This document shows positions 1 to 64,000 of a DNA stretch of 64,000 nt, piece by piece. The notes beneath the pieces are model-generated. The model was given only the letters and a program-made list of their open reading frames with translations, searched no databases and had not been told where the DNA came from. The translations under genes were made by a program, and so were the position numbers. This DNA comes from a virus (lineage: Duplodnaviria > Caudoviricetes). The stretch's first letter is position 1; each line of letters opens with the position of its first letter. The stretch lies in IMG/VR virus record IMGVR_UViG_2923098224_000002, positions 31,541-95,540 of that record; one strand, written 5' to 3'.

Positions 1-17
1 ACGACAAGGGGGACGGA

Positions 18-506
18 TTGATGGATAAAACGATTTTGGACGAAACGATTACGGAAATGTACGCACGAACTAAGGCCGGTAAGATGTCTCGGCAGGAGCG
101 AATTGAGGCAATAACGGCCCTGTCAGACGCTTACTTCGACTCTACCGGAGATCACCCGGAGCCCGCAGCGCTTGAGCGAATGGCTAATCTCGTACTCTAT
201 GAAGAGCTTTCCGATACTAACAAAAACAAGATGAAGGCAGAATACCCATTTATGAGTGAGCGAATGGAAAAGACTCGAAGATCCGGGGAAACGTCCGAAA
301 AGATGGCAGAAGAATATGACCGCTTTGGAAAAAATCAGAGCAAACCTGTTCGTAGGCACCTTTCTACTTACGAAGGTATTCAAGTCGATAAACGCGCTAA
401 ATCTCAAAATAAAGATCGCAGAAAACGTTATTCGGCATTCGTTAACGGAAGATCCGACGGACAATTCACCGTAAATATCGCAACTGGCGAAAAAGTTTAT
501 CACTAA
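18..506 (+). CDS. Hypothetical phage protein
   Basis: 162-aa ORF with AAGGGGG RBS upstream. Confidence 0.7.
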   Translation: MMDKTILDETITEMYARTKAGKMSRQERIEAITALSDAYFDSTGDHPEPAALERMANLVLYEELSDTNKNKMKAEYPFMSERMEKTRRSGETSEKMAEEYDRFGKNQSKPVRRHLSTYEGIQVDKRAKSQNKDRRKRYSAFVNGRSDGQFTVNIATGEKVYH

Positions 507-596
507 TACCCGCATTTTACCGCGTTAGTTGTCTATACGTTATGAGGGCGCCCGTTCAGCGCTCTTTTATTTTTGCGAAAAGGAGACGGTTTAATG

Positions 597-1394
597 AAGA
601 GATTACGAGTTATTAATACGGAGACAGGCGAAGACTGGTCGGAAATGTACACGCTGCGGCACCGCAACCAAGACGCAGCCTTTCGTCAGCAGCAAGAAAA
701 AACAGCCGATCGGCGCGATTTCTCAAACGCCAATATGTCTAATATTCACGAAGTCTATGACGCTCTTACGACGGCACAGTGTGGCTATCTGATGCTGCTT
801 CAGTGCTACGTCGACTACAACGGTGTTCTAATAAAATCCAGCCGTAATAAAACGCCGATGACCACCGCGGACATGATGGACGTTTTGCAGCTCAGTAAAA
901 AACGGATGACCTTTTACGACTTCCTTTCCGCCTGTACCGAGCACGACATCATCCGGGAAGAGAACGGCCGCTACAGTGTAAATGACCGCTACCACTTCAA
1001 AGGTAATTTCGGTAGTCAGCAAGTCGTTAAGCTATACAGCGCGAAGATCAAACGTGTGTACAGCGAAGTGAAGGCGACTGACATCGGTCTGATCTATCGT
1101 ATGCTGCCGTTCATTCATTACGAAACAAACGCTCTGTGCGCAAATCCTTTCGAAAAGAATCCGAAGCGCATACGTTGGTTTAACAAAAAAGAGCTTGCGG
1201 CGGCGATCGGTGTTACCTCGGATACGCTCGGCCGGCGCCTGAAGCAGATGAAATTCGACGGCGAATACGTTGTTGCGCGAATTAAAGTCGGAAGCGAGCC
1301 GGAGCGCTATACGTTTAATCCTAACGTATTCTATCGACAATCCAAGACGCCGGACAAAACGCTGATTGCGCTGTTTAACGTTAAGAAGGTATAA
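597..1394 (+). CDS. RepL-like replication/maintenance protein with C-terminal HTH
   Basis: RBS AAAGGAG before ATG 597; N-terminal INTETGE and C-terminal YTFNPNVFY motifs resemble Firmicute RepL-like proteins. Confidence 0.55.
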   Translation, partial: KRLRVINTETGEDWSEMYTLRHRNQDAAFRQQQEKTADRRDFSNANMSNIHEVYDALTTAQCGYLMLLQCYVDYNGVLIKSSRNKTPMTTADMMDVLQLSKKRMTFYDFLSACTEHDIIREENGRYSVNDRYHFKGNFGSQQVVKLYSAKIKRVYSEVKATDIGLIYRMLPFIHYETNALCANPFEKNPKRIRWFNKKELAAAIGVTSDTLGRRLKQMKFDGEYVVARIKVGSEPERYTFNPNVFYRQSKTPDKTLIALFNVKKV

Positions 1395-1395
1395 T
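1366..1395 (+). promoter_or_regulatory. Candidate sigma-A promoter for the peptide gene
   Basis: TTGCGC (1366-1371), 18 nt, TATAAT (1390-1395). Confidence 0.5.
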
Positions 1396-1419
1396 TTTAC
1401 TATACCGGAGGTGAGGCGA

Positions 1420-1503
1420 ATGGGAATGCCACGAGGAGCTAATCCGTTAGAGAGTGCGATTAGAGGCGCAGGTCCAGCGGAAAGCGCATCACGCGGAGCA
1501 TAA
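1420..1503 (+). CDS. 27-aa concatemer of three arbitrium-type peptides (MGMPRGANPLESAIRGAGPAESASRGA)
   Basis: Manual translation; strong RBS GGAGGTGA at 1407-1414; contains GMPRGA, SAIRGA, SASRGA; followed by terminator. Confidence 0.88.
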   Translation: MGMPRGANPLESAIRGAGPAESASRGA

Positions 1504-1508
1504 AACGA

Positions 1509-1538
1509 AAAAGGACGCCTTATGCGGGCGTCTTTTCT
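1509..1538. terminator. Bidirectional intrinsic terminator
   Basis: AAAAGGACGCC-ttatgcg-GGCGTCTTTT between convergent ORFs. Confidence 0.8.
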
Positions 1539-1681
1539 TCGTCATCTTCCGTTTGTAATTCAAGAACTTCGATCTGCGATTTTAAGATAGCTATGTCTCG
1601 GCTGTTTAGGTTCGTAGGTAATTCAAAGCGCGCAATCTGCCCGTTTGTAAGCGCAATGCGAGCGTATTGTTTTTCGTCCAT
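1520..1681 (-). CDS. Small hypothetical protein (53 aa, MDEKQYARIALTNGQ...)
   Basis: Manual translation; AAGGAG RBS; below ORF-track cutoff. Confidence 0.6.
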   Translation of the reverse strand: MDEKQYARIALTNGQIARFELPTNLNSRDIAILKSQIEVLELQTEDDEEKTPA

Positions 1682-1720
1682 TCGTATAGCTCCTTCGGTG
1701 TTTATGTCTTAAATATATCA

Positions 1721-2533
1721 TCAGCTCTTCCACGAATCAAACGAAGGTATCCGCAGCAGTCCTTTGCGCGTCTTAAATCGATGCTTCACACGGCATTTTA
1801 TCGGCTCTATATTCACGTATTTATCCGTTTCTCCTACGTCTTTCCGCTCCGAATGAAATCTCCGCCGTTCAGCGTGCGGCATAAACTCCATCAGGCCCGC
1901 ATAAGCACCGTCCTCATACGCTAAAACAAGCGCATTATCCTCTTTCCGATAGCCCGTAATCCAAACGTCAGTATATTCGTAATTAACGATCTTCAGCCAA
2001 CGATCTGACCGCTTATTTTCCGCGTAGGACGAGTTAGCGCGCTTCATAACGACTCCTTCAATGCCGGAGCTTTTCGCTAATTCGAAAACAGCGCGGCCAT
2101 TACCTGTAACGCTATCGACAATCTTAACGTTTGGATGATCGAGGGCAAGGCCGCTTAATAATTCCTTCCGCTCATATAACGGTTTCGACGTAACCGATAC
2201 GCCGTCGAGACGCAATATATCAAACACGCAGAATACTATCGGATGATAGCTTTTTTGCGATTGAAACCGCTCCATCATAGCTTCGAAGTCTCCGGCGCCT
2301 GTCGGTCCGGGCACGATAAGCTCGCCATCCAAAATGGTACCGTCCGGAATTTGTATCGTGTGGAGTTCGGGGAATTTAGCGGTGACTTCGTTGTTGTGGC
2401 GCGTGTAGAGGCGCATGCGGCCGCCATCTTTGGACGCGAGCAGGCGGATACCGTCGAATTTGATTTCCGTAATGTAATCGTCAGAGTCGAACGGGTCTTT
2501 TGCGGACTCTAATAGCATTGGCGAAATAAACAA
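1721..2533 (-). CDS. ATP-dependent DNA ligase (SPbeta LigB-like)
   Basis: Motif I EIKFDGIR, LDGELI, FDIL, EGVVMK, WLKI. Confidence 0.92.
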   Translation of the reverse strand: MFISPMLLESAKDPFDSDDYITEIKFDGIRLLASKDGGRMRLYTRHNNEVTAKFPELHTIQIPDGTILDGELIVPGPTGAGDFEAMMERFQSQKSYHPIVFCVFDILRLDGVSVTSKPLYERKELLSGLALDHPNVKIVDSVTGNGRAVFELAKSSGIEGVVMKRANSSYAENKRSDRWLKIVNYEYTDVWITGYRKEDNALVLAYEDGAYAGLMEFMPHAERRRFHSERKDVGETDKYVNIEPIKCRVKHRFKTRKGLLRIPSFDSWKS

Positions 2534-2624
2534 AAAATCACCTCGTTTCAGCTTCGTAATACTATAATGATATAGTAAGAGTCGGCTAGAACGAAGTGAT
2601 TAGGTACTGGTAATTTATGGTTAA

Positions 2625-3020
2625 TTAATTCTCTTTAAATATTCCGGAAGCTTTAAATCTATTTAATAATCTATTCATTTCTTGTAGGGTGAAATCGTGG
2701 CTGTTAATAAGATTGACAACATCCTCGTCAGTCAATTCTCTTCTCTCAATAACCTTACGTCTTTCGATAACCTCACCAGTCGCAGTTACACTTTTTTCTT
2801 CTTCTTCCACGGAAATGTTCCATCCGTGAAGATTGATTCCTAGAAAACGGTGTCTCGAATCTCCAATAGGTTTATATGTGATAATTGCTCCTGGATTTCT
2901 TCCGCCGTCTTGCTCATACGCCGTTTTGTTAACCGATTGCTCTCTTTCTCGTAATTGAATGATTTCTTGCAATAAGTCCAAACGATACACCTCTTTTATA
3001 TATTCTTTTTCATTCCGCAT
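2625..3020 (-). CDS. Hypothetical protein
   Basis: 131-aa ORF in minus-strand operon. Confidence 0.55.
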   Translation of the reverse strand: MRNEKEYIKEVYRLDLLQEIIQLREREQSVNKTAYEQDGGRNPGAIITYKPIGDSRHRFLGINLHGWNISVEEEEKSVTATGEVIERRKVIERRELTDEDVVNLINSHDFTLQEMNRLLNRFKASGIFKEN

Positions 3021-3175
3021 CTTCTACATTCGCGCAAAAACTTTCCGCTCTTCACCGAGCTTTTGAACAGCGTATAGTCACAGTTGTCGCATCGTCCTGC
3101 GCGCTTGTCCGGAAATTCCTTGTATTCGTAAGTGATCGACGTATCAATGCCGTTAGTCTCGTATTTTTCCTCCAT
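2996..3175 (-). CDS. Small zinc-ribbon protein (59 aa)
   Basis: Manual translation; GGAGG RBS; CDNC...CRRC. Confidence 0.6.
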   Translation of the reverse strand: MEEKYETNGIDTSITYEYKEFPDKRAGRCDNCDYTLFKSSVKSGKFLRECRRCGMKKNI

Positions 3176-3305
3176 TTTCGCTGTACCTCCGTGTCCTACA
3201 TCGTTGTATAGAACGATTATACCACGAAATTACAACGAGAGAGCCGCTTCAGACGCGTTCAGGTACGATAGGTATCCGAAAGCTTGAAACGGCTCAGTTC
3301 GTTCA

Positions 3306-3743
3306 TTATTTAACGTTGAATTTCGCTGACTCAAACGTACCGACGTATTTGCGCTTTCCTGAATCCGAATAGCAGTCGATCTGAATAACGTAGGTGCCTT
3401 TGCCGGTCTTGCTGCGGATCGATTTCGCACTAAACGACTTCAGCGGCGTTGATGTCTTGAAGCTTCCGCGTTGTAACAAGCCGGTTTCAGTCATCCCGCC
3501 GCCGCTGCGCTTTTTATAAACGCCGGCCGTGTAGTACAGCGTTGAGCCGCCTTTCTTCTCGGCTTTCCAGTCGACCGTGCTTGCGCTACTGCTGTACGTG
3601 GTTGCGTCCGTATATACCCGCGCCTTGTGTCCGAACTTCTCCGTCTGCCAGCCCGACCATGCCGCGTCAGCTTGCGGAGCCAGCGCAATAGTGCCGGTAA
3701 ATAGGGTGGCGGTGATTACGAGCGATTTGACTAAACGTTTCAT
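3306..3743 (-). CDS. Secreted basic protein of unknown function
   Basis: AGGAGG RBS before ATG 3743; signal peptide MKRLVKSLVITATLFTGTIALAPQADA. Confidence 0.75.
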   Translation of the reverse strand: MKRLVKSLVITATLFTGTIALAPQADAAWSGWQTEKFGHKARVYTDATTYSSSASTVDWKAEKKGGSTLYYTAGVYKKRSGGGMTETGLLQRGSFKTSTPLKSFSAKSIRSKTGKGTYVIQIDCYSDSGKRKYVGTFESAKFNVK

Positions 3744-3756
3744 ACGATTTCCTCCT

Positions 3757-4494
3757 TTAGAAGCCGACAACTTCATCGTCAATAGTCGATTTTGTATAAT
3801 CGATGGTATTTCCGTCGCGATGACCGCTACTATACGCAAACATTTCCTCAATATCCGGGACTTGTATTGCGCGTGCAGTTCCGAACGACTTCGAAAGCTC
3901 TTTGTAGGCGTCGCTTACTTCCTTCGGTTTAATAACCATCAAACCGTATTCTTCTTTCATCTGACGCAACTGCTCGGCGAATTTTTCTTTAAGCCCGTCA
4001 AGGAATCCCTTCATGTAAGAGTTTTTTAGGTCATTGGTCTTTTTTACGGTTCTGGTGGCGTATTCTTCGTCATAGTAGGAATTTATGAAACGCTTTGAGT
4101 AGAACTGAATCGCATCATAGGCGAGTACAAACATTTCTTTCGCAAGCTGCACATCGTTGTCATAACCGAAGAAGATTACAGTTTTCTTCCTTCTTTGCTC
4201 ACCGTCAAAACGTTTATTATTGTAATAAAATTCAACTTTGAAGTTATCCGCGATAATTCGTGCTAACGAACGTTCCCACCAGAAAAGCCGCTTATAAGCC
4301 GTTGCCTGACCTTTTACGATCTCTTGTTCAGCACATCTTTCCGTTATCTCACCGGAAGAAATATCGTGCTTAATCATGAGTTTCTGCGCCAATAGGAACG
4401 CGCTTTGCGATTCCTCATCGCTTTTATTGTCGTTTGCAATTGCCAATAGGCCGCGAATTTTCTTTATGATCGACTCGTTGCGCGTAGAAGTCAT
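3757..4494 (-). CDS. DUF2786-domain protein
   Basis: N-terminal KIRGLLAIA...EESQSAFLLAQKLMIKH and C-terminal SYMKGF...GHRDG pattern. Confidence 0.75.
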   Translation of the reverse strand: MTSTRNESIIKKIRGLLAIANDNKSDEESQSAFLLAQKLMIKHDISSGEITERCAEQEIVKGQATAYKRLFWWERSLARIIADNFKVEFYYNNKRFDGEQRRKKTVIFFGYDNDVQLAKEMFVLAYDAIQFYSKRFINSYYDEEYATRTVKKTNDLKNSYMKGFLDGLKEKFAEQLRQMKEEYGLMVIKPKEVSDAYKELSKSFGTARAIQVPDIEEMFAYSSGHRDGNTIDYTKSTIDDEVVGF

Positions 4495-4599
4495 ACGATT
4501 TCCTCCTCAACTTCCAGCCGCGTACCACACGTAGGGCAGCACGCGTCCGGCTTGATTTCGATATCTAACTTAGCGTAATTGCAATCGTGGCAAGTGTAT

Positions 4600-4800
4600 T
4601 CAATCATCGTTATGGATCTCCGTTTCCTTTTCGATTAAGTACCCGAAGTAGGTAAGCGCCGTATTAAAACCGATCTGATACGCGCGCCCGCTGTCCTGAA
4701 ATAGCGTCATCGGTCGTTGGTATAGGTCGAGGATCTGCGCTTTTTGTTGCGCCGTTAATGGCGGCGTATCCGACCACAGGCGTCTTATATCAAGCGTCAT
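4600..4800 (-). CDS. Hypothetical protein
   Basis: Likely start MTLDIRR overlapping the upstream stop. Confidence 0.5.
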   Translation of the reverse strand: MTLDIRRLWSDTPPLTAQQKAQILDLYQRPMTLFQDSGRAYQIGFNTALTYFGYLIEKETEIHNDD

Positions 4801-4963
4801 TTTCCACACCGCCTTTCCGCCGTAAGAGCAGAAGGACAAAAAACACGATCGCCGATCCGATTCCGATATAATCGAGCGCGGAAAGCTTGGCGAAATTCAT
4901 GCTCGCGATCCATGAGACAAGGACGACAATTAGCAAAATTTCCGTGGTATTAATCCGTTTCAT
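4790..4963 (-). CDS. Small two-TM membrane protein (57 aa)
   Basis: Manual translation MKRINTTEILLIVVLVSWIASMNFAKLSALDYIGIG... Confidence 0.55.
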   Translation of the reverse strand: MKRINTTEILLIVVLVSWIASMNFAKLSALDYIGIGSAIVFFVLLLLRRKGGVENDA

Positions 4964-5005
4964 ACGTGGTATAATTGATTGACAGGGGCTTTCGCCCCCG
5001 TTGGA

Positions 5006-5152
5006 TTATGTGCGGCGACGGTGTTTCTTGGTCGGAATCCGTCGCTCTTTTGCTTTCGCCTCTTTGCGCATCTTGCGAAGTTCTAGCGATAGTTTGAAAA
5101 TCGCTAACCAAGTGCCTAGGAGCGCTGAAAGCTTTACGATGATGTCAATCAA
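5006..5152 (-). CDS. Small TM peptide with basic tail (type I toxin/holin-like, 48 aa)
   Basis: AAAGGAGGTGA RBS, TTG start; MIDIIVKLSALLGTWLAIFKLSLELRK...KKHRRRT; promoter TTGACG-17-TATAAT at 5210-5182. Confidence 0.65.
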   Translation of the reverse strand: MIDIIVKLSALLGTWLAIFKLSLELRKMRKEAKAKERRIPTKKHRRRT

Positions 5153-5267
5153 TTTACCGTTCACCTCCTTTCGTTACTTTAATTATATCGCATAAACGTT
5201 ATAACGTCAATACGTTATTGATAAAAATATCGTTTTTACGTTATAATAAGCGTAGGAGGTGGCGGAA

Positions 5268-5498
5268 ATGATCGCAAAGATAAAGGTAGGCGAGGCGTTA
5301 AAGCGCTCGGGCAAGACGCAGGGAGAACTCGCTGAACTAACCGGAATCCGTCCGAATACAATAAGTGAATTAGTCCGCGGACATAGAGAACGTATCCAGC
5401 TCGACCATCTCAGCCGGATTGCGGCGGCGTTGAATATAAAAGACATACGTGAACTGATCGATCTTGTAGACGAAGAAAACGGAGGCGCTGACGAATAG
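5268..5498 (+). CDS. Xre/Cro-family HTH regulator
   Basis: TQGELAELTGIRPNTISEL; divergent from the toxin-like gene; CGTTAT repeats in the intergenic region. Confidence 0.85.
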   Translation: MIAKIKVGEALKRSGKTQGELAELTGIRPNTISELVRGHRERIQLDHLSRIAAALNIKDIRELIDLVDEENGGADE

Positions 5499-5564
5499 TT
5501 GGCGTCTTTTTTCGTGGGTTCGTTTAGTCTGCGATTCTCAATTACGATAATCTAAATGATAATG

Positions 5565-5615
5565 AACACGACTTTATTCGTACAAATCGGGCAAAAACAC
5601 GACTTTATTCGTACA
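5565..5615 (+). repeat. Direct repeat AACACGACTTTATTCGTACA x2
   Basis: Exact 20-mers at 5565-5584 and 5596-5615 (31-bp period). Confidence 0.85.
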
Positions 5616-6710
5616 CCCGAAAAGTGGGTTCACGCTTAGAGCCGCAAGGGATACAGCCGTTTTAGTCCGCCAATCACTTCTTAGTCTTGTGAGTCACAAG
5701 CCTCCGGAACTACGGCTCCGCCTTCGTCCGGGGTTAACGCAATCAATATATCTATTAATATCTGCGCGTATGTAGGGAACGAAGTGACCGGAGTTAGCGC
5801 TATGTTTAAATACAAGCGGAAGACACTCGTTAATATAGCGTTAATCTAACGAAATAAATAACGGAAGGGCAACGATAATACCGTATAATTTACCTCGATA
5901 TGCTGTCTTACGTAATAGAAGGACGTAACATACCGTATAACCTAGCGATAGGCAGGCGGGATATAGCCGGCACACATACGCTATATGTAACACCGTATAG
6001 GCATACGTATAGTTATATAGGAAGGAAGGCGGCGGAGAGGCGTCCGGTTGCGATGCGCGATGAGGCGGACAGCAACGAGCCACTGCCGGAGGATGAGCCC
6101 TTCCGAAACTCACGGGGTCAAACCGAATGACCAACGCAATATGCACGATCCTATACATAGCATACGGCACAGGGCATGCGGCAGGGTGCAGGCGTGGCGC
6201 GGGTTCTCGAATGCATAAACAATGTACGTTTAATTGCGATGAGTAAACGATGACGAACGTTATCATATCAACGTTTGTCTATTGATTCGAATGTAACTCA
6301 ATTTACTTCTGTTAAATTCGTTATTCATAAATATGTATTTAATATACGATGACCCAAACGAAGAATCGCGGAAACGCCGGGCCCCCAACCGCCCCCAAAA
6401 ATACCGGTGCAACTGCTGTCCGGAACTTGCGCACAATTTTTCGAACTCGGGGCGTCAACTAAACGGAGGTGCTACCGCTGGAAAATTTCGAAATCATATG
6501 TAAGTGTTGCGGATCAAAGAACGTTGTAGCTTTCGGAAACTTCGACATGGCTGCGCACTTTTATTGCGAGGATTGCAACGCAGACGAAATAGAATACAAT
6601 TATTCCACGAAATAAGCACGCCACAGCCGTTTTAATCCGGCCGGAGAGTATTCGATAGGGTAGTGGTCAGAAACGCTACTTTCGTGCGATTTCGAAGGGA
6701 GGACGAAAGG

Positions 6711-6992
6711 GTGGCGAAATATCGTAAAAAGCCGGTTGAAATAGAAGCGGTAAAATTCGAGGATACGACGGAATCTATATCGGCTATAGCGGAGTTATCC
6801 CACGATAGGTTAATTCGGGTAGACTATCGACAAAAGCCGGTCGTAATGTATATACCGACGTTAGAAGGCGTAATGGTTGCGCAAGTTGGCGATTACATTA
6901 TTCGCGGCATTGCGGGCGAACTTTACCCGTGCAAGCCGGACATTTTCGAAAAGACTTACGAAAGGGTGAACGAATCGAATGGCGGAATTTAA
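6711..6992 (+). CDS. Conserved phage protein (KYRKKPVEIEA...GDYII...YPCKPDIFEKTYE)
   Basis: GGAGG RBS before GTG 6711; widespread phage motif. Confidence 0.75.
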   Translation: MAKYRKKPVEIEAVKFEDTTESISAIAELSHDRLIRVDYRQKPVVMYIPTLEGVMVAQVGDYIIRGIAGELYPCKPDIFEKTYERVNESNGGI

Positions 6993-7140
6993 TACGTTAA
7001 AAGAAATCGTCGAGCAGCTTAAAGATTGTGGATATGAATGCGAGGCAGGACCGTTAGTCAATAACGTAGCTTTTCAAAAGCTTGCGGAATTAGCGGGTGT
7101 TGCGGCTGAGTCGGGAGAGGAAATTTACTACGTCCGTTAA
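6979..7140 (+). CDS. Small hypothetical protein (53 aa)
   Basis: Manual translation MAEFNTLKEIVEQLKDCGYECEAGPL... Confidence 0.5.
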   Translation: MAEFNTLKEIVEQLKDCGYECEAGPLVNNVAFQKLAELAGVAAESGEEIYYVR

Positions 7141-7157
7141 TATACGGGCAAATCACG

Positions 7158-7290
7158 GATGCGGTGGCGGAATAGGTAGACGCAATTCGCGGATGCAGCG
7201 AGAGAGTGAAAGACTCCTAACTTTGCTGGTATAGAAGCACACACGGCCCGGGATAACCAGTATGCGAGGTGCAAATCCTCGCCCGCATAA
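7158..7290 (+). ncRNA. tRNA-like RNA with expanded central domain
   Basis: Acceptor-like ATGCGG/CCGCAT, D-arm TGGCGGAATAGGTAGACGC, T-arm GCGAGG-TGCAAAT-CCTCGC; ~80 nt in place of the anticodon/variable arms; no CCA. Confidence 0.6.
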
Positions 7291-7573
7291 TAAACGAATA
7301 GCCAAGGCGGCGTGTCAAGTTATCGCAACTTGCTAAAAGCCAACATACGCAATCAGAACGAGGCTTCCGCACCCTACGGCGGAGGTCTTTTTGTGCTTGC
7401 GTACTCCGGCGGAAAACGGAGCTGCAAACACTGGCTCACCGTATAGGATCGCAACCTGTACGTAGATCTACCGTTTTTACTGTACGTTCCGCAAACAGGA
7501 CGAGGCTGCCAACGATTTTGGCGGTCTTTTCGTGCTTGCGTAAAGCAGGCGAATAAGAAACGAAAAGGAGACG

Positions 7574-7831
7574 ATGAAGATGACGAAGACAGAGGAATTG
7601 TTCGCATATCTAGATCGCCTGATTGCGCTGCAGTCTGCCGGACATGCGGTGCGCAAAGAGATTGCGGAGGTTATATCTGCGATTAGGCGAGAGAACAGGT
7701 CCATATTAAACAGCGAAGAAACGACGGAGGTTATCGAAGTGTCACCAACAGAAGTGGCAACTATCGACGTTGATATGACGAGACACGTATACCCAGGCCC
7801 TGTGAAAATTTATGTCGAGACTGCCGAATAG
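7574..7831 (+). CDS. Hypothetical protein
   Basis: AAAGGAG RBS; 85 aa. Confidence 0.65.
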   Translation: MKMTKTEELFAYLDRLIALQSAGHAVRKEIAEVISAIRRENRSILNSEETTEVIEVSPTEVATIDVDMTRHVYPGPVKIYVETAE

Positions 7832-8540
7832 GAGGCGTTTTAGAATGCATCCCGATTTGGCAGAAAAGGTAACTAGTAGAGGAACCAGGTACTATGAGTC
7901 TCACTCGGGACAGGTGATCGCAAAAGCTTGCAGGAGGTGCGGTGATGTTTTTGCTCTCACTGATTTCCGAAAATCCCAAGGATTTGCCGGACGTAGTTCG
8001 GAATGTAACTACTGTAAATTGAAGAGGGACGCCGAATACAGAACGAAAAACAAACAAAAAAGAGCTGAATACAGCCGAGCATACTGCTCTGCCCGCAAAG
8101 AGCATTACGCAATACTGAAGAAGAGATGGCAAAAGAAAAACTCAATAAGCATTATTCTACAGAATCAAAAAAGGCGCGCTAAAGTTAAAGACCTTCCAAA
8201 TGACTTAACTCAGGCAGATAAACTCAAGATACAAGATTACTTTGGCGGATGTGCCTTAACTGGAAAATCTTCAAATATACATTGGGATCACGTAATACCG
8301 CTGAGTACAGGATTCGGAGGAACAACAAAAGGAAACATGATCCCACTTAGCTCGGAACTAAATATTAGTAAATATAACTCAAATATCTTTGAGTGGTTTG
8401 AGGCTAATAAAGATCGATTTAATTTGTCGTCAGTAAAGTTTGACAACTTAATAAGCTATTTAGCCAAAGTTAATTGTATGAGTGTAGAAGAGTACAGCAG
8501 ATATTACAACTCTTGTTTTAATAAGTCCCAACAGAGCTAA
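7812..8540 (+). CDS. HNH endonuclease with N-terminal CxxC zinc motifs
   Basis: CRRC...CNYC; CALTG...HWDHVIPLSTGFGG...N...N; true start probably ATG 7845 (AGGAGG RBS). Confidence 0.82.
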   Translation: MSRLPNRRRFRMHPDLAEKVTSRGTRYYESHSGQVIAKACRRCGDVFALTDFRKSQGFAGRSSECNYCKLKRDAEYRTKNKQKRAEYSRAYCSARKEHYAILKKRWQKKNSISIILQNQKRRAKVKDLPNDLTQADKLKIQDYFGGCALTGKSSNIHWDHVIPLSTGFGGTTKGNMIPLSSELNISKYNSNIFEWFEANKDRFNLSSVKFDNLISYLAKVNCMSVEEYSRYYNSCFNKSQQS

Positions 8541-8566
8541 TAGAGTTAATTAAAGGAGGAAAATGA

Positions 8567-8821
8567 ATGGCGGACAAACGCGAATCAACAGGAATGAATA
8601 ACAGGAACGGAGTTATCCTCGGGTATCATAATCCGAATTTCAGCCTAGAATCTAAAACCGGAAATATCTACTCAACGGGTGACATCAACGTAAAAGTAGC
8701 CGTAGATGTATCCGAAGCTATTACCGCCCTCAAAGCGCTTCAACGCGAAGCAAAGGCGGCGACACAGGCGCTAGCTGAATTGCGGGAGGAGCAGGCGAAA
8801 CACGGAGGCGATCGCCTATGA
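8567..8821 (+). CDS. Hypothetical protein
   Basis: AAAGGAGG RBS. Confidence 0.65.
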   Translation: MADKRESTGMNNRNGVILGYHNPNFSLESKTGNIYSTGDINVKVAVDVSEAITALKALQREAKAATQALAELREEQAKHGGDRL

Positions 8822-9025
8822 CGAATAAGCAAACGGAATCCCACTGCGCCCCGTCTAATTGTTCGCGCCATTTCGAAGTTTGCGAATGCAAGTCGATGTG
8901 TCTGCTGCGGTATGGAGCCGAAATACGGAAGCGGCAGGAAGAAGTCGGAGCTGCAGTCGGCATATACGAAAAAAGACGAGCACACCTACGTTGGCTGCGG
9001 CTCAAACGTTGGGGCGCCCGTCGTC

Positions 9026-9574
9026 TTATAGATTAACATTCGCGTATACTTCGTCGATCCGGTCCTGATTGATTCCGATATATCTCAACGTGACCGACTG
9101 CTTCGAGTGGTTGAAAATCGATTGAAGTAGCGTAAGATCTGTGCCGTTCTTGTACGCGTGGTAGCCGAAAGTCTTACGCAACGAATGGCAGCCGATTGTG
9201 CCGAGCTTCTCTGAAAGGCCTGCGCGCTCAATAGCTTCGTTAAGAATCCCGTAAGCACGGACGCGGGTAATAGCTTTCGAACCTTTCCGAGAAGGGAAAA
9301 GCCAGTCGTCGTCGTTTGCTTCGGCCGGAATCAGGTCAGCAACGGCTTTCTTGATTGCGGCATTGAAGAAGAAACGTTTTGACTTCTTCGTTTTCCCTTC
9401 CGTAATCGCAACGAAGTCCTTTCCGCGCACATCACCGACTTTGAGTGCGAGTATATCGGAAATACGTAGGCCGGAATTAATGCCGAGCGTAAATAAAAGC
9501 AGATCACGCCCGCGAAGGGCTTTTTTTATTGCGTTTATTTGGCGTTTTTCTCTAATCGGTTGGACTTCGTTCAT
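9026..9574 (-). CDS. Short tyrosine recombinase (catalytic domain only)
   Basis: GLRISDIL, HSLRKTFGY, FNHS...TLRY. Confidence 0.9.
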   Translation of the reverse strand: MNEVQPIREKRQINAIKKALRGRDLLLFTLGINSGLRISDILALKVGDVRGKDFVAITEGKTKKSKRFFFNAAIKKAVADLIPAEANDDDWLFPSRKGSKAITRVRAYGILNEAIERAGLSEKLGTIGCHSLRKTFGYHAYKNGTDLTLLQSIFNHSKQSVTLRYIGINQDRIDEVYANVNL

Positions 9575-9656
9575 GCGAACTTCACTCCGTTCTCAATATG
9601 TTAAATTCATATTAACGAAATTAAAAACGAAAGTCAAGCGAAAGGAGGGCGATAAT

Positions 9657-11411
9657 TTGGCGTATATTAACGGGAAATGGTTGGATCGTGAAGAGCGGCA
9701 AGAACGTATCGACTTATTGATCGAGAGTGTGCGTCGATTAGCGGCCCTCATTAAAGCGAAAAAAGCCACCGATTACCATATCGATATGTTCCGGAAGAAC
9801 AAGGCCGAATTAATTAAGCTGAAGCGTGTTCATCGTGCCGAGGTGGATATCGCATATTTCACCTACGAGTATTTGAGCGACGGCCTAAATCCGGAAAACG
9901 AGGATAATGTCGTAAGGAACTCGGATGACGGGACGCCTCACGATGGCATTGAAGATATCGCAAAGATACACGAAGAGTTTTTCGAGCTTTGCGATTACGT
10001 CAACGAAGAGAAAAGGAACGCGCGGCTTGCAATCGCGGCTGCTCGGGGCCACTCGAAATCCGGTATGTTTTCGAACGCCTTGCCGTTACATCAGGCGGCT
10101 TACAGAAAACGCAAATATATTCTTGTCATATCAGAGACGGATTCGCTCTCGAAAAAGCTTATCGGATGGGTTAACAAGCAGATGAAGTTTAACGCTAAAC
10201 TGCGGGAAGACTTCGGCCCTATGATGCACGAGTCGGCGAGCCGCAACGAAAAGGATAACGAAGAGGCGTTCATTACCACGACGAATATCCTTATCGAGTC
10301 GTCATCTTCCGGTAAGCAGCTTCGCGGTAAGCGTCACGGAGCTGTCCGGCCGGATCTCGTAATAATTGACGACCCGTCATCGACAAACAACGAAGGAACC
10401 AAGGAAGCACGTGAAAAGCTCGTTCATTGGTTTAACTCGGTCGTTGTTCCGATCGGGTCTAAGGCGACGGCAATCGTGTTAGTCGGGACAATGGTTTCGG
10501 CGACCGGGCTTCTTAACCACGTTCTGAAGCGTAAGGATTTCAAGGCGAGCTTTCACGGAGCGATCATAAGCGAGCCAACACACCCGGAATTATGGGACAA
10601 ATACTGCGAGGTCTATGCGAGAGCAGAAACGATCGAAGAGGCTGACGAATTTTACGAAGCGCATAAAGAGGCGTTGGAGGACGGCGTCGAACTGGCGTGG
10701 CCTTGGCGCTGGACCTATCGCGAGCTTATGCACGAAAAAGTAAACATGGGAACGCGTGCATACAATTCGGAATTCCGAAACTTGGCTTTCAGTGAAGACG
10801 AGCAGTTCTTTTTCCCGGAGAATTACGCTTATTACCACTACTACCACGAGAACGGAACTGCCCATGTCGTATATAACGAATTGAAAATACCGATCAGCGA
10901 TCTTTTGATCGTCGGTGCGTGGGATATCGCGCAAGGAAAAAATGCGCGGTCCTGCTATAACTCGGTTATTACCCTCGGTAAACACGAGCCGACCGGCTAT
11001 ATTTTCGTACTGGACGAATACGCGTCGAAGGAACCGGCGCACGTATACATTGACGTCATTATTCGGAAGATCAAACAATACCGGCATCGTTCCTTCAACG
11101 TCGAAACAATAAACGCGCAGCACGAATACTATCGTCAGCTTCAGGAGCGGGTCCGGCAGGAAGGTCTTTATACGTGCCGCGTGAACGATGTGAAATCGCA
11201 TAAGTCTTCGAAAGACGAGCGTATTCAGTCGATGGAACCGATGCTGCATAACAAAACGCTGATTCTGAACGATAGGCACACGATGCTGCTCGATCAGATG
11301 GCGCAGTATCCTTTCGGCGATTACGTTGATTCACTCGACGCGCTTCAGCAGGCGCTCGAATCCGTATTCAGGCCGAAAACAAGGCTGGTGAAGAAGCCGG
11401 GATGGCTATAA
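9657..11411 (+). CDS. terL: Terminase large subunit
   Basis: TTG start after AAAGGAGG; Walker A ARGHSKS, Walker B VIIDD, nuclease WD and DSLDA. Confidence 0.92.
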   Translation: MAYINGKWLDREERQERIDLLIESVRRLAALIKAKKATDYHIDMFRKNKAELIKLKRVHRAEVDIAYFTYEYLSDGLNPENEDNVVRNSDDGTPHDGIEDIAKIHEEFFELCDYVNEEKRNARLAIAAARGHSKSGMFSNALPLHQAAYRKRKYILVISETDSLSKKLIGWVNKQMKFNAKLREDFGPMMHESASRNEKDNEEAFITTTNILIESSSSGKQLRGKRHGAVRPDLVIIDDPSSTNNEGTKEAREKLVHWFNSVVVPIGSKATAIVLVGTMVSATGLLNHVLKRKDFKASFHGAIISEPTHPELWDKYCEVYARAETIEEADEFYEAHKEALEDGVELAWPWRWTYRELMHEKVNMGTRAYNSEFRNLAFSEDEQFFFPENYAYYHYYHENGTAHVVYNELKIPISDLLIVGAWDIAQGKNARSCYNSVITLGKHEPTGYIFVLDEYASKEPAHVYIDVIIRKIKQYRHRSFNVETINAQHEYYRQLQERVRQEGLYTCRVNDVKSHKSSKDERIQSMEPMLHNKTLILNDRHTMLLDQMAQYPFGDYVDSLDALQQALESVFRPKTRLVKKPGWL

Positions 11412-11427
11412 GAAAGGAGGCGATAAA

Positions 11428-11859
11428 ATGTCGCGTATGAAAGAGCTTGAAGCAAAACTAACGCTTCAGCAACGTAAGGCAGCGCAAGTCGTTGCGAGTA
11501 ATGAAGTCACGCCCGAAGACGGGAACAAACGAAGTCAGGACGCGCTGGCCGAAGAAATCGGGGTAAGTCGTATGACGCTCTATCGATGGCGGTTTCAAAA
11601 TCCGATATTCATCGAATACATGAACCTATTAGCGGACGACATGCTTTCCGGGCACCGGTCCGAAGTATACGGGCAGCTCCTAAAGCTGATAAAAGGACCG
11701 CAGCCTTCAGTTAAAGCTATCGACTTGTTCATGCGTCGTCATGGCTTACTGACCGATCGTCAGATAACGACCAATGAAGCAGACGGAGGCGCCCGCAGTA
11801 ACGAAGATATCGAGAAGGAACTCGAAGAACTGGCTGACATTATCGGAGAGGAGGAATAG
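11428..11859 (+). CDS. Probable terminase small subunit (HTH)
   Basis: SQDALAEEIGVSRMTLYRW HTH; lies between terL and portal. Confidence 0.7.
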   Translation: MSRMKELEAKLTLQQRKAAQVVASNEVTPEDGNKRSQDALAEEIGVSRMTLYRWRFQNPIFIEYMNLLADDMLSGHRSEVYGQLLKLIKGPQPSVKAIDLFMRRHGLLTDRQITTNEADGGARSNEDIEKELEELADIIGEEE

Positions 11860-11861
11860 CG

Positions 11862-13493
11862 TTGGGGTTTTTCAATTTACTAAAGAAACACGACCAGCCT
11901 TCGGATGAGTACACGGTTAGAAAGACGTACAGCATCATTCGGGAAGGCGCGCAATTTCCTCCGGACGATTCAATCAAGAGGTTGGCGAAATATAAACGTA
12001 TGCGTAAGCTCTTCGAAGGAAATCACCGAGACGTATACGAAAGGGCTGCGGACATTTTAAAAGATTCGCCACAAGCGAAACAGCTCGAAAAGCTCTACAT
12101 CGCTATCAATCTCGCGGATATTTTGGTAACGAAGCCTGCGGATCTGTTGGTAGGAGAACCGGTTCACTTTGAGAGCGGACTGGACGACACTAGCGAAGAG
12201 CAAAAGGCGCTCAACCGATATGTAGAAGAAAACGATCTCAATCAACTGCTGCACGAGAGCGCCATGTCGAACGGATATCGCGGTGACGCGTGGATTAAGG
12301 TTCGATTTGGCTACCGCCAAGACTATTCCGAACTTATCGCGAGGGGCTTAGAGATTCCAGAAGATGCGAAAATGGAGTCCGTTGTTGAGCATGTTAATGC
12401 GAATAGCGTTTTCCCTGAGTTTTCAGCCGGGAACGTTAAGCAGATCAAAGCGGTCAATATAGCCCAAGTCGAATGGGTAGAGACGGAGCAGACGGAAATT
12501 CCTTTCCTAAACGTAGAGCGCCATATACCGGGACACATCTTCTATACGCGCTACAGACTATATCAGAATGGCGTCGATGTTTCAGGTGGCGCCCCAATCA
12601 GCGTTTTCAATATAGGCGAAGAGGTGCCGACGGGCCGCGAAGAAGACCACGAAGAAACATTCCTCCCGCACATTCCGGTATTTCACATCCCGTACAAGTC
12701 TATTGATGACAGTTATTTCGGTATTGGTGGATTGGAGAAGATTGAAACGGTATTCGCAGCGATCAACGACCGGCTTGTTCAGATCGATTATATTCTTTGG
12801 AAACACAGTGACCCCACAGCGTACGGTCCGGATTTAGAATCAACTAACGGAGCCGTTCAGTTTGGTGGCAAATACATTCCGGTAAATAAAGACGACCCAA
12901 CGCCCGGATATATGGTGTGGCAGGCTCAGCTTGATGCCGCGTTCAAACAGCTCGACATGCTATTGAGTATTGTCTTTCAGATGTCTGAGACTCCGCAATG
13001 GCTTTTCGGAACAACAATGTCCGGAGACAATTCAGGCGGAACAGGCACGTCGCATACAGACGGTGCGGCGATCAAAGCTCGCTTCATGCCGATTCTTTCG
13101 AAGGTAAAGCGGATACGGGCGCACTATGACCGAGCGGTAAGAGACGCCCTTTGGACGTGTATGCTGCTCGAAAAAGCAGTCGGTGTCATCGACGTTGAAA
13201 ATGCGGTTTATCCACGGGCTATTTGGAGCGATGGACTTCCGAAGAATGAAAAAGAGCTCGCTGAAATTATGCAAATCCGTACAGGCGGCAAGCCTACGAT
13301 TGACGTTCGTGGAGCCATTAAGCAGCAGGACGACGTGGACGACGAGAAAGCTGACGAAGTCATTCGCCGCATTGAAGAAGACGAAAAAACGACGAGCGGC
13401 TTTGTTGACGGATCGATTTTCAATAAGGAAGGACCGGAAAATAGCCACTCAGACGAGGATAAAGAGGAAATCGCAGAGGAGGACGGTAGTTAA
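11862..13493 (+). CDS. Portal protein (SPP1 gp6-like)
   Basis: Position, 543 aa, acidic tail. Confidence 0.85.
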   Translation: MGFFNLLKKHDQPSDEYTVRKTYSIIREGAQFPPDDSIKRLAKYKRMRKLFEGNHRDVYERAADILKDSPQAKQLEKLYIAINLADILVTKPADLLVGEPVHFESGLDDTSEEQKALNRYVEENDLNQLLHESAMSNGYRGDAWIKVRFGYRQDYSELIARGLEIPEDAKMESVVEHVNANSVFPEFSAGNVKQIKAVNIAQVEWVETEQTEIPFLNVERHIPGHIFYTRYRLYQNGVDVSGGAPISVFNIGEEVPTGREEDHEETFLPHIPVFHIPYKSIDDSYFGIGGLEKIETVFAAINDRLVQIDYILWKHSDPTAYGPDLESTNGAVQFGGKYIPVNKDDPTPGYMVWQAQLDAAFKQLDMLLSIVFQMSETPQWLFGTTMSGDNSGGTGTSHTDGAAIKARFMPILSKVKRIRAHYDRAVRDALWTCMLLEKAVGVIDVENAVYPRAIWSDGLPKNEKELAEIMQIRTGGKPTIDVRGAIKQQDDVDDEKADEVIRRIEEDEKTTSGFVDGSIFNKEGPENSHSDEDKEEIAEEDGS

Positions 13494-14317
13494 TGCCTCG
13501 TTCTCCTGAGCCTCAATACGATTATCAGACGAATCGGCTTGCCGGATATTATCAGGAAGCGATACAAGACATCCTGACCGAGCTTGAACGAATTGACCTC
13601 GATAATTTTCGAAGGGCTAACGCGTTGGCGACCTTGAAATCTATTAGCGAGATCCTCAGCGATTTAGACGAAAAATCTTCCGCATGGGTCAAAAAGAATG
13701 TTCCGAAGGCGGCCACCGATGGTATTGCGCGAGCACTGGTCGCTCTTGACGTAGCAAAGACGGTAGCTGACGCAGAAAAAATCGTTGCTTTTAACGAGGT
13801 AAACAAGTACATGGTTGCGGCGGCTGTAGCGGATACGCAGTCGGATTTATTAGCGATTACGCAAAACGTCGATAGGAAGACGCGGGCTGCCGTCAGGAAA
13901 GCCGTTTCGGATTCGATGCGGCTTAATATGACCAAAGGGACGAACGGACGGCGCAGCATAACGGATCTGGTGCGCAAGTCTCTTCGAGCTTCAGTGAGTA
14001 CCGGCATTATTGATGCGAGGGGGAATCGATGGAAGCCGGAAGTGTATGCGGATATGGTTGTCCGTACAAAGATGATGGAAACCTATCGGGAGGCCCATAC
14101 GAATGAGGCGGTAAGTCGTGGCGCATATTATGCGCAAATTTCGTCGCACGGAGCGAAGGATCTATGCCGTCTCCACGAGGGACAAATCATTAAGCTGACT
14201 GACGATGCTCCCGGCAATTATCCGACATATGACGAACTCAAAGCGACCGGGGAGATATTTCACCCGCGTTGTAAGCACGTAATTTCTACAATAAGAAACC
14301 CATCAAGCGCCGTGTAG
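13493..14317 (+). CDS. Minor capsid protein
   Basis: D.RG.RW...YADMV.RT and FHPRCKH motifs. Confidence 0.8.
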   Translation: MPRSPEPQYDYQTNRLAGYYQEAIQDILTELERIDLDNFRRANALATLKSISEILSDLDEKSSAWVKKNVPKAATDGIARALVALDVAKTVADAEKIVAFNEVNKYMVAAAVADTQSDLLAITQNVDRKTRAAVRKAVSDSMRLNMTKGTNGRRSITDLVRKSLRASVSTGIIDARGNRWKPEVYADMVVRTKMMETYREAHTNEAVSRGAYYAQISSHGAKDLCRLHEGQIIKLTDDAPGNYPTYDELKATGEIFHPRCKHVISTIRNPSSAV

Positions 14318-14407
14318 CGCTTTTTTATTTTGTCCGAACGTTATGACGTTAAAAGAAACGGCTGCATCACTCAATAGCCGACGGGCTTTAAGCGGTGGAG
14401 GGACTGT

Positions 14408-15079
14408 ATGAGCGAAGAACTTAAAGAAACGCAAACAAGTGAGGTTACCGATCAAACTACGGCTGAGGTGCCGGAAAATAAACCTGAAGTGCAGACGGTG
14501 ACTATGACGCAAGAGGAATTTAACGCTGTAATTGCTCGCGAAAAGGGGCGCGTTAAGAACAAGTATGCTGACTATGACGAAGTGAAAGCGAAACTCAGCG
14601 ACTACGAAAAAGCCCAGAAAGAACGCGAAGAAGCAGAACTGACCGAGCTGGAAAAGCTTACGAAACAGCTCGATGAAAAGGCCGAAGCTGAAGCCACCTA
14701 CGTTAAGCAGATTGAAGATTTAAAAGCGGCTGCTGAACAGGAAAAAGTGGCGAACGAATTTATCAAGGTTGCTACGAGCAACGGCATCGCCTACATTGAC
14801 GACGCTTTACGTCTGGCTGACCTATCCGCGGTAAAGGTTGAGGACGGAAAAGTAATCGGCATGGAGGACGTTGTAAAGGGGCTCGTTGACAATAAACCAT
14901 ACTTGGTTGCGAAACAGCAAACGCTGAAGCCGATCGGCCAACCCTCTAATAGCGGAGGAGACGGAGACGGCGGAGAAATCAAGACGTTAGAAGCGCAGCT
15001 AAGCGAAGCAAGGAAAGAAAAGAATTTTTCGAAGGTTATCGAGCTTTCAAACAAATTGAAATCACTTTTGAAGAAGTAG
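14408..15079 (+). CDS. Capsid scaffolding protein
   Basis: Coiled-coil, KYADYDE motif, upstream of capsid gene. Confidence 0.8.
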   Translation: MSEELKETQTSEVTDQTTAEVPENKPEVQTVTMTQEEFNAVIAREKGRVKNKYADYDEVKAKLSDYEKAQKEREEAELTELEKLTKQLDEKAEAEATYVKQIEDLKAAAEQEKVANEFIKVATSNGIAYIDDALRLADLSAVKVEDGKVIGMEDVVKGLVDNKPYLVAKQQTLKPIGQPSNSGGDGDGGEIKTLEAQLSEARKEKNFSKVIELSNKLKSLLKK

Positions 15080-15090
15080 GGGGAAAATAA

Positions 15091-16194
15091 ATGTTAACTA
15101 GTTACGATTTTAAAGATCAGGTACGGCAGCTTGATGCGGGAATTGAACTTATTATTCAGGATGAACCAACGTTGCTTGGTCTGATCGGCTTAAACGGAGA
15201 GGCACTTTATCAGACTAAATTCGAGTGGATGTCTGACCGACTGAACTCAAACCTCGCGACTGTTAAATCGGTAGCGGAAGACGGAAAAATTACTGTGGCG
15301 GAAGATGACGGGGAGAAGTTCCGTAAAGATGCCATCGTTGTTATTGGCGAAGAGTATCTGAAAGTCACAAACGTGTCCGGCGATGTGCTGACGGTTGTTC
15401 GCGGATTTGACGGAACAGTTCAAGAGGAAATCGAGGCGGGCTCTGAGCTGCGCATCGTTTCCCGTCCGCAAAATGAAGGCGCTGGTGTCGGTATCGATGA
15501 AGGTCATGACCGTTATGTAGATTACAACTTCACGCAAATTATCGAAAGGTATGCTGCTGTATCAAAAACCCAACAAGCGGTCCGCACACACAATGTGACG
15601 AGTGAGCTTGACTACCAAGTAAAGCTACGTCTTAAAGAGATGGCGCGGGAATTTAACGACTGGTTGATCTATGGCCGCAGAATTGACGGTAAGCCTCGTA
15701 CAACGGGTGGTCTTCTACACTTCGCTAGCTTGAAAAATGCTACTAGAGCTAACTTAAAAGGCGCAGAGGTTGGAGCTAAGGCAATTAACGATGTTATGGA
15801 ACAAGTTTATTTAAGAGGCGGATCTGCTAACACGATTCTCACCAATACTGCGGGAGCTCGTCAAATTTCAAAATTGGCGAAAGATACTATCCGCACAGAG
15901 AGAACGGACACAGTTACAGGCCACAGAGTGAGCACCTTTGTTTCTGACATGGTAGGCGGAGGCGAGGCGACTGTAATCGTCGATCCAAACTTCCCTAAGA
16001 ACAAAATCGCTTTGTTTGACCGTAACATTCTCTCTCTGCATCCATTGAGCGAGCGCTCTGTCTACGACGAGGATGCCACAGTTCCGGGAGCTGACTTTGT
16101 TGCGCGCCAGATCCGTGGCGAATACGGAATCAAGATCAAAAACGCGAACGAAAAAATCGCCATCCTCGAAAATATCTCGACAACTGTATCTTAA
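15091..16194 (+). CDS. Major capsid protein (DUF5309-like)
   Basis: FEWMSD, NFTQII, RTTGGL, GEYG motifs; followed by terminator. Confidence 0.85.
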   Translation: MLTSYDFKDQVRQLDAGIELIIQDEPTLLGLIGLNGEALYQTKFEWMSDRLNSNLATVKSVAEDGKITVAEDDGEKFRKDAIVVIGEEYLKVTNVSGDVLTVVRGFDGTVQEEIEAGSELRIVSRPQNEGAGVGIDEGHDRYVDYNFTQIIERYAAVSKTQQAVRTHNVTSELDYQVKLRLKEMAREFNDWLIYGRRIDGKPRTTGGLLHFASLKNATRANLKGAEVGAKAINDVMEQVYLRGGSANTILTNTAGARQISKLAKDTIRTERTDTVTGHRVSTFVSDMVGGGEATVIVDPNFPKNKIALFDRNILSLHPLSERSVYDEDATVPGADFVARQIRGEYGIKIKNANEKIAILENISTTVS

Positions 16195-16244
16195 AGACAA
16201 TCGACGGGCTTCGGCCCGTCTTTTAATTTGAAAGGAGGCCAACA

Positions 16245-16481
16245 ATGGCAATTACAGATGAACAGAAACGGAGATTAAATGAATCTATGCCAGTCGCCAA
16301 CGATCTAAAGCTCGGTGACATCATTCAGGAGTTACAAGAAAGCGGTGGGACTGCCGGACCAAAAGGCGATCCCGGTCCGAAAGGCGACCCAGGACCAAAA
16401 GGAGCGGACGGGTTCGGTACCAAGGCGCAGTATGACGACATCATCGCGCGGCTTAAAGCGTTAGAGGGAGCTGGCTCGTAA
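16245..16481 (+). CDS. Collagen-repeat head fiber/decoration protein
   Basis: GPKGDP repeats. Confidence 0.7.
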   Translation: MAITDEQKRRLNESMPVANDLKLGDIIQELQESGGTAGPKGDPGPKGDPGPKGADGFGTKAQYDDIIARLKALEGAGS

Positions 16482-16483
16482 TA

Positions 16484-16702
16484 ATGGCCGTCTATAAGGC
16501 TTCTCCGTTTTATTCCGTAGGCACCGACCAGACGATTGTTTTCGACCACAAAGGCGTTTATGAAACCGATGTGCCTGCCGAAATCAAGCAGTTGAATGCA
16601 TTATGTCCGCGATGGATTAGCTGTATTGCGTCAGACGATGAGACGGAAAAGGCGGAGGCTAAGGCGCCGAAAAAGCCTGCACGTAAGTCCTCCGGAAAAT
16701 AA
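16484..16702 (+). CDS. Small head-associated protein
   Basis: Operon position; basic tail. Confidence 0.55.
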   Translation: MAVYKASPFYSVGTDQTIVFDHKGVYETDVPAEIKQLNALCPRWISCIASDDETEKAEAKAPKKPARKSSGK

Positions 16703-16715
16703 GGGGGCTGTGCGT

Positions 16716-17102
16716 ATGGCTTTAAGCGTAGAAGCTGCAAACGAATATATTAACCGAATGACAATCGATAACGAGGATTGGAACGACTATGACGACGCAA
16801 AGCAGCAGCGTGTACTAAACGTAGCCGAGGACGTCTTGGCTCGAAAGTTTCGTAAGTACGTCATTCCTGACGACGCAGTTTACGAGTTTACGAATGTGCT
16901 TGCGACTGCTTATAACGATACGAACCGCCTGAATAAGCATGGCATCGCGTCTTACTCAATCACCGGCGTCGGGTCGTTTACGTATAAGGAAACGCTTCGA
17001 GCTGACGATGAGTCTCTCATACCGAAAAAGACGATCGATCTGATCGAAGAAGCGAACGATGTGAAACTTAGCGGCCGGACCGTAAAAGCGACGGTGATGT
17101 AA
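16716..17102 (+). CDS. Head-tail adaptor
   Basis: MALSVEAANEY start with AGGGGG RBS; synteny. Confidence 0.7.
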   Translation: MALSVEAANEYINRMTIDNEDWNDYDDAKQQRVLNVAEDVLARKFRKYVIPDDAVYEFTNVLATAYNDTNRLNKHGIASYSITGVGSFTYKETLRADDESLIPKKTIDLIEEANDVKLSGRTVKATVM

Positions 17103-17438
17103 TTGGCGATCATACCGATGCGTCAGACCGTGACCGTTACTCGTGCTTCAGATGATATAGACGTGTGGGGAAACCCTGTGAGCGTCAAGCCGTTCGAAAT
17201 TAAGTGCCGAATCGACGAAGGATCTACTATTGCGAATTCACGTTCTTCCGGCGTTGTAAAGAGCGAGGAAGTCGTAGCTACGGCGCGTATATTGGTCGAT
17301 AAATTAGCCGACATCAGGTATACGGATACACTCGCATTCACGAACGAGTTGGGCGAAACCATTGAGCGTAAGCCGAAGGAAATAAACGTAAAGCGGCAAG
17401 TCAGTGGTAAGCCGATTCTGACCGAGGTAATCGTATGA
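17103..17438 (+). CDS. Head closure protein
   Basis: DVWGNP motif; synteny. Confidence 0.65.
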   Translation: MAIIPMRQTVTVTRASDDIDVWGNPVSVKPFEIKCRIDEGSTIANSRSSGVVKSEEVVATARILVDKLADIRYTDTLAFTNELGETIERKPKEINVKRQVSGKPILTEVIV

Positions 17439-17842
17439 GTTTTACGTTGGATGCTGGAGATTTTCTGTCGATGTTGGATAACCGAGAGGTAGCCGTTGAG
17501 CAGGCAGCAAAGACAGCGATGCATGATAACACGGATGACCTCGCTAGACTTGCGCAAAATATCGCTCCGATTGACAAAGCTACGCTCCGTCGAGGCATGA
17601 AGAAGAAGGTTACGTTAAAGCGGGATAGTCTGATCGGTGAAGTATCGTTCCGGGCCGTCGATAAAGGCTTTAACTATGCGCTATGGACGCACGAGGCGGA
17701 TTACAACCTCGGACCAGTTTCGGCAGGTGCAGGCGGCATCAACGGTTATCCGGTCGGAAATAAGTACCTAGAACGTCCGCTGAAAGGTGAATCGCAGAAA
17801 TACATTAATCACGTAGCAGACGCGGTGAGAAGGGAGTTGTGA
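17435..17842 (+). CDS. HK97 gp10-like tail completion protein
   Basis: APIDKATLR, NYA..HE, KYLERP motifs. Confidence 0.75.
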   Translation: MSFTLDAGDFLSMLDNREVAVEQAAKTAMHDNTDDLARLAQNIAPIDKATLRRGMKKKVTLKRDSLIGEVSFRAVDKGFNYALWTHEADYNLGPVSAGAGGINGYPVGNKYLERPLKGESQKYINHVADAVRREL

Positions 17843-17848
17843 TAATCG

Positions 17849-18238
17849 TTGAAGATAACCGAATTAATCTCGTTTATACAGTCGCGGGTTGACGGCGTTT
17901 ATTACGCGAACGGATTCCCGCGGAATGCGGCAGACGAATGTACTTATGTGCGCTTTACAGGCGGATTTCCTCCGTCTCAATGGACCGGAAAGAGTCAGCC
18001 GTCGTTTCAAATAATCGTACGAGGAAAGGCTCAAGGCGACGCTGATTGCGAAGAGAAAGCGTACCGGCTTCAGGAAGCGTTAACGAATCTCCGTGAAGTG
18101 TTTATCGGTAATAGCTCAATCGTTGTTATCCGCGCGGCCAATTCGGTGCCATTATTTATCGGATATGACGACAATGATCGTCCCCAATACTCGTTAAATT
18201 TCGATTGTGTAGTGCGCCCTAACCGGGCGCTTTTTTAA
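17849..18238 (+). CDS. Tail terminator
   Basis: PSFQIIVRG and IGYDDNDRP.YS.NF motifs. Confidence 0.7.
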   Translation: MKITELISFIQSRVDGVYYANGFPRNAADECTYVRFTGGFPPSQWTGKSQPSFQIIVRGKAQGDADCEEKAYRLQEALTNLREVFIGNSSIVVIRAANSVPLFIGYDDNDRPQYSLNFDCVVRPNRALF

Positions 18239-18262
18239 TGCAAAAATAAAGGAGGAAAACGG

Positions 18263-18817
18263 ATGGCTGGAATTAAAACGATTCAAGTTCCTATCGGCCC
18301 CGCAATCGTCGAGTACGGCGAGGGTAAGGATATGGTGACGTTTGACATCACGAAGGGCGGCATCGTTTTTAAGGCGCAGATGTCTAAGCAGGATACAACG
18401 GTCGACCAATACGGTGACTCGATTGTAGGCTCACGGACAAAGGGCGGAACTTGCGAATGTACCGTACCGTTTGCGATCTATGATTTAGAAAAGATTCATA
18501 AGGCGGTTCCGAACAGTAAGTACGTGTCTGACGGAGACAAAAAGAAGCTTGTAGTCAGCGGTAAAGCCGGATATGACTTGCTGAAGGACGCGAAGCCTTT
18601 ACGAATTAAGCCGACAGATCCAGAAGCTACGGCCAACGACTGGCTCACGATTCCGTTAGCTGGTGCGTCGACTGACATCGAATATACCTATGATTCCGAT
18701 AATGAGAGGATCGCTAACCTAACGTTTACCGGTTATCCGGACACGATGGGAGAAGGCGATCTTTTTATTATGGGCGATGAAACGGCCGGTACCTCTTCTG
18801 GCTCTGGTAGCGAATAA
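18263..18817 (+). CDS. Major tail (tube) protein
   Basis: Synteny, strong RBS, TKGG/DQYG motifs. Confidence 0.8.
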   Translation: MAGIKTIQVPIGPAIVEYGEGKDMVTFDITKGGIVFKAQMSKQDTTVDQYGDSIVGSRTKGGTCECTVPFAIYDLEKIHKAVPNSKYVSDGDKKKLVVSGKAGYDLLKDAKPLRIKPTDPEATANDWLTIPLAGASTDIEYTYDSDNERIANLTFTGYPDTMGEGDLFIMGDETAGTSSGSGSE

Positions 18818-18874
18818 CGAACGAAAGGCATCGTCGAGAGGCGGTGTCTTTTTAATTAACGAAAGGAGAGTCGC

Positions 18875-19246
18875 ATGAACATTTTCAAAAAGAAACAGGA
18901 GACTGATTCGATCCAGCTCGGTAAGTATCCGGTCGAGGTTGCGAAGCTCACTCCGGCCAAGTGGAAACAACTTTTCGCAGCACTCGATAAAATTCCGTTT
19001 CTAGTTCTGGAAGTCTTTAGCGCGCCTAAAACTGATTTCTACTCGTATTTAGTAAGCGCGATTGAAGTCGGTATGGATGAGCTCGTCGAAATTACGGCAT
19101 TATTGAGCGGCGTAGATGCCGAGTACATCCGTGAAGAAGTCGGAACGGACGAAATTATCGAGTACATCACGCTCACTGTTAAAAATAACCGTCTCGATTC
19201 GCAAGCAAAAAACGTGAAGAGCCTTCTTCCGAAACTCGAAAAGTAG
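18875..19246 (+). CDS. Tail assembly chaperone (gpG-like)
   Basis: Between tube and TMP; slippery site near 3' end. Confidence 0.8.
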   Translation: MNIFKKKQETDSIQLGKYPVEVAKLTPAKWKQLFAALDKIPFLVLEVFSAPKTDFYSYLVSAIEVGMDELVEITALLSGVDAEYIREEVGTDEIIEYITLTVKNNRLDSQAKNVKSLLPKLEK

Positions 19247-19578
19247 ACGAAGAGGGCGATCCGTATACGATTGACGATTATCTGATCGAAGCGGCGATCA
19301 GTTTAGGTGTCACGCAGTATCAAATAGAAAACGAGTTTTATATGGTGGACATACCGAAATTTGTGCGTGCCAAGACGAAGCAAGGCGCGGTAAGGCGAAT
19401 AGAAGACATTCGCGTACTTCTCGCGACGAATAGCCGGGCAAGTGAGGACGACGAGTATAAACAGCTCATGAATACGTTGATTCGGGCGGCTGGGCTTCGT
19501 CCGGAAGTGAAATTCGACCGTGAGAAATTCGAACAACTACGGGCTTTACAGGGGAATTTTCGGAAAGGAGGTAAATAG
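19207..19578 (+). CDS. -1 frameshift extension of the tail chaperone (gpGT-like)
   Basis: A AAA AAC at 19207-19213; -1 frame is open to 19578 and includes ORF 19342..19578. Confidence 0.75.
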   Translation, partial: KKREEPSSETRKVDEEGDPYTIDDYLIEAAISLGVTQYQIENEFYMVDIPKFVRAKTKQGAVRRIEDIRVLLATNSRASEDDEYKQLMNTLIRAAGLRPEVKFDREKFEQLRALQGNFRKGGK

Positions 19579-22380
19579 ATGGCCGGAACAACAGTCGGAG
19601 AAATCCGGGCGCGTCTCGTATTAGACATGGCGGACTGGTCCCGTCGATCTCAGCAAGCTCGAAGCGATATGGATCAAATGGGCCGTTCATCTGCGAATCT
19701 CTCGAAGCAAATGGGCCTCATCCAAAAGGCTTCGCTTGCGGTCGGTGGCGCAGTCGTAGCCGGTATCGGCGTTTCCGTCAAGAAAGCGGCTGACTTCGAG
19801 GAGGCCATGTCGCGAGTTAAAGCGATCAGCGGCGCGACCGGTCAGGACTTCGAAGATCTGAAGAACATCGCGGCTAAGATGGGAGCCGAAACAAAATATA
19901 CCGCAGTCGAGGCGGCCGAGGGTCTTCAATACCTCGCAATGGCGGGCTTCAGCGTAAAAGCGCAAGTCGGATCGTTGCCGGCCGTGCTTAACTTGGCGGC
20001 AGCTTCAGGCGAAGGACTCGGACGTTCAGCGGATATCGTTTCGAACATCATGACCGGCTTCGGCATTAAAGCGGAAGACTCCGGGCATGCCGTAGACGTA
20101 CTTGTAAAAGCGATGACGACGGCCAATACGGATCTGCCGCAATTAGGCGATGCAATGAAATTCGTCGCCCCTGTTGCGCACTCTCTCGGATACTCCATCG
20201 AAGATACTGCGACAGCCGTTGCGAAAATGTCAGACGCCGGTATTCAGGGATCGATGGCGGGTACGGCGCTTCGTGCGTCACTCTTACACCTTACGAATCC
20301 GGTCGGCCAGTCGGCCAAAGCGATGAAAAAGTACGGAATCGAGGTAAAGGATGCCCACGGAAATCTAAAGCCGATACCCGAACTCGTCGGCCATATTTCG
20401 AAGCAGTTCGAAGGGATGACGTCGGCGCAGAAAACGGCCGCAGCGGCACAGCTCGTCGGAGTTGAAGCGGCTTCCGGATTCGTTACGCTCTTGGGCGTCG
20501 GAGAAAAGGGACTGCGCAACTATTCGAAGACGCTGAAGGAAGCCGGCGGGACAGCGGACAAAGTAGCGAAAACGCAGATGGATAACCTCAAAGGGTCATT
20601 CGAACAGTTTACGTCTGCGCTCGACGGCCTCGGAATTGCGATCGGTAACGAGTTTTTACCTACTTTCCGAAAAATTGTCGATACCGGTACGAAGGTGGTC
20701 GAGTTCCTTAGCGAGCTGAATCCGGGAATCATTACGACAGGCCTCGAAATGGCGGGTGCGGCGGCAGCGGTGGCGCTAGTTGCGTCTTCCATGATGAAAC
20801 TCGGAATCGCAGTGCGCGGTTTGTTCGTTGCGATGGGTCCGGCCGGATGGGTGATCACCGGGCTCTCTTTATTAGCGGGAGCGCTTGTCGGGGTGAAAGC
20901 GGGATACGATCAGATGAACACCGTTAGTTTAGAGGCGGCCGAGTCGAAGCAGAAGGAAATAGATTCTATCAACAGCTTAACGAAAGAGTTCGATAAACTT
21001 CAAAATAAAACGAAGCTGACTGCCGATGAATTCGTTTACTATCTCGATTTGAATGATCGAATTAAAACGGAGACGGATGCCAATTCCATTAAACGGATGA
21101 AGGAAGAACAGGAAGAACTGCGAAAAAAATCAGGTCTTACAAATGAGGAATTTAATCGCTACTTAGATTTAAACGATAAGGTTATCGCAAAAGCTCCGGA
21201 CACTGCGGCCGCAATCAGCGAGCAAGGCAATGCCGCAGCAAAGAACACGGACGCATTAAAGCGTCTTAACAAAGAAAAAGCCGAGGAACTCCGGCTGGAG
21301 CTGGAAACCCAAAGGGCTAAAGCTGAGGCCAATATGTCTAAATATATAGCCGAAGAAGCGCGATTAAAAGAAAAAGTTAATGCGTTGACGAGAGAGCGAT
21401 CCGATTTAGAGCAGCAGGTATCTGATCAATTACAAGTTGTGGCAGCTAAAGAGAGCGAATTGGCGGCAGCTAAAGAGGCTAAAGACACAGCACGGGTGGC
21501 AATAGCTGAAAATGAGCTCAACTTAGAGCAGACAAAGTTACAGAGATTGCGCGAGCAGTTTTTTACAAATATGGAAAACCTGAGCTCTAAGAATCAAGAG
21601 CTCCAAAAGACCCGTGAGAACATCAATCAGCTAGATGTCGTTAATCAGAAAATGATCGACCTTGAGCTCCGTCAAGTTGGATTAAACGCCAAAAAGGGCG
21701 AAGGCGTTAGAGTGATCGATAAGGAGATTGGACGCTTACAAGATGCGAAGGCGAACCTTAAAAATGTTACGAATGTTGCTGATCGTAAAACGGATGAGTA
21801 CCGGAAGTCTGTTAAAGCAATTGATGACGAGATAGCAAACCTTCGTACAGCAAGAGGGCGGGTCGCGGATATTACGTCGGAAGCCCAAAGGATGAACGCT
21901 ACTCTAAGTAAGGACATCACGAAACGAATCACGACAATTACTTCGGATGTTTCTATGAAGACGGAGCGTGCCGTAAGTCGTGGAAAAGGGAACGAAGGTA
22001 CTTACCACACCGGCGGCATCATCGGCCTCGGACAGATCAATAAACTTCACATCGGCGGCCTCGCGTCTCAATTCGCTAACCCGATGAGCCACGAAGTCGA
22101 TATCCGGGCCCTGCGTAACGAAATGGTGCTTACTGAAGCGCAACAGGCGAATCTTATGCGAATGATTGACGCAGGCCACACGACGGGCCTCGGAGGAGAT
22201 TCCGGCTTATCTTCGGATATGCTGCGTGCGCTCAGTTCGATTGAGCAGGTGATTAAGACGAAGGGCGGCGCTTCTATCGTGATGGATAGTGAAGTTGTTG
22301 GCCGTATTGTAGAGCCGCACATCAGTCGCATTCAGCAGGACGGATATGATTTAGAACGGATGAGAGACGGGAGGTGGTAG
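19579..22380 (+). CDS. Tape measure protein (TP901 family)
   Basis: FEEAMSRVKAISGA, AGIQGSMAGTALR core. Confidence 0.92.
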   Translation: MAGTTVGEIRARLVLDMADWSRRSQQARSDMDQMGRSSANLSKQMGLIQKASLAVGGAVVAGIGVSVKKAADFEEAMSRVKAISGATGQDFEDLKNIAAKMGAETKYTAVEAAEGLQYLAMAGFSVKAQVGSLPAVLNLAAASGEGLGRSADIVSNIMTGFGIKAEDSGHAVDVLVKAMTTANTDLPQLGDAMKFVAPVAHSLGYSIEDTATAVAKMSDAGIQGSMAGTALRASLLHLTNPVGQSAKAMKKYGIEVKDAHGNLKPIPELVGHISKQFEGMTSAQKTAAAAQLVGVEAASGFVTLLGVGEKGLRNYSKTLKEAGGTADKVAKTQMDNLKGSFEQFTSALDGLGIAIGNEFLPTFRKIVDTGTKVVEFLSELNPGIITTGLEMAGAAAAVALVASSMMKLGIAVRGLFVAMGPAGWVITGLSLLAGALVGVKAGYDQMNTVSLEAAESKQKEIDSINSLTKEFDKLQNKTKLTADEFVYYLDLNDRIKTETDANSIKRMKEEQEELRKKSGLTNEEFNRYLDLNDKVIAKAPDTAAAISEQGNAAAKNTDALKRLNKEKAEELRLELETQRAKAEANMSKYIAEEARLKEKVNALTRERSDLEQQVSDQLQVVAAKESELAAAKEAKDTARVAIAENELNLEQTKLQRLREQFFTNMENLSSKNQELQKTRENINQLDVVNQKMIDLELRQVGLNAKKGEGVRVIDKEIGRLQDAKANLKNVTNVADRKTDEYRKSVKAIDDEIANLRTARGRVADITSEAQRMNATLSKDITKRITTITSDVSMKTERAVSRGKGNEGTYHTGGIIGLGQINKLHIGGLASQFANPMSHEVDIRALRNEMVLTEAQQANLMRMIDAGHTTGLGGDSGLSSDMLRALSSIEQVIKTKGGASIVMDSEVVGRIVEPHISRIQQDGYDLERMRDGRW

Positions 22381-22383
22381 CGT

Positions 22384-23808
22384 TTGAGTAATACAGATTT
22401 TATAAAGAAAATCGCCCCGGATGCGCAGAAGATATTTGTAAATTATAAAATCCTTGCAAGCCTTGTAATCGCGCAGGGATGTCTCGAAAGTGCGTACGGA
22501 ACCAGCGGTCTTGCCGTTAATGGAAAGAACCTTTTCGGAGTCAAGGGCGAATATAACGGAAAATACGTCATCATGAAAACGTGGGAAGTAATCAACGGAA
22601 GGAACGTTCAGGTTGACGCCAAGTTCCGAAAGTACCCGACGTGGTATGAGTCGATGCAAGACCTTGCGAAGCTTTACGTAAACGGCGTCAGTTGGGACCC
22701 AAACCATTATAAGGCGGTCGTAGGTGAGAAGAATTACAAAAAAGCGACTGCTGCGCTGGTAGACGCCGGTTATGCAACGGACCCGTCTTACGCGTCAAAG
22801 CTTAACAGAATTATTGAAACGTACAACCTGACGAAGTATGACACCGCCCCGTCTCCGTCGAATCCGTCCACTCCTTCTACGCCGGACACAAACAACCCGG
22901 CTCCGGTTGTCGTTGAAGAGCCGGAGGTATCTATCGACGTTTTTTCAAGCGTTTATACAACACCTCCATCCGGTGTCCCTATTACGGATAGCAACTTCCG
23001 GATACTTTACAAGGACGGCCGCATAATTGACATGGCTCGCGATTTATCGGTCCTTGTAAGGAGCTTCAAAATTGCATCGCCCACTCCCGATATCGATTAC
23101 GAAACGATTCCGGGAAGGGACGGCTTAGTTCGAGTAGGGAAAAACTTCGGAGCCCGAACGCTGACTGCCGAATGTCTCTTGCTCGGAGCGGATGATGTTG
23201 ATTTTCATTTATTACAAGCGGAACTCTTTCACGCGCTTCATCGCGAGGAGGAGTTCTTTTTAGTTTCGGAAGCGACGCCGAAAAAGCGATGGCGAGTCGA
23301 GTTAAGCGCATCTTTCACGCCTGACCGAATCGGCAGCTTCGGCGACTTTACGCTGACTTTCCAAAGTGCCTCGACTTATTGCGAATCAGTTGGCACAACG
23401 TTGGATGCATTTACTTTTGATGCGAACAAATGGCAGATAGGCGAAGGGCTGACGGATGATATCCCATCGTATAAACACAAGACGAAGACTTTCCGTATTT
23501 TCAATGCGGGAGCCGTCCGGCTAGATCCGAGATACATGCCTTTAAAAATTACGTATAAAGGCGCGTCTAGCAAATTGTCGATCAAAAATAGAACAACAGG
23601 CGATCTGTGGACGTTTTCCGGCACATCTGCCGCGAAGGAAGCGATTCAAATTTCCGGGGTTACTGCGAAAAAGGGGAACGTTAGCATCTTCGGGCAGACA
23701 AATTTCGGACTCATTACGTTAGAGCCCGGGTGGAATGACTTTGAGTTAAGCGGAACGAGCGGGGATTTTGAGGTCGCGTTTGATTTCAGATTCCACTATT
23801 ACGCGTAG
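22384..23808 (+). CDS. Distal tail protein with N-terminal GH73 glucosaminidase
   Basis: AQGCLES, NLFGVKG, GYATDPSY; P/S linker; IPGRDG...LEPGWN Dit motifs. Confidence 0.8.
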   Translation: MSNTDFIKKIAPDAQKIFVNYKILASLVIAQGCLESAYGTSGLAVNGKNLFGVKGEYNGKYVIMKTWEVINGRNVQVDAKFRKYPTWYESMQDLAKLYVNGVSWDPNHYKAVVGEKNYKKATAALVDAGYATDPSYASKLNRIIETYNLTKYDTAPSPSNPSTPSTPDTNNPAPVVVEEPEVSIDVFSSVYTTPPSGVPITDSNFRILYKDGRIIDMARDLSVLVRSFKIASPTPDIDYETIPGRDGLVRVGKNFGARTLTAECLLLGADDVDFHLLQAELFHALHREEEFFLVSEATPKKRWRVELSASFTPDRIGSFGDFTLTFQSASTYCESVGTTLDAFTFDANKWQIGEGLTDDIPSYKHKTKTFRIFNAGAVRLDPRYMPLKITYKGASSKLSIKNRTTGDLWTFSGTSAAKEAIQISGVTAKKGNVSIFGQTNFGLITLEPGWNDFELSGTSGDFEVAFDFRFHYYA

Positions 23809-23819
23809 GGAGGTGCACC

Positions 23820-25220
23820 ATGTCTAGTCTAATTGTAAAGAATCTCGCTAATCAGGTCGAAGCTCTAACGGACTTCAGCGTGACGAAGAAAGATGAAATC
23901 GATAACGGTAGATCTTTAGACGTATCAGTTATACAGACGGATCGGAACGCGCACTCCTTTCCACTGATTCAAAATGAAGGCTCTCTTTTTTATGAAGACG
24001 AGGAATTTGTCATCAGAAAGATGCGGTATGTTCCTATTAGTGGCAAGAGACTGAAGGTCGACATTACGGCCTTGCAACGTTCGTTTTCTGATCTCGGTGA
24101 GAATTACGTATATGAAACATCCGGGAAAAAGAAAAAACTTTACATCGAAGACATGCTGGACATCGCATTGAAAGGTTCTGGGTATTCTTACGAGATTTTA
24201 CCGGAAGGGCTAGGTGATTCGTTTGATGTAGAGGATTTTGGAAACGGCTACTCTCTCGGATTATTAAACGATATAAAGGAGAAATACTCGGCTGAATTTG
24301 AGTGCATTGGAAAGAAAGTCTATTTCGCGAAGGAGATAGCACGAGATACAGACTACATCATCCGTGACCGTGTAAATGTAAAAGACCCCTCTCAGGAAAT
24401 AGACACCTCTTCCATAAAAACGTACATTAAAGGATTCGGAAAGAAGGATGAAAAGACAGGAAAACATGCGGTGGAAGCCGAGTACACAAGTCCATTAGCC
24501 TCAGTCTATGGGATCAAGCATGCAAATCCCATTTTTGATGACTCGTACACAGCAAAGGATGAGGGAAAGCTCGAAAAACGGTTAGAAAAAGAACTGACCG
24601 ATAAAATTGAAATATCTATCAGCCTTACGTATATAGAGGTTAAACAATTAAACATGCAGGATATTCGCAAAGGCGATTATGTATGGTGCGTATTAGAGCC
24701 CTTTGATTTGAAGACGAAGCTGCGTGTAGTCAGTGTGGAGTCTTATTCAGATCCTAAAAAGTCTCCGGTTTTTACTTTCGGAAAGGTTCGGGCGAATATC
24801 AAAAAAACAACTGCTAAATTAGGGCGGGGACAAAGCTCCGTCTCTAAGCTTATCGATACGTCGACCGGAAAGGTGAAAGGCAGCGCCATAAGCGGAAACA
24901 TAACTATCGGAAAAGACGCGATTTACGAAGACGGCTACGATCCGACAAAGCTGACGATTCCTACGTACGGCCGGGCAAACGCAACAACGGACGGGCTTAT
25001 GAGCTCGTCGGACTACGTGAAGCTGGCGAGTATCGTATTAGGGCCTGACGGTCAAGTTTCTGTCTCGCTGGCTACCGAAACAACGGACGGATTAATGAGC
25101 GCATCTGACTTCGCAAAGCTGAAGCGCATCAAGGTCGGTACGGCTACGGTGGATATATCGACACTTTCGCAACAGCTCGAATCTATAAACAAGCGCCTGA
25201 CCGCGCTGGAGAATAAATAA
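23820..25220 (+). CDS. Tal/baseplate hub (prophage tail endopeptidase family)
   Basis: TYIKGFG, YTSPLA..YG motifs; two DGLMS..D..KL repeats. Confidence 0.75.
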   Translation: MSSLIVKNLANQVEALTDFSVTKKDEIDNGRSLDVSVIQTDRNAHSFPLIQNEGSLFYEDEEFVIRKMRYVPISGKRLKVDITALQRSFSDLGENYVYETSGKKKKLYIEDMLDIALKGSGYSYEILPEGLGDSFDVEDFGNGYSLGLLNDIKEKYSAEFECIGKKVYFAKEIARDTDYIIRDRVNVKDPSQEIDTSSIKTYIKGFGKKDEKTGKHAVEAEYTSPLASVYGIKHANPIFDDSYTAKDEGKLEKRLEKELTDKIEISISLTYIEVKQLNMQDIRKGDYVWCVLEPFDLKTKLRVVSVESYSDPKKSPVFTFGKVRANIKKTTAKLGRGQSSVSKLIDTSTGKVKGSAISGNITIGKDAIYEDGYDPTKLTIPTYGRANATTDGLMSSSDYVKLASIVLGPDGQVSVSLATETTDGLMSASDFAKLKRIKVGTATVDISTLSQQLESINKRLTALENK

Positions 25221-25234
25221 CGAGGAGGAATACA

Positions 25235-27799
25235 ATGCCGAAATTTCCGTACAGAAAGGCCGGGGCAGCGTGGGACCGTGTTTTTCGTAACGACCACAAC
25301 CAGAACCTCGATGACATTGCGGACGATATTAAAGGGTCATATGCGGAACTGGCCGCACATAAGAACGCTAAAACCGCCCACACGTCGGATCAAATCGACC
25401 ACGGCGGTTTTTCTTTGCGTAATTATATCGATGGCTTATACAACCGCATAAAAAATCTCATTCTTAATGCCGACGGGACAAATGTAAAAGAAGTAGTGGA
25501 CGCCCGTGTTAATGCTGATGGGGAAATTGCCCCACTGTTGAAAGAGCGTCTTGATAAGGAATATAACAAACTTCTACGTAAGATCACCAGAAACGTTAAC
25601 GTAGACGACTACGGGGCCGACCCAACCGGAGAGACAGACAGCACAGAAGCATTCAAAAGAGCGATCGGAAACGGAAAGGTGCGGCTCAATCTATCAGCCG
25701 GAGAATACGTGATAAGGGGCGTAAAGCTGCCGTCATGGACATATTTGATCGGCCAGGGCATGGGCGTCACCACGCTAAAACTGCACGAGGACACGCCGGC
25801 CAGTGAGTGGGTTGTCACAAATGCTGATCATGCGAAAGGCAACCGGAATATCGTTGTGGAAGGTATGTCGCTTGACTGGAATCCTGATCGTCAGGGCGGC
25901 GTAGGCGCAACCGGAGGTGTACATTCAAGCTGTCTTCTTTTCGCACAAGTAAAGTTTGGTATTGCGCGCGGCGTTGAAGGCATTAATCCCGGCTTACATT
26001 GTTTTGATGTATCAGCGCCTTCTTATGACATTACAGCAAAAGATTACACGGCAACGGGGAGCAAATATATTTGGATCGACAAGTGTGTCGGTTCGGGGTA
26101 TGGTGATGACGGCATTACGACCCATTACAGCGAGTATATTTTCATCACAAATAATGTGATGACGAACCCCCGCGGCACTGCACACCGTAAAGGGGGAGCC
26201 AATTCAAACGGAATTGAAGTGGACGACGGCTCTAAGCATGTCTGGGTTATAGATAATTATACAGAGGGGAATGTGCGGGGCGTAGAAGTAAAAGCCCACA
26301 AGAAATGGCCGGCACCTTGTGACGTTCATATCCGCGGCCACGAATCTTTTCGTGACGTTCGCTCATTTGATTTACGGCATATTGATCACCATCTTGTAAA
26401 AGACCCTTGGAGCGAGACGGCTCGTGATGTGACGTTAGTAGATTGCACATCCCGGGAACCCGTCTATAATTCGCTTTATGAAGGATTAGCTCCGAAAGCC
26501 CTTGTCGTTTCGGCGTACCAGCGTGTTCAGATTATCGGATTCAAAGCCATAGGTGATCCAACATATGATTACAAAGACGGCTCGATCGTTGCTTTCCAGT
26601 ATAAGAGTAGGAAGATAACAGTAAACAACTTGCATATAACCGGATTTAAAAAGGCTGATTGTGACATCTATATTACCGGCGGCGATCAGATGACTGACGA
26701 CGTGTTTATTTCTGATTTTGTTATCCATGATTCCGCAAGAACCGGCATCGCGATAGGGGGTGGCGTATATAATGTCAACTTGTTAAATGGCCTTATGCAT
26801 GTGGCAAGCGGAACGGCCGGCATTACATCCCCGAACACCCAGACCAATATTTTTCTTGTCAGAGCTTACGGCTATAAAGATGCGGCTGTCCTTGCCGGAG
26901 AAAAACATTCAGTCGTTCCGAATAACGTCAAGGGAGGCTTTCGAGCAGCTTCCAGCTCAGGACATGCACTTACGAAATACAGTGCGATTATTGCGTGTAC
27001 GGGGCCGACGTACGCGAAAGGTGAGCGCAACCTGCTTGCAGGAAACGCCGGCGGCTCTTCCTCGGAAGGATCGCGCAACGGCGTCATGTTTTCATACGAT
27101 TCTCATACAACAGGAGACGGGCCGTCCTCGGGTGTCATGTTCTCGAAGGCTACCAAGAATAGTAAATCTTACACATTGGCTTTAGGCCATGGAAACGGCA
27201 AAGCCTCGGAAGCCAACAAAAAAATTGAATTAAACGCAAAGAATGGAACAGTCAAGGCTACTGGCGCAATAGAAAGTGTATCGAATTTAAAAGACTTGGC
27301 GGAGTATTTTGAATCAGCTGACGGAGCAAAGATAGAGGCATCTTATCTTGTAGCGTTAGAGGGGGACAAAATCCGAAAAGCGCAAGAAGGCGACAAGATA
27401 CTCGGGGTCGTTTCTAAGACTGCCGGCGTTGTGCTTGGCGGAGCTGCCTTCTATTGGAATGATCGTTTTCTTCGTGATGAATTTGGCGGCATTATCTACC
27501 GGGAAGTATTTGACGGTGAGGACATCATTACGATTCCAGCTGAGAACCCGAACTATGATCCGGAAGCTGAGTACAAGCCACGAGAGGAACGAGACGAGTG
27601 GCATATTATTGGATTGATTGGTCAAGTGTTTGTGCGCGTTGATGATACCGTTAACGTCGGTGACAGTGTTTCAGCAGTTGACGGCATCGCGACAAAGGCG
27701 GAAAGCGGCGGATACGGAACTGTGATGAGATTTGAATCCCCGTACGATGCGGAAAAAGGATACGGTGTGGCGCAAATGATGGTTACACCGCAGCACTAA
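25235..27799 (+). CDS. Tail spike/receptor-binding protein, beta-helix with C-terminal peptidase G2 chaperone (phi29 gp12-like)
   Basis: NVDDYGADPTG..DST.AF; DLAEYFE; GLIGQV. Confidence 0.85.
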   Translation: MPKFPYRKAGAAWDRVFRNDHNQNLDDIADDIKGSYAELAAHKNAKTAHTSDQIDHGGFSLRNYIDGLYNRIKNLILNADGTNVKEVVDARVNADGEIAPLLKERLDKEYNKLLRKITRNVNVDDYGADPTGETDSTEAFKRAIGNGKVRLNLSAGEYVIRGVKLPSWTYLIGQGMGVTTLKLHEDTPASEWVVTNADHAKGNRNIVVEGMSLDWNPDRQGGVGATGGVHSSCLLFAQVKFGIARGVEGINPGLHCFDVSAPSYDITAKDYTATGSKYIWIDKCVGSGYGDDGITTHYSEYIFITNNVMTNPRGTAHRKGGANSNGIEVDDGSKHVWVIDNYTEGNVRGVEVKAHKKWPAPCDVHIRGHESFRDVRSFDLRHIDHHLVKDPWSETARDVTLVDCTSREPVYNSLYEGLAPKALVVSAYQRVQIIGFKAIGDPTYDYKDGSIVAFQYKSRKITVNNLHITGFKKADCDIYITGGDQMTDDVFISDFVIHDSARTGIAIGGGVYNVNLLNGLMHVASGTAGITSPNTQTNIFLVRAYGYKDAAVLAGEKHSVVPNNVKGGFRAASSSGHALTKYSAIIACTGPTYAKGERNLLAGNAGGSSSEGSRNGVMFSYDSHTTGDGPSSGVMFSKATKNSKSYTLALGHGNGKASEANKKIELNAKNGTVKATGAIESVSNLKDLAEYFESADGAKIEASYLVALEGDKIRKAQEGDKILGVVSKTAGVVLGGAAFYWNDRFLRDEFGGIIYREVFDGEDIITIPAENPNYDPEAEYKPREERDEWHIIGLIGQVFVRVDDTVNVGDSVSAVDGIATKAESGGYGTVMRFESPYDAEKGYGVAQMMVTPQH

Positions 27800-27815
27800 G
27801 GAGGGATAAGAGACG

Positions 27816-29093
27816 ATGTATAAAACGGGCAGCGTGCCGATCAACATTAATACAAATCCAATCAATGGCCGGAGTACAAATATACAATTTATGACGCAAG
27901 ACACGGGCAGCGCAAAGCTGTTTTTTTCTTTTACAAAGGATGGTGTACCGTTGCCTCTGTCAGCCGTAGATGCAAAAATTGTCCTACTGTATGATGATGG
28001 ATCGTTTTATAAAAAGAGCCTCACCATCACTGACAAGGTAAACGGCACAGCGGAATATGTGTTGTCCAATGCAGAACTCAAGCATTACGGAACGGTTAAG
28101 GCGGAAATCAAACTATATTACACGAACGGCCAAGCGCTGGCGACTTCATTTTTTACTTTCTCTATCGCCAAAACGTTAGAGGATCAGAACATCGTTCCGA
28201 CAGCTGACTATTACATTGATGATTTTGAAACGCTGAGAGATGGGATAAACCACATTGTCGAAGAAATCAGTCAGACTGTCGAGGAATTACAGAAGAAATT
28301 TGCCGATCTGGAAGCTATTGAAACGAAAGAGGGCGCGCAGCAGAAGGCGGATGATGCAGAGGAAAAGGCCAGAGCTTATACGGATGAACATGCGAATGAC
28401 GAAGAAAAGCACATTACAGCTGCCGAAAGAAAGGCGTGGAATGCCAAGGAAACTCCCTCCGGCGCGCAAAAGAAAGTAGACGCCCATGCGAACGATCAAG
28501 AAAAGCATGTTTCTTCAGCAGATCGGAAGGCTTGGGACAGTAAAGAAACAGAAAGCGGGGCGCAAGAGAAGGTAAATACTCACGCCAATAATACGGACAT
28601 TCATGTTACCAAACCTTTCAAAGATACATTAGAAGAATTATCAAAGCTGTTCACAGCGGGTTTTAAAGATGAACTGGAAGAATTATTACGTCAGTTCACG
28701 GCCCATAATTACAACCAAGAACGACATATTTCTAAAGCTGAACGGAAGACATGGAACGGAGCTGCCACCTATGCCAACATCATGCTGAAGAATGGAGCCG
28801 CCGCAGGGACGCGGACACCGATGTACGCAAAGTGGGGGGCGTTTTTAATCTTACGGGGGCATGTGAAAACAGACGCCGAAATTATATTCGGCTCCATCCC
28901 CGCGGAATACGCACCTGCTGGCGGTTCCGTTATAACAGTGCCGTTAAGTGGTACAGGCGGCACAGCCGATTTGATCATTTATGATAATGGGGATTTAAAA
29001 ATAAAATACCCGGACCCGGCGGACTCAAGTAAGATGGGCGGAGGCTACTATCTGGATGTGGTCGTCGGCTTTCAGGAAGGAGGGACAGCATGA
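27816..29093 (+). CDS. BppU-like (DUF2479) baseplate/fiber protein
   Basis: QFMTQDTGSAKL N-terminus; ~32-aa HxxxxERKAW repeats. Confidence 0.75.
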   Translation: MYKTGSVPININTNPINGRSTNIQFMTQDTGSAKLFFSFTKDGVPLPLSAVDAKIVLLYDDGSFYKKSLTITDKVNGTAEYVLSNAELKHYGTVKAEIKLYYTNGQALATSFFTFSIAKTLEDQNIVPTADYYIDDFETLRDGINHIVEEISQTVEELQKKFADLEAIETKEGAQQKADDAEEKARAYTDEHANDEEKHITAAERKAWNAKETPSGAQKKVDAHANDQEKHVSSADRKAWDSKETESGAQEKVNTHANNTDIHVTKPFKDTLEELSKLFTAGFKDELEELLRQFTAHNYNQERHISKAERKTWNGAATYANIMLKNGAAAGTRTPMYAKWGAFLILRGHVKTDAEIIFGSIPAEYAPAGGSVITVPLSGTGGTADLIIYDNGDLKIKYPDPADSSKMGGGYYLDVVVGFQEGGTA

Positions 29094-29452
29094 TTCAGGT
29101 TTATGAATACGATGAAAATTTCATTTTGACTAAACCCGTTCCGGTTGAGCCTGATGAAGAAGGGAACTACACAATCCCTGAGAATTGTACAACCGTCCAG
29201 CCTCCGTCTTTCATAAAGGCGATGTATCATCCCGCTGAGAAGACATGGACGGAGGCGGCCACCCAGGAAGAAAAAAAAGCCCTGGAAAAGCAAATTGAAA
29301 GCGGGCGGGTGCCTTTTACCGTTGATGAATTGAAAGCTCAGAACGCGGCCATTACAGAACAACTTGCGGAAGCGCAAAGCCTTGCCGAGTCACAAGCGCA
29401 AATGATTGCCAATCTTTATCTAATGCTGGCGGAGGGGGGGAAAGGGGTATGA
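29090..29452 (+). CDS. Tail fiber assembly protein (XkdW-like position)
   Basis: YEYDENF...IPENCT..PP motif; synteny. Confidence 0.6.
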   Translation: MIQVYEYDENFILTKPVPVEPDEEGNYTIPENCTTVQPPSFIKAMYHPAEKTWTEAATQEEKKALEKQIESGRVPFTVDELKAQNAAITEQLAEAQSLAESQAQMIANLYLMLAEGGKGV

Positions 29453-29637
29453 TGGATTGGTTTACAAGCGTAAAAACCATCTACGGATGGGGGCCGCAGT
29501 ATTACAGTAATGCAGACGTGGCCCGTTTTGTTGAGTGGGGAAGAATTACAGAAGATGAATACAAACAAATAACCGGCTTAACCTATCCGATGACAAAACA
29601 GCCTGTCAGTGTGGATTTAGGCGGCGCCGCAAACTGA
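29449..29637 (+). CDS. XkdX-family protein
   Basis: ITEDEYKQITG motif. Confidence 0.75.
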   Translation: MMDWFTSVKTIYGWGPQYYSNADVARFVEWGRITEDEYKQITGLTYPMTKQPVSVDLGGAAN

Positions 29638-29688
29638 TCAACACCCGGAGAGGTGTTTTTTATTTTGCCTCGAAGGAGGTGATAACAA

Positions 29689-30111
29689 TTGGAGGGAATA
29701 TACGTGTGGATGAATTTTGAGAGCTTACAGATCGCAAGAGCATATCTTTTTGGGGAGGTGAAATATCTTGATTTAATGCTGGTGCTGAACATCATTGACA
29801 TCATTACCGGTGTGATAAAGGCATGGAAATTCAAGGAGCTTCGGAGCCGTAGCGCATGGTTCGGCTATGTGCGTAAGATGCTCAGTTTCCTTGTGGTTAT
29901 TGTGGCGAATGCTATTGATACGATTATGGATCTGAACGGCGTCCTGACCTTTGCGACCGTTCTTTTTTATATTGCAAATGAAGGCCTTTCCATCACAGAG
30001 AATTTAGCGCAGATCGGCGTTAAAATTCCGGCCGTCATCACTGACCGGCTTCACGTAATTGAAAGCGACAACGATCAAAAAACAGAAAAAGACGATCAGG
30101 CCGCAGGTTAA
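29689..30111 (+). CDS. Holin
   Basis: DIITG..KA, NEGLSITENL motifs; TM segments. Confidence 0.85.
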   Translation: MEGIYVWMNFESLQIARAYLFGEVKYLDLMLVLNIIDIITGVIKAWKFKELRSRSAWFGYVRKMLSFLVVIVANAIDTIMDLNGVLTFATVLFYIANEGLSITENLAQIGVKIPAVITDRLHVIESDNDQKTEKDDQAAG

Positions 30112-30158
30112 TCCGGCGGCTTTTTTATATTTCAAAACAGAATAGGAGACGATGAAAC

Positions 30159-31061
30159 ATGGTGAAAATCACTAAAGACTTTATTCCAGTGGGGCACAAT
30201 AACAGACCGGGATATGCAATGGACCCGGCATACATCACCGTTCACAACACGGCGAACACGGCAAAAGGGGCAAGCGCAGCCATGCACGCCCGTTATGAGA
30301 AAAATCCAGAAACACCCACCAGCTGGCACTTTACAGTAGACGAGAAAGAGATATATCAGCATCTGCCATTGAATGAAAACGGATGGCACGCGGGAGACGG
30401 AAACCGCGGAACCGGGAACAGGAAATCTATCGGCATTGAAATCTGCGAGAATAGCGATGGAGATTTTGAGAAAGCCGTGGCGAATGCTCAATGGTTGATC
30501 AAAAAGCTCATGAAGGAGCAGGGGATTTCACTTGCAAACGTGGTACCTCATAAACATTGGTCAGGGAAACAATGCCCGCGCAAGCTGCTCGATCGATGGG
30601 ACTCTTTTAAAGCTGGCATCAGCGGGGCATCGTCGTCTTCGCCAGAAACAAAGCCCGGGGCGACCTACACCGTTAAGAAAGGTGATACTTTATCCGAAAT
30701 TGCACAGGGGACAGGCGTAAGTATGGCAAACCTCCAGAAATGGAATAACATCAAAGACCCGAATAAAATTAAAGTGGGCCAAGTGCTGAAGCTCACGGGG
30801 GCATCCAGCTCTTCTAAGCCGTCATCCAGCGGTAAGAAATACGTTTACCTTCCGGCTTCTGCCGACTCATGGCGCATCTATTCGACTAACAAAGCGCCGG
30901 TTAAAGGGAATGAATGTGGATTCCTCCGTCCGAAGAAGTTCGGCGGCCTGAAGTACGAGGTTCTCGGAAATCCGCAGACCGACGTGTACACGATTAAGAC
31001 GGATCAGTTCGGCAAGGTAAACGTTTATGCTGCGAAGTCCACAGGCGCAACAGTAAAGTAA
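30159..31061 (+). CDS. N-acetylmuramoyl-L-alanine amidase endolysin with LysM (XlyA-like)
   Basis: ITVHNTAN, SWHFTVD, GWHAGDG, KQCP; YTVKKGDTLSEIA. Confidence 0.92.
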   Translation: MVKITKDFIPVGHNNRPGYAMDPAYITVHNTANTAKGASAAMHARYEKNPETPTSWHFTVDEKEIYQHLPLNENGWHAGDGNRGTGNRKSIGIEICENSDGDFEKAVANAQWLIKKLMKEQGISLANVVPHKHWSGKQCPRKLLDRWDSFKAGISGASSSSPETKPGATYTVKKGDTLSEIAQGTGVSMANLQKWNNIKDPNKIKVGQVLKLTGASSSSKPSSSGKKYVYLPASADSWRIYSTNKAPVKGNECGFLRPKKFGGLKYEVLGNPQTDVYTIKTDQFGKVNVYAAKSTGATVK

Positions 31062-31081
31062 ACGAAAAGGGAGACGATATT

Positions 31082-31339
31082 ATGGAAGAAGTATTAATTT
31101 TCGCGACTATCCTCGCGCCCATCTTAACGGCGCTCGTTCAACTCGTTAAGAAGACGATTAAGCTGCCGACGAATATTGTGCCGGCTCTCAGTTTCGTCAT
31201 CGGTATCGGGTTGGGCGCGATTGCCTATCCGTTTACTGACCTCGACTTGGTGCTGCGTTTGTGGGCCGGCGGCTTTGCGGGTCTGGCAGCGACAGGTCTT
31301 TTCGAAATCGGAACAAAACGCGAGGGAACTACGAAATAA
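31082..31339 (+). CDS. Second holin-like membrane protein
   Basis: Three hydrophobic segments; AGLAATGLFE motif. Confidence 0.75.
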   Translation: MEEVLIFATILAPILTALVQLVKKTIKLPTNIVPALSFVIGIGLGAIAYPFTDLDLVLRLWAGGFAGLAATGLFEIGTKREGTTK

Positions 31340-31431
31340 AATAACGGAACTTTTTGCGGGCGCTTGCGTATGAATATGTAGGTGTCCGTTTACATAACTG
31401 AAAAATAAGTTATCATTAGAAGAAAAAGGTC

Positions 31432-31992
31432 GTGATCGTATTGAAGAGGGTTGGGCTACTTTTTTCTGCGTTAATAGCTGCGTTTTTAATCGGTGGGTGT
31501 TCATCTGATTCGCAGCCTCATAACAAAGACAGTACGGCAAAAGCTGAGGAAGTGAGCACAAATGAAAATCTAGGTGAAGATAGTGCTATTTGGGCTTATT
31601 CAGCAGAAATGAATGATAAGGCAAATTACGATGGGCTAGATATTAAAATCGATCGGATTTTGATATCGCCATCAAGCGCCCACATTGCGATAAAAGGATC
31701 GATAGAAAACATCGGGCATTCTTCCTTTGAAGCGTATCCGGCAGCGGAAACAATCAAGCTTAACACCGGAGAGGAATTAGGTCCGGAAGAAGTGATAAAA
31801 GTAGTTGATGACGGCACGAATAAATTAAAGAAGAAGGGCGATCGTCTCGATTTCTTCTACGCTTGGCCTATGTCCAATACAACTCCGAACGAAGTGACAA
31901 GCATAAACCTATCTTGGAATATCTACAAAACGCTTGGAGATGACGCCGTAAACTCAGCTACCTTCACGCGAAATTACACACTAAAACAATAA
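31432..31992 (+). CDS. Lipoprotein (moron)
   Basis: Lipobox LIGGC. Confidence 0.75.
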   Translation: MIVLKRVGLLFSALIAAFLIGGCSSDSQPHNKDSTAKAEEVSTNENLGEDSAIWAYSAEMNDKANYDGLDIKIDRILISPSSAHIAIKGSIENIGHSSFEAYPAAETIKLNTGEELGPEEVIKVVDDGTNKLKKKGDRLDFFYAWPMSNTTPNEVTSINLSWNIYKTLGDDAVNSATFTRNYTLKQ

Positions 31993-32007
31993 CGATAAGC
32001 CCCGTCC

Positions 32008-32343
32008 TTAACCGGATGGGGCGTTTTTTACGTTTATGATATCCGCAAACCTCACGAAATTAGTATCGCCCTTGGCGTCCTTCACACGAAATTCCTTCCG
32101 TATGTGATCCACGTAATGAACTGCACCGATTACTTCGCGTATGTATCCGTCGTCATAAAGCTCGAACGACAAATCTGCGCCTACTTCCATCGATTGCGCG
32201 ACCGTCACTTCCATATCCTCGATCTGCTGCGCGTCCAGTTGCGGCTTCTCTACTTTAAGCTTGGCCTCAGCCAATCGCTGAAACCCTTCGCGTAATTCCG
32301 GCAAGATAAAACTCGAAGCCCACAGTTTGTTATCGCTAGTCAT
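32008..32343 (-). CDS. YolD-like protein
   Basis: WASSFILPE, KPQLD motifs; GGAGGTG RBS. Confidence 0.8.
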   Translation of the reverse strand: MTSDNKLWASSFILPELREGFQRLAEAKLKVEKPQLDAQQIEDMEVTVAQSMEVGADLSFELYDDGYIREVIGAVHYVDHIRKEFRVKDAKGDTNFVRFADIINVKNAPSG

Positions 32344-32370
32344 GCCGAACACCTCCGGCTTTATTATATG

Positions 32371-32384
32371 CGAATATGTGTTCG
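32371..32384 (-). promoter_or_regulatory. Candidate LexA (SOS) box
   Basis: CGAACACATATTCG vs Bacillus consensus CGAAC-N4-GTTCG, upstream of the yolD-like gene. Confidence 0.6.
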
Positions 32385-32418
32385 GATATCAATCGGAAAT
32401 ATCAGCCATAACGAGGAG

Positions 32419-32670
32419 CTATTGTTGTTCGTCTTTTTTAAAAGCGCTTCGCAATTTCTCTTCAATGGACTCTTCGTTGGTTTCAATTTTATATAATAAT
32501 TCGTAAAAATCATCTCGCAGCTTACTAATATTAGTTGCTAAATATCCGTCCATCTTTGAACCACTAAGTTCATAAATACGCGATTTTTCAAGATCTTTCA
32601 ACCTGTTTTCTATATTATTAATTTCACGTCTGTACTTTTTGACGACTCCATTACCATTGTCCGTCGACAT
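32419..32670 (-). CDS. Hypothetical protein
   Basis: GAGGAGGTGA RBS before MSTDNG. Confidence 0.6.
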   Translation of the reverse strand: MSTDNGNGVVKKYRREINNIENRLKDLEKSRIYELSGSKMDGYLATNISKLRDDFYELLYKIETNEESIEEKLRSAFKKDEQQ

Positions 32671-32689
32671 TATATTCACCTCCTCTCGC

Positions 32690-32896
32690 TCACTCACGAA
32701 TTTCAAACAACTCATTCATATCTGTTATGTTAAGCTCTTTCGCAATTTTGGCAACATGCTCTCGGTTAAAAGATGTCCGCTGATTCGAGCAAAGCTCAGA
32801 GATAACGTTCCTTCTAATCCCTATTTTATCTGCGAACTTCATTTTCGGTATATTACGGCTGTCCAATATTTCTTCAAGCTTTATATAAAGCCGCAT
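32690..32896 (-). CDS. Xre-family HTH regulator
   Basis: KMKFADKIGIRRNVISEL. Confidence 0.8.
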   Translation of the reverse strand: MRLYIKLEEILDSRNIPKMKFADKIGIRRNVISELCSNQRTSFNREHVAKIAKELNITDMNELFEIRE

Positions 32897-32984
32897 AACT
32901 CTTCCTCCTTGATTCTGATCGTTATCGGATAAGGTAGATTTATTATACCTTAAATTTTCCTAAATCGAAATCAAAAATATTAAT

Positions 32985-33050
32985 TTATCGATAAAAAGAT
33001 AAAAGAGTTGACTTATCGCTTTATCGATAATATTATTTTATTATCGATAA
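32985..33050. promoter_or_regulatory. Three palindromic operators TTATCGATAA
   Basis: Copies at 32985, 33021 and 33041 between divergent HTH genes. Confidence 0.7.
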
Positions 33051-33070
33051 AGCGATAAGGAGGTGGAGGT

Positions 33071-33856
33071 ATGCATTACTTAGCGGAGCATCAAACGTTT
33101 GATTCGACGGCTGACCTAAACTCGGCAGTCTACGAACACATTAAGCGCAATACATACGACCTGAACGACACCGACCGCCAAGCGCTGAAGAAGATCGCCC
33201 GGTACGCGGTTAAGTTCAGCGGGGCGGCGCACCTGAAGGCGGAAACGCTGGCGGAACTCATTGGCAAGTCCGTCAAGACTGCACGCCGGGCCCTAAATAA
33301 ATTGGCGACGCTTGGCATCGTTAAGAAAATCGCAACAACAAGGAAGATAAACGGAGGGAAGGGCGCGAATATAATCGTGATCCTGCCGGTAGATGACCAG
33401 TCGACAATGTCCAATCGCGTACAAGCCGAAAAGCCAACGGAGACAACGACCGAGGCCCCGAAAACGGAAAACGAACCATCGGATTCTATTAAGCGTTCTA
33501 AAAACCAAAATAACGTATTAGATACGGCGACTGTGCCGGCTGAAGCGTTAAAAGGCGCATTGCCTGACGAAATATTTACCGCGATGTCTCGCTACTTTGG
33601 CGCAGAGGATATTTATAAATACTACGGGATTTTACTTCGCGCTAAAGCAAGCGTAGACAGAACGATCAGGCTCGAAGAACATGCGGCGCCTTTCGTTGAA
33701 GCGTGGCATGCAACGATTATGAAAGCGAAATCGCACGAAATTAGACGTTTTGACGATTACCTATACGCAGGGTTCAGGAAGGCGGCTTGGACGGTTAAGG
33801 CGCGCTTAAATCGTGGAGGATCACTTATGGACCGTTTCAGGCAGGCGTTTGAATAA
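33071..33856 (+). CDS. Winged-HTH (HTH_36-like) protein, possible replication initiator
   Basis: KAETLAELIGKSVKTARRAL...GGKGAN. Confidence 0.65.
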   Translation: MHYLAEHQTFDSTADLNSAVYEHIKRNTYDLNDTDRQALKKIARYAVKFSGAAHLKAETLAELIGKSVKTARRALNKLATLGIVKKIATTRKINGGKGANIIVILPVDDQSTMSNRVQAEKPTETTTEAPKTENEPSDSIKRSKNQNNVLDTATVPAEALKGALPDEIFTAMSRYFGAEDIYKYYGILLRAKASVDRTIRLEEHAAPFVEAWHATIMKAKSHEIRRFDDYLYAGFRKAAWTVKARLNRGGSLMDRFRQAFE

Positions 33857-33933
33857 AATCGCGGGTTTCGGTTCGAGGACTTGCGCGGTGGCGGTGCTAT
33901 ACGCTATAATTCGGAATATCGAAATAAAAACCG

Positions 33934-33993
33934 TTTGACTTAACGATGACTTAACGCTGATATACCAACGTTTGACTTACCGACTGACTTATC
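33934..33993 (+). repeat. Integrase arm-type repeats TGACTTA x4
   Basis: Two pairs immediately left of the att core. Confidence 0.65.
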
Positions 33994-34007
33994 GGATCAC
34001 TTGCGGA

Positions 34008-34056
34008 TACCTTGACAGGGTAGAGGTCGCTGGTTCGAGCCCAGTCGGAATCATCA
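34008..34056 (+). other. att core: 3' half of tRNA-Val(GAC), shared attR(1)/attL(2)
   Basis: TACCTTGACAGGGTAGAGGTCGCTGGTTCGAGCCCAGTCGGAATCA; 5' half of the tRNA is absent. Confidence 0.88.
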
Positions 34057-34121
34057 AGGGTTTCAGCGTGTTGGACACTTACTCGTGTCACACTGGAGTC
34101 ACAAAAAAGAGGAGTCACAAT

Positions 34122-35252
34122 TTAATGTGATTCCTCTTTTTGTTTGCCTTGTAAGATGCCACTGATAAATGTGGAAGCATCCTTCTGCATGTTTGGCATT
34201 AAATGTGAATAGGTGTTAAGTGTAACCTGGATATCTTTATGTCCTAACCTTTCTTGAACAACTTTAGGATGAAACTTTGTTAACAGTAAGGATGCATGAG
34301 AGTGTCTAAGGTTATGGAATGGGATATCAGGTAAATCAAGCTGCTTTAAATAAGCTTTGAACTGTCTTAAAAGGTTTCTTGGATTGATTGCATTCCCTGT
34401 ATCTGTACATACAACTAAATCTCGGTCTGTATAGAGCCCTCCGCATAAGTTCTTCTCTTTCAGTACACGGCTTCGTTGTTTCTTCAGTATATGGATATCA
34501 TGTTCTGATAAGTCGATGGTGCGTGTGCTTGTCGATGATTTTCCACCGTATTTTGTTTGGCCGCCAGAGTGTTCTAATGTTTGAACAATTCTCAAAACAC
34601 CATTATTGAAGTCTATATCCTTAAAACGTAAACCTAAAATTTCACCTTGTCTAAGCCCGAAAGAAATCGCTAACCAAAATGCGATATAGTAACGACTGTT
34701 TTTAGTGTGATCCAGGAATAAAGACATCTGTTCCGCTGACCAAACTTCAACTTCTTTACGCTTAACTGATGGCTTCCTAACTTTTTCAACTGGGTTCTTT
34801 TTAATAAACTCATCTTGGACAGCTGTTTTCATTACATTGTTGAGTACGTGATATATCTTCTTTATTGTGGCAGCTGATAAGCCGGCATTAACTAACCTTG
34901 TTATAAATGCTTGTACCTTTTGAGTTGTTATATCGCTTAGTTTCATGCTTCCAAAGGCGGGGAGTATATGATTTTTCAAATTATAATGATAAACCTTTAG
35001 AGTTTGGTTGCTTACATCTGGAGTTTTGATGTTAAGCCAATACTCAACCAATTCCTTGAAGGTTGAATCATTATCTTTAAGAAGATCCCCAGAGTGATAT
35101 AACTGGAGATCTTCTCTTAATGCTTCTTCTGCATCTTTCTTTAACTTGAACCCACTTCGTTTACGCTGCTTCCGTCTGCCGTTCTCGTCTTTCCCTATAT
35201 CAAACACATAGTACCAATTGCCGTTTCTCTTATCTTTTTTTACTGATGCCAT
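34122..35252 (-). CDS. int: Tyrosine integrase with arm-binding domain
   Basis: GKDENGRRKQ...GF..K, GLRQGEIL, HNLRHSHA, LGH...TLNTY. Confidence 0.95.
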   Translation of the reverse strand: MASVKKDKRNGNWYYVFDIGKDENGRRKQRKRSGFKLKKDAEEALREDLQLYHSGDLLKDNDSTFKELVEYWLNIKTPDVSNQTLKVYHYNLKNHILPAFGSMKLSDITTQKVQAFITRLVNAGLSAATIKKIYHVLNNVMKTAVQDEFIKKNPVEKVRKPSVKRKEVEVWSAEQMSLFLDHTKNSRYYIAFWLAISFGLRQGEILGLRFKDIDFNNGVLRIVQTLEHSGGQTKYGGKSSTSTRTIDLSEHDIHILKKQRSRVLKEKNLCGGLYTDRDLVVCTDTGNAINPRNLLRQFKAYLKQLDLPDIPFHNLRHSHASLLLTKFHPKVVQERLGHKDIQVTLNTYSHLMPNMQKDASTFISGILQGKQKEESH

Positions 35253-35273
35253 TAATCGTTCTCCTTTTTATTT

Positions 35274-35936
35274 TTACCAGCTAGGGCGCTCTCCCCACCC
35301 GGTATTGCTTTTTTCGTAACCTTCTTTTAATGCACTGATAACATGTTCCTTAGCGTCTTTATTGAACTTTGTTATATCTTTACGGAATAAAGAAACTAGA
35401 AATCGGAAGTTATCAGGGGAATCTCCCATTGATAACATCAGCTTATGAAGATTTTCGATGACTGTGCCGAATTCACTAGGATTTATCGTATAGTACCAAT
35501 CAAGGTCGTTTTTAATCTCATTTATTTTTTTATTTATCATTTCATCATAGCTTGCATGTTGCTCTTGGATTCGTATAGCTTCAGCTTGTTCAAGTAAGTG
35601 TTTTTGGTACTCAGGATCATTCATTAACTCAATTTCCCGTTCGATCCAGGCTTCTTCTGCTGCCTTTTCAGCTGCTATTTTTTCAGGAGACTTAAAACCA
35701 AGAGCTTCTAAGTACATTTCTAAATTCTCTTCTGCGATTCCGAGCTTTCTAAATAGTTCTAATAATGTGTTGTAATCCGGATTCTTGTTGTGTCCATTTT
35801 CAATTTGACTAATGTACGCTCCGGACTTACCTAACGATTTTGATAGCTCTTGAGAATTGATCTTCTTTTTCTTCCTATAGTATTTGACCACTGATCCTAA
35901 CTTGTTTTCTTCATCAATCTTAATATTATTATCCAT
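35274..35936 (-). CDS. Xre-family repressor
   Basis: SQELSKSLGKSGAYISQIENG. Confidence 0.85.
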   Translation of the reverse strand: MDNNIKIDEENKLGSVVKYYRKKKKINSQELSKSLGKSGAYISQIENGHNKNPDYNTLLELFRKLGIAEENLEMYLEALGFKSPEKIAAEKAAEEAWIEREIELMNDPEYQKHLLEQAEAIRIQEQHASYDEMINKKINEIKNDLDWYYTINPSEFGTVIENLHKLMLSMGDSPDNFRFLVSLFRKDITKFNKDAKEHVISALKEGYEKSNTGWGERPSW

Positions 35937-36139
35937 GATTATAATGTCACCTCAAAAATAATCATAACATATGGTGAATAAAAAGAATATATTTATTATT
36001 TTCTTATGGATTACGATAAAACTTTAATAAAAATAAAAAAACTTTCATGAAAAGTATTGAAATATTAATGAGTGTGGTTTATGATTGGATTAACCCGAAA
36101 AGGAAAGGGTTAAACAGGAAACAGAAGAGAGGTGGACGG

Positions 36140-36364
36140 ATGAACCAAGAGGAACTAAACCAAGAGCAACTGGAAGAAATCTTCAAAAAGGTTGCGCTTG
36201 ATGTTCAAGATATTCGCAAAATTACTGGGGCTGGAAGAGATACAGCATATGCCCTTTGTAAGAGTGGGAAATTTCACGCAGTGCGGGTAGGGAAAAACAG
36301 AATCAAAGTACCAACAGAAGGTTTCAAAAAATGGTGGTACGGTGAGCAACAAATCGCTCAATAG
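36140..36364 (+). CDS. Excisionase-like HTH protein
   Basis: LDVQDIRKITGAGRDTAY...VRVG..IKVP; RBS GAGAGGTGG. Confidence 0.78.
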   Translation: MNQEELNQEQLEEIFKKVALDVQDIRKITGAGRDTAYALCKSGKFHAVRVGKNRIKVPTEGFKKWWYGEQQIAQ

Positions 36365-36553
36365 GACATAACAGCAACACCGCAATACATAATCGCAATA
36401 CATAACTTGTTCCATAAAACTGGAGGATGAACTATAATGAGATCATATGTTCTGTGTGAACTAAAAGAGATCCTATATTCAGATTCGGGTTAGTGGTGAC
36501 ATCGCCACTGTCTGTTGCTCTGAATTAGTGACACACTACAGGGGGTTATTCGG

Positions 36554-37516
36554 ATGATAGCAAAAGAGAGAGAAGCTAAGAAACCAGAAGTAGATGCAAA
36601 GGTACGTCTTGAAATGTCAGATATTAATGAACAGTATGAACAAACTGACGCATTAATTGATCAATTAATCAACAGTAGCTGTTCGATTGAACGTGAATGG
36701 GCAGCAATGTATCAGATCAAACGTAAGCAAGACAGAGGCGAAATAAACGCACATCAGGCGCTTAAAGCAATTGGGAAGCTTGATCCCAAGTCTCAAGAAA
36801 TGCGTGTATTCACTTACATAATTCCGTTGTATTACTACCTTAGAATGGCTGAATACTCAAATCTTGCAGAAATGTCGACAGTTGTTGATCTTGATTTTAT
36901 TGAAAACAATGAACAGATTAAAAGCTCCTTTTATAACCGTCTGATGGCTTTGTTGGGCGCTTCAGCATTCAGTCAGAATAAAATGACTCAAGCTCGTTTT
37001 TATTGCTCATACGGCATTAATGTAACGAATATTGATAGGCTTGTCGCTTATAGCTATCTAACTTTGGGTAACACTTATTTGCTTGATGATTATGAAAAAG
37101 CAAAAGAATATTACCTGGCCGGTTTAAAACATACTGAGAATAACCCCTTGGCAAAATTACAGCTAACTAGAAGCCTTTGTTTCTTGGAAAACCATTGGAA
37201 TCAAGAGAACTTTTGGCTAAACCCTGATTCAAATGAAGTTACAGATATCCAAGAAATTGCACATTATCACATCAAAAAAAACAACTTGCAACAGGCTAAA
37301 GAAATATTGGAGAACTTAGAGCAGCAACCGAATATTCATAATGACTTTGGCATTCATTTTTATCTAAAAGGACTAGCTTATGAAGATAAGAGATTCTTTT
37401 ATGAGTCTATAAAACACTTTAAGCTGTCCGGCGATCTATACAGCGTACGCTTACCTTTGGATAAATTAAGGGAAATGGGTGAGGACGAGCAGATTTTGGA
37501 TTTACTTGCCCTTTAA
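36554..37516 (+). CDS. aimR: AimR arbitrium receptor lacking the N-terminal HTH
   Basis: SDIN..TD.LI, SYLTLGN, LCFLENHW..EN.WLN, DIQEIAH, YLKG, SI.HFK.SGD...RLPL...MGE..QIL.LL match SPbeta/phi3T AimR TPR region; adjacent aimP. Confidence 0.9.
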   Translation: MIAKEREAKKPEVDAKVRLEMSDINEQYEQTDALIDQLINSSCSIEREWAAMYQIKRKQDRGEINAHQALKAIGKLDPKSQEMRVFTYIIPLYYYLRMAEYSNLAEMSTVVDLDFIENNEQIKSSFYNRLMALLGASAFSQNKMTQARFYCSYGINVTNIDRLVAYSYLTLGNTYLLDDYEKAKEYYLAGLKHTENNPLAKLQLTRSLCFLENHWNQENFWLNPDSNEVTDIQEIAHYHIKKNNLQQAKEILENLEQQPNIHNDFGIHFYLKGLAYEDKRFFYESIKHFKLSGDLYSVRLPLDKLREMGEDEQILDLLAL

Positions 37517-37552
37517 ATCGCGCGATATCACTTGAAAGGAGGTGAAAACTAT

Positions 37553-37687
37553 ATGAAAAAAGTATTTATCGGTCTTACTATCGTAGCTTCATTGGCTGTT
37601 GGTTTCGTTGCAGGTCAACAAACAACTATTCATAGCGCATCAGGGGAAGGAACATTCCATGTAGCAGGTTTTGGACGTGGTGCGTAA
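37553..37687 (+). CDS. aimP: AimP pro-peptide (44 aa), mature peptide GFGRGA
   Basis: AAAGGAGGTGA RBS; MKKVFIGLTIVASLAVGFVAGQQTTIHSASGEGTFHVAGFGRGA. Confidence 0.92.
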   Translation: MKKVFIGLTIVASLAVGFVAGQQTTIHSASGEGTFHVAGFGRGA

Positions 37688-37704
37688 GCATTACATATCC
37701 ATTT

Positions 37705-37733
37705 GAAGGGGTGAGCGATTCGTTCACTCCTTC
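37705..37733 (+). terminator. Hairpin after aimP
   Basis: GAAGGGGTGA-gcgattcgt-TCACTCCTTC. Confidence 0.55.
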
Positions 37734-37787
37734 TCATTACATATTTTTAGGATAAAAATAAAATAAGTGAATAAAAGGAGAAATGTT

Positions 37788-38705
37788 ATGACAAACGAAT
37801 TATCAACAGAGTTCAAATATGATTTAGTCGATCAATCAACAGCTGAATTTCTGAAACAGAAAGAATTCAACATGCGTGAGATTGTAGGCAAGGCTTATAC
37901 CGAGCTAGGAAGAGAGCTGAAGGAAGCGCAAGAAATGCTCGCTATGAATGGGTACGGGTGTTTTGAGGAATGGTGTATGTCTATAGGAATTAATAGAAAG
38001 GCAGTTAATAGGTTAATACAACGATATGAATTGATTGTGACAAATTGTCACAATCAAGAATTAATAGAAGACCTACCTGTTTCTCTAACATATGAAATAG
38101 CTAAACCTTCATCAGAATCAACAGAGTCAAAGAAACAAGCTAAGGAAGCAGTCCTAAAAGGTGAAGTCAAGACATTAAAGGAATACAAAGAGCTTGAAGC
38201 TAAGTTGAGGAAAGCTGAAGAGGATAATAAGAATCTTAGTTATGAATTAAGCCAAGAAAAGAAGAACAGGACAGTTGTTGAAAAAGTCATTGATAACACT
38301 GACTACAAACAAATAGACACATTAAAAAAAGAATTAGAGTACAAAAATAAAAAATATGAAAACTTATCAAAACAAAAAATGATCTTAGAGCAACAACTTG
38401 AAAGCAGTGATGTGAAAGTAAAAGAATACGAGGAGCTAACAAACAAATTAAAGGCCGTAACAAGAGAACAGGATGATCTAGGGAGACAAGTTGAGGCCAC
38501 TTCAGAGCTTTCTGAAATGGTTTGGGAGATTGAAAAACTACTAAAAGGTAGTTTAGCGCCTGTAAAGTATGCAAAGGCCATTAGGAATATGAGTGACAAT
38601 CAAATTATAATGAACAATCTTGATTCTGTAATCGGGCATGTGGAATCCTGGTGCAAAGAAATGAGAAAAATTACGAATAAAAATAATATTATTGAGGTGG
38701 TTTAA
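37788..38705 (+). CDS. DUF3102-like protein
   Basis: ELGRELKEAQE...GCFEEWC motif; coiled-coil C-terminus. Confidence 0.7.
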   Translation: MTNELSTEFKYDLVDQSTAEFLKQKEFNMREIVGKAYTELGRELKEAQEMLAMNGYGCFEEWCMSIGINRKAVNRLIQRYELIVTNCHNQELIEDLPVSLTYEIAKPSSESTESKKQAKEAVLKGEVKTLKEYKELEAKLRKAEEDNKNLSYELSQEKKNRTVVEKVIDNTDYKQIDTLKKELEYKNKKYENLSKQKMILEQQLESSDVKVKEYEELTNKLKAVTREQDDLGRQVEATSELSEMVWEIEKLLKGSLAPVKYAKAIRNMSDNQIIMNNLDSVIGHVESWCKEMRKITNKNNIIEVV

Positions 38706-38889
38706 TGTGACGGAAGATATTTTTGATCTACAGGATGAGCTTAAAGAGGCTGAAATAAATTTAAAAGCTGTTGAAGAAAAACTAGTAGACCATGACATTC
38801 TAGTTCTGAGACGTGAGGAATTAAAGGAACAAATCACCGAAGTAAAACGGTTGATCTCTAATCATCCTGACAATAAAGGGGAGAGATGA
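38692..38889 (+). CDS. Small coiled-coil protein
   Basis: Operon context. Confidence 0.55.
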   Translation: MRWFNVTEDIFDLQDELKEAEINLKAVEEKLVDHDILVLRREELKEQITEVKRLISNHPDNKGER

Positions 38890-39431
38890 GCGCTCTGATG
38901 AATTCGCATAAGAAACACCTTGAAGAAAAACAATGTTCCCTCAAGGTTTTGCAAAAACAAATTGATGAGGTATATGAATTAGAGCCAAGAAATGCACTCG
39001 AACTCGAACGAAAAAAGGTTGTATTGAAACGAGAAATTGAAGACTTAAAACAATTGATTAAAGGTGAAAACAGAACTGTATTAGACATTGTTATCAGTGG
39101 AATGCTTGATGGACAATACTACGAACATATGAAAAAAGTTTCTGGCTATACTGTGGATTACATAATTGATGACTGTATAGTCATGGAATATGTAGAAGAA
39201 ACAATTACAAATGACTACTGGTAAAGAGTTAAGGCTATTAAGAATGAACTATGGAACAATATCCTAGAAGAGTCGCCATACTTGGAGAGTAGAGAAATTG
39301 ATGAGCATGTATTTTATATTCCAGTGAGAAAGGGATATGAGGGTGAAGGGATAAGAAAATTTATTAGTGTTTTTCAAAATCTAATTGGCAATGAGATTAC
39401 TCTAATATTCAAAAAGGAGAGTAATAGATGA
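38886..39431 (+). pseudogene. Hypothetical gene with in-frame TAA at 39222-39224
   Basis: Same frame stays open for 68 more codons to a TGA overlapping the next ATG. Confidence 0.6.
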
Positions 39432-39940
39432 CAGCAAGAAGAAGTGTGCGTATCGACTTAGCAGCATCAGCAAACGGATTTAAACGGATCAGAGAAGATA
39501 AGTCGCTTTATTATAACCAAAAACATAATGCAATACTTAGCACGAATGGTCACATAGCAGAGGTTATTAGTCCTCAACCATATGATTCAGTGGTTATTGG
39601 GCTGCCTTACATATTGCGTGATGGTGTTTGCAAGAAAGTTACATACAGAAAATCAACGGAAAATTTAAAAAATGACATAAGAATAATGCTTGAGAACCTG
39701 GATAAATTCTCATCTAACGGTTTTCATCAAATGACTGTTACAGAACGATTTGATACCGGTTTAATCAAGCTATCTTCTTCATATTGTCCGGAAGCTTACG
39801 CTGATATATCGAAGTTTAACGGTAGGAATGTGGAGAGTGGGGAGCAACTGTGGTGCAAACTTGAAACAAATGAAAACAGAGCGCCGATTGTTACAGCTAT
39901 TGAAAACAGTAAGCCGTCAGAATACTTGAATTTAATTTAA
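39428..39940 (+). CDS. Hypothetical protein
   Basis: AAAGGAG RBS; 170 aa. Confidence 0.65.
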   Translation: MTARRSVRIDLAASANGFKRIREDKSLYYNQKHNAILSTNGHIAEVISPQPYDSVVIGLPYILRDGVCKKVTYRKSTENLKNDIRIMLENLDKFSSNGFHQMTVTERFDTGLIKLSSSYCPEAYADISKFNGRNVESGEQLWCKLETNENRAPIVTAIENSKPSEYLNLI

Positions 39941-39949
39941 AAGGAGAGA

Positions 39950-41005
39950 ATGCTTATAAAAATTGAGGTTTTAACATCAGGAAAAACGTTCAAGAATTAT
40001 AAAGTGCTTTGCAGAGAACTTGGGCTAGAAGTAAAACGTTCAGGGGATAGTCGAAAAGCGCAGTTTAAAGAACTAGAACGGTACTGTACATATAGCAAAG
40101 TTGGTCATTCCATAATTATAGAGGAAGTCTTTGAGCAGCCTCTTCAAAAAATGAAACGGCAGGGGAATAACACTGTTTATAGTGAACTGTTACAGCTCCT
40201 TATATTGGATATGCTTGCCCAAAGCAAGAATGGAAACATGTCTATAAGTAAAGGACGATTAATAAAATCAGTGAGCTTGGTTAATCAAAATTATAAGTAT
40301 TGCTTTGAAAAAAGAAAGTCTCTAGCTAGATATGCAAACACGGATACAGAAATTGTGAAAGATTTTTACGATAGTAGCAATAATAGCTTCAAGAAAGCGG
40401 TTGTACAAGCCCTAAACAAGTTAGTTGAGAAAAGGCTAATCATGTATGACGTTATTACTAAGGTTTGTGAAAAGGGGAAATTCAGACCACGTAAAGCGTC
40501 CTCGGCCGAGAAGAAAATGATTATGGCATGCGAGAAAAAAGTGCTTGATGAGCTTGGTTATAAAGAATTAAGTCATGTGCGTGTATCAAGGCACTGGAAT
40601 GAATTTAAACGGAGATCGGAGACTCTATTAAAAGAATGTAGCAATCTCAAATATTACTTTGCTGCTTATGACATCACCGCAAATGATAAATACATTGAAA
40701 ATGAGTGTGAGGAGCTCATTGGTTTTCTGTTGAAAGAAATTGAGCGGGTTGACTATAAGGAGAAACTGAATCATACAGCTTGTTCAAAGTTATTGAAAAA
40801 TGCGGAAGGTAGACACAAAAAGTCGTATTCAATATTTAGAGAAAACAATTATAGAATCAGTGAAAATTACATTCGTGACTTCAAAAAGCTAATTGACCTC
40901 CTTATAAATGAGGACGCTGAGAGTATAAGCGATGAAATTGAACAGATGGAAGCCCAAGATGATCTATCCTATGATATAGCGCAGTCTTTGCCAAGTGGTC
41001 TATAA
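39950..41005 (+). CDS. Hypothetical DNA-binding protein, possible replication protein
   Basis: FKNYKVLC..LG..VK.SGDSRKAQ.KEL N-terminus; followed by origin-like hairpins. Confidence 0.55.
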   Translation: MLIKIEVLTSGKTFKNYKVLCRELGLEVKRSGDSRKAQFKELERYCTYSKVGHSIIIEEVFEQPLQKMKRQGNNTVYSELLQLLILDMLAQSKNGNMSISKGRLIKSVSLVNQNYKYCFEKRKSLARYANTDTEIVKDFYDSSNNSFKKAVVQALNKLVEKRLIMYDVITKVCEKGKFRPRKASSAEKKMIMACEKKVLDELGYKELSHVRVSRHWNEFKRRSETLLKECSNLKYYFAAYDITANDKYIENECEELIGFLLKEIERVDYKEKLNHTACSKLLKNAEGRHKKSYSIFRENNYRISENYIRDFKKLIDLLINEDAESISDEIEQMEAQDDLSYDIAQSLPSGL

Positions 41006-41321
41006 AAAGTAACGGTTTAAACTTCCTATAGTATAAACAAGAAACACAATAGGAACATTAAACCGTCAAATTTTTGAGTTTAAGTATTACATAGAAAAAA
41101 GAGTGTGAAACACCAGTCTGAAGGGGGTTTGGGGGATGGTTGGCTGTAAGGTTAATAATTTGGAGCGTAGCGAGGGATTATTAACCTAAAGCATCCCCCA
41201 AGTGTTCTTTGATCATTTGAAATTAAGAAGAGCCTAGATGTACAAAGTAAACTTTGTCCATCTTCTCATCATGATTAACAAGTTAATCATTCTTCGGAAT
41301 AAACAATTGGAGGATTACTTA

Positions 41322-44225
41322 TTGAAAAATGAAAATTTAACTAAATCAGTGTTCGTGTACTCTTTAGATTCATCTGCTTTTTATAATGATAAAGAAGAAA
41401 AATTAAATCAAGATTTGCTTCAACTTCGCCTTTATAAAAAGTTTTTGCAGAAGTTGGCTAAAAAAGTGGCAAAAATGAATGATTCAAATGTATCCGATAT
41501 TCATTTAAATCTAACTGGTAAGCTCTTTGAGGAAGAAAGAAGCTTTAAGGAATTGGAACAATCGCTAATTACATATATCAAGAAAAAAGGTGAAAGTGAG
41601 TCCAGGCTTTCGAATGATATTGATGAGCTAATGGCCTGCAAATACAACAAAGCGAAAATCAACCGTCTTAAAAAAATTACTAACTGTTGGATTAACGAAA
41701 AGAAAGATGAATTAATTGAAGAGCAACAAAGTTTCAAAGGGACAAGAACCCTTAGAGGTGATTCGCTTAAAACAAAAGATGGAGAAGTTAGATCACAAAG
41801 GGTTATTTCTTTATTTGATTCAGTGCTAATTAGAACACTTGGATTGGACTACGATCAGATCACTGAGGAGATTATGATAGTTGAATCCTTTTACCATAAC
41901 GTTTTTAGAAGCTTGGTTCAGAATGGTTATTATTTTAATAATGAAAAATACGTTTACTATGCTTCATCAGCAGGACAAATTAGACAAAAGAAGGGTGTAT
42001 TCATCAAAGAAAAGACGTATCTGAAGAAGAAAAACACTCTGATGTGTGGGCTTAGTGAAGAGGTAATTAATTCTAAGGGCGGCATGAGCATTAACAAATG
42101 GATCGCTTACCTTGCCTTATCAAATAGCGCCAGTACATTATGGGAAGGGTTTAATATTGATGAGTGTATAGTTGTAAATGATTTTGAGACGGATGTGTCC
42201 ACTGAGGTTGATTACATAAACGATGAAACATACGAAATTAAAAGAGAGTACAAGTCTATTCCAATAAATCATACGGATGGCTGTGGAATGATTCTCCCTG
42301 AGCTTTCGGAGAGTGCATTCATGTTTAGAGCCCCTTTTATGAAAGGAATGTTAGTCCCATTTCCATTTGATGAGTATTCTAAATTATGCCGGAAGACCAA
42401 AATTAAAGATATATACGGCAAGGAATGGGATATTGTTAAAGACGGTATTAAAATTATCCTAACGAAGAGTCAGTTTAAGCTCTGGAAACATTATGATTCA
42501 TGGGATGATTACAAATCCAAATTTAAGAAGTATGAGTGTCAGGCAGCCAAGCTGAATGAAGAAGAGGATGAATTTAAAAACAGTGAACTTAATTATCAAA
42601 TGATCCAGACACTAACCGACACGACAGATGAAGAATTAGATAAGCTTTCAGAAAACACAGTGAAGAGGATCCAAACGCTTTACAAAGATAAAGAATCAAT
42701 GCTTGAGGTTATTGGAGCCGTTGAAAGCAATGCCCATAAAAATAACTTTCAGAAAGCTCATTTGATTTATCCTGAGTTGCTTAATGATAACCATTCAAAG
42801 GAGATTATTAAGAAGAATAAAAAGCGTTTGGTGAAGGAAGCAAAAGCAGGAAAAATTCTGCTAGAAGGCTCTCATTATACTTTTATTATTCCAGATTTGT
42901 ATGCTGCTTGCGGTTATTGGTTTTGCGGTGATTCTGATCCAAAGGTTTTGCTAAATGACGGAGAGGTTAGTTGTAAGCTTTTTAATAATCAGCAAAAATT
43001 AGATGTGTTGAGGCCTCCTCATCTATCTAGGGAGCATGGCATTAGGATCAACAAGTTAAATGATGATCTTAAAGACTGGTTCATTACGAAAGGCGTGTAT
43101 ACGTCCACTAAAGATGCCTTGTCAAGACTTCTGCAGTTTGATGTGGACGGAGATAAAGCACTTTTAGTTAGCGACAGCACTTTTGTTGAGATAGCAGAAA
43201 GAAATATGAAAAATGATGATATCGTTCCTCTTTATTATGAAATGAAGACAGCAGAAAACCAAGAAATCAATAACGAGAACATCTATAAAAGCTTGGAACT
43301 GGCTTTCGAGGTAAATATTGGTGAATATAGCAATAACATAACCAAGGTGTGGAATAGTGATAAGGTTGATTTAGACGTGATCAAATGGCTTACAATGGAA
43401 AATAACTTTGAGATTGATTATGCCAAGACCTTATACAAACCAACCCGTCCTGAACATGTTAGTCAAAGAATTAATGGTTTCCTGAAAGGGACTTATAACA
43501 GGAAAGTTCCTCACTTCTTTATTTACGCAAAAGACAAGAAAAGAAAGAACGTCAGATCAAGAAATGATTCTGTAGTTAATCGGTTGGGTGAAAAAATACC
43601 GAATAACAGGGTGAACTTTAAGAGGCTGGCGGGAGAATTTGATTACACAAAACTGAAGAATGAGAATGCTACTCTTGGGCTTGATCAAGAGGTATTGACA
43701 CGATTTAATGAACTCTACAAGTTGTATTCGAAGCAGCAACAGGAATTAGGTACAAAGGGAATTCTCCTGCAAATAAAAGATGAATTACTCAAAGATTATA
43801 GCAAAAAAAAGGTTGAAGATACAATGATTGTGACAGTCTATACAATGCTTGATCGTAATAAGCACTGGAAGGCCAAACAACAGAAAAAACAAAATGTTTC
43901 TCGTCAAGAAGCAGAATGGCATGTAACAAAAGAGATCAGAGAAACCTTGCTGAGTATTAGAGACAGCAGTTACATAACAGATATATTGGTGGAGTATCTA
44001 TTCAATACTAAATGCTCTAAGCATAAGGATACACTATACAATTGTTTTGGGTATAACATTGTAAGGAATTTGAAAAAGAACATTCGCAGAGCTATTAAAT
44101 GTGTTGATTGTGAGCGGGAAATCGAAAAGGGAACTAGGTGTGATAAGTGTCAAAAGGATAGGGAAAGAGAGTTAAATAAGCTGAGAAAACGAAAAGAACG
44201 TAAAAATAAAAAATGTCACGCTTAA
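41322..44225 (+). CDS. yonO: YonO-type single-subunit DNA-dependent RNA polymerase (RdRP-like fold)
   Basis: SAGQIRQKK, TDGCGMI, FRAPFMKG, R.PHL..EH, catalytic QFDVDGD, IDYAKT; C-terminal CVDC...CDKC; TTG start after GGAGG. Confidence 0.88.
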   Translation: MKNENLTKSVFVYSLDSSAFYNDKEEKLNQDLLQLRLYKKFLQKLAKKVAKMNDSNVSDIHLNLTGKLFEEERSFKELEQSLITYIKKKGESESRLSNDIDELMACKYNKAKINRLKKITNCWINEKKDELIEEQQSFKGTRTLRGDSLKTKDGEVRSQRVISLFDSVLIRTLGLDYDQITEEIMIVESFYHNVFRSLVQNGYYFNNEKYVYYASSAGQIRQKKGVFIKEKTYLKKKNTLMCGLSEEVINSKGGMSINKWIAYLALSNSASTLWEGFNIDECIVVNDFETDVSTEVDYINDETYEIKREYKSIPINHTDGCGMILPELSESAFMFRAPFMKGMLVPFPFDEYSKLCRKTKIKDIYGKEWDIVKDGIKIILTKSQFKLWKHYDSWDDYKSKFKKYECQAAKLNEEEDEFKNSELNYQMIQTLTDTTDEELDKLSENTVKRIQTLYKDKESMLEVIGAVESNAHKNNFQKAHLIYPELLNDNHSKEIIKKNKKRLVKEAKAGKILLEGSHYTFIIPDLYAACGYWFCGDSDPKVLLNDGEVSCKLFNNQQKLDVLRPPHLSREHGIRINKLNDDLKDWFITKGVYTSTKDALSRLLQFDVDGDKALLVSDSTFVEIAERNMKNDDIVPLYYEMKTAENQEINNENIYKSLELAFEVNIGEYSNNITKVWNSDKVDLDVIKWLTMENNFEIDYAKTLYKPTRPEHVSQRINGFLKGTYNRKVPHFFIYAKDKKRKNVRSRNDSVVNRLGEKIPNNRVNFKRLAGEFDYTKLKNENATLGLDQEVLTRFNELYKLYSKQQQELGTKGILLQIKDELLKDYSKKKVEDTMIVTVYTMLDRNKHWKAKQQKKQNVSRQEAEWHVTKEIRETLLSIRDSSYITDILVEYLFNTKCSKHKDTLYNCFGYNIVRNLKKNIRRAIKCVDCEREIEKGTRCDKCQKDRERELNKLRKRKERKNKKCHA

Positions 44226-44552
44226 ATTACAAGAAAATAAATGAAGATGGATAAGCCCTTGATATACAAGGGTTTTTCCAGTTGTATAGTGATATCTATA
44301 ATCTTCTTCTAGGGAAGAAAAAAGAAGTATTGATTTATGGATAATTATTTATACGGTTCCGTTATTATAATTTATCACAAAAATCCATACTATGCAATTT
44401 CGACCCAAACATTGTTTAATTCAACTTTGGACATCTATAGTCTTTTGGTTATTCCTCCTAAATAATCAAAGAATGCTGATCACTATGATCAGCCCCCCTT
44501 ATTTTAGATAATTATTTCAAATAAAAATTTATTGATGGAAGGAGGACTATAA

Positions 44553-44771
44553 GTGGAAATTGATAGACATAAGCTATGGCTAGATATTCGCAAAAGAAGG
44601 TTAACTCAAACGGAAATTGCGAAAGAATGCGGTTGTGCTCAGTCAAAAATCAGCTCCTTTTTGAATTATGATTCAGATATGTCACCTGAGCTTATTCAAA
44701 GAATGAAAGACTTTGTCTACTCTAAGCCTGAGTATGAAAACGGAAAGCGTAGAGTAATCAAAGTGATCTAA
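44553..44771 (+). CDS. Cro-like HTH protein
   Basis: LTQTEIAKECGCAQSKIS. Confidence 0.75.
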   Translation: MEIDRHKLWLDIRKRRLTQTEIAKECGCAQSKISSFLNYDSDMSPELIQRMKDFVYSKPEYENGKRRVIKVI

Positions 44772-44988
44772 TTCTTTGTCGTTACTACATTAAACAGCAT
44801 TGCGGAAACAATGTTGAAGAGATGTACAAGCCGACTCCAGCGACGTTAAATAAATGGTTTCGGGGTTTCATTAGTTTTACTCCTTTGATTTTATTTTTAT
44901 TCTTATTCCGAGCCATTTTGGTTCGGGGTTTCTCCTTTTGACATGACTATGTGCGGGGCATCCTCAGTGCCCCCGTAATCGTGTTTAA

Positions 44989-45195
44989 ATGAGAAAAAAC
45001 AATTGGAGGAATAATAAAATGAAAGAAAATAAGGTTACTGATACGAAAATCCTCAAGTCAGGATATTACTGTAAGAAATGCGATTTGTTTTTTGAGAATA
45101 CATGGGATATGGAATGCTACTGTCAAGGCGAAGGATGGTATAGAGCTAGTAAAGCGATTTTGATGTTAGAGAAGGTGCTCGGTAATGGAAAATAA
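44989..45195 (+). CDS. Small Cys-rich protein
   Basis: CKKC...CYC; probable start at ATG 45019. Confidence 0.5.
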   Translation: MRKNNWRNNKMKENKVTDTKILKSGYYCKKCDLFFENTWDMECYCQGEGWYRASKAILMLEKVLGNGK

Positions 45196-45358
45196 AAAAG
45201 AACAACCAAGATGGGGCGAGCCAAATGAGAAGTTTCAAGAGTTGGTTAAAAATATTGATCCAGAAGTATTAAGAAAAGCGAATGAAAAAATAAAAGAGAT
45301 GGCCAATGGTAAGCCTCTTTATAGATTTTAATTAAACATTTAGGAAGGAGGTGATGAT

Positions 45359-45835
45359 ATGAGCAAATTAGCAAATGACTTAATAGGCATTTTCAAGCTC
45401 GTTTCAAGAGACAGTGAGTTAATGAATCTTGCTTATTATAAAGAGTTGAGTAATCCAGCTAATATAGATGTGCAGCAAAGAGATGATTTTGATGACATCC
45501 TCAAAGGAATTATTGTTAGAGCTCCTAAATCTAACGATTTAAAAGAAGATGATCCTCAATGTCGGATCTGCATGTACTTTGGTAACGGCTATACTACACA
45601 CAATAAGCGTATTACTTCCCAGGATGTAATGATTGACGTATACACCCATATTGATCATTTTGAAGACAATGATCCTAGAAGTCTCAAGATCATAGACCGG
45701 CTAATTGATATTGTTTACGATAAAAATGTTGCTGGTGTGGGTAAGGTTGCTAATATCAATAGAATGTTGATAGCTAATCCCCCTGATGGATACCTCGGCT
45801 ATAAACTCATCTTTTCCTTTGGAGCTCCACAATAA
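45359..45835 (+). CDS. SPbeta YomW-like virion protein (possible tail terminator)
   Basis: Size, order and recalled similarity. Confidence 0.6.
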   Translation: MSKLANDLIGIFKLVSRDSELMNLAYYKELSNPANIDVQQRDDFDDILKGIIVRAPKSNDLKEDDPQCRICMYFGNGYTTHNKRITSQDVMIDVYTHIDHFEDNDPRSLKIIDRLIDIVYDKNVAGVGKVANINRMLIANPPDGYLGYKLIFSFGAPQ

Positions 45836-46548
45836 TGGAATATTCAAAGGACTTCTTTATTTTAGGTACTCCTATTTCAACAGATATAGGAGAGTGCCAC
45901 TTCATTAGACTTAAAGATTATCCTCAGTTCGTAAATGATCTCTCTCAAATGGTTAAATCAAAATCTGAAATAATAGCTGAATTTCAAGAAAACAATAAAT
46001 TTGGTCAATTGGATAGCTTGATCAATGATTTTAACGCTTCAACTTTGTTGGACATAGTTAATGTGATGGATCAGTTAAGAGCCTCTTACCAAAGAGTGTT
46101 TGCGAAGGTGTTTAATAACCCTGATGCATTCCAAGCTGTAGACGAGAAGAACTTTTACGATATCCGCAAGTTAATTCTTGATATGCATTGTTTAAAAGAA
46201 AAAAAGGTTAGCAAAAACTCTGAACTTGAAAAATTCAACAAGAAAAGTAGAGCGTTGAAACAGTCTGAGAACAATTATGATTTCTCCGATATTGTTAGTT
46301 GTGTTGTTCAATTTACTGGGTATTCATCCGCTGAAGTTCTTGAATTAACGCTTCCCCAACTTCACTCTCATTTTTTCAGAGGCGCTGCTTTTTTAAATAG
46401 CTCTGCTGCGATTGTACTCTCTACTGTAAGTCCGGAAGCTGCCAAAAACATTGGTTCTTGGAGTCAACATATAGATTTATTTGAAGAAGAGAAAAATTAC
46501 ATAACTAAGAAAGAAGCAAGAAACTTAGAGAAATTATTCTCAAATTAA
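45835..46548 (+). CDS. SPbeta YomV-like protein
   Basis: Size (237 aa) and synteny. Confidence 0.6.
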   Translation: MEYSKDFFILGTPISTDIGECHFIRLKDYPQFVNDLSQMVKSKSEIIAEFQENNKFGQLDSLINDFNASTLLDIVNVMDQLRASYQRVFAKVFNNPDAFQAVDEKNFYDIRKLILDMHCLKEKKVSKNSELEKFNKKSRALKQSENNYDFSDIVSCVVQFTGYSSAEVLELTLPQLHSHFFRGAAFLNSSAAIVLSTVSPEAAKNIGSWSQHIDLFEEEKNYITKKEARNLEKLFSN

Positions 46549-46571
46549 AAAACAAGGTGGAATTTTAATAA

Positions 46572-47357
46572 ATGAGTAAAAAGACAGTAATTCATGATGT
46601 ATGTAACGTTGTTATGAAAAGAAAATCTGACGGGAAAGTTATTGCAACTGCTGAAGCACAAACAACTAGCCTGTCTCAAAGTATCCAGGAAGACTATTTA
46701 AAAGGCGGATGGGGAAACCAAAACCTTTATCAAATTAAGTCCGACAAGAATATTACAGGAACAATCAAAAATGCTTTCTTCAGCTTGGATTGGTTGGCCA
46801 TGCAACAAGGAGTCAAGGTTGAAAATGGGACGGTGCAAGTATGGGAGGATGAGACGCTTACTGTTGAGACAGATGGAAAAGTAACTCTTAGCAAGACTCC
46901 AGTTGATGCAGTTTCTTTCGAGAATAGCGAAGGAGAGTCTTATCTTATGGAAACTGAATCCACAGAAGGTCAACTCCCTACAACTTTTGCAAAAGAGGGT
47001 GCGAAAGTTAAAGCACGATATAAAATTGATGCTGAAGGTGAAATTGTTGAAATTAAGGCTGATACATTCTCTGAAGCTTATGAGATGGAATATCACACTT
47101 TAGAGTACGATCCAGAAACTGAAACAATCCATAGTGATCTTTATATTCAGTTCGATAAAATCTCTCCTTCTGGTGAAGCAGAGCTAAACTTTGAAGCCGG
47201 CAACGCAATTACACCTGAAATCAAATTCACAGCGCTTGCAGTTGATAATTCTCTTGGGCGTTTCATTCGGGTTAAACGTAAAGCAGACGGATCAAAAGGT
47301 GAGAAACCTACTGAGTCTCCAAAGCAAAGCGTTGATCTTGGCGGCGCAAGTGCATAA
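46572..47357 (+). CDS. SPbeta YomU-like probable major tail tube protein
   Basis: LKGGWGN motif; size and synteny. Confidence 0.65.
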   Translation: MSKKTVIHDVCNVVMKRKSDGKVIATAEAQTTSLSQSIQEDYLKGGWGNQNLYQIKSDKNITGTIKNAFFSLDWLAMQQGVKVENGTVQVWEDETLTVETDGKVTLSKTPVDAVSFENSEGESYLMETESTEGQLPTTFAKEGAKVKARYKIDAEGEIVEIKADTFSEAYEMEYHTLEYDPETETIHSDLYIQFDKISPSGEAELNFEAGNAITPEIKFTALAVDNSLGRFIRVKRKADGSKGEKPTESPKQSVDLGGASA

Positions 47358-47365
47358 GGGAGGCG

Positions 47366-47953
47366 TTGAAGATTCCTTTCTTAAATAAAGATGGAACTAC
47401 GCTTACCTCTGCAAAAGATGATGGTACTGGCAACCCTATAACGCCTGTATCAATTGAAAATTCAACTATTCCATTAGAGGTTGATCTTAAAACTGATCAG
47501 CCTCTTGATGTTAATGTTGCAAACAAATCATCTATTCCAGTTCTTGTGAGAAACACAGTTCCTATTAAAACTCAGATCCAAAAGTCATACGAGGAATCTG
47601 TGTTAACAGATAATGATACTGTGGCAGTTGGTGCAACAAAATCGTACACATTAGATCTTGTTGAGAATTTAGGAGTGTTTAGAACTTATGGCGTTGCTCT
47701 GTATACAACACAGACTGACAGCGCAAATAGCAAAGTTACAGTTAGTGCTTATTCAGTACCGAAGAGCATTCCTTTTTATTCATCAACATCAGCAAGTGAC
47801 AGCACAACTTTAATCAGTAATGCTGCATTTGTTTCAAACTATCCAATTCAAAAACAGTTGCCCTTCATTTGTCCAAAATTGCTATTGACAGTTAAGGCAT
47901 CTGGAACAGTTGATATTACTGGTTTTAAAATGATTGTTTGGGGGATGGAATAA
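47366..47953 (+). CDS. SPbeta YouA-like virion-associated protein
   Basis: TSAKDDGTGNPIT motif, recalled from the SPbeta tail region. Confidence 0.5.
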   Translation: MKIPFLNKDGTTLTSAKDDGTGNPITPVSIENSTIPLEVDLKTDQPLDVNVANKSSIPVLVRNTVPIKTQIQKSYEESVLTDNDTVAVGATKSYTLDLVENLGVFRTYGVALYTTQTDSANSKVTVSAYSVPKSIPFYSSTSASDSTTLISNAAFVSNYPIQKQLPFICPKLLLTVKASGTVDITGFKMIVWGME

Positions 47954-48180
47954 TGACTTTTCATGATGTATGCGGAAAGTTTAAAAAGGTTGATGGTATT
48001 GAAGATGCATATTTACTGCTTTCAGAGGAGGACAATTATTACATAAGCCTGAGTGATTTTGAAAAGCTCTTTGAAGAGGATTTTGACGAAGAGCATCCAT
48101 ATGAATCACTTTCAGCAGCTTCTGATAATTCTCCAGCCTGGAAAGACATTTGGGACGATATTTGGACGGAAGACCTTTAA
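47953..48180 (+). CDS. YomT-like acidic protein (75 aa)
   Basis: W.DIWD.IWTED C-terminus; synteny. Confidence 0.5.
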   Translation: MTFHDVCGKFKKVDGIEDAYLLLSEEDNYYISLSDFEKLFEEDFDEEHPYESLSAASDNSPAWKDIWDDIWTEDL

Positions 48181-48214
48181 TAAGGTCTTCTTTATTTTTA
48201 AAAGGAGGAATTAA

Positions 48215-48688
48215 ATGAAATCGAAAAAATTAAGCGTATCAGGTGTAAAGACACTATCAAAAAGTGTTGATAAGAAACAAAAGGTTCAGATAAATGATGA
48301 GTATCATGTATACATCTATCCTCAGTTCGGTATGTTCAAGTTACAAAAGATGTTTGAGAATTTTGTGAAATCTCTATTAGAAGCTGAAGAGCAAGGTATT
48401 GACTTGAGTAAGATCAGCATGAATGATTGGTTAAGTTTTAATGTCGTGAAGGAGTTCAGTGACTTGGATATCCCTGATGATACTAAGAAACAGTTTGAGT
48501 TTTATTACGAGTTAATGAACACTGATCTCCTTTATCCAATCTTTAATAAGTTTCCTATAGAATCACTTGAAAAAATAAACATCATAGCTAATAGACTTCG
48601 ATCCAATTTTGAAAAATTAGGATCTGCTAAGTCTGAAGAGTTTGAACAGATGATTATTAATACAGTAGCTGAACTAGAAGAAAAATAA
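48215..48688 (+). CDS. YomO-like possible tail assembly chaperone
   Basis: Strong RBS; size and synteny. Confidence 0.5.
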   Translation: MKSKKLSVSGVKTLSKSVDKKQKVQINDEYHVYIYPQFGMFKLQKMFENFVKSLLEAEEQGIDLSKISMNDWLSFNVVKEFSDLDIPDDTKKQFEFYYELMNTDLLYPIFNKFPIESLEKINIIANRLRSNFEKLGSAKSEEFEQMIINTVAELEEK

Positions 48689-48885
48689 AAAATAACCATT
48701 CAATTTAATCAAAGTCGATTCGCGAACGACTATAAATGTATAAACAAGGACAGAAAACAACATGCAGGATATATTAGCACCCTCCTTCCATGCTAGAAAA
48801 AAGTGATAAATAAGGATAAAAATAAAATAAATAGATTGACGATAGTAAACGTAAGTGTTATAATTAAGTTAAGAAAGGAGGGGAA

Positions 48886-49041
48886 ATGAGTATGGAAAAG
48901 TTAGAGCTTATCCTTCGGGACTTGGCTTGGGTGGTTGCAATCCTAGCAGGAATAACAACCATGATCAAGAACATCAAGGACTTGAAGGCAAGCAAAAACA
49001 AAAAACGACGTTCTCCCGCCAAGAAGAAACGTCGCTCATAA
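48886..49041 (+). CDS. Small TM peptide with basic tail (type I toxin/holin-like, 51 aa)
   Basis: Promoter TTGACG-17-TATAAT (48836-48864); AAAGGAGG RBS; MSMEKLELILRDLAWVVAILAGITT...KKKRRS. Confidence 0.65.
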   Translation: MSMEKLELILRDLAWVVAILAGITTMIKNIKDLKASKNKKRRSPAKKKRRS

Positions 49042-49105
49042 GCTAGAGGGGATTTATTCCCCTTCTCTTATTATTATAACACTTTTCATTCCATACTCAA
49101 AACAC

Positions 49106-49288
49106 ATGAAAAAATTGGTTGATGTCACAACAATATTCTTTTTTATTCTGTTCATTATGCTGTTTTCGAATTTTGATTATGCTCATCTTAGCACCTTAGA
49201 TATACTAACAATGGTATTAGCGTTAATCTGGTTGGTAGTTACTATCATAAACATTATCCTTAAGTGGAGGAACCTTAGAAATGACTAA
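49106..49288 (+). CDS. Small two-TM membrane protein
   Basis: Two hydrophobic segments with NF...LSTLD loop. Confidence 0.6.
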   Translation: MKKLVDVTTIFFFILFIMLFSNFDYAHLSTLDILTMVLALIWLVVTIINIILKWRNLRND

Positions 49289-49493
49289 GATTGTTTTTGA
49301 CAGCATTGATGACTTAAAAGATTTTATAGCAAAAGAAATTTTAACTACATCTGAAGCGATTGAGATCATCGGCTGTAGTCGTCAAAACTTAAAACAGTTG
49401 GTCGATCGTGAAACATTAGTACCCATTAAAACAACAAGTCGGGATCGTTTATTTTTAAGAGAAGATATTGAAAGTTATAAAAGGAAAAGGTAA
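49281..49493 (+). CDS. HTH_17/excisionase-like DNA-binding protein
   Basis: LTTSEAIEIIGCSRQNL...RLF. Confidence 0.75.
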   Translation: MTKIVFDSIDDLKDFIAKEILTTSEAIEIIGCSRQNLKQLVDRETLVPIKTTSRDRLFLREDIESYKRKR

Positions 49494-49576
49494 AGGCATC
49501 CGCAGCAACGGGTGCTTTTTTATTTGTGTTATGGTCACAAGAGAAATGTAAAAAATAAAGTAGGTGTAAAGCAATT

Positions 49577-49984
49577 ATGCTGAACGAAAAAAAGATAAAA
49601 GCTATTGGATTAATTGCTGAAGGAAACCTCAGTATGACTGAAATAGCAAAGGAAGTTGGCGTTAGTCGAAATGCTCTGTATCTATGGAGAAAGGATAAAG
49701 AATATCAGCAGGAGCTAGACAAAGAGATACAAAATTTCAAACTTTTAGCGCAACAAGAAAGAAACGCAAGGGCCAAGAACTGGTTTAAAAAATTAGAATA
49801 CATCGCCATGGATGATGACCAAAAGACTAAGGATCAGATAGATGCGCTTAAAACATTACTTGCTTACTCTGAGGGAACTCCAACGTCTAAGGTTGAAATC
49901 ACTGAGACAAAGGCAAATGAAGTGGATAAAGAAACAATTGAAGATGAGATTAAGATGTGGAAACAATCAAAAGAAGACAAATAA
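49577..49984 (+). CDS. Probable terminase small subunit (HTH)
   Basis: SMTEIAKEVGVSRNALYLW; upstream of terL. Confidence 0.7.
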   Translation: MLNEKKIKAIGLIAEGNLSMTEIAKEVGVSRNALYLWRKDKEYQQELDKEIQNFKLLAQQERNARAKNWFKKLEYIAMDDDQKTKDQIDALKTLLAYSEGTPTSKVEITETKANEVDKETIEDEIKMWKQSKEDK

Positions 49985-50000
49985 AAAGCCCTCTCCTATG

Positions 50001-50564
50001 TCATTTAGAAGGGGCTTGTAACTTCTTCTTAGCTCTTATTAGAGTGCTTTTACTGATACCTGTAATATCCTCAACTTGTTTGTATGAATGATCGTTAAGT
50101 AACTCTAAGGCGTGTTGTATTTGCTTCTTCGAATACTTGTTAGGTCTACCCTCTCGGAAGTCTTCACGTTGCTTTGCAATGGCTTTTCCTTCCTGAGTAC
50201 GTTCGACAATCATATCTCTTTCAAACTCTGCAAACCCACTCATAATGGTTAATATTAGCCTTCCTGTTGGTGTGTCTTCAACTAAACCCATGTTTAATAC
50301 ATGAACCTTCACACCCTTTGAAAACAATTCCTTGACTGTATTAATTGCATCTACAGTTGATCTTGCAAAGCGGTCTAGCTTAGTAACAACCAAAGTATCT
50401 CCTTCTTCAAGCTTTGATAAAACCTCTTTGAATTTAGGGCGATCAGCTTTAGTACCTGTGAATTTTTCTGAATAGATCACATCGCATCCTTGGTTCTCTA
50501 ATGTGGCTATCTGTGATTCCAAATCCTGTGAAACTGTACTTACACGAGCATATCCATATTTCAT
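50001..50564 (-). CDS. Serine recombinase (resolvase/invertase)
   Basis: [21 protein letters not shown]-terminal HTH. Confidence 0.95.
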
Positions 50565-50604
50565 AATAAAGCACTCCTTTTGTGTATCTATTTATGGAAC
50601 TAAG

Positions 50605-50676
50605 TTATGACACCTCTTGATACCTTAATTCTACAGGGTTCAAAGGATGGTGTCAATACTTTTAAGATATGACACC
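50605..50676. promoter_or_regulatory. Candidate res site
   Basis: TGACACC half-sites at 50608, 50649 (inverted) and 50670 upstream of the resolvase. Confidence 0.55.
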
Positions 50677-50916
50677 GATGAAGATATGAAACATGCTTAA
50701 ATTTGTATGTAAGATAAGAAATTGCAGGCTGATTTAAGCATGTTTAAAGGGGCTGTGTGAAGAGTTAATGAGTTAGATACCAATAGTATTCAAGCTCATT
50801 AAAGTTGCTTAGGATGGCTCACAGTAAGGCATACCCCCCACCATTCTGTTTTTAAAAATGCTGTCTTATCCGATAGCAGGGTACAAATTTTTTGTAGTAT
50901 TTTTCAAATTTCCGAG

Positions 50917-52671
50917 GTGATAAAAATAAGTGAGCAAATAAATATCAACACGTCAGAGAATAGACGTTTTCTATATGAATATTTAGTTAAACAAGCAGTT
51001 AAAGAGCATGATCTATCTGAATCAGATGCTGAAGAGTTTGCAGCGCATTTAATGAAAAAACGATCAGATGATTTATTTACATATCATGGTTTGGCTTGGG
51101 AACTAGGGCAGAAAAACCTTGAGTTCTTTTGTCTATTCTTCCTTCAAGACACATTTAGAGCACCTGGTACATCTGAAATAGCTCCTATTCATAAGCAAAT
51201 ATGGGAAGACATTGAGAATATGCTCCTACATAACACACATGATAAGCAAGTGTACGTCCTTCCTAGGGGTACTGGTAAGAGTGCATTCGCAAACTTGCCT
51301 ACTGTAGCTTTTTCAGTTGCTAATAAGCTAAGAATTTTTACGCTTGTTTGTTCCTCTACAGGTGAGCTTGCGGATAAATTCATAAAACAGATCAAGGAAG
51401 TATTTGTTGACAACATCTATCTCCAATCTTGTTATGGAAAGCTTTTGGATCCATCTAATAAAAAATATATTTGCAACTCCTCTCAGCTGGAGTTTACAAA
51501 TGGAACTATGGTTGAAAGTATCAGTAGTAAAACTGATATGAGAGGAAGGAAACACCCTGACAATACAAGGATTGAATTAGCTATCCTAGACGATTATCAA
51601 AATAATGATGACTGCGCTACAGATGCAAACAGAGAGAAAAAATGGAGACGTTTTGCAACTGATGTTAACTTTGCACTACAAAAGCCTGTATATGATAAAG
51701 ATGGAAAGTTAATCAGGCAGGGTGGAATCATGGTAGGATGTGGGACAATTCAGCACCCAGAATGCTTTTATAGCAGGTTACTTAAATTGCCAACTTGGAG
51801 ATCACGAAAAGAAAAAGGCATACTCGTTGATGACATTGATGAAATGTTCAGCTCTGGATTGTGGGCTGAATTTAAAGAAATCCTTTCAGATTCCAAAAAT
51901 GAGAACAGGCTTCTTCATGCAAAGGAATTTTATTATCAACATGAGGATGAAATGAAATTCCCTATTCTATGGGAGAGTTATTGGAATCCTTTAGACATGG
52001 CACTTGCTTATTATGAAGACCCTGTGGCATACAACCAAGAGGTACAAGGTTTAATTACCTCAACAGGACAAAAGAAATTCAAAACAATTATCACTGAGTC
52101 TGCTGAAAAGATTGAGAGCCATGACTTTACAAAAACAATGCTGTCTATTGATCCAGCTGGGACAAGAAATAAACAAAAGAAGAAAAAGGACTATTATGCT
52201 TTTGTAGTTGGAAGTGTGTCAGACATGAATATCAAGTATGTTCGTAAAGGTACAGTGTTTAAGGGTGAGTATGAGGATTATATGGATTATACTCTCAAGC
52301 TCCTTAAAGAATATCCTGATATCAGTTTTGTAAACATTGAGAAAAACGTTTATAACGGTGCGGATGTTATTCAGCTTCAAGAGTTAGTAAGGAATGACCC
52401 CCAATTAAAAGGCAGAAAAATTGAGTGGCTCAATAATGCTGTAACCAAAAATAAGGATGACAGAATCAATACCATTGTTGGTGATGTCAATATGGGAAGA
52501 ATTATCTTTAATGAAGAGGATGAGGAAGCGATACAGCAACTTAGAGATTTTGCTGGTGCGGATTTCTCAGCATACGATGACTTCCCTGATGCAGTAGCTG
52601 AATGGTCTAAAAGGATAAATGAAGTTGAAGTAATTAATATCTCGTCAATTCCAAGGAATTGGCTTTTTTAG
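50917..52671 (+). CDS. terL: Terminase large subunit
   Basis: PRGTGKS, ILDD, SIDPA, DDFPDA. Confidence 0.9.
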   Translation: MIKISEQININTSENRRFLYEYLVKQAVKEHDLSESDAEEFAAHLMKKRSDDLFTYHGLAWELGQKNLEFFCLFFLQDTFRAPGTSEIAPIHKQIWEDIENMLLHNTHDKQVYVLPRGTGKSAFANLPTVAFSVANKLRIFTLVCSSTGELADKFIKQIKEVFVDNIYLQSCYGKLLDPSNKKYICNSSQLEFTNGTMVESISSKTDMRGRKHPDNTRIELAILDDYQNNDDCATDANREKKWRRFATDVNFALQKPVYDKDGKLIRQGGIMVGCGTIQHPECFYSRLLKLPTWRSRKEKGILVDDIDEMFSSGLWAEFKEILSDSKNENRLLHAKEFYYQHEDEMKFPILWESYWNPLDMALAYYEDPVAYNQEVQGLITSTGQKKFKTIITESAEKIESHDFTKTMLSIDPAGTRNKQKKKKDYYAFVVGSVSDMNIKYVRKGTVFKGEYEDYMDYTLKLLKEYPDISFVNIEKNVYNGADVIQLQELVRNDPQLKGRKIEWLNNAVTKNKDDRINTIVGDVNMGRIIFNEEDEEAIQQLRDFAGADFSAYDDFPDAVAEWSKRINEVEVINISSIPRNWLF

Positions 52672-52685
52672 ATTGAGGTGAATTT

Positions 52686-54020
52686 ATGAAAAATGAACAA
52701 TTGATAACTAAAATGCTTGACCACCTAAGATTAAATCAAGGGCATCATGAAAAGTTAAAGCGATATTACTTAGGTGATCACGATATTTTGCATAGTAAAA
52801 CAGCAAAAGATCCTCTTAAAGCAGACATGAGAGCTTATTTTAATTATTGCCGCAAGATGGTTCAGAATAGCGTGGGCTATTTGTTAGGTAAGCCGGTTAA
52901 TTATGGATCAAAAACAGAGAATAAAGAGTTTATTAGCAACATTGATTATTACTTTAGCAATTGGGAACATGCCCATAATATCAAGTTGAAAATTGAGGCA
53001 TCCATTCATGGGTATGCTTATGAAGCGAATTACATAAACAGTGAGGGTGATTTTGAGTGTGCTGCATATTCACCACTTGAAATGATCGTTCTTCATGATG
53101 GGACAATTGAAAATAAAGTTTCGATGGCCATTAGGAAATACAAAGTTCAATTTGATGAGACTGAGTATGTAGAAGTGTGGGACGATACGTTTTATAGCAA
53201 CTATAAATTGAGTGGTGGGAAGTTGTTGCTCTTAGAGCAAAAACGACACAGATTCTCTAGATGCCCTGTTAGAGAGCTCAAGAACAACGATATTAAAAAA
53301 TCTACATTTGAGGACATTATCAAGATTATTGACATGTACAATGCTATACATGCCAATGCGGCCAATGAACTTGTTGATCATAGAAATTCTTATTTAGTTT
53401 TCACAAACTGCAGCGTTGAATTTGAAGACGCCAAAAAGATGAAAGAAAACGGCATCATTATACTCCCTCATGAAAAAGCGGAGGTAAAGTGGCTTACTAA
53501 AGACTTACATGGAACCTTTGTGAAAGATATGCTTAAACAATGGCAAGATGAAATGTATATACAAAGTAATCAAGTAAACCTCAATGAAAACTTCCAAAGC
53601 AATACCTCAGGTGTATCCATCCGTTTAAAACTTCAAGAGTTAGAAAACCAATCAGCTATTGCAGAATCCCACTTTGAAAAAGTTCTTAAGGACAGACTAA
53701 AGTTCTTTTGTGAATTTCTATCTCTCAAGAAACAAGCCGAATTTGATTATAAAGATGTCAATGTAGCATTCACTCGAAATGTACCGGTAGATGAAGTTGC
53801 TATCGCTCAGATGGTATCAACTTTGAGCGGGTTAGTTCCCCATGAAGATCTCCTTTCAAGGCTGCCTTTCATTCAAAATCCTTCTGCTTCAATGCAAAAG
53901 TTAATCAAACAGCATGAGACGGTGAAGTTGCACAGCGCCAATAATATGAACACAACAGCAGTACCTAAACAGGACATTTCTGATGAAGAGGATCAAGAAC
54001 GCCTCTCAAATGGACTGTAA
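52686..54020 (+). CDS. Portal protein (SPP1 gp6-like)
   Basis: YYLGDH, YLLGKPV, SGVSIR.KL, FTRN.P. Confidence 0.9.
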   Translation: MKNEQLITKMLDHLRLNQGHHEKLKRYYLGDHDILHSKTAKDPLKADMRAYFNYCRKMVQNSVGYLLGKPVNYGSKTENKEFISNIDYYFSNWEHAHNIKLKIEASIHGYAYEANYINSEGDFECAAYSPLEMIVLHDGTIENKVSMAIRKYKVQFDETEYVEVWDDTFYSNYKLSGGKLLLLEQKRHRFSRCPVRELKNNDIKKSTFEDIIKIIDMYNAIHANAANELVDHRNSYLVFTNCSVEFEDAKKMKENGIIILPHEKAEVKWLTKDLHGTFVKDMLKQWQDEMYIQSNQVNLNENFQSNTSGVSIRLKLQELENQSAIAESHFEKVLKDRLKFFCEFLSLKKQAEFDYKDVNVAFTRNVPVDEVAIAQMVSTLSGLVPHEDLLSRLPFIQNPSASMQKLIKQHETVKLHSANNMNTTAVPKQDISDEEDQERLSNGL

Positions 54021-54127
54021 AACAATATGGGAATCTTGTAAAAGGTCAGGGCAAGATATGTGTAAATGTGGGTTAATTACACAAATACAACACTCTATGG
54101 CGTGTACATAGAGGGTTAGGAGGAAAT

Positions 54128-54727
54128 ATGGATTTAAAAACTGTTAAAGAATTTTTAGAGCAAAACAAAGAAAAGGAAGAAGTTAAATCATATTTAGAAG
54201 AACTGTCTGCCGTATCTGCTGATAAGGTGTCAGGGTTTTTAGATACTGATGAAGGCAAGAAAATTTTGCAGCCACGATTAGATGAACATTTCTCAAAGAG
54301 TCTTAATACGTGGAAAACCAATAATCTGCAGAAACATGTTGATGAAAAGGTTAAAGAGTTATACCCAGAAAAAGATCCACTGGAATTAAAAGTAGCTAAT
54401 TTAGAAAAGCAATTGGCCATGAAAGAAATGCGCTCTTTTGCAATGGATAAAGCGCATAAAGAGGGATTACCTTTAGAATTAGTGGATCTTGTAATGGGTG
54501 AAGATCAGGAGAAGACTAGTTCTAATTTAGATCTTTTAAAAGGCGTGTTTTCCCAACATATTGAGAATAAAACACAAGAAAGATTAAAAGCCGATGGCAT
54601 TGATCCTAAAGGTTCACAAGAACCACCGAAGACATTCACAATGGAGCAACTTAAGAACATGTCTGAAGAAGAATATATTAAAAATCAAGAAGCGGTTGAC
54701 GCTTATCTTAATAGTCAATCCAACTAA
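54128..54727 (+). CDS. Scaffolding protein (DUF4355-like)
   Basis: K.L.TWK.NNL motif; precedes capsid gene. Confidence 0.75.
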   Translation: MDLKTVKEFLEQNKEKEEVKSYLEELSAVSADKVSGFLDTDEGKKILQPRLDEHFSKSLNTWKTNNLQKHVDEKVKELYPEKDPLELKVANLEKQLAMKEMRSFAMDKAHKEGLPLELVDLVMGEDQEKTSSNLDLLKGVFSQHIENKTQERLKADGIDPKGSQEPPKTFTMEQLKNMSEEEYIKNQEAVDAYLNSQSN

Positions 54728-54755
54728 TTTAATTACATAAGGATAAGGTGATAAT

Positions 54756-55574
54756 ATGTCAGTTCAAAATTTCATTCCAACAGTATGGTCAACAAAATTA
54801 AATCAAGCTTATGATAAAGCGATGGTATACGGTAATCTCGTAAATAGTGATTATCAAGGCGATGTGAGTTACGGGAATACAGTTAAAATCAATACTTTTG
54901 GTGAAATCACAATCGGTGATTACGGTAAAAATGGTGTAGGGGATCCTCAGGAGCTTGATTCTAGTCAAACAGAATTACTTATTGATCAGAAAAAATTCTT
55001 CAATTTTAAAGTTGAAGATGTGGATGCTGCTCAAGCTAATATCAATTTGCTAAATGGCGCAATGAATCGTGCTGCATATGGATTAGCAGATACTGCAGAT
55101 CGGTTTATTGCAAATCTATATACTGAAGTAGATTCTAAAAATGTAATGGGCTCAGATACAGACCCAATTCAATTAACCAAACTAGATACTTATGATATTT
55201 TGGTCGATTTAAACACCAAACTTTCAGAAGCAAATGTTCCTAAATCTGAACGTTATGCGGTAGTACCAGAATTTGCTTATGGGTTACTGCAAAAAGATGA
55301 CCGGTTTACAAAATTCCAAGAAATTCTTTTAAATGGATACATCGGTAACGTTGGTGGGCTACAAATCTATACATCTAATAACGTTCCTGTAATTGATGGT
55401 AAGTATAAGATTATGGCTGGTCATAGATCGGCAATTACCTTTGCGTCTCAGCTTAACAAATTGGAAGCGTACCGCCCAGAGAAATACTTTGCTGATGCTA
55501 TTAAAGGCCTCCAAGTATATGGCGCAAAAGTTATTAAACCAACTGGAATTGCGGTCTTAACTGCATCTAAATAA
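54756..55574 (+). CDS. Major capsid protein (272 aa)
   Basis: NFIPTVWS, GNTVKI, IDQ.K.F.F.V.D, KGL.VYGAKV motifs. Confidence 0.85.
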   Translation: MSVQNFIPTVWSTKLNQAYDKAMVYGNLVNSDYQGDVSYGNTVKINTFGEITIGDYGKNGVGDPQELDSSQTELLIDQKKFFNFKVEDVDAAQANINLLNGAMNRAAYGLADTADRFIANLYTEVDSKNVMGSDTDPIQLTKLDTYDILVDLNTKLSEANVPKSERYAVVPEFAYGLLQKDDRFTKFQEILLNGYIGNVGGLQIYTSNNVPVIDGKYKIMAGHRSAITFASQLNKLEAYRPEKYFADAIKGLQVYGAKVIKPTGIAVLTASK

Positions 55575-55635
55575 TAAAAATTGAGGGCGGAGGCTAATAT
55601 CTCTGCCCTTTTTTATCTTAATAAGGAGGAATTAA

Positions 55636-55782
55636 ATGTTTGTATTAAATAAAAAAACAGGGCTCACTTGGAATGTTGAAGGTGAGTTATTAGAAAGGCT
55701 TTTAAAGTCGCCAAATTATGAAATTGTTGAATCAAAAGAAAAACCAGTAAGAAAACCTCGGCCAAAGAAGGGTTCAGAATAA
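55636..55782 (+). CDS. Small head-associated protein (48 aa)
   Basis: AAGGAGG RBS; manual translation. Confidence 0.55.
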   Translation: MFVLNKKTGLTWNVEGELLERLLKSPNYEIVESKEKPVRKPRPKKGSE

Positions 55783-56099
55783 TGGATAAAACAATAACCC
55801 TAAAAATCCTCTTAGATATTGATCGAGACGATACCAGCAATGATGAAATATTGAGCCTGTACTTATTAAGTGCAGAAAATTTTATAAAGAACTATTGTGA
55901 CGTTGAAAGCGTTCCAAGTGAGTTGGATATTGTGCATTTACATATCGCTGTTTTTCAGTATCGTCAAAATGGGTTTGAAGCTGTTACTGCTGAGAAGATA
56001 GGTAACATTAGTCAGACTTTTAAGAGCTCAATGCCAAACCATATTATCGAAGAATTAGATAAATTCATTAGAAATACAAAATACGTGAAGTTTTTTTAA
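55782..56099 (+). CDS. Head-tail connector
   Basis: AENFIKNYC motif; synteny. Confidence 0.75.
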   Translation: MDKTITLKILLDIDRDDTSNDEILSLYLLSAENFIKNYCDVESVPSELDIVHLHIAVFQYRQNGFEAVTAEKIGNISQTFKSSMPNHIIEELDKFIRNTKYVKFF

Positions 56100-56100
56100 G

Positions 56101-56448
56101 GTGACAATAATGAAATACAAAGACCTTTATTATTTAATTCAGGTTAAAAGGGTGAAGACAGGCAAAAAGACTGATTGGGGAACAGACATATATGAGGATC
56201 AAGAAACTCTAGTTCCATACAAATGTTCTTTTCAGCCTTATGTTGAATCAATTAGTTCTCCAACTGCGGTAGGAAGAATAACTGACATAACCAATATGAT
56301 CTTCTGCCCGCCTAATGAAAAGCTAGAGAAAGGCGTTAAAGTCGTTCATAAAGGAAAAGAATACGAGGTTCTTTACCCACCCAGAGACTGGGGAAGACAT
56401 TATGAGGTGTTCGTTAACTATATAGGCGCACACAAGTCCACTAAGTAA
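56101..56448 (+). CDS. Head closure protein
   Basis: TDWG, CSFQP, HYEV motifs; synteny. Confidence 0.65.
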
Positions 56449-56513
56449 ACAAACGAAGTGCTTTAAATTTTGAGGCACTTCTTTTTTTTATTTGTAGAAA
56501 AATTACTAAGGAA

Positions 56514-59500
56514 GTGAAAGAACAAGTGTCTCAAAATTTAAAAATTGTATTAACTCCTGTGGCTGACACATCAACTAAGACAGTTCAGCAATTAAATAAA
56601 GATATATCCACACTTCAAAATAAAATCAATCCATTGAATCTCAAAGTAAGCTTTGACGACAAAGTTCTTAGAACGCTTGAGAGGTTTTCAAATGCTTTTA
56701 AGCAAAGTGAAGAGGCGTTAAAACACCTTAATCAGACAGTCAAAGAAAATATTACTGAGACTAAAAATGCAGATGGTTCTATCACTAGGCTTACACAGCA
56801 GTATAAGCGGAGTGGTGAAATCCATGAGAAAACTCGGACAATCATAGACAACTCAACAAAGAGTTTGGAACGGGAATCAAAAGCAGCAAGTAAGCTCGTA
56901 CAGCAAATGGAGCGTCTTGGCCAAGCTCAAAAGAAAGTAACGAAACAAGATGCAACTGGTCGTGTCACTGGAACAGTGACTAAATATAGAGATGAGTTTA
57001 AAGATGTTACCCATAGCACAGATAGACACGGGGCAACTTTAGCTGTTAAAACCACAGAAAACTTTGACCAGCAACAAAAGGCAATAGATAAACTAAACCA
57101 AAAATTAGAGCAGCTTAGACAAAAAGGCCAACTATCCTCAACAGTCCTCAATAGACTATCCAGTTCAATTAACGCCGCAAGAACAACCTCTCAAATAGAT
57201 CAGATCGCTAACAGAATGAAACGCTTGGATGACTCTGCAGCATTAAAAGCTAGAACTAAAGAGTTAGAACATCAATTAAGCCTGTATCAGAGACAAGCTA
57301 AATTAAATGTTAAATCTTTGACGGATAGGTATGGAACATCTATCAGTCCTGAGAACTCCAGAGCATTGCAAAACTATATTAATTCTGTGAATCAGCTCAA
57401 TGTAAAGACACCAAATATTACTAGGCAGATGCAAAGTCTTAGTATGCAGTTTAGAGAGATTCAATCTAATGCAAGCTCATCTTCAAGACAAGTATCTAGT
57501 TTTGGTGAGAAATTAAAACAAGCTTTTACAGGAATGCCTGCTTACATGCTAGCCGGTTCTGCTTTATTTGGTGGGGTTACTGCTCTTAAATCAATAGTTT
57601 CTCAGGTTGTTGAAATTGATACGCTCATGACAAACATTCGTCGTGTAATGGATGCACCAGACTACAAATTTAATGAGCTTCTTCAAACGTCCATTGAATT
57701 AGGGGATTCCCTATCAAATAAAATCTCAGATATTCTTCAAATGACTGGTGATTTTGGACGTATGGGTTTTGATGAAAGTGAACTCTCCACTTTAACAAAA
57801 ACTGCACAAGTCCTTCAGAACGTCTCCGATTTGACCCCAGATGACACTGTAAATACATTAACTGCCGCAATGCTGAATTTCAATATCGCCGCCAACGATT
57901 CTATCTCAATCGCAGATAAGCTTAATGAAGTCGATAACAACTATGCTGTAACTACAATGGATCTGGCTAACAGTATTAGAAAAGCAGGTTCAACAGCTTC
58001 AACATTTGGTGTTGAATTGAATGATTTAATTGGATACACCACTGCCATCGCAAGTACCACTCGTGAATCTGGGAATGTGGTTGGTAACTCATTAAAGACG
58101 ATTTTTGCACGTATCGGGAATAACGAAAGCTCAATTAAAGCTTTAGACCAGATCGGAATTTCTGTAAAGACTGCTGGTGGAGAAGCTAAGTCAGCAAGCG
58201 AGCTGATTAATGAGGTAGCAGCCAAATGGGATACGTTAACTGATGCCCAAAAACAAAATACCTCTATTGGCGTTGCAAACATCCATCAATTGTCTCGATT
58301 TAATGCCTTAATGAACAACTTTTCCATATCACAAAACGCAGCCACCACTGCGGCTAATTCCACAGGGAGTGCCTGGAGCGAGCAACAGAAATACGCAGAT
58401 AGCTTACAAGCAAGATTAAATAAACTTCAAAATAAGTTCACTGAATTAGCTGTAGCTTCAGGAGATGCATTTATAAGTGATGGTTTAATTAATGCTGTAT
58501 CTGTAGTTGGGGATCTTCTGAAAGCTGTCACTTCAGCTGTAAAGGGTATCGGATTCCTTCCAATTGCTTTTATGACAGCAAACTTTGCTTTAGTTGGCTT
58601 TAATAAGAATATGCGTCTGCTTCAAACAGCAATGATTTTTGGGGCGAATTCTTTAACTGAAGCCCAAAGAGCAACAATTGGGATAGAAGCGGGAATGACA
58701 AGAGCTACAATTGCTACAAGGTCATTTACTGTTGCTTGGAGAGGTATGTTGGCATCTACAGTAGTAGGTGTTGCCTTTGCTGGTATAGGTTTTGCTTTAG
58801 AAAAAATAATTACAGCATTCGCTGATGCAAAGAAAGCAAAAGAAGACTTTGAACAAAATCAGCAAACCAATGTTGAAGCAATTACAACCAACAAAGACTC
58901 GACAGACAAATTGATCAAACAGTATAAGGAGCTTCAAAAAGCTAAAGATTCCAGAACCCTTACTTCTGATGAAGAACAGGAATACCTTCAGGTTACACAA
59001 CAATTAGCACAATCGTTTCCGGCTTTAATTAAAGGCTATGATTCTCAAGGTAATGCAATTCTAAAGAGTAATAAGGCTTTAGAAGAGGCTATTAAGAATA
59101 CCAAAGAATATCTTGAGCTCAAAAAGACAGAGACAAAAGACGGTGCTAAAAAGACGTTCGAAGACGCTTCAAAAGGAATCGAAAAGTCTAAGGAAGAACT
59201 GAAGCAGTATGAGAAGATGGCCAAGGAATATTCAAAAGGAAAGAATTTCTGGTCTTTCTTTGAAATTCCTTTTTCAGATGAAAATGATTATAAGTTGGAA
59301 GCTGATAAAGCACAGCTGAATATAAATCGGGTACAAAAGGATATCTCTAGCGGTAATGCAAAAGTTAGGGACAGCGTACTATCCATTGCCGAAGCTTACA
59401 GTAAAATTGATATTAGTAATACGTTAAAGGCAAGTATCAATGACATTGTAGGTAAACTCACTTTAAAAGATAATTTGAATCCTGATGATCTCGATAAATT

Positions 59501-62500
59501 CTCTTCAGCACTGGGTAAACTCCAAGAGAAAATGCAATCAGCGTTGAATTCAAATGATGAAAAAGCATTTGATAACGCAAAAAAAGACCTGCAAACCCTT
59601 TTAGAGACCTATGCTGACTCTGGTTCATCAATTGATGTCTTTAAGTTGAGCTTTGATAAGGCACAAAAGAACATTAAAGATGGCGACAAAGCCGTTTCTT
59701 CTGTTAAATCAGAAGTTGGTGATTTAGGTGAAACACTTGCTGAGGCAGGTAATGAAGCTGAAGATTTTAGTCAAAAACTAAAAAAAGCGCTTGATACAAA
59801 TGATATCAATCAGATTAAGGATCTTATTAAAGAACTCTCAGAAGGAATAAAATTTGGCTCTGTTCAAGATATCCTTAATGGAGATGTTTTTAATAACACC
59901 AAAGAACAAGTTGCGCCTTTAAATGAGCTTTTAGAAAAGATGGCTGAAGGAAAGAGCATTTCTGCCAATGAAGCTAATGCTCTAATCCAAAAAGATAAAG
60001 AATTAGCCAAAGCAATAAGTTATGAAAATGGTGTTATAAAGGTTAACCGAGATGAAGTAATTCGTCAGCGAAAAGTTAAACTTGATGCGTATGATGACAT
60101 GGTTCGATATAGCAATCACCTAATGAAAACCGAGGTTAACAACGCTATTAAGACCTTAAACGCTGATACGTTAAGGATTGACAGCCTTAGAAAGCTACGA
60201 AGAGAGCGTAAACTTGATATATCCGAAGCAGAATTGTCTCAGCTCGAAGTTAAATCAATTAATAATGTAGCTGATGCGAAGAAAGAATTACATAAGATTG
60301 AAGAAAAAATGTTGCAACCTGGTGGATTTTCTAACAGCCAAATCTCTGCAATGGATAGCGTTAGAGCTGCTCTTAAATCCTACATCTCAGCATCTGAAGA
60401 AGCTACATCTACTCAGGAAACAAACAAACAAGCGTTAATTGAATCTGGAACTTCCCTTGAAAAATGGACAGACGAGCAAGAGAAAGCTAATGAAGAAACC
60501 AAAACATCTACTTATGTAACTGATAAGTATAAAGAGGCTTTAGAAAAGGTATCATCTGTAATTGACGAACAAAACAAGAAGTTAAACGACTATGCAAAAT
60601 GGTCTCAAAAATACAGAAATAACCTAAAGAAAGAAATCAAAGAACTCCAACAAAAGAAAAAGCTTATGCAGGAGCAAGCCAAACTCCTCAAGGATCAAAT
60701 TAAGTCAGGGAACATTACACAATACGGTATTGTTACCTCTTCCCTTTCCTCTGGATCATCTTCCGGTGGTTCTTATTCTTCCGGTGGCGGGTCTTACTCC
60801 GGTAAATACTCCAGCTACATTAATTCTGCCGCAAGCAAATACGGTGTTGATCCAGCTCTAATTGCAGCTGTAATCCAACAAGAATCAGGATTCAATGCAA
60901 GAGCTCGTTCTGGAGCCGGAGCTGCTGGTTTGATGCAGCTGATGCCATCCACAGCTAAGAGTTTAGGTGTAAACAATGTTTATGATCCTTATCAGAGCAT
61001 TATGGGTGGCACGAAATATTTAGCCCAACAACTAAGCAAATTTGGTGGCAATGTAGAGAAAGCACTTGCTGCTTATAACGCAGGGCCTGGTAATGTAATT
61101 AAATATGGTGGAGTCCCTCCCTTCAAAGAAACACAGAATTATGTTCAGAAGATCATGTCAAATTACACCAAGTCAATGACTTCTGCTAATTCCTCTATTG
61201 CAAGCTACTACACGAAGAACAGTGCGTTTAGAATAAGTTCTAAGTATGGTGCACAAGATGGCGCTTACCGATCAACTCCACATAAAGGTATCGACTTCGC
61301 AGCAAAAGCTGGAACCGCAATTAAATCGGTTCAGAGTGGAAAAGTCCAAATTGCTGGTTATAGTAAAACTGCCGGTAACTGGGTTGTCATTCAGCAGGAT
61401 GATGGAAAAGTTGCTAAGTATATGCATATGCTTGATACCCCTTCTGTTAAAGCCGGTCAAACTGTTAAAGCTGGACAGACCATCGGTAAAGTTGGCAGTA
61501 CGGGTAATTCAACAGGAAATCACCTTCATCTTCAAATTGAGGAAAACGGAAAGACGGTTGACCCTGAGAAGTATTTAAAAGGTGTCGGTACATCTATTTC
61601 AGATGCATCTCAAGCTGAAGCAGAACGACAGCAAGCAATAGCGCAAGCTAAATCCGACCTCCTCTCCCTCCAAGGTGATATCAGTTCTGTTGGAGAACAA
61701 ATAGAAGAGCTTCAATACGAAATTGTGCAGTCAAAGCTTGATGAGTTTGATAAGCGTATTGGTGATTTTGATTTAGCAATTGCCAAGAACCAAGCCTTAG
61801 CAAGTCATTATCTGTCAGACAGTAAACAGTTTAGAAAGTATACTGCAGAACAGAAAAAAGCAATGACTGAACAGCAAAAGATTCAGAGTCAAAAGGTTTC
61901 ATGGATACAAAAAGAAATTTCAGCCAATAAAAATTTGAATTCTGCCCAAAAAGCTCAACTTAAAGAAGAGCTGAAGCAAGCTAAAATAGACCTTATCAAC
62001 TTTCAAGAGCAAGTAAGGGAATTGCAAGGGCAAATAGTTCAATCTAAAGTAGATGAAACTTTAAAGTCAATACAAAAATCATCAAACAAGACTGAATCCA
62101 AGATCAAAGACGTTGACAATAAAATATCAATGACTGAAAAAGACAAGGATTAGTCAGCAAGTCAAATTAGTACAGCAACAACAGGCTGAGGCCAAAAAAT
62201 ACATCAAGCAATTAGAGGAACAGAAAAAAGCAGCAAAGGGATTTCCGGAAATACAAGAGCAGATTACGAATGAGATCGAAAATTGGAAAGATAAGCAGAA
62301 AGATTTTAATCTGGAGCTTTATAACACCAAGAAGTCGATCAAGGACATCTATAAATCCCTTGCTGATGAAGTTGTCTCCATCTACAAAGAGATGTACGAA
62401 AAGATGCGTGATATTGAATTAAAAGCGCATCAAAAAGCTACGCAAGACTTGATTGATGAGATTGATAAAACTGATGATGAAGCTAAATACCAAAAAGAGC

Positions 62501-63390
62501 TCAAAGAAAAGAATCAGGCTATTCAGGAAACCAAAGATAAACTAAACAAACTATCCCTTAATGACTCTGATGAAGCAAAATCACAGGTTAGAGACTTGGA
62601 AAAGCAACTACAAGAACAGCAAGAAGCATTAGATGAATTTCTTAAAGATCGTAGCAATACGAAACGTAAGGAAGCACTTCAAGACCAACTTGAAAAAGAT
62701 CAGGATGCCATAAATGACAAGTATGATAACCTGACAAATGATGAGAGAGAGTTCAAGAAAATTGAAGACAAACTCATGAACGGTAAAATCACTGACATCT
62801 CCAAGCAGCTTAATGAATTCTCTAAATTCATTAACAGCAATATGGAGTCCATCGGTAAGAGTATTTCTAATAACCTGATTGACAAGCTTAAAGAAGCTTC
62901 TAATGCCTTAAATACCGTTGTCAAAGGCAATACCACCGGTCAAAAGGTTGCTAGGTTTAAAACTGGAGGGCATGTAGGTAAGCTACCAGCGGCGGGTGCT
63001 CTCGCAGTAGTGGATAGCGGAGAACTCATCTTAAATGAGTCAGACACCAAAAACATGCTTAAAGCAGTAGACACTGTACGTGAATTGTCGGAAAAAGATT
63101 TAAATGGTGCCCCTTCTGCAAAGCCTGATTTAAGTAAGTATAAAGATTTCCTTAGTGATGTTTCGTTTGCTGGTGGTAAGTTTGGAATACCAAGTTTAAG
63201 TGCGAACGTTAAAACAAACGTTCCAGATTCTCTTGTTAGCAACAAAACAGAGACTTCTACAGTAAACAACGACTTTAACTTTACAGTAACCATTAAAGAA
63301 ACTGGGAATCCTCAGAAAGCTGTTGATTTAATGTACAAGCAATTTACAAATGGCCTCAAAAACAAGGGGTTAAATTTCAACAACTCATGA
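56514..63390 (+). pseudogene. yomI: SPbeta YomI/CwlP-like tape measure protein with SLT and M23 domains, frameshifted at ~62151
   Basis: TMP core; QQESGF...GLMQLMP...AAYNAG (SLT); HKGIDF, YMH, HLH (M23); stop at 62151-62153 while the shifted frame from 62152 runs into ORF 62392..63390. Confidence 0.85.
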
Positions 63391-63564
63391 GCCAGTATAC
63401 ATGCTGGCTCTATATAAAGCAGGAAACGCAACTGTTAAAAATTATGTAAAGCTCGAATTTTCAATTACAGAAGTCAGCAATGCAAAAGAGACAGCGAATA
63501 TGGTGTTCAAGTAAATCACAAATAGTCCGAAAAAAAGGACTTAATTTTAATATTGGGTAACAGT

Positions 63565-63610
63565 GGTGTACTTCCAGTTCATTTTTCGAGTGGGAAGTAC
63601 ACCCTTTTTT
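63565..63610 (+). terminator. Intrinsic terminator-like hairpin
   Basis: GGTGTACTTCC...GGAAGTACACC followed by a T-run. Confidence 0.55.
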
Positions 63611-63826
63611 GTCAAGCCATACTTTTGCCACTTATAAGTGAGGGTTTAAGAGCTTTTTGGAGCATTAACTGCATAAAACAAGCATAAGATAGCAAAAATA
63701 GGGGAAAAGGGTACTGAGAAGTGGAAAAAACTTGTTTATGATGCCTGATTGTATTACACTTATTGTACATTCACCGAACGCACAATGTGATTGTATAATA
63801 AGCAATCATTTTTGTGAGGTGTTTAG

Positions 63827-64000
63827 ATGGATCGGAAAAAGGAGGATGAGAATATGGCTATTAATCATATGACAATTCCTAAAACTCAATCTGAGGCAAT
63901 GAAGAACATTAGGCGTATTATGCAAAATAAGATGAAGGAAAATCGAATTTCTTACCAACAAGTAGTGAGATCTATCGAAGATGCGAAGAATGGGAGATAA
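63827..64000 (+). CDS. Small hypothetical protein (57 aa; alternative start 63854)
   Basis: Manual translation; AAAGGAGG RBS before 63854; stop at window end. Confidence 0.5.
   Translation: MDRKKEDENMAINHMTIPKTQSEAMKNIRRIMQNKMKENRISYQQVVRSIEDAKNGR

Follow-up and report, generated by a model that had tools for sequence, protein, structure and literature searches.

Communication between viruses has its textbook example in the arbitrium system, and the influence that phages exert on one another through secreted signals was shown in 2025–2026. Canonical AimP, as in SPbeta, phi3T, Goe11 and other clade-2 systems, carries a single six-residue signal at its C terminus, has a signal peptide, and is encoded beside aimR, the gene for its receptor. 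As described in section 11 of PMC6458997, AimR holds the hexapeptide at its two ends, anchoring its free N-terminal amine as well as its free C-terminal carboxylate, and the same paper identifies positions 1–3 of the signal as those that determine specificity in AimR recognition. The parts of PMC13220667 that concern non-cognate clade-2 peptides report that these repress AimR, promote lysogeny and lower induction, and 10.1101/2025.10.13.681967 reports that signal-emitting phages gain fitness. In these accounts of crosstalk among SPbeta-like phages, the peptide of one phage represses the AimR of another to the benefit of the emitter, and the peptide that interferes is the cognate signal that the emitter itself secretes.

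Precursors with several pheromones are represented by the tandem Phr pro-peptides of phi3T and phi105, for which section 7 of PMC11343458 describes the release of both internal and C-terminal units by B. subtilis WprA and Bpr. These precursors are exported via a signal peptide and encoded beside their receptor, and their units are variants of the phage's own pheromone. Short RRNPPA signals encoded without a leader are exemplified by the RopB-type leaderless communication peptides, which PMC10518010 presents as single peptides that are encoded beside their own receptor and serve self-communication.

The phage mini-gene analyzed here resembles each of these systems in part. It spells out the same six-residue signals as AimP, letter for letter, its last unit ends at the stop codon, and its presumed target is AimR. 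Unlike AimP, however, it lacks a signal peptide, carries two to four signals per product across its family instead of one C-terminal signal, and is not located beside aimR. Its units begin at junctions between M and G, E and S, Y and G, or A and S, whereas the signals of the canonical aimP genes found here follow ..VA. It shares with tandem Phr the presence of several pheromones on one chain, but it has neither a signal peptide nor a neighboring receptor, and its units are the signals of other elements rather than variants of its own. It resembles the RopB-type peptides in being leaderless, but no receptor gene adjoins it. In contrast to the published crosstalk, it would be a separate gene devoted solely to several foreign signals and lacking an export signal. 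On the evidence described below, we propose that this leaderless gene probably forges the signals of rival phages, and that its products would act on the AimR of those rivals after proteolytic release.

The window, which is the whole 64,000-nucleotide stretch of DNA that was analyzed, corresponds to positions 31,541 to 95,540 of IMG/VR record IMGVR_UViG_2923098224_000002. Coordinates below refer to the window and its plus strand unless stated otherwise. The mini-gene occupies positions 1420–1503 and consists of 27 codons (1420–1500) followed by TAA (1501–1503). Its product, M-GMPRGA-NPLE-SAIRGA-GPAE-SASRGA-stop, reads exactly as an earlier, sequence-only reading of this DNA had given it, including the three xxxRGA units and their differing arginine codons (cga, aga and cgc). 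Unit 1, GMPRGA (1423–1440), is the SPbeta signal and directly follows the initiator methionine. It is separated by the spacer NPLE (1441–1452), of a conserved xPLE type that occurs in seven codon versions among relatives, from unit 2, SAIRGA (1453–1470), the phi3T signal. The spacer GPAE (1471–1482) then leads to unit 3, SASRGA (1483–1500), a published clade-2 signal whose last residue adjoins the stop codon. According to the literature, all three hexapeptides are AimR ligands of SPbeta-like phages. Inspection of the 27-aa product revealed no hydrophobic segment, signal peptide or export signal, unlike the canonical aimP genes of the same record, which do have a hydrophobic signal segment.

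The flanking signals mostly agree with what the sequence-only reading had claimed. The Shine-Dalgarno site GGAGGTGA (1407–1414), part of the strong ribosome-binding site (RBS) described earlier, conforms to the consensus and is kept in 21 of 21 records; its GGAGG ends 8 nt before the ATG. A consensus −10 box, TATAAT (1390–1395), is also present; it overlaps the stop codon of the upstream gene and belongs to the portable cassette. The accompanying claim of a plausible −35 element holds less well, as the possible −35 read from the sequence, TTGCGC (1366–1371, 18-nt spacer), is weak with 3 of 6 matches, and a promoter scan of the window called no promoter for the mini-gene. The start at position 1366 given for the feature had to be corrected to 1420: position 1366 is just an in-frame TTG inside the preceding gene, from which a 45-aa open reading frame (ORF) can be read. 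The terminator said to lie immediately after the stop codon is well supported as a structure. An intrinsic hairpin (1505–1542) is common to the mini-gene and the converging minus-strand genes, and the segment 1498–1545 folds with −19.9 kcal/mol (z = −4.8; none of 200 shuffled sequences was as stable). This terminator was listed on the minus strand by the scan, and is therefore able to serve both converging units. The possibility that the mini-gene is a leader peptide or attenuator was ruled out, because only the terminator and the converging genes lie downstream of it.

The insertion site of the cassette is marked by the upstream phage gene (573–1394), which lies outside the mini-gene and encodes a protein of 273 aa assigned to PHROG 9501, with a weak HTH match. 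This gene has approximately 82% DNA identity to genes in phages 268TH007, 268TH002 and phi18-2, where the homologues are annotated as "DNA binding protein" or "AsnC family protein". In phi18-2 and 268TH007, which lack the insert, the stop codon (gtaTAA or gcaTAA) is followed directly by AACGAAAAAGGACGCC. Relative to these two phages, the window carries a 109-nt insertion (1395–1503) that separates the upstream stop codon from the terminator and has ATAA at each edge. Among 47 related loci 3′ of the homologous upstream gene, the mini-gene is present in 17 and absent in 28, the remaining two being interrupted by contig ends. In three more records, the cassette lies behind a different upstream gene, and in this second context the −10 element reads TGGTATAAT, an extended −10. 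Because it occurs behind two different upstream genes, the cassette must be portable. Of the traits expected of a phage moron, an autonomous accessory gene with its own promoter and terminator, the presence in some relatives and absence in others, the terminator and the conserved −10 are seen here, whereas the promoter is a candidate that the scan did not call. The neighbors of the mini-gene are the PHROG 9501 gene and converging accessory genes. With its −10 box, strong RBS, short ORF and terminator, the mini-gene is best described as a self-contained and portable accessory gene, which belongs to a group of temperate Bacillus phages of 65–70 kb.

The same cassette recurs in 21 viral records, which together hold 15 distinct peptides; a database protein (P0002) adds a 16th. 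The array products are 17–39 aa long and hold two to four units, placed 0–5 residues apart on one chain, and all of them close at a TAA just before the terminator. Every insertion or deletion across the family is in frame. Averaged over pairs, identity reaches 0.97 in the leader, 0.92 in the 400 nt upstream, 0.89 in the terminator and 0.70 in the ORF, and in every one of the 66 pairs the ORF is less similar than the upstream stretch. A hypervariable coding part thus stands next to a conserved leader with its RBS and ATG. This is the pattern that the sequence-only reading had set out in advance for its relatives, namely a conserved RBS and spacers with a variable peptide repertoire unlinked to aimR. 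Variation is confined to synonymous changes in GMPRGA, in the RGA triplets, in P-L-E of the first spacer and in GPAE, and amino-acid changes fall mainly in unit residues 1–3. Diversity is limited in the GFTVGA class, in which six records share one identical peptide. Searches of species-representative genomes, metagenome contigs and named phage records gave no matches to the mini-gene family. At these search sensitivities the distribution is narrow, which is not proof of absence elsewhere. An exact ORF search in viral contigs also returned none but carries no weight, as the record of the window may be excluded from that set. In most alleles, the antisense −1 frame contains no stop codon; antisense coding was nonetheless rejected, given that an absence of antisense stops is to be expected at this composition and that no minus-strand ORF of at least 20 aa with a start codon spans 1420–1500.

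Seven unit types in the family are identical to published arbitrium signals. GMPRGA, SAIRGA, GIVRGA, SASRGA and GFTVGA are named in section 8 of PMC13220667, and SIIRGA and SPSRGA are named in 10.1101/2025.10.13.681967. SASRGA, which the sequence-only reading had tentatively put forward as a natural variant, is a published signal named in PMC13220667, 10.1101/2025.10.13.681967 and PMC6458997. To gauge chance occurrence, the six-frame translation of the 95.5-kb record was compared with nine published clade-2 hexapeptides. These occur four times, with approximately 0.027 occurrences expected by chance; three of the four are in the mini-gene ORF, and one (GFGRGA, 37667–37684) is at the C terminus of a canonical aimP. 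Some arrays begin instead with E-type units (EIKPGA, EIKLGA, EIRPGA, ELNPGA or ELKPGG), which resemble EIKVGG and ELRPGG, the own tails of sister phages, and also the Wbeta pheromone EIKPGG (PMC8878798). In the main texts searched, GPVRGA/GPVRGV, GFPRGA and the exact E-type units do not appear as natural signals; peptide lists that bear on GPVRGA, GFPRGA and the E-type units are in the supplements (Table S2 of PMC13220667 and table S10 of 10.1101/2025.10.13.681967).

The carrier phage has an arbitrium system of its own. Its AimR (PF22871, E = 5.9e-26) is encoded at positions 10348–11574 of the record, approximately 21.4 kb upstream of the mini-gene and outside the window, and its aimP overlaps this aimR and ends in the tail DIRVGA. 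The earlier statement that no aimR is adjacent is thus correct locally but does not extend to the phage as a whole. The carrier is thus itself an arbitrium phage, but its specificity is a different one. Among the 12 carriers that have their own aimR/aimP, 12 of 12 have arrays that lack the tail of the carrier in question. No AimR was found in two complete carrier records (G014 and G019), and an own arbitrium system is not a precondition for carrying the cassette. Clade-2 arbitrium elements also share the contig of the carrier in two cases, so that carriers do occur in one cell with rivals. In this record, a pair at 36554–37687 lies in a neighboring element of 35% GC and comprises an AimR of 320 aa, without the N-terminal part, and a canonical aimP (ATG at 37553) that ends in GFGRGA; in the other record (G008), the co-resident signal is SAIRGA. 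Neither signal is matched in the respective array.

From the sequence we infer how the mini-gene is expressed, how its product is processed, where it acts and what benefit it brings. Its transcript would come from the rightward operon, of which it forms the last cistron, and in the lysogen perhaps additionally from a promoter of its own. Translation would be followed by removal of the initiator methionine, which would expose the native N terminus of unit 1; under the methionine aminopeptidase rule, initiator methionine is removed before glycine. The stop codon would supply the native C terminus of unit 3, and peptidases would free the hexapeptides. Because both ends of the hexapeptide must be free for AimR to anchor them, the uncut 27-mer is unlikely to be a canonical ligand, and up to four internal cuts would be needed in this allele. 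The proposal that Glu-Ser junctions serve as cleavage sites does not hold as a general signal: besides E-S, the family has Tyr-Gly and spacer-less A-S junctions and, in one array, an extra "SA", and units abut directly in some arrays, as in SAIRGA-SPSRGA and SASRGA-SPSRGA. The processing of tandem Phr is a precedent, by analogy, for the freeing of internal units. The hexapeptides would then occupy the AimR of SPbeta-like rivals and switch aimX off, so that an incoming rival would enter lysogeny or a resident rival would be kept from inducing. The carrier's own AimR, which pairs with a different tail (DIRVGA), would not be addressed by the array. As to where this might happen, we lean slightly toward the interior of the producing cell as the site of action, where the benefit would be private and would require neither export nor Opp. 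Release at lysis, with subsequent maturation by extracellular proteases and import by neighboring cells, appears less probable though well worth considering, and some other site of action is unlikely.

Several other explanations of the locus deserve attention. The peptides in this array are the best-known ones in the field and the insert sits cleanly between stop codon and terminator, as might be expected if it were engineered or an artefact of the assembly or the database. However, all sampled words of positions 1100–1800 are contained in 18 of 24 listed public runs from 6 studies. In each of four runs compared, from four studies that include sludge and marine-sediment metagenomes, a single contig spans this segment with no differences. 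These four runs are not strictly independent, because all are flagged as possible sources of this DNA, and none of the 18 runs is listed as RNA (all are DNA or of a kind not given). Moreover, among 20 further viral records there are 14 other natural variants, which show synonymous drift and have different neighbors. On the strength of the public runs and this natural variant family, the chance of a planted or artefactual insert is negligible, and we regard it as ruled out. The cassette could also be a non-functional by-product, made of aimP 3′-end scraps that would have gathered by illegitimate recombination at an operon end prone to it and would be untranslated or without effect. The site is a junction where transcription units with variable neighbors converge, and relatives appear to have lost the cassette exactly between two ATAA repeats, both of which would suit such an origin. 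Nonetheless, the leader with its RBS and ATG stays nearly constant as the ORF varies, every length change preserves the frame and the stop, constant residues change only synonymously, no remnant of the part encoding the signal peptide is present, and the cassette occurs behind two different upstream genes. A by-product of this kind is therefore a very improbable explanation.

Two further alternatives accept that the mini-gene is functional and differ in how it would act. The uncut polypeptide might itself be active as a multivalent ligand of one or several AimR, either mimicking the signal or blocking the pocket and thereby, as an antagonist, holding rivals in a lytic or unresponsive state. 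Each chain does carry several receptor-specific units in close succession, and without any protease the first unit would have a native N terminus after methionine removal and the last a native C terminus. Internal units, however, cannot bind canonically to a receptor that holds both free termini (PMC6458997, section 11), and immature tandem peptides bound and stabilized a Rap receptor much less than mature ones in the experiments of section 7 of PMC11343458, which makes this mode of action improbable. Alternatively, the array might be aimed at Rap/Phr-type RRNPPA receptors of the host or of mobile elements, at the Opp permease (as competing substrates), or, as a modulator, at the arbitrium circuit of the carrier itself. 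Opp accepts hexapeptides of this size as substrates, Bacillus has many RRNPPA receptors, and GPVRGA, GFPRGA and the E-type units were not found as AimP signals in the main texts searched. Against such targets, the seven unit types reproduce published AimP signals letter for letter, the residues that vary are those at specificity positions 1–3 while RGA is kept, and the carrier's own tail is missing from all 12 arrays for which it is known; we accordingly assign these targets a low probability as well.

If the array does forge the signals of rivals, it might be part of a broader signal warfare, an extension that we put forward tentatively and at slightly less than an even chance. Dedicated, hypervariable cassettes would hold modular rival passwords that are made intracellularly without export, with slots swapped by recombination to track local rivals, and would cover both SPbeta-like phages (xxxRGA units) and sister phages (E-type units). 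Should signal forging be confirmed, crosstalk that is otherwise incidental would become an evolved weapon, consisting of a dedicated gene with neither an export signal nor a receptor of its own. The locus would allow deception in viral communication to be tested directly, point to a possible reason why AimP/AimR codes diversify, and serve as a natural template for driving SPbeta-like phages into dormancy. Within the searchable main-text literature, we found no papers that describe such arrays and none that contain their exact junction strings. A protein-database search, for which the 45-aa in-frame TTG ORF served as the query even though we do not think that it is a real product, found two family members among predicted proteins. 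With genes of just 17–39 codons and so few members predicted, whole classes of this kind may be missing from annotations.

The mini-gene occupies window positions 1420-1503 (+) and reads ATG GGA ATG CCA CGA GGA GCT AAT CCG TTA GAG AGT GCG ATT AGA GGC GCA GGT CCA GCG GAA AGC GCA TCA CGC GGA GCA TAA, which translates as M-GMPRGA-NPLE-SAIRGA-GPAE-SASRGA. The three-signal ORF of the sequence-only reading is therefore present as described, and its proposed start at 1366 is merely an in-frame TTG within the preceding gene. A ribosome-binding site, GGAGGTGA, is read from the sequence at 1407-1414. The TATAAT box stands as claimed; placed at 1390-1395, it shares bases with the stop codon of the upstream phage gene (573-1394, +; 273 aa, PHROG 9501). 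The sole candidate for an accompanying -35 element is a weak TTGCGC hexamer at an 18-nt spacing, and a promoter scan lists no promoter at the mini-gene. Directly 3' of the stop, a terminator hairpin is predicted by folding at -19.9 kcal/mol (z = -4.8), and none of 200 shuffled sequences is as stable. When nine published clade-2 arbitrium hexapeptides were sought in a six-frame translation of the whole 95.5-kb record, four occurrences were found for a chance expectation of ∼0.027. Three lie in the mini-gene; the fourth is the C-terminal end of a canonical aimP product at another place in the record. SASRGA, put forward in the sequence-only reading as a natural variant, is a published natural signal (PMC13220667; 10.1101/2025.10.13.681967; PMC6458997). 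The terminator is also approached from the other side by a 53-aa ORF at 1520-1681 (-), which matches no Pfam or PHROGs family; this ORF lies 3' of the cassette in several relatives and is absent from others.

The peptides are the field's best known and the insertion is strikingly clean, which is why we tested first for an artefact. All sampled words of window 1100-1800 are present in 18 of the 24 public runs listed, from six studies. A single contig spans this interval with no differences in each of the four runs compared, two of them sludge and marine-sediment metagenomes; each comes from another study, although the four are not strictly independent because they are flagged as possible sources of the window's DNA. 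Contigs of two organisms and of the two metagenomes carry all 701 nt without a single change, and thus the strain or phage bearing this allele is either widespread or a common laboratory or product strain. Identical contigs together with a natural family of variants make an artefactual insert very unlikely, and it is the family that settles the question.

The cassette also has a clear insertion boundary. The upstream gene shares ∼82% DNA identity with phages 268TH007, 268TH002 and phi18-2, and the match ends exactly at the end of the gene. In 268TH007 and phi18-2, the two that were read past this point, the stop codon is followed immediately by AACGAAAAAGGACGCC..., the terminator. In the window, 109 nt (1395-1503) separate this same stop from this same terminator, and ATAA is found at both edges of the insert. 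In three relatives without the mini-gene (L058, ∼2307-2345; L001 and L002, both 4860-4900), GGTATAA is joined straight to AACGAAAAAGG. Here the cassette's left edge meets its right flank, which looks like an exact deletion from one ATAA repeat to the other. Remoter relatives have another stop context, ..CCGTAG or ..CCGTAA.

Relatives were collected by a word-based protein search with a 45-aa in-frame ORF as query (two relatives), by degenerate and cassette-based DNA patterns (4, 9 and 19 IMG/VR contigs) and by a search with the upstream protein (49 loci, two of which are cut inside the gene). Among the 47 loci examined 3' of the upstream gene, the mini-gene is present in 17, the stop runs straight into the terminator or other sequence in 28, and two end at a contig edge. 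In three more records the cassette follows a different upstream gene, of 147 aa, which likewise ends GTA TAA inside the TATAAT; the box there reads TGGTATAAT. In total, 15 distinct peptides occur in 21 records, and the database protein P0002 is a 16th. Besides the window's own array, those from IMG/VR include, after the initiator Met, GMPRGA-SPLE-SIIRGA-GPAE-SASRGA, GMPRGA-NPLE-SAIRGA-SPSRGA, GMPRGA-SSLE-SASRGA-SPSRGA, GMPRGA-SPLE-GIVRGA, GMPRGA-SPLE-SIIRGA-GPVRGA, GEIKPGA-NPLE-SIIRGA-GPAE-SASRGA, GEIKPGA-NPLE-SAIRGA-SPSRGA, GEIRPGA-SPLE-SASRGA-SPSRGA, GELNPGA-GPQLY-GMPRGA-SPLE-GIVRGA and, from a diverged cassette in six records, GFTVGA-KELPKPKY-GFPRGA. Of the unit types, seven have been published as arbitrium signals: PMC13220667 names GMPRGA, SAIRGA, GIVRGA, SASRGA and GFTVGA, and 10.1101/2025.10.13.681967 names SIIRGA and SPSRGA.

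In the 66 pairwise comparisons of main-class alleles, the ORF averages 0.70 identity, compared with 0.92 in the 400 nt upstream, 0.97 in the leader with its -10 box and RBS, and 0.89 in the terminator; the ORF is less conserved than the upstream 400 nt in every pair. All length differences are multiples of three, giving products of 17-39 aa, each of which ends at a TAA just 5' of the terminator. Within the constant parts (GMPRGA, the RGA triplets, P-L-E of the first spacer and GPAE), variation is confined to third positions and is always synonymous. Amino-acid changes fall mainly at unit residues 1-3, the part reported to confer receptor specificity (PMC6458997). Together, the identities, in-frame lengths and synonymous sites form the pattern of a translated gene, apparently held by purifying selection to the form of an arbitrium peptide while diversifying selection acts on which peptide it is.

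The sequence-only reading took the product to be a multivalent AimR mimic directed against SPbeta-family rivals, and had looked to a family of short multi-RGA ORFs. That family, with its conserved leader and RBS and its variable units, supports the predicted function as a forged rival signal. Arbitrium hexapeptides are reported to favor lysogeny by binding AimR and shutting off aimX, and non-cognate clade-2 peptides to do likewise, lowering induction and favoring lysogeny of incoming phages (PMC13220667), with a fitness gain for the emitter (10.1101/2025.10.13.681967). AimR grips the free amine of the peptide via Q299, E300 and M296 and its free carboxylate via R228 (PMC6458997). Since both ends must be free, the units would have to be cut out of the array. 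By an established rule, initiator Met is removed before Gly. Such removal would give the first unit its native N-terminus, the stop codon would give the last its native C-terminus, and peptidases would make the remaining cuts.

Maturation might occur in the cytoplasm of the producing cell, needing neither export nor Opp and protecting solely the phage-carrying cell. Alternatively, the product might be released at lysis, matured by extracellular proteases and imported by neighboring cells; WprA and Bpr can free internal units of tandem Phr precursors (PMC11343458). Both routes fit. We favor the cytoplasmic one as modestly probable, because every allele lacks an export signal and the first and last units each obtain one native end "for free", and regard release at lysis as possible but less likely.

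The mini-gene resembles AimP in what is encoded but lacks three of its defining features, namely a signal peptide, a position beside aimR and a single C-terminal peptide. Tandem Phr precursors likewise hold several pheromones per product; however, they are exported and receptor-paired, and the mini-gene product is neither. Published arbitrium crosstalk is the effect that the mini-gene would exploit, although the interfering peptide described there is the emitter's own secreted signal (PMC13220667; 10.1101/2025.10.13.681967). A literature search for leaderless arrays of foreign arbitrium signals, with supplements and part of PMC outside its reach, found no paper.

The carrier has an arbitrium system of its own. 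An AimR (PF22871, E = 5.9e-26; PHROG 1728) is encoded ∼21.4 kb upstream of the mini-gene, and a canonical aimP, which encodes a signal peptide and ends in DIRVGA, overlaps the last 62 nt of this 408-aa gene. The pair lies ∼20 kb before the window, at 10348-12492 of the record (1349-3493 of locus L008). Some 240 nt 3' of it, where SPbeta-like phages would have aimX, is a 202-aa ORF whose sole match is a weak one to an HTH. AimR matches occur in all ten records of a first census (eight carriers and two named non-carriers), those in carrier record G008 being only a fragment and a gene of clade-2 type interrupted by two stops, and in 18 of 30 further records. A search for AimR in the complete carrier records G014 and G019 found none, and thus an own system is not a precondition for the cassette. 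With tails taken, by analogy, as the last six aimP residues, the 12 carriers with identifiable own aimR/aimP end in DIRVGA (5), ANQLGG (3), INAIGG (2), EIKVGG (1) or ELRPGG (1), and none has its own tail in its array. E-type first units (EIKPGA, EIKLGA, EIRPGA, ELNPGA and ELKPGG) resemble the sister-phage tails EIKVGG, ELRPGG and GIKVGG, as well as the Wbeta pheromone EIKPGG (PMC8878798). Given this likeness, the apparent targets of the arrays include not only SPbeta-like phages but sister phages too, the sister-phage part being one of resemblance and not identity.

Rival elements are found beside carriers. From ∼34.1 kb onward, the window's second half is a further integrated element, whose GC content is 35% versus 47% in the carrier phage. 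Its interval 34122-44225 includes a tyrosine integrase (34122-35252, -), an HTH protein (35274-35936, -) and a 995-aa ORF without a Pfam match (41238-44225). Its clade-2 AimR (E = 6e-71, 320 aa) lacks the first ∼70 family-profile positions, presumed to be the DNA-binding part, and could act as a peptide sink; its canonical aimP ends GFGRGA. In G008, a phi3T-type aimP with the tail SAIRGA lies beside the carrier phage (locus L021, 53540-57379). The aimR match there holds one TGA and one TAG, so that the signal gene is intact while the clade-2 receptor gene is decaying. Neither carrier has its neighbor's signal (GFGRGA or SAIRGA) in its array, though two cases say little. An ATP-dependent DNA ligase gene at 1721-2533 (-; PF01068, E = 2.8e-30) has ∼66% DNA identity with ligase genes of the SPbeta-like group (SPbetaL1, Goe12, Goe13 and SPR among others), a hint that the two phage families have exchanged genes.

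What the first reader, a model, noticed from the sequence alone, without database searches (positions are those of the whole stretch)
36540..37733. AimR without a DNA-binding domain, paired with intact aimP and no evident aimX
Seen: a 320-aa protein with its own RBS (AGGGGG). By my recall of the SPbeta/phi3T sequences (about 380 aa), it aligns only from roughly residue 65-80 onward, and no HTH remnant is visible upstream. Motifs corresponding to the peptide pocket (LGN, QE, HND, SGD) and the C-terminal dimerisation helix are retained. aimP (GFGRGA) is intact and is followed by a hairpin and then a DUF3102-like gene. Established: AimR needs its HTH to activate aimX. Inference: a peptide sponge, a peptide-gated dominant-negative partner of a helper AimR, or a receptor signalling by protein contact (e.g. 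with the element repressor).
Basis: partly seen in the sequence, partly recalled or inferred. Interest (0 to 1): 0.8.

Follow-up and report, generated by a model that had tools for sequence, protein, structure and literature searches.

The report
Arbitrium receptor lacking its DNA-binding domain
A Bacillus prophage carries a conserved version of the phage "arbitrium" peptide receptor AimR that has lost its DNA-binding head but keeps its own signal peptide, so it must pass on the lysis-or-dormancy signal in some way not yet described for this system.

Summary
ORF 36554-37516 (+) encodes a 320-aa protein that is the AimR regulatory (TPR) domain only. It matches solved AimRs from their residue 81 to the end, and no HTH remnant exists upstream or anywhere in the 95.5-kb record. 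An intact aimP (mature GFGRGA) follows. There is no aimX ORF and no SPbeta-type operator.

It is not a strain-specific deletion. All relatives at 57-98% identity lack the head, and the nearest full-length AimRs are at most 43% identical. The short forms make one clade (100/100) nested inside clade-2 AimR, with dN/dS 0.06-0.2. A sister prophage has a full-length AimR in exactly the same slot, behind the same leader and RBS. Residues 15-110 are the most conserved part within the clade and the part least like canonical AimR. The C-terminal part co-varies with the peptide.

The element is a complete siphovirus-like prophage, not a satellite. Nearly identical receptors sit beside unrelated repressors, and genomes with it lack a close full-length AimR.

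Best reading (mechanism inferred): a Rap-like, peptide-gated regulator acting by protein contact, partner unknown. I found no description in the texts I could search; Erez 2017, Stokar-Avihail 2019 and all supplements were not readable.

The parts
34122..35252 (-). tyrosine integrase; left end of the low-GC prophage
   Evidence: Pfam Phage_integrase 1.4e-23 plus Arm and SAM-like domains. GC drops from about 0.47 to about 0.35 here.
35274..35936 (-). XRE-type repressor candidate, 220 aa (HTH at 17-68 plus a C-terminal helical part)
   Evidence: Pfam HTH_3 1.5e-09. PHROG 3 transcriptional repressor 7.9e-07. Relatives at 35-37% identity lie next to full-length AimRs in L022 and L026.
36057..36085 (+). 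promoter-like site of the rightward early operon
   Evidence: TTGAAA-17-TATGAT, 10 of 12. The number of such sites in the scanned region (11) did not exceed the shuffles (mean 12.7). RNA-library contigs of two studies begin at 36102-36105; weak hint only.
36140..36364 (+). HTH_17 / excisionase-like small protein (74 aa from the ATG at 36140)
   Evidence: Pfam HTH_17 1.5e-07. PHROG 66 and TIGR01764 are weak. Present upstream of aimR' in 7 of 9 places compared (the window was the query source).
36437..36493 (+). conserved 18-aa upstream ORF (MRSYVLCELKEILYSDSG), stop codon overlapping the leader hairpin
   Evidence: Has an RBS. Differs from the sister prophage by three changes, all synonymous. 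A 3-nt indel in L009 keeps the frame. L007/L011 have a new start and RBS that read into the same C-terminal YSDSG. Absent upstream of the 8 other full-length AimR genes examined.
36491..36510 (+). leader hairpin between the upstream ORF and aimR'
   Evidence: Stem AGTGGTG/CGCCACT. L007/L009/L011 have AGTGGC-TTTT-GCCACT at the same place. Fold z-score is not significant in the window (-0.9) and is -3.1 in L007.
36540..36545 (+). RBS AGGGGG of aimR'
   Evidence: Same leader and RBS precede the full-length aimR of the sister prophage L026, with the start codon at nearly the same distance.
36554..37516 (+). aimR' : HTH-less AimR, 320 aa (TPR regulatory domain only)
   Evidence: AF2 model pLDDT 90.8. 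Foldseek TM 0.80-0.92 to 15 listed AimR chains. Clade 100/100. dN/dS 0.06-0.2.
37553..37687 (+). aimP, 44-aa pre-pro-peptide, mature C-terminus GFGRGA
   Evidence: NCBIfam AimP_fam 3.5e-23. Found downstream of aimR' in 10 of 10 places where the downstream DNA is readable.
37705..37733 (+). hairpin after aimP (terminator-like, no adjacent U-tract), flanked by two exact copies of CATTACATAT (37689, 37735)
   Evidence: dG -22 kcal/mol, z -5.0. L010 has a hairpin of different sequence at the same place. Repeats; with one mismatch allowed the motif is not enriched in the window (8 matches, 9 of 100 shuffles reach that).
37747..37764 (+). AT-rich promoter-associated motif TTAGGATAAAAATAAAAT
   Evidence: 3 copies in the window against 0.38 expected, reached by 0 of 100 shuffles. 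The copy at 48811 lies just upstream of a TTGACG-17-TATAAT promoter. Conserved downstream of aimP in most related loci including L010 and L026, and replaced in L007, L009 and L027.
37788..38705 (+). 305-aa protein of unknown function (PHROG 1733), next gene after aimP
   Evidence: PHROG 1733 3.7e-80. No Pfam DUF3102 hit at E<=0.1. A homologue also follows the divergent HTH-less pair in L039, but is absent from the other related loci.

Best explanation
aimR' (36554-37516) belongs to a conserved subfamily of clade-2 arbitrium receptors that lost the N-terminal HTH, roughly codons 2-66 of a full-length ancestor. The subfamily kept the nine-TPR peptide-binding body, the C-terminal dimerisation helix and a cognate aimP. 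It cannot bind DNA on its own. I infer that it works like a Rap protein. In the peptide-free open state its clade-specific, highly conserved N-terminal TPR subdomain (residues about 15-110) holds a protein partner. That partner is more likely a host factor, or a factor common to several phage backbones, than the local repressor. Imported GFGRGA would close the TPR superhelix and release or re-shape the partner, coupling phage density to the lysis-lysogeny decision of this siphovirus-like prophage. Shown here: domain loss, conservation, purifying selection, pairing with aimP, modular conservation pattern, same genomic slot as a full-length AimR. Inferred: peptide binding, dimerisation, existence and identity of a partner, direction of the effect.
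For: Domain loss.

Not strain-specific: of 11 homologues at E<=1e-5, 8 are short (seven of 320 aa, one of 303 aa with an internal gap) at 57-98% identity, and 3 are full-length (386-388 aa) at 40-41%. The best full-length representative is 43% identical. Cluster members come from B. amyloliquefaciens, B. velezensis, B. subtilis and B. atrophaeus.

One clade: 10 short rows form one side of a 100/100 branch, nested among full-length clade-2 AimRs with two outgroups.

Selection: dN/dS 0.06-0.15 for 8 close pairs and 0.15-0.20 against L010.

Modularity: residues 15-110 are 72-90% identical in three cross-subclade pairs (56-60% overall) but only 26-35% identical to full-length AimRs. Residues 216-320 are 29-43% identical in those pairs. 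Full-length pairs of 47-53% overall identity vary less and show no such N-to-C gradient. Codons 15-110 have dN 0.10 and dS 0.88; codons 216-320 have dN 0.71. P0006 is a natural chimera of the two subclades.

Peptide side: aimP follows in 10 of 10 readable places. There are three peptide endings: GFGRGA, NPGRGA (L010) and ATIGRG (L039). The residues that in SPbeta hold the peptide's N-terminal half switch with the peptide (T230/Q233/E234 versus D230/Y233/G234). R162, N173, N263 and D/E294 stay.

Same slot as a real transcription factor: sister prophage L026 (81-89% nt identity over window 39429-47344) has a 398-aa AimR plus SASRGA aimP between the same flanks. Nucleotide homology stops at the aimR start and resumes right after its stop, and the leader and RBS are shared.

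Fold: pLDDT 90.8, residues 1-12 disordered; TM 0.80-0.92 to 15 listed AimR chains.

Basis for gating: AimP induces a roughly 15-degree closure between the TPR subdomains (PMC9232636, passage).

Precedent: Rap is an RRNPPA receptor without an HTH that acts through protein-protein interaction (PMC9765709, passages).
Against: SPbeta N202 and N206 are Ala and Ser in 7 of the 8 aligned members (P0008 has Ser at both positions). N202A abolishes peptide binding in SPbeta AimR (PMC6458997), so peptide binding itself is not certain.

The lower dS of the N-terminal part (0.88 against 1.9 and saturated) and the chimera P0006 mean that part of the N-terminal conservation may reflect recombination rather than constraint alone.

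No phage gene other than aimP is a constant neighbour. This fits a host target but is also what one would see if there were no partner at all.
Confidence: 0.45

Rival explanations
1. Direct antirepressor. Apo-AimR' binds the prophage's own XRE repressor (35274-35936) or another regulator of the lysogeny module (the HTH_17 protein; the Rha/KilAC antirepressor present in some relatives), and AimP releases it.
For: aimR' lies in the early rightward operon next to the int-repressor module in 8 of 10 places. Most arbitrium systems end in a small antirepressor that binds the repressor (bioRxiv 10.1101/2025.11.23.689978; abstract, section 5 and passages read). Repressors of the 220-aa family also accompany full-length clade-2 AimRs. 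L007 and L011 carry a Rha+KilAC antirepressor directly upstream of aimR'.
Against: AimR' of the window and of L006 are 98.8% identical. Their repressors share only 15 of 40 HTH residues and nothing else. L010 and L039 have no repressor or HTH_17 gene next to the pair. The antirepressor is present in only 2 loci.
Confidence: 0.15
2. Dominant-negative or heterodimer partner. AimR' dimerises through the conserved C-terminal helix with a full-length AimR of a co-resident or incoming phage and poisons or re-tunes it.
For: The C-terminal helix is conserved (L315, L317, L318 invariant), and that helix drives AimR dimerisation (PMC6458997). The record does contain a second, canonical AimR-AimP in the neighbouring prophage.
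Against: That neighbour is an outgroup on a very long branch. The two species-representative genomes with the short form (G003 intact, G001 frameshifted) have no other clade-2 AimR at E<=1e-20. Identity to any full-length AimR is at most 43%. This reading does not explain why the N-terminal TPRs are the most constrained part.
Confidence: 0.1
3. Signal producer plus intracellular sink. The unit mainly exports GFGRGA to act on other phages or to mark lysogen density, and AimR' only buffers imported peptide, with no downstream output.
For: The pair is self-contained and moves between at least three backbones. Cross-talk between arbitrium systems exists (PMC13220667, abstract and section 8).
Against: GFGRGA did not reduce induction of SPbeta, phi3T, Goe11 or 13952 (PMC13220667 section 8). 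No full-length AimR paired with GFGRGA was seen: in IMG/VR, 5 of the 5 matches with a readable receptor are short, out of 7 pattern matches (one is cut at a contig end, one is a high-GC chance match). A passive sink would not need a conserved, clade-specific N-terminal subdomain.
Confidence: 0.1
4. Still a transcription factor. AimR' recruits a separate DNA-binding subunit in trans, or contacts RNA polymerase at the conserved promoter motif after aimP.
For: The hairpin and the AT-rich promoter motif after aimP are conserved in most loci, including the 60%-identical L010 and the full-length sister L026, but are replaced in L007, L009 and L027. The helix that pairs with the last HTH helix to form TPR1 in SPbeta AimR (PMC6458997) lacks its partner here.
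Against: No HTH-domain remnant or split gene exists in the record. The motif is a general promoter feature of the phage, with 3 copies. The region after aimP recombines independently of receptor type: L004 has a short receptor with the L026-type downstream region.
Confidence: 0.08
5. Decaying remnant of a full-length aimR with no function.
For: One relative (L004, B. inaquosorum) is frameshifted inside a degraded prophage.
Against: dN/dS is 0.06-0.2. The frame is intact at 320 aa in 9 of 9 nucleotide copies used. The N-terminal tail is conserved (M1, K4, R6, K10). The protein occurs in many genomes of several species.
Confidence: 0.02

Closest known systems
Canonical clade-2 AimR (SPbeta YopK, phi3T, Katmira, ATCC13952 phage; PDB 6hp3, 5zvv, 6s7i, 9f36)
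   Same: Homologous nine-TPR regulatory domain (35-38% identity; TM 0.80-0.92 to 15 listed chains). C-terminal dimerisation helix. Cognate aimP directly downstream with an xxxRGA peptide. Most polar peptide anchors kept. Phage-borne, in the B. subtilis group.
   Different: No HTH (SPbeta residues 1-59) and no first TPR helix. N202 and N206 equivalents replaced. No aimX and no operator after aimP. Located in a roughly 30-40 kb siphovirus-like prophage next to int and an XRE repressor, not in an SPbeta-like 125-135 kb phage.
Rap receptors of the RRNPPA family (RapI of ICEBs1; Rap of phages phi3T and phi105; PDB 4i1a, 8rst, 8rte)
   Same: Peptide-binding TPR receptor without a DNA-binding domain, paired with a secreted peptide gene, carried by mobile elements. 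HTH loss is a derived state (PMC9765709 and PMC12700828, passages). This is the proposed working analogy.
   Different: Not homologous beyond the TPR superfold (Foldseek TM 0.46-0.61, 11-13% identity). No N-terminal three-helix bundle. The loss happened independently, inside the AimR lineage. No target is known.
Extended arbitrium module AimR-AimP-AimX-AimC-AimL (bioRxiv 10.1101/2025.11.23.689978)
   Same: Arbitrium genes embedded next to a cI/cro-like switch of a temperate Bacillus phage. The output there is a protein-protein contact that inactivates the repressor.
   Different: There the receptor is a DNA-binding activator of a small antirepressor gene located after aimP, and aimC lies downstream on the opposite strand. 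Here there is no such ORF, and the repressor lies upstream, divergent from the early operon. That preprint lists a generic 'RP' architecture within clade 2 without explaining it.
'Eavesdropper' AimRs without aimP (PMC9765709)
   Same: A non-canonical arbitrium configuration in Bacillus chromosomes.
   Different: The opposite defect: those keep the HTH and lack the peptide gene. This one keeps the peptide gene and lacks the HTH.

Membership tests
AimR (arbitrium receptor; Pfam PF22871, NCBIfam NF038310) | Homologous TPR-like regulatory domain with the AimR fold | tested here: met
   PF22871 6e-71. NF038310 189 bits against a cut-off of 70. PDB AimRs E 1.7e-62. Foldseek TM 0.80-0.92, rmsd 1.4-3.0 A, for 15 listed AimR chains.
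AimR (arbitrium receptor; Pfam PF22871, NCBIfam NF038310) | [quoted passage not shown] | tested here: not met
   The alignment starts at chain residue 81. NCBIfam profile positions 1-66 are unmatched. No remnant upstream or in the whole record.
AimR (arbitrium receptor; Pfam PF22871, NCBIfam NF038310) | Cognate aimP immediately downstream, encoding a secreted pre-pro-peptide with a C-terminal hexapeptide | tested here: met
   AimP_fam 3.5e-23. Present in 10 of 10 readable places.
AimR (arbitrium receptor; Pfam PF22871, NCBIfam NF038310) | Conserved peptide-anchoring residues (SPbeta N202, N206, R228, T236, N239, Q299, E300, N329, D360) | tested here: inconclusive
   7 of 9 kept; N202 is Ala and N206 is Ser. 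N202A abolishes binding in SPbeta AimR (PMC6458997). Binding itself was not testable.
AimR (arbitrium receptor; Pfam PF22871, NCBIfam NF038310) | Dimerisation through the C-terminal helix | not testable with these tools
AimR (arbitrium receptor; Pfam PF22871, NCBIfam NF038310) | Operator and aimX output gene downstream of aimP | tested here: not met
   No + strand ORF of 25 aa or more in 37688-37787. The SPbeta-type inverted repeat is absent from the window and from all short-receptor loci, but hits the two SPbeta-type loci L019 and L020. Operators of other AimRs may differ.
Rap (RRNPPA receptors without HTH) | Sequence or fold membership: N-terminal three-helix bundle plus Rap-type TPRs | tested here: not met
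   No Rap family hit in Pfam or NCBIfam. Foldseek to Rap structures gives only TM 0.46-0.61 at 11-13% identity. The tree places the protein inside AimR.
Rap (RRNPPA receptors without HTH) | Peptide-inhibited binding of a target protein | not testable with these tools
   Proposed by analogy only. No partner identified.
Phage satellite / helper-dependent element | Lacks its own packaging and virion genes | tested here: not met
   Small terminase 49577, large terminase 50917, portal 52686, scaffold 54128, major head 54756 and tape measure 56514-62153 are all present.

The most novel reading that the evidence does not exclude
A whole branch of arbitrium systems, including the receptor of GFGRGA (one of the six most common arbitrium peptides), signals without any DNA binding. 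The receptor has become a peptide-gated protein-binding switch, an independent Rap-like transition inside AimR. Its conserved N-terminal TPR module acts on a host or pan-phage target, and its C-terminal module is swapped to change peptide specificity.
Probability: 0.4. Interest if true: 0.85.

Novelty: new variant of a known kind. Interest (0 to 1): 0.7.

Why it matters
Every mechanistic model of arbitrium starts from AimR as a transcription factor. Reviews of the RRNPPA family state that Rap is the only member without an HTH (PMC9765709).

A selected, widespread AimR branch without the HTH, sitting in the very slot where a sister phage has the full-length factor, shows that the signal can be read out another way. 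It also offers a natural pair of phages for comparing the two modes.

The peptide is already in use in laboratories (PMC13220667, key resources table), and the prophage occurs in common strains, including the B. amyloliquefaciens type strain by its database name. Partner and phenotype are therefore directly testable.

The modular pattern (a constant N-terminal part and an exchangeable peptide-specificity part) would also be useful for engineering peptide-gated switches.

Tried and rejected
I went on with the search for related loci and the genome search, as the tool message advised.

A predicted complex of AimR' with the 220-aa repressor was asked for once.

Earlier notes of this scan: nothing found by sequence.

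Rfam found no family in window 33000-64000 or in L007, L008, L009 and L011.

Split-gene idea: the upstream HTH_17 protein is excisionase/MerR-like rather than an AimR-type HTH. It is also present in the sister phage that has a full-length AimR, so it is not the missing head.

The two exact copies of CATTACATAT around the hairpin and their weak likeness to the early promoter region are not above chance once one mismatch is allowed: 8 matches, and 9 of 100 shuffles reach that. I make no claim from them.

The promoter scan gave no more sites than shuffles did: 11 against a mean of 12.7.

RNA data are contigs only. In two runs of one study, contig depth differs between int-repressor (27; 155), the HTH_17 gene plus leader (1035; 491) and aimR'-aimP onward (211; 165). 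Contigs of two studies begin at 36102-36105. The run X8 has one 38-kb contig of even depth and says nothing. These are hints of transcription and of a drop at the leader hairpin, not measurements.

Single versus multiple origin of short forms is unresolved. P0013 (320 aa, 38% identical) pairs with a full-length protein (support 91/95), but holding it with the main clade is not rejected (p-AU 0.39). P0087 (317 aa, Peribacillus) sits elsewhere; its upstream DNA was not checked, so a mis-called start is not excluded. Other short representatives (326-353 aa) begin inside the HTH region and look like mis-called starts or cut genes. I did not count them.

Literature. Searches, and passages of PMC6458997, PMC13220667, PMC9765709, PMC12700828, PMC9232636, PMC13748020, bioRxiv 10.1101/2025.11.23.689978 and 10.1101/2025.10.13.681967, gave no mention of an AimR without an HTH. 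Erez 2017 and Stokar-Avihail 2019 are not held, and supplements are closed. Table S1 of PMC13220667 (281 clade-2 AimRs) and Figure S5 of PMC6458997 probably contain these proteins and may note their length.
Full report
**What is there.** The window holds two prophages in tandem. Bases 1 to about 33,900 (GC about 0.47) carry a large terminase, portal, head, tape-measure, tail and endolysin genes. From the integrase at 34122-35252 (-) to the window's end, GC is about 0.35. This second element has its own small and large terminase, portal, scaffold, major head protein and a 1879-aa tape measure. It is therefore a complete siphovirus-like prophage, not a satellite.

Its left end reads as follows:
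- integrase (-)
- a 220-aa XRE-type repressor candidate, 35274-35936 (-)
- on the + strand, an HTH_17/excisionase-like gene (36140-36364)
- the gene in question (36554-37516)
- aimP (37553-37687)
- a strong hairpin (37705-37733)
- a 305-aa protein of PHROG 1733.

**The observation.** The 320-aa product is an AimR regulatory domain and nothing else.
- Pfam AimR scores 6e-71.
- NCBIfam lysogeny_AimR scores 189 bits but covers only profile positions 67-364 of 365. A full-length relative covers 1-365.
- phmmer aligns residues 15-320 to residues 81-386 of the 386-aa solved AimRs, without gaps in the three alignments printed.
- The SPbeta HTH is residues 1-59 (PMC6458997, passages).
- The AlphaFold2 model (19-sequence alignment, pLDDT 90.8, residues 1-12 disordered) superposes on 15 listed AimR chains with TM 0.80-0.92.
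- Upstream frames are closed.
- An HMM of the HTH region of 11 full-length clade-2 AimRs finds nothing in six frames of the whole 95.5-kb record (best E 0.88).

aimP is a bona fide AimP family member (E 3.5e-23) ending in GFGRGA. Two papers list this among the major arbitrium peptides (PMC6458997 and PMC13220667, passages). Nothing resembling aimX follows. The SPbeta-type operator pattern is absent from the window, although it hits the two SPbeta-type control loci.

The equivalents of SPbeta N202 and N206 are Ala and Ser. The 'DUF3102-like' label was not reproduced.

**Not a private deletion.** Of 11 homologues at E<=1e-5, eight are short (seven of 320 aa, one of 303 aa) and 57-98% identical. 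The three full-length ones are 40-41% identical. An exhaustive profile-free search of 1.84 billion representatives gives a best full-length hit of 43%. Cluster members carry names from B. amyloliquefaciens, B. velezensis, B. subtilis and B. atrophaeus. No sequenced phage isolate has the short form: 33 phage records match, all below 60% identity and all from query residue 13-17 onward.

In a maximum-likelihood tree of 23 rows, the 10 short proteins form one side of a 100/100 branch. They are nested among full-length clade-2 AimRs and lie next to a GFPRGA-type group (82/90). A 320-aa B. subtilis protein only 38% identical (P0013) has the same N-terminal design and its own peptide gene ending ATIGRG. 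Whether it shares the same loss event is unresolved (p-AU 0.39).

**Selection and modularity.** Pairwise dN/dS is 0.06-0.15 among close copies and 0.15-0.20 against the 60%-identical L010 copy.

Conservation is strongly uneven. Between the two subclades (three pairs of 56-60% overall identity), residues 15-110 are 72-90% identical and residues 216-320 only 29-43%. Against full-length AimRs the pattern is reversed: 26-35% for residues 15-110 and 36-53% for residues 216-320. Full-length pairs of 47-53% overall identity vary less and show no such N-to-C gradient. Codons 15-110 have dN 0.10 at dS 0.88, and codons 216-320 have dN 0.71. P0006 is a natural chimera: 94% like one subclade in residues 1-110 and 87% like the other in residues 216-320.

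So the family has a constant, clade-specific N-terminal module and an exchangeable C-terminal module. The residues that in SPbeta hold the N-terminal half of the peptide switch together with the peptide: T230/Q233/E234 with GFGRGA, and D230/Y233/G234 in the subclade whose sampled member L010 has NPGRGA. The anchors of the RGA half stay: R162, N173, N263 and D/E294.

**Origin and genomic slot.** A sister prophage (L026) is 81-89% identical in DNA to window 39429-47344. Between the same flanks it carries a 398-aa AimR with SASRGA aimP. Homology stops at window 36547, just before the aimR' start. It resumes at 37518, just after the stop, and runs through the signal-peptide half of aimP. The leader, an 18-aa upstream ORF, a hairpin and the AGGGGG RBS are shared, and the start codon sits at almost the same distance. 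The short form thus looks like a clean in-frame loss of about 65 codons behind an unchanged translation start.

The aimR'-aimP pair occurs in at least three backbones:
- integrase of 376 aa with the 220-aa repressor (window, L003, L007)
- integrase of 383 aa with an unrelated 182-192-aa repressor (L006, L008, L009, L011, L015)
- a different context with a large serine recombinase (L010).

L009 and L015 may be the same strain.

**What this says about mechanism.** A receptor without an HTH cannot activate a promoter the way AimR does.

The data argue against several simple alternatives.
- Decay is excluded by selection.
- A dominant-negative role needs a related full-length AimR. Yet the two species-representative genomes with the short form have none at E<=1e-20, and the neighbour prophage's AimR (408 aa, peptide ending DIRVGA) is a distant outgroup.
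- Binding the local repressor is hard to reconcile with 98.8%-identical receptors sitting next to repressors that share only part of the HTH.
- A passive sink, or a pure signal producer, does not explain the constrained N-terminal module. GFGRGA also had no effect on four SPbeta-family phages (PMC13220667 section 8).

What remains is a peptide-gated protein-binding regulator, the logic of Rap proteins. In that reading the N-terminal TPRs are the output surface, and the AimP-driven closure of the superhelix (PMC9232636, passage) is the switch. Because only aimP is a constant neighbour, the target is more likely a host protein, or something common to many phages.

This is inference. No binding could be computed or measured, and the loss of the N202 equivalent leaves even peptide binding to be shown.

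**Comparison with the known.** By homology the protein is an AimR, and databases name it so. It fails two defining features of the functional family: the HTH, and the operator/aimX output. It is not a Rap by sequence or fold but may work like one.

Texts I could read treat all AimRs as HTH proteins. They name Rap (and one 'subfamily 17') as the HTH-less lineages (PMC9765709, PMC12700828). A recent preprint notes an unexplained 'RP' architecture in clade 2.

I could not read Erez 2017, Stokar-Avihail 2019 or any supplement. The claim 'not described' rests only on searches and on the passages listed under Tried and rejected.

**Verdict.** This is a new variant of a known kind. Interest is 0.7. 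The decisive work is at the bench: peptide binding, knock-outs, and a partner pull-down.

Noticed in passing
window 36437-36493 (+); also L003, L006-L009, L011, L018/L026: An 18-aa ORF (MRSYVLCELKEILYSDSG) with its own RBS lies just upstream of aimR', and its stop overlaps the leader hairpin. Against the sister prophage it shows three changes, all synonymous. L009 keeps the frame through a 3-nt indel. L007 and L011 have a different start and RBS that read into the same YSDSG end. It could be a leader peptide of an attenuator or a small effector. It is not found upstream of the 8 other full-length AimR genes examined.
   Followed up: partly
G000:C1 about 10348-11650 (locus L002 1312-2608), outside the window: The neighbouring prophage carries a canonical arbitrium pair: a 408-aa AimR with HTH, an AimP ending DIRVGA, a divergent 81-aa HTH gene upstream and a sigma-like 202-aa gene downstream. 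One record therefore holds two very different arbitrium systems.
   Followed up: partly
window 1-33900 versus 34000-64000: Two complete-looking siphovirus-type prophages lie in tandem (GC 0.47 and 0.35). The second is integrated right after a 261-aa HTH/replication-like gene (33071-33856). The same junction is seen in L003, while RNA-library contigs of other strains diverge at 34008-34054.
   Followed up: partly
window 37747-37764, 44888-44905 (-), 48811-48828: AT-rich motif TTAGGATAAAAATAAAAT, 3 copies against 0.38 expected. One copy sits directly upstream of a consensus TTGACG-17-TATAAT promoter before the packaging genes. The same motif lies upstream of the aimR' promoter in L010 and L039, and of the phi3T-type aimR in L024. 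It looks like an UP-element or a regulator site.
   Followed up: partly
window 50001-50564 (-): A 187-aa serine recombinase / DNA invertase gene (PHROG 125, 2e-67) sits on the opposite strand between the small and large terminase genes.
   Followed up: no
L007 about 4600-7400, L008 about 4260-6770, L009, L011, L032: A conserved stretch of roughly 2-2.5 kb without long ORFs lies downstream of the aimR'-aimP pair in several related prophages. No Rfam family matches.
   Followed up: partly
L007 2295-3059, L011 2133-2897: A Rha + KilAC antirepressor gene (254 aa) is inserted between the HTH_17 gene and aimR' in two related prophages.
   Followed up: partly
L004 8001-8962 (B. inaquosorum KCTC 13429): A frameshifted aimR' with an intact GFGRGA aimP lies in a degraded prophage remnant without a nearby integrase.
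   Followed up: partly
window 56514-62153: The tape measure protein of 1879 aa carries lytic transglycosylase and metallo-endopeptidase domains. The next ORF (62392-63390) matches the end of the same PHROG family.
   Followed up: no
window 37769 / 39437: RNA-library contigs of three runs join 37769 to 39437 with 18 other letters between them. Those strains therefore lack the 1.67-kb block (305-aa gene to 49-aa ORF) that separates aimP from the 170-aa gene here, as in L004 and L026.
   Followed up: partly
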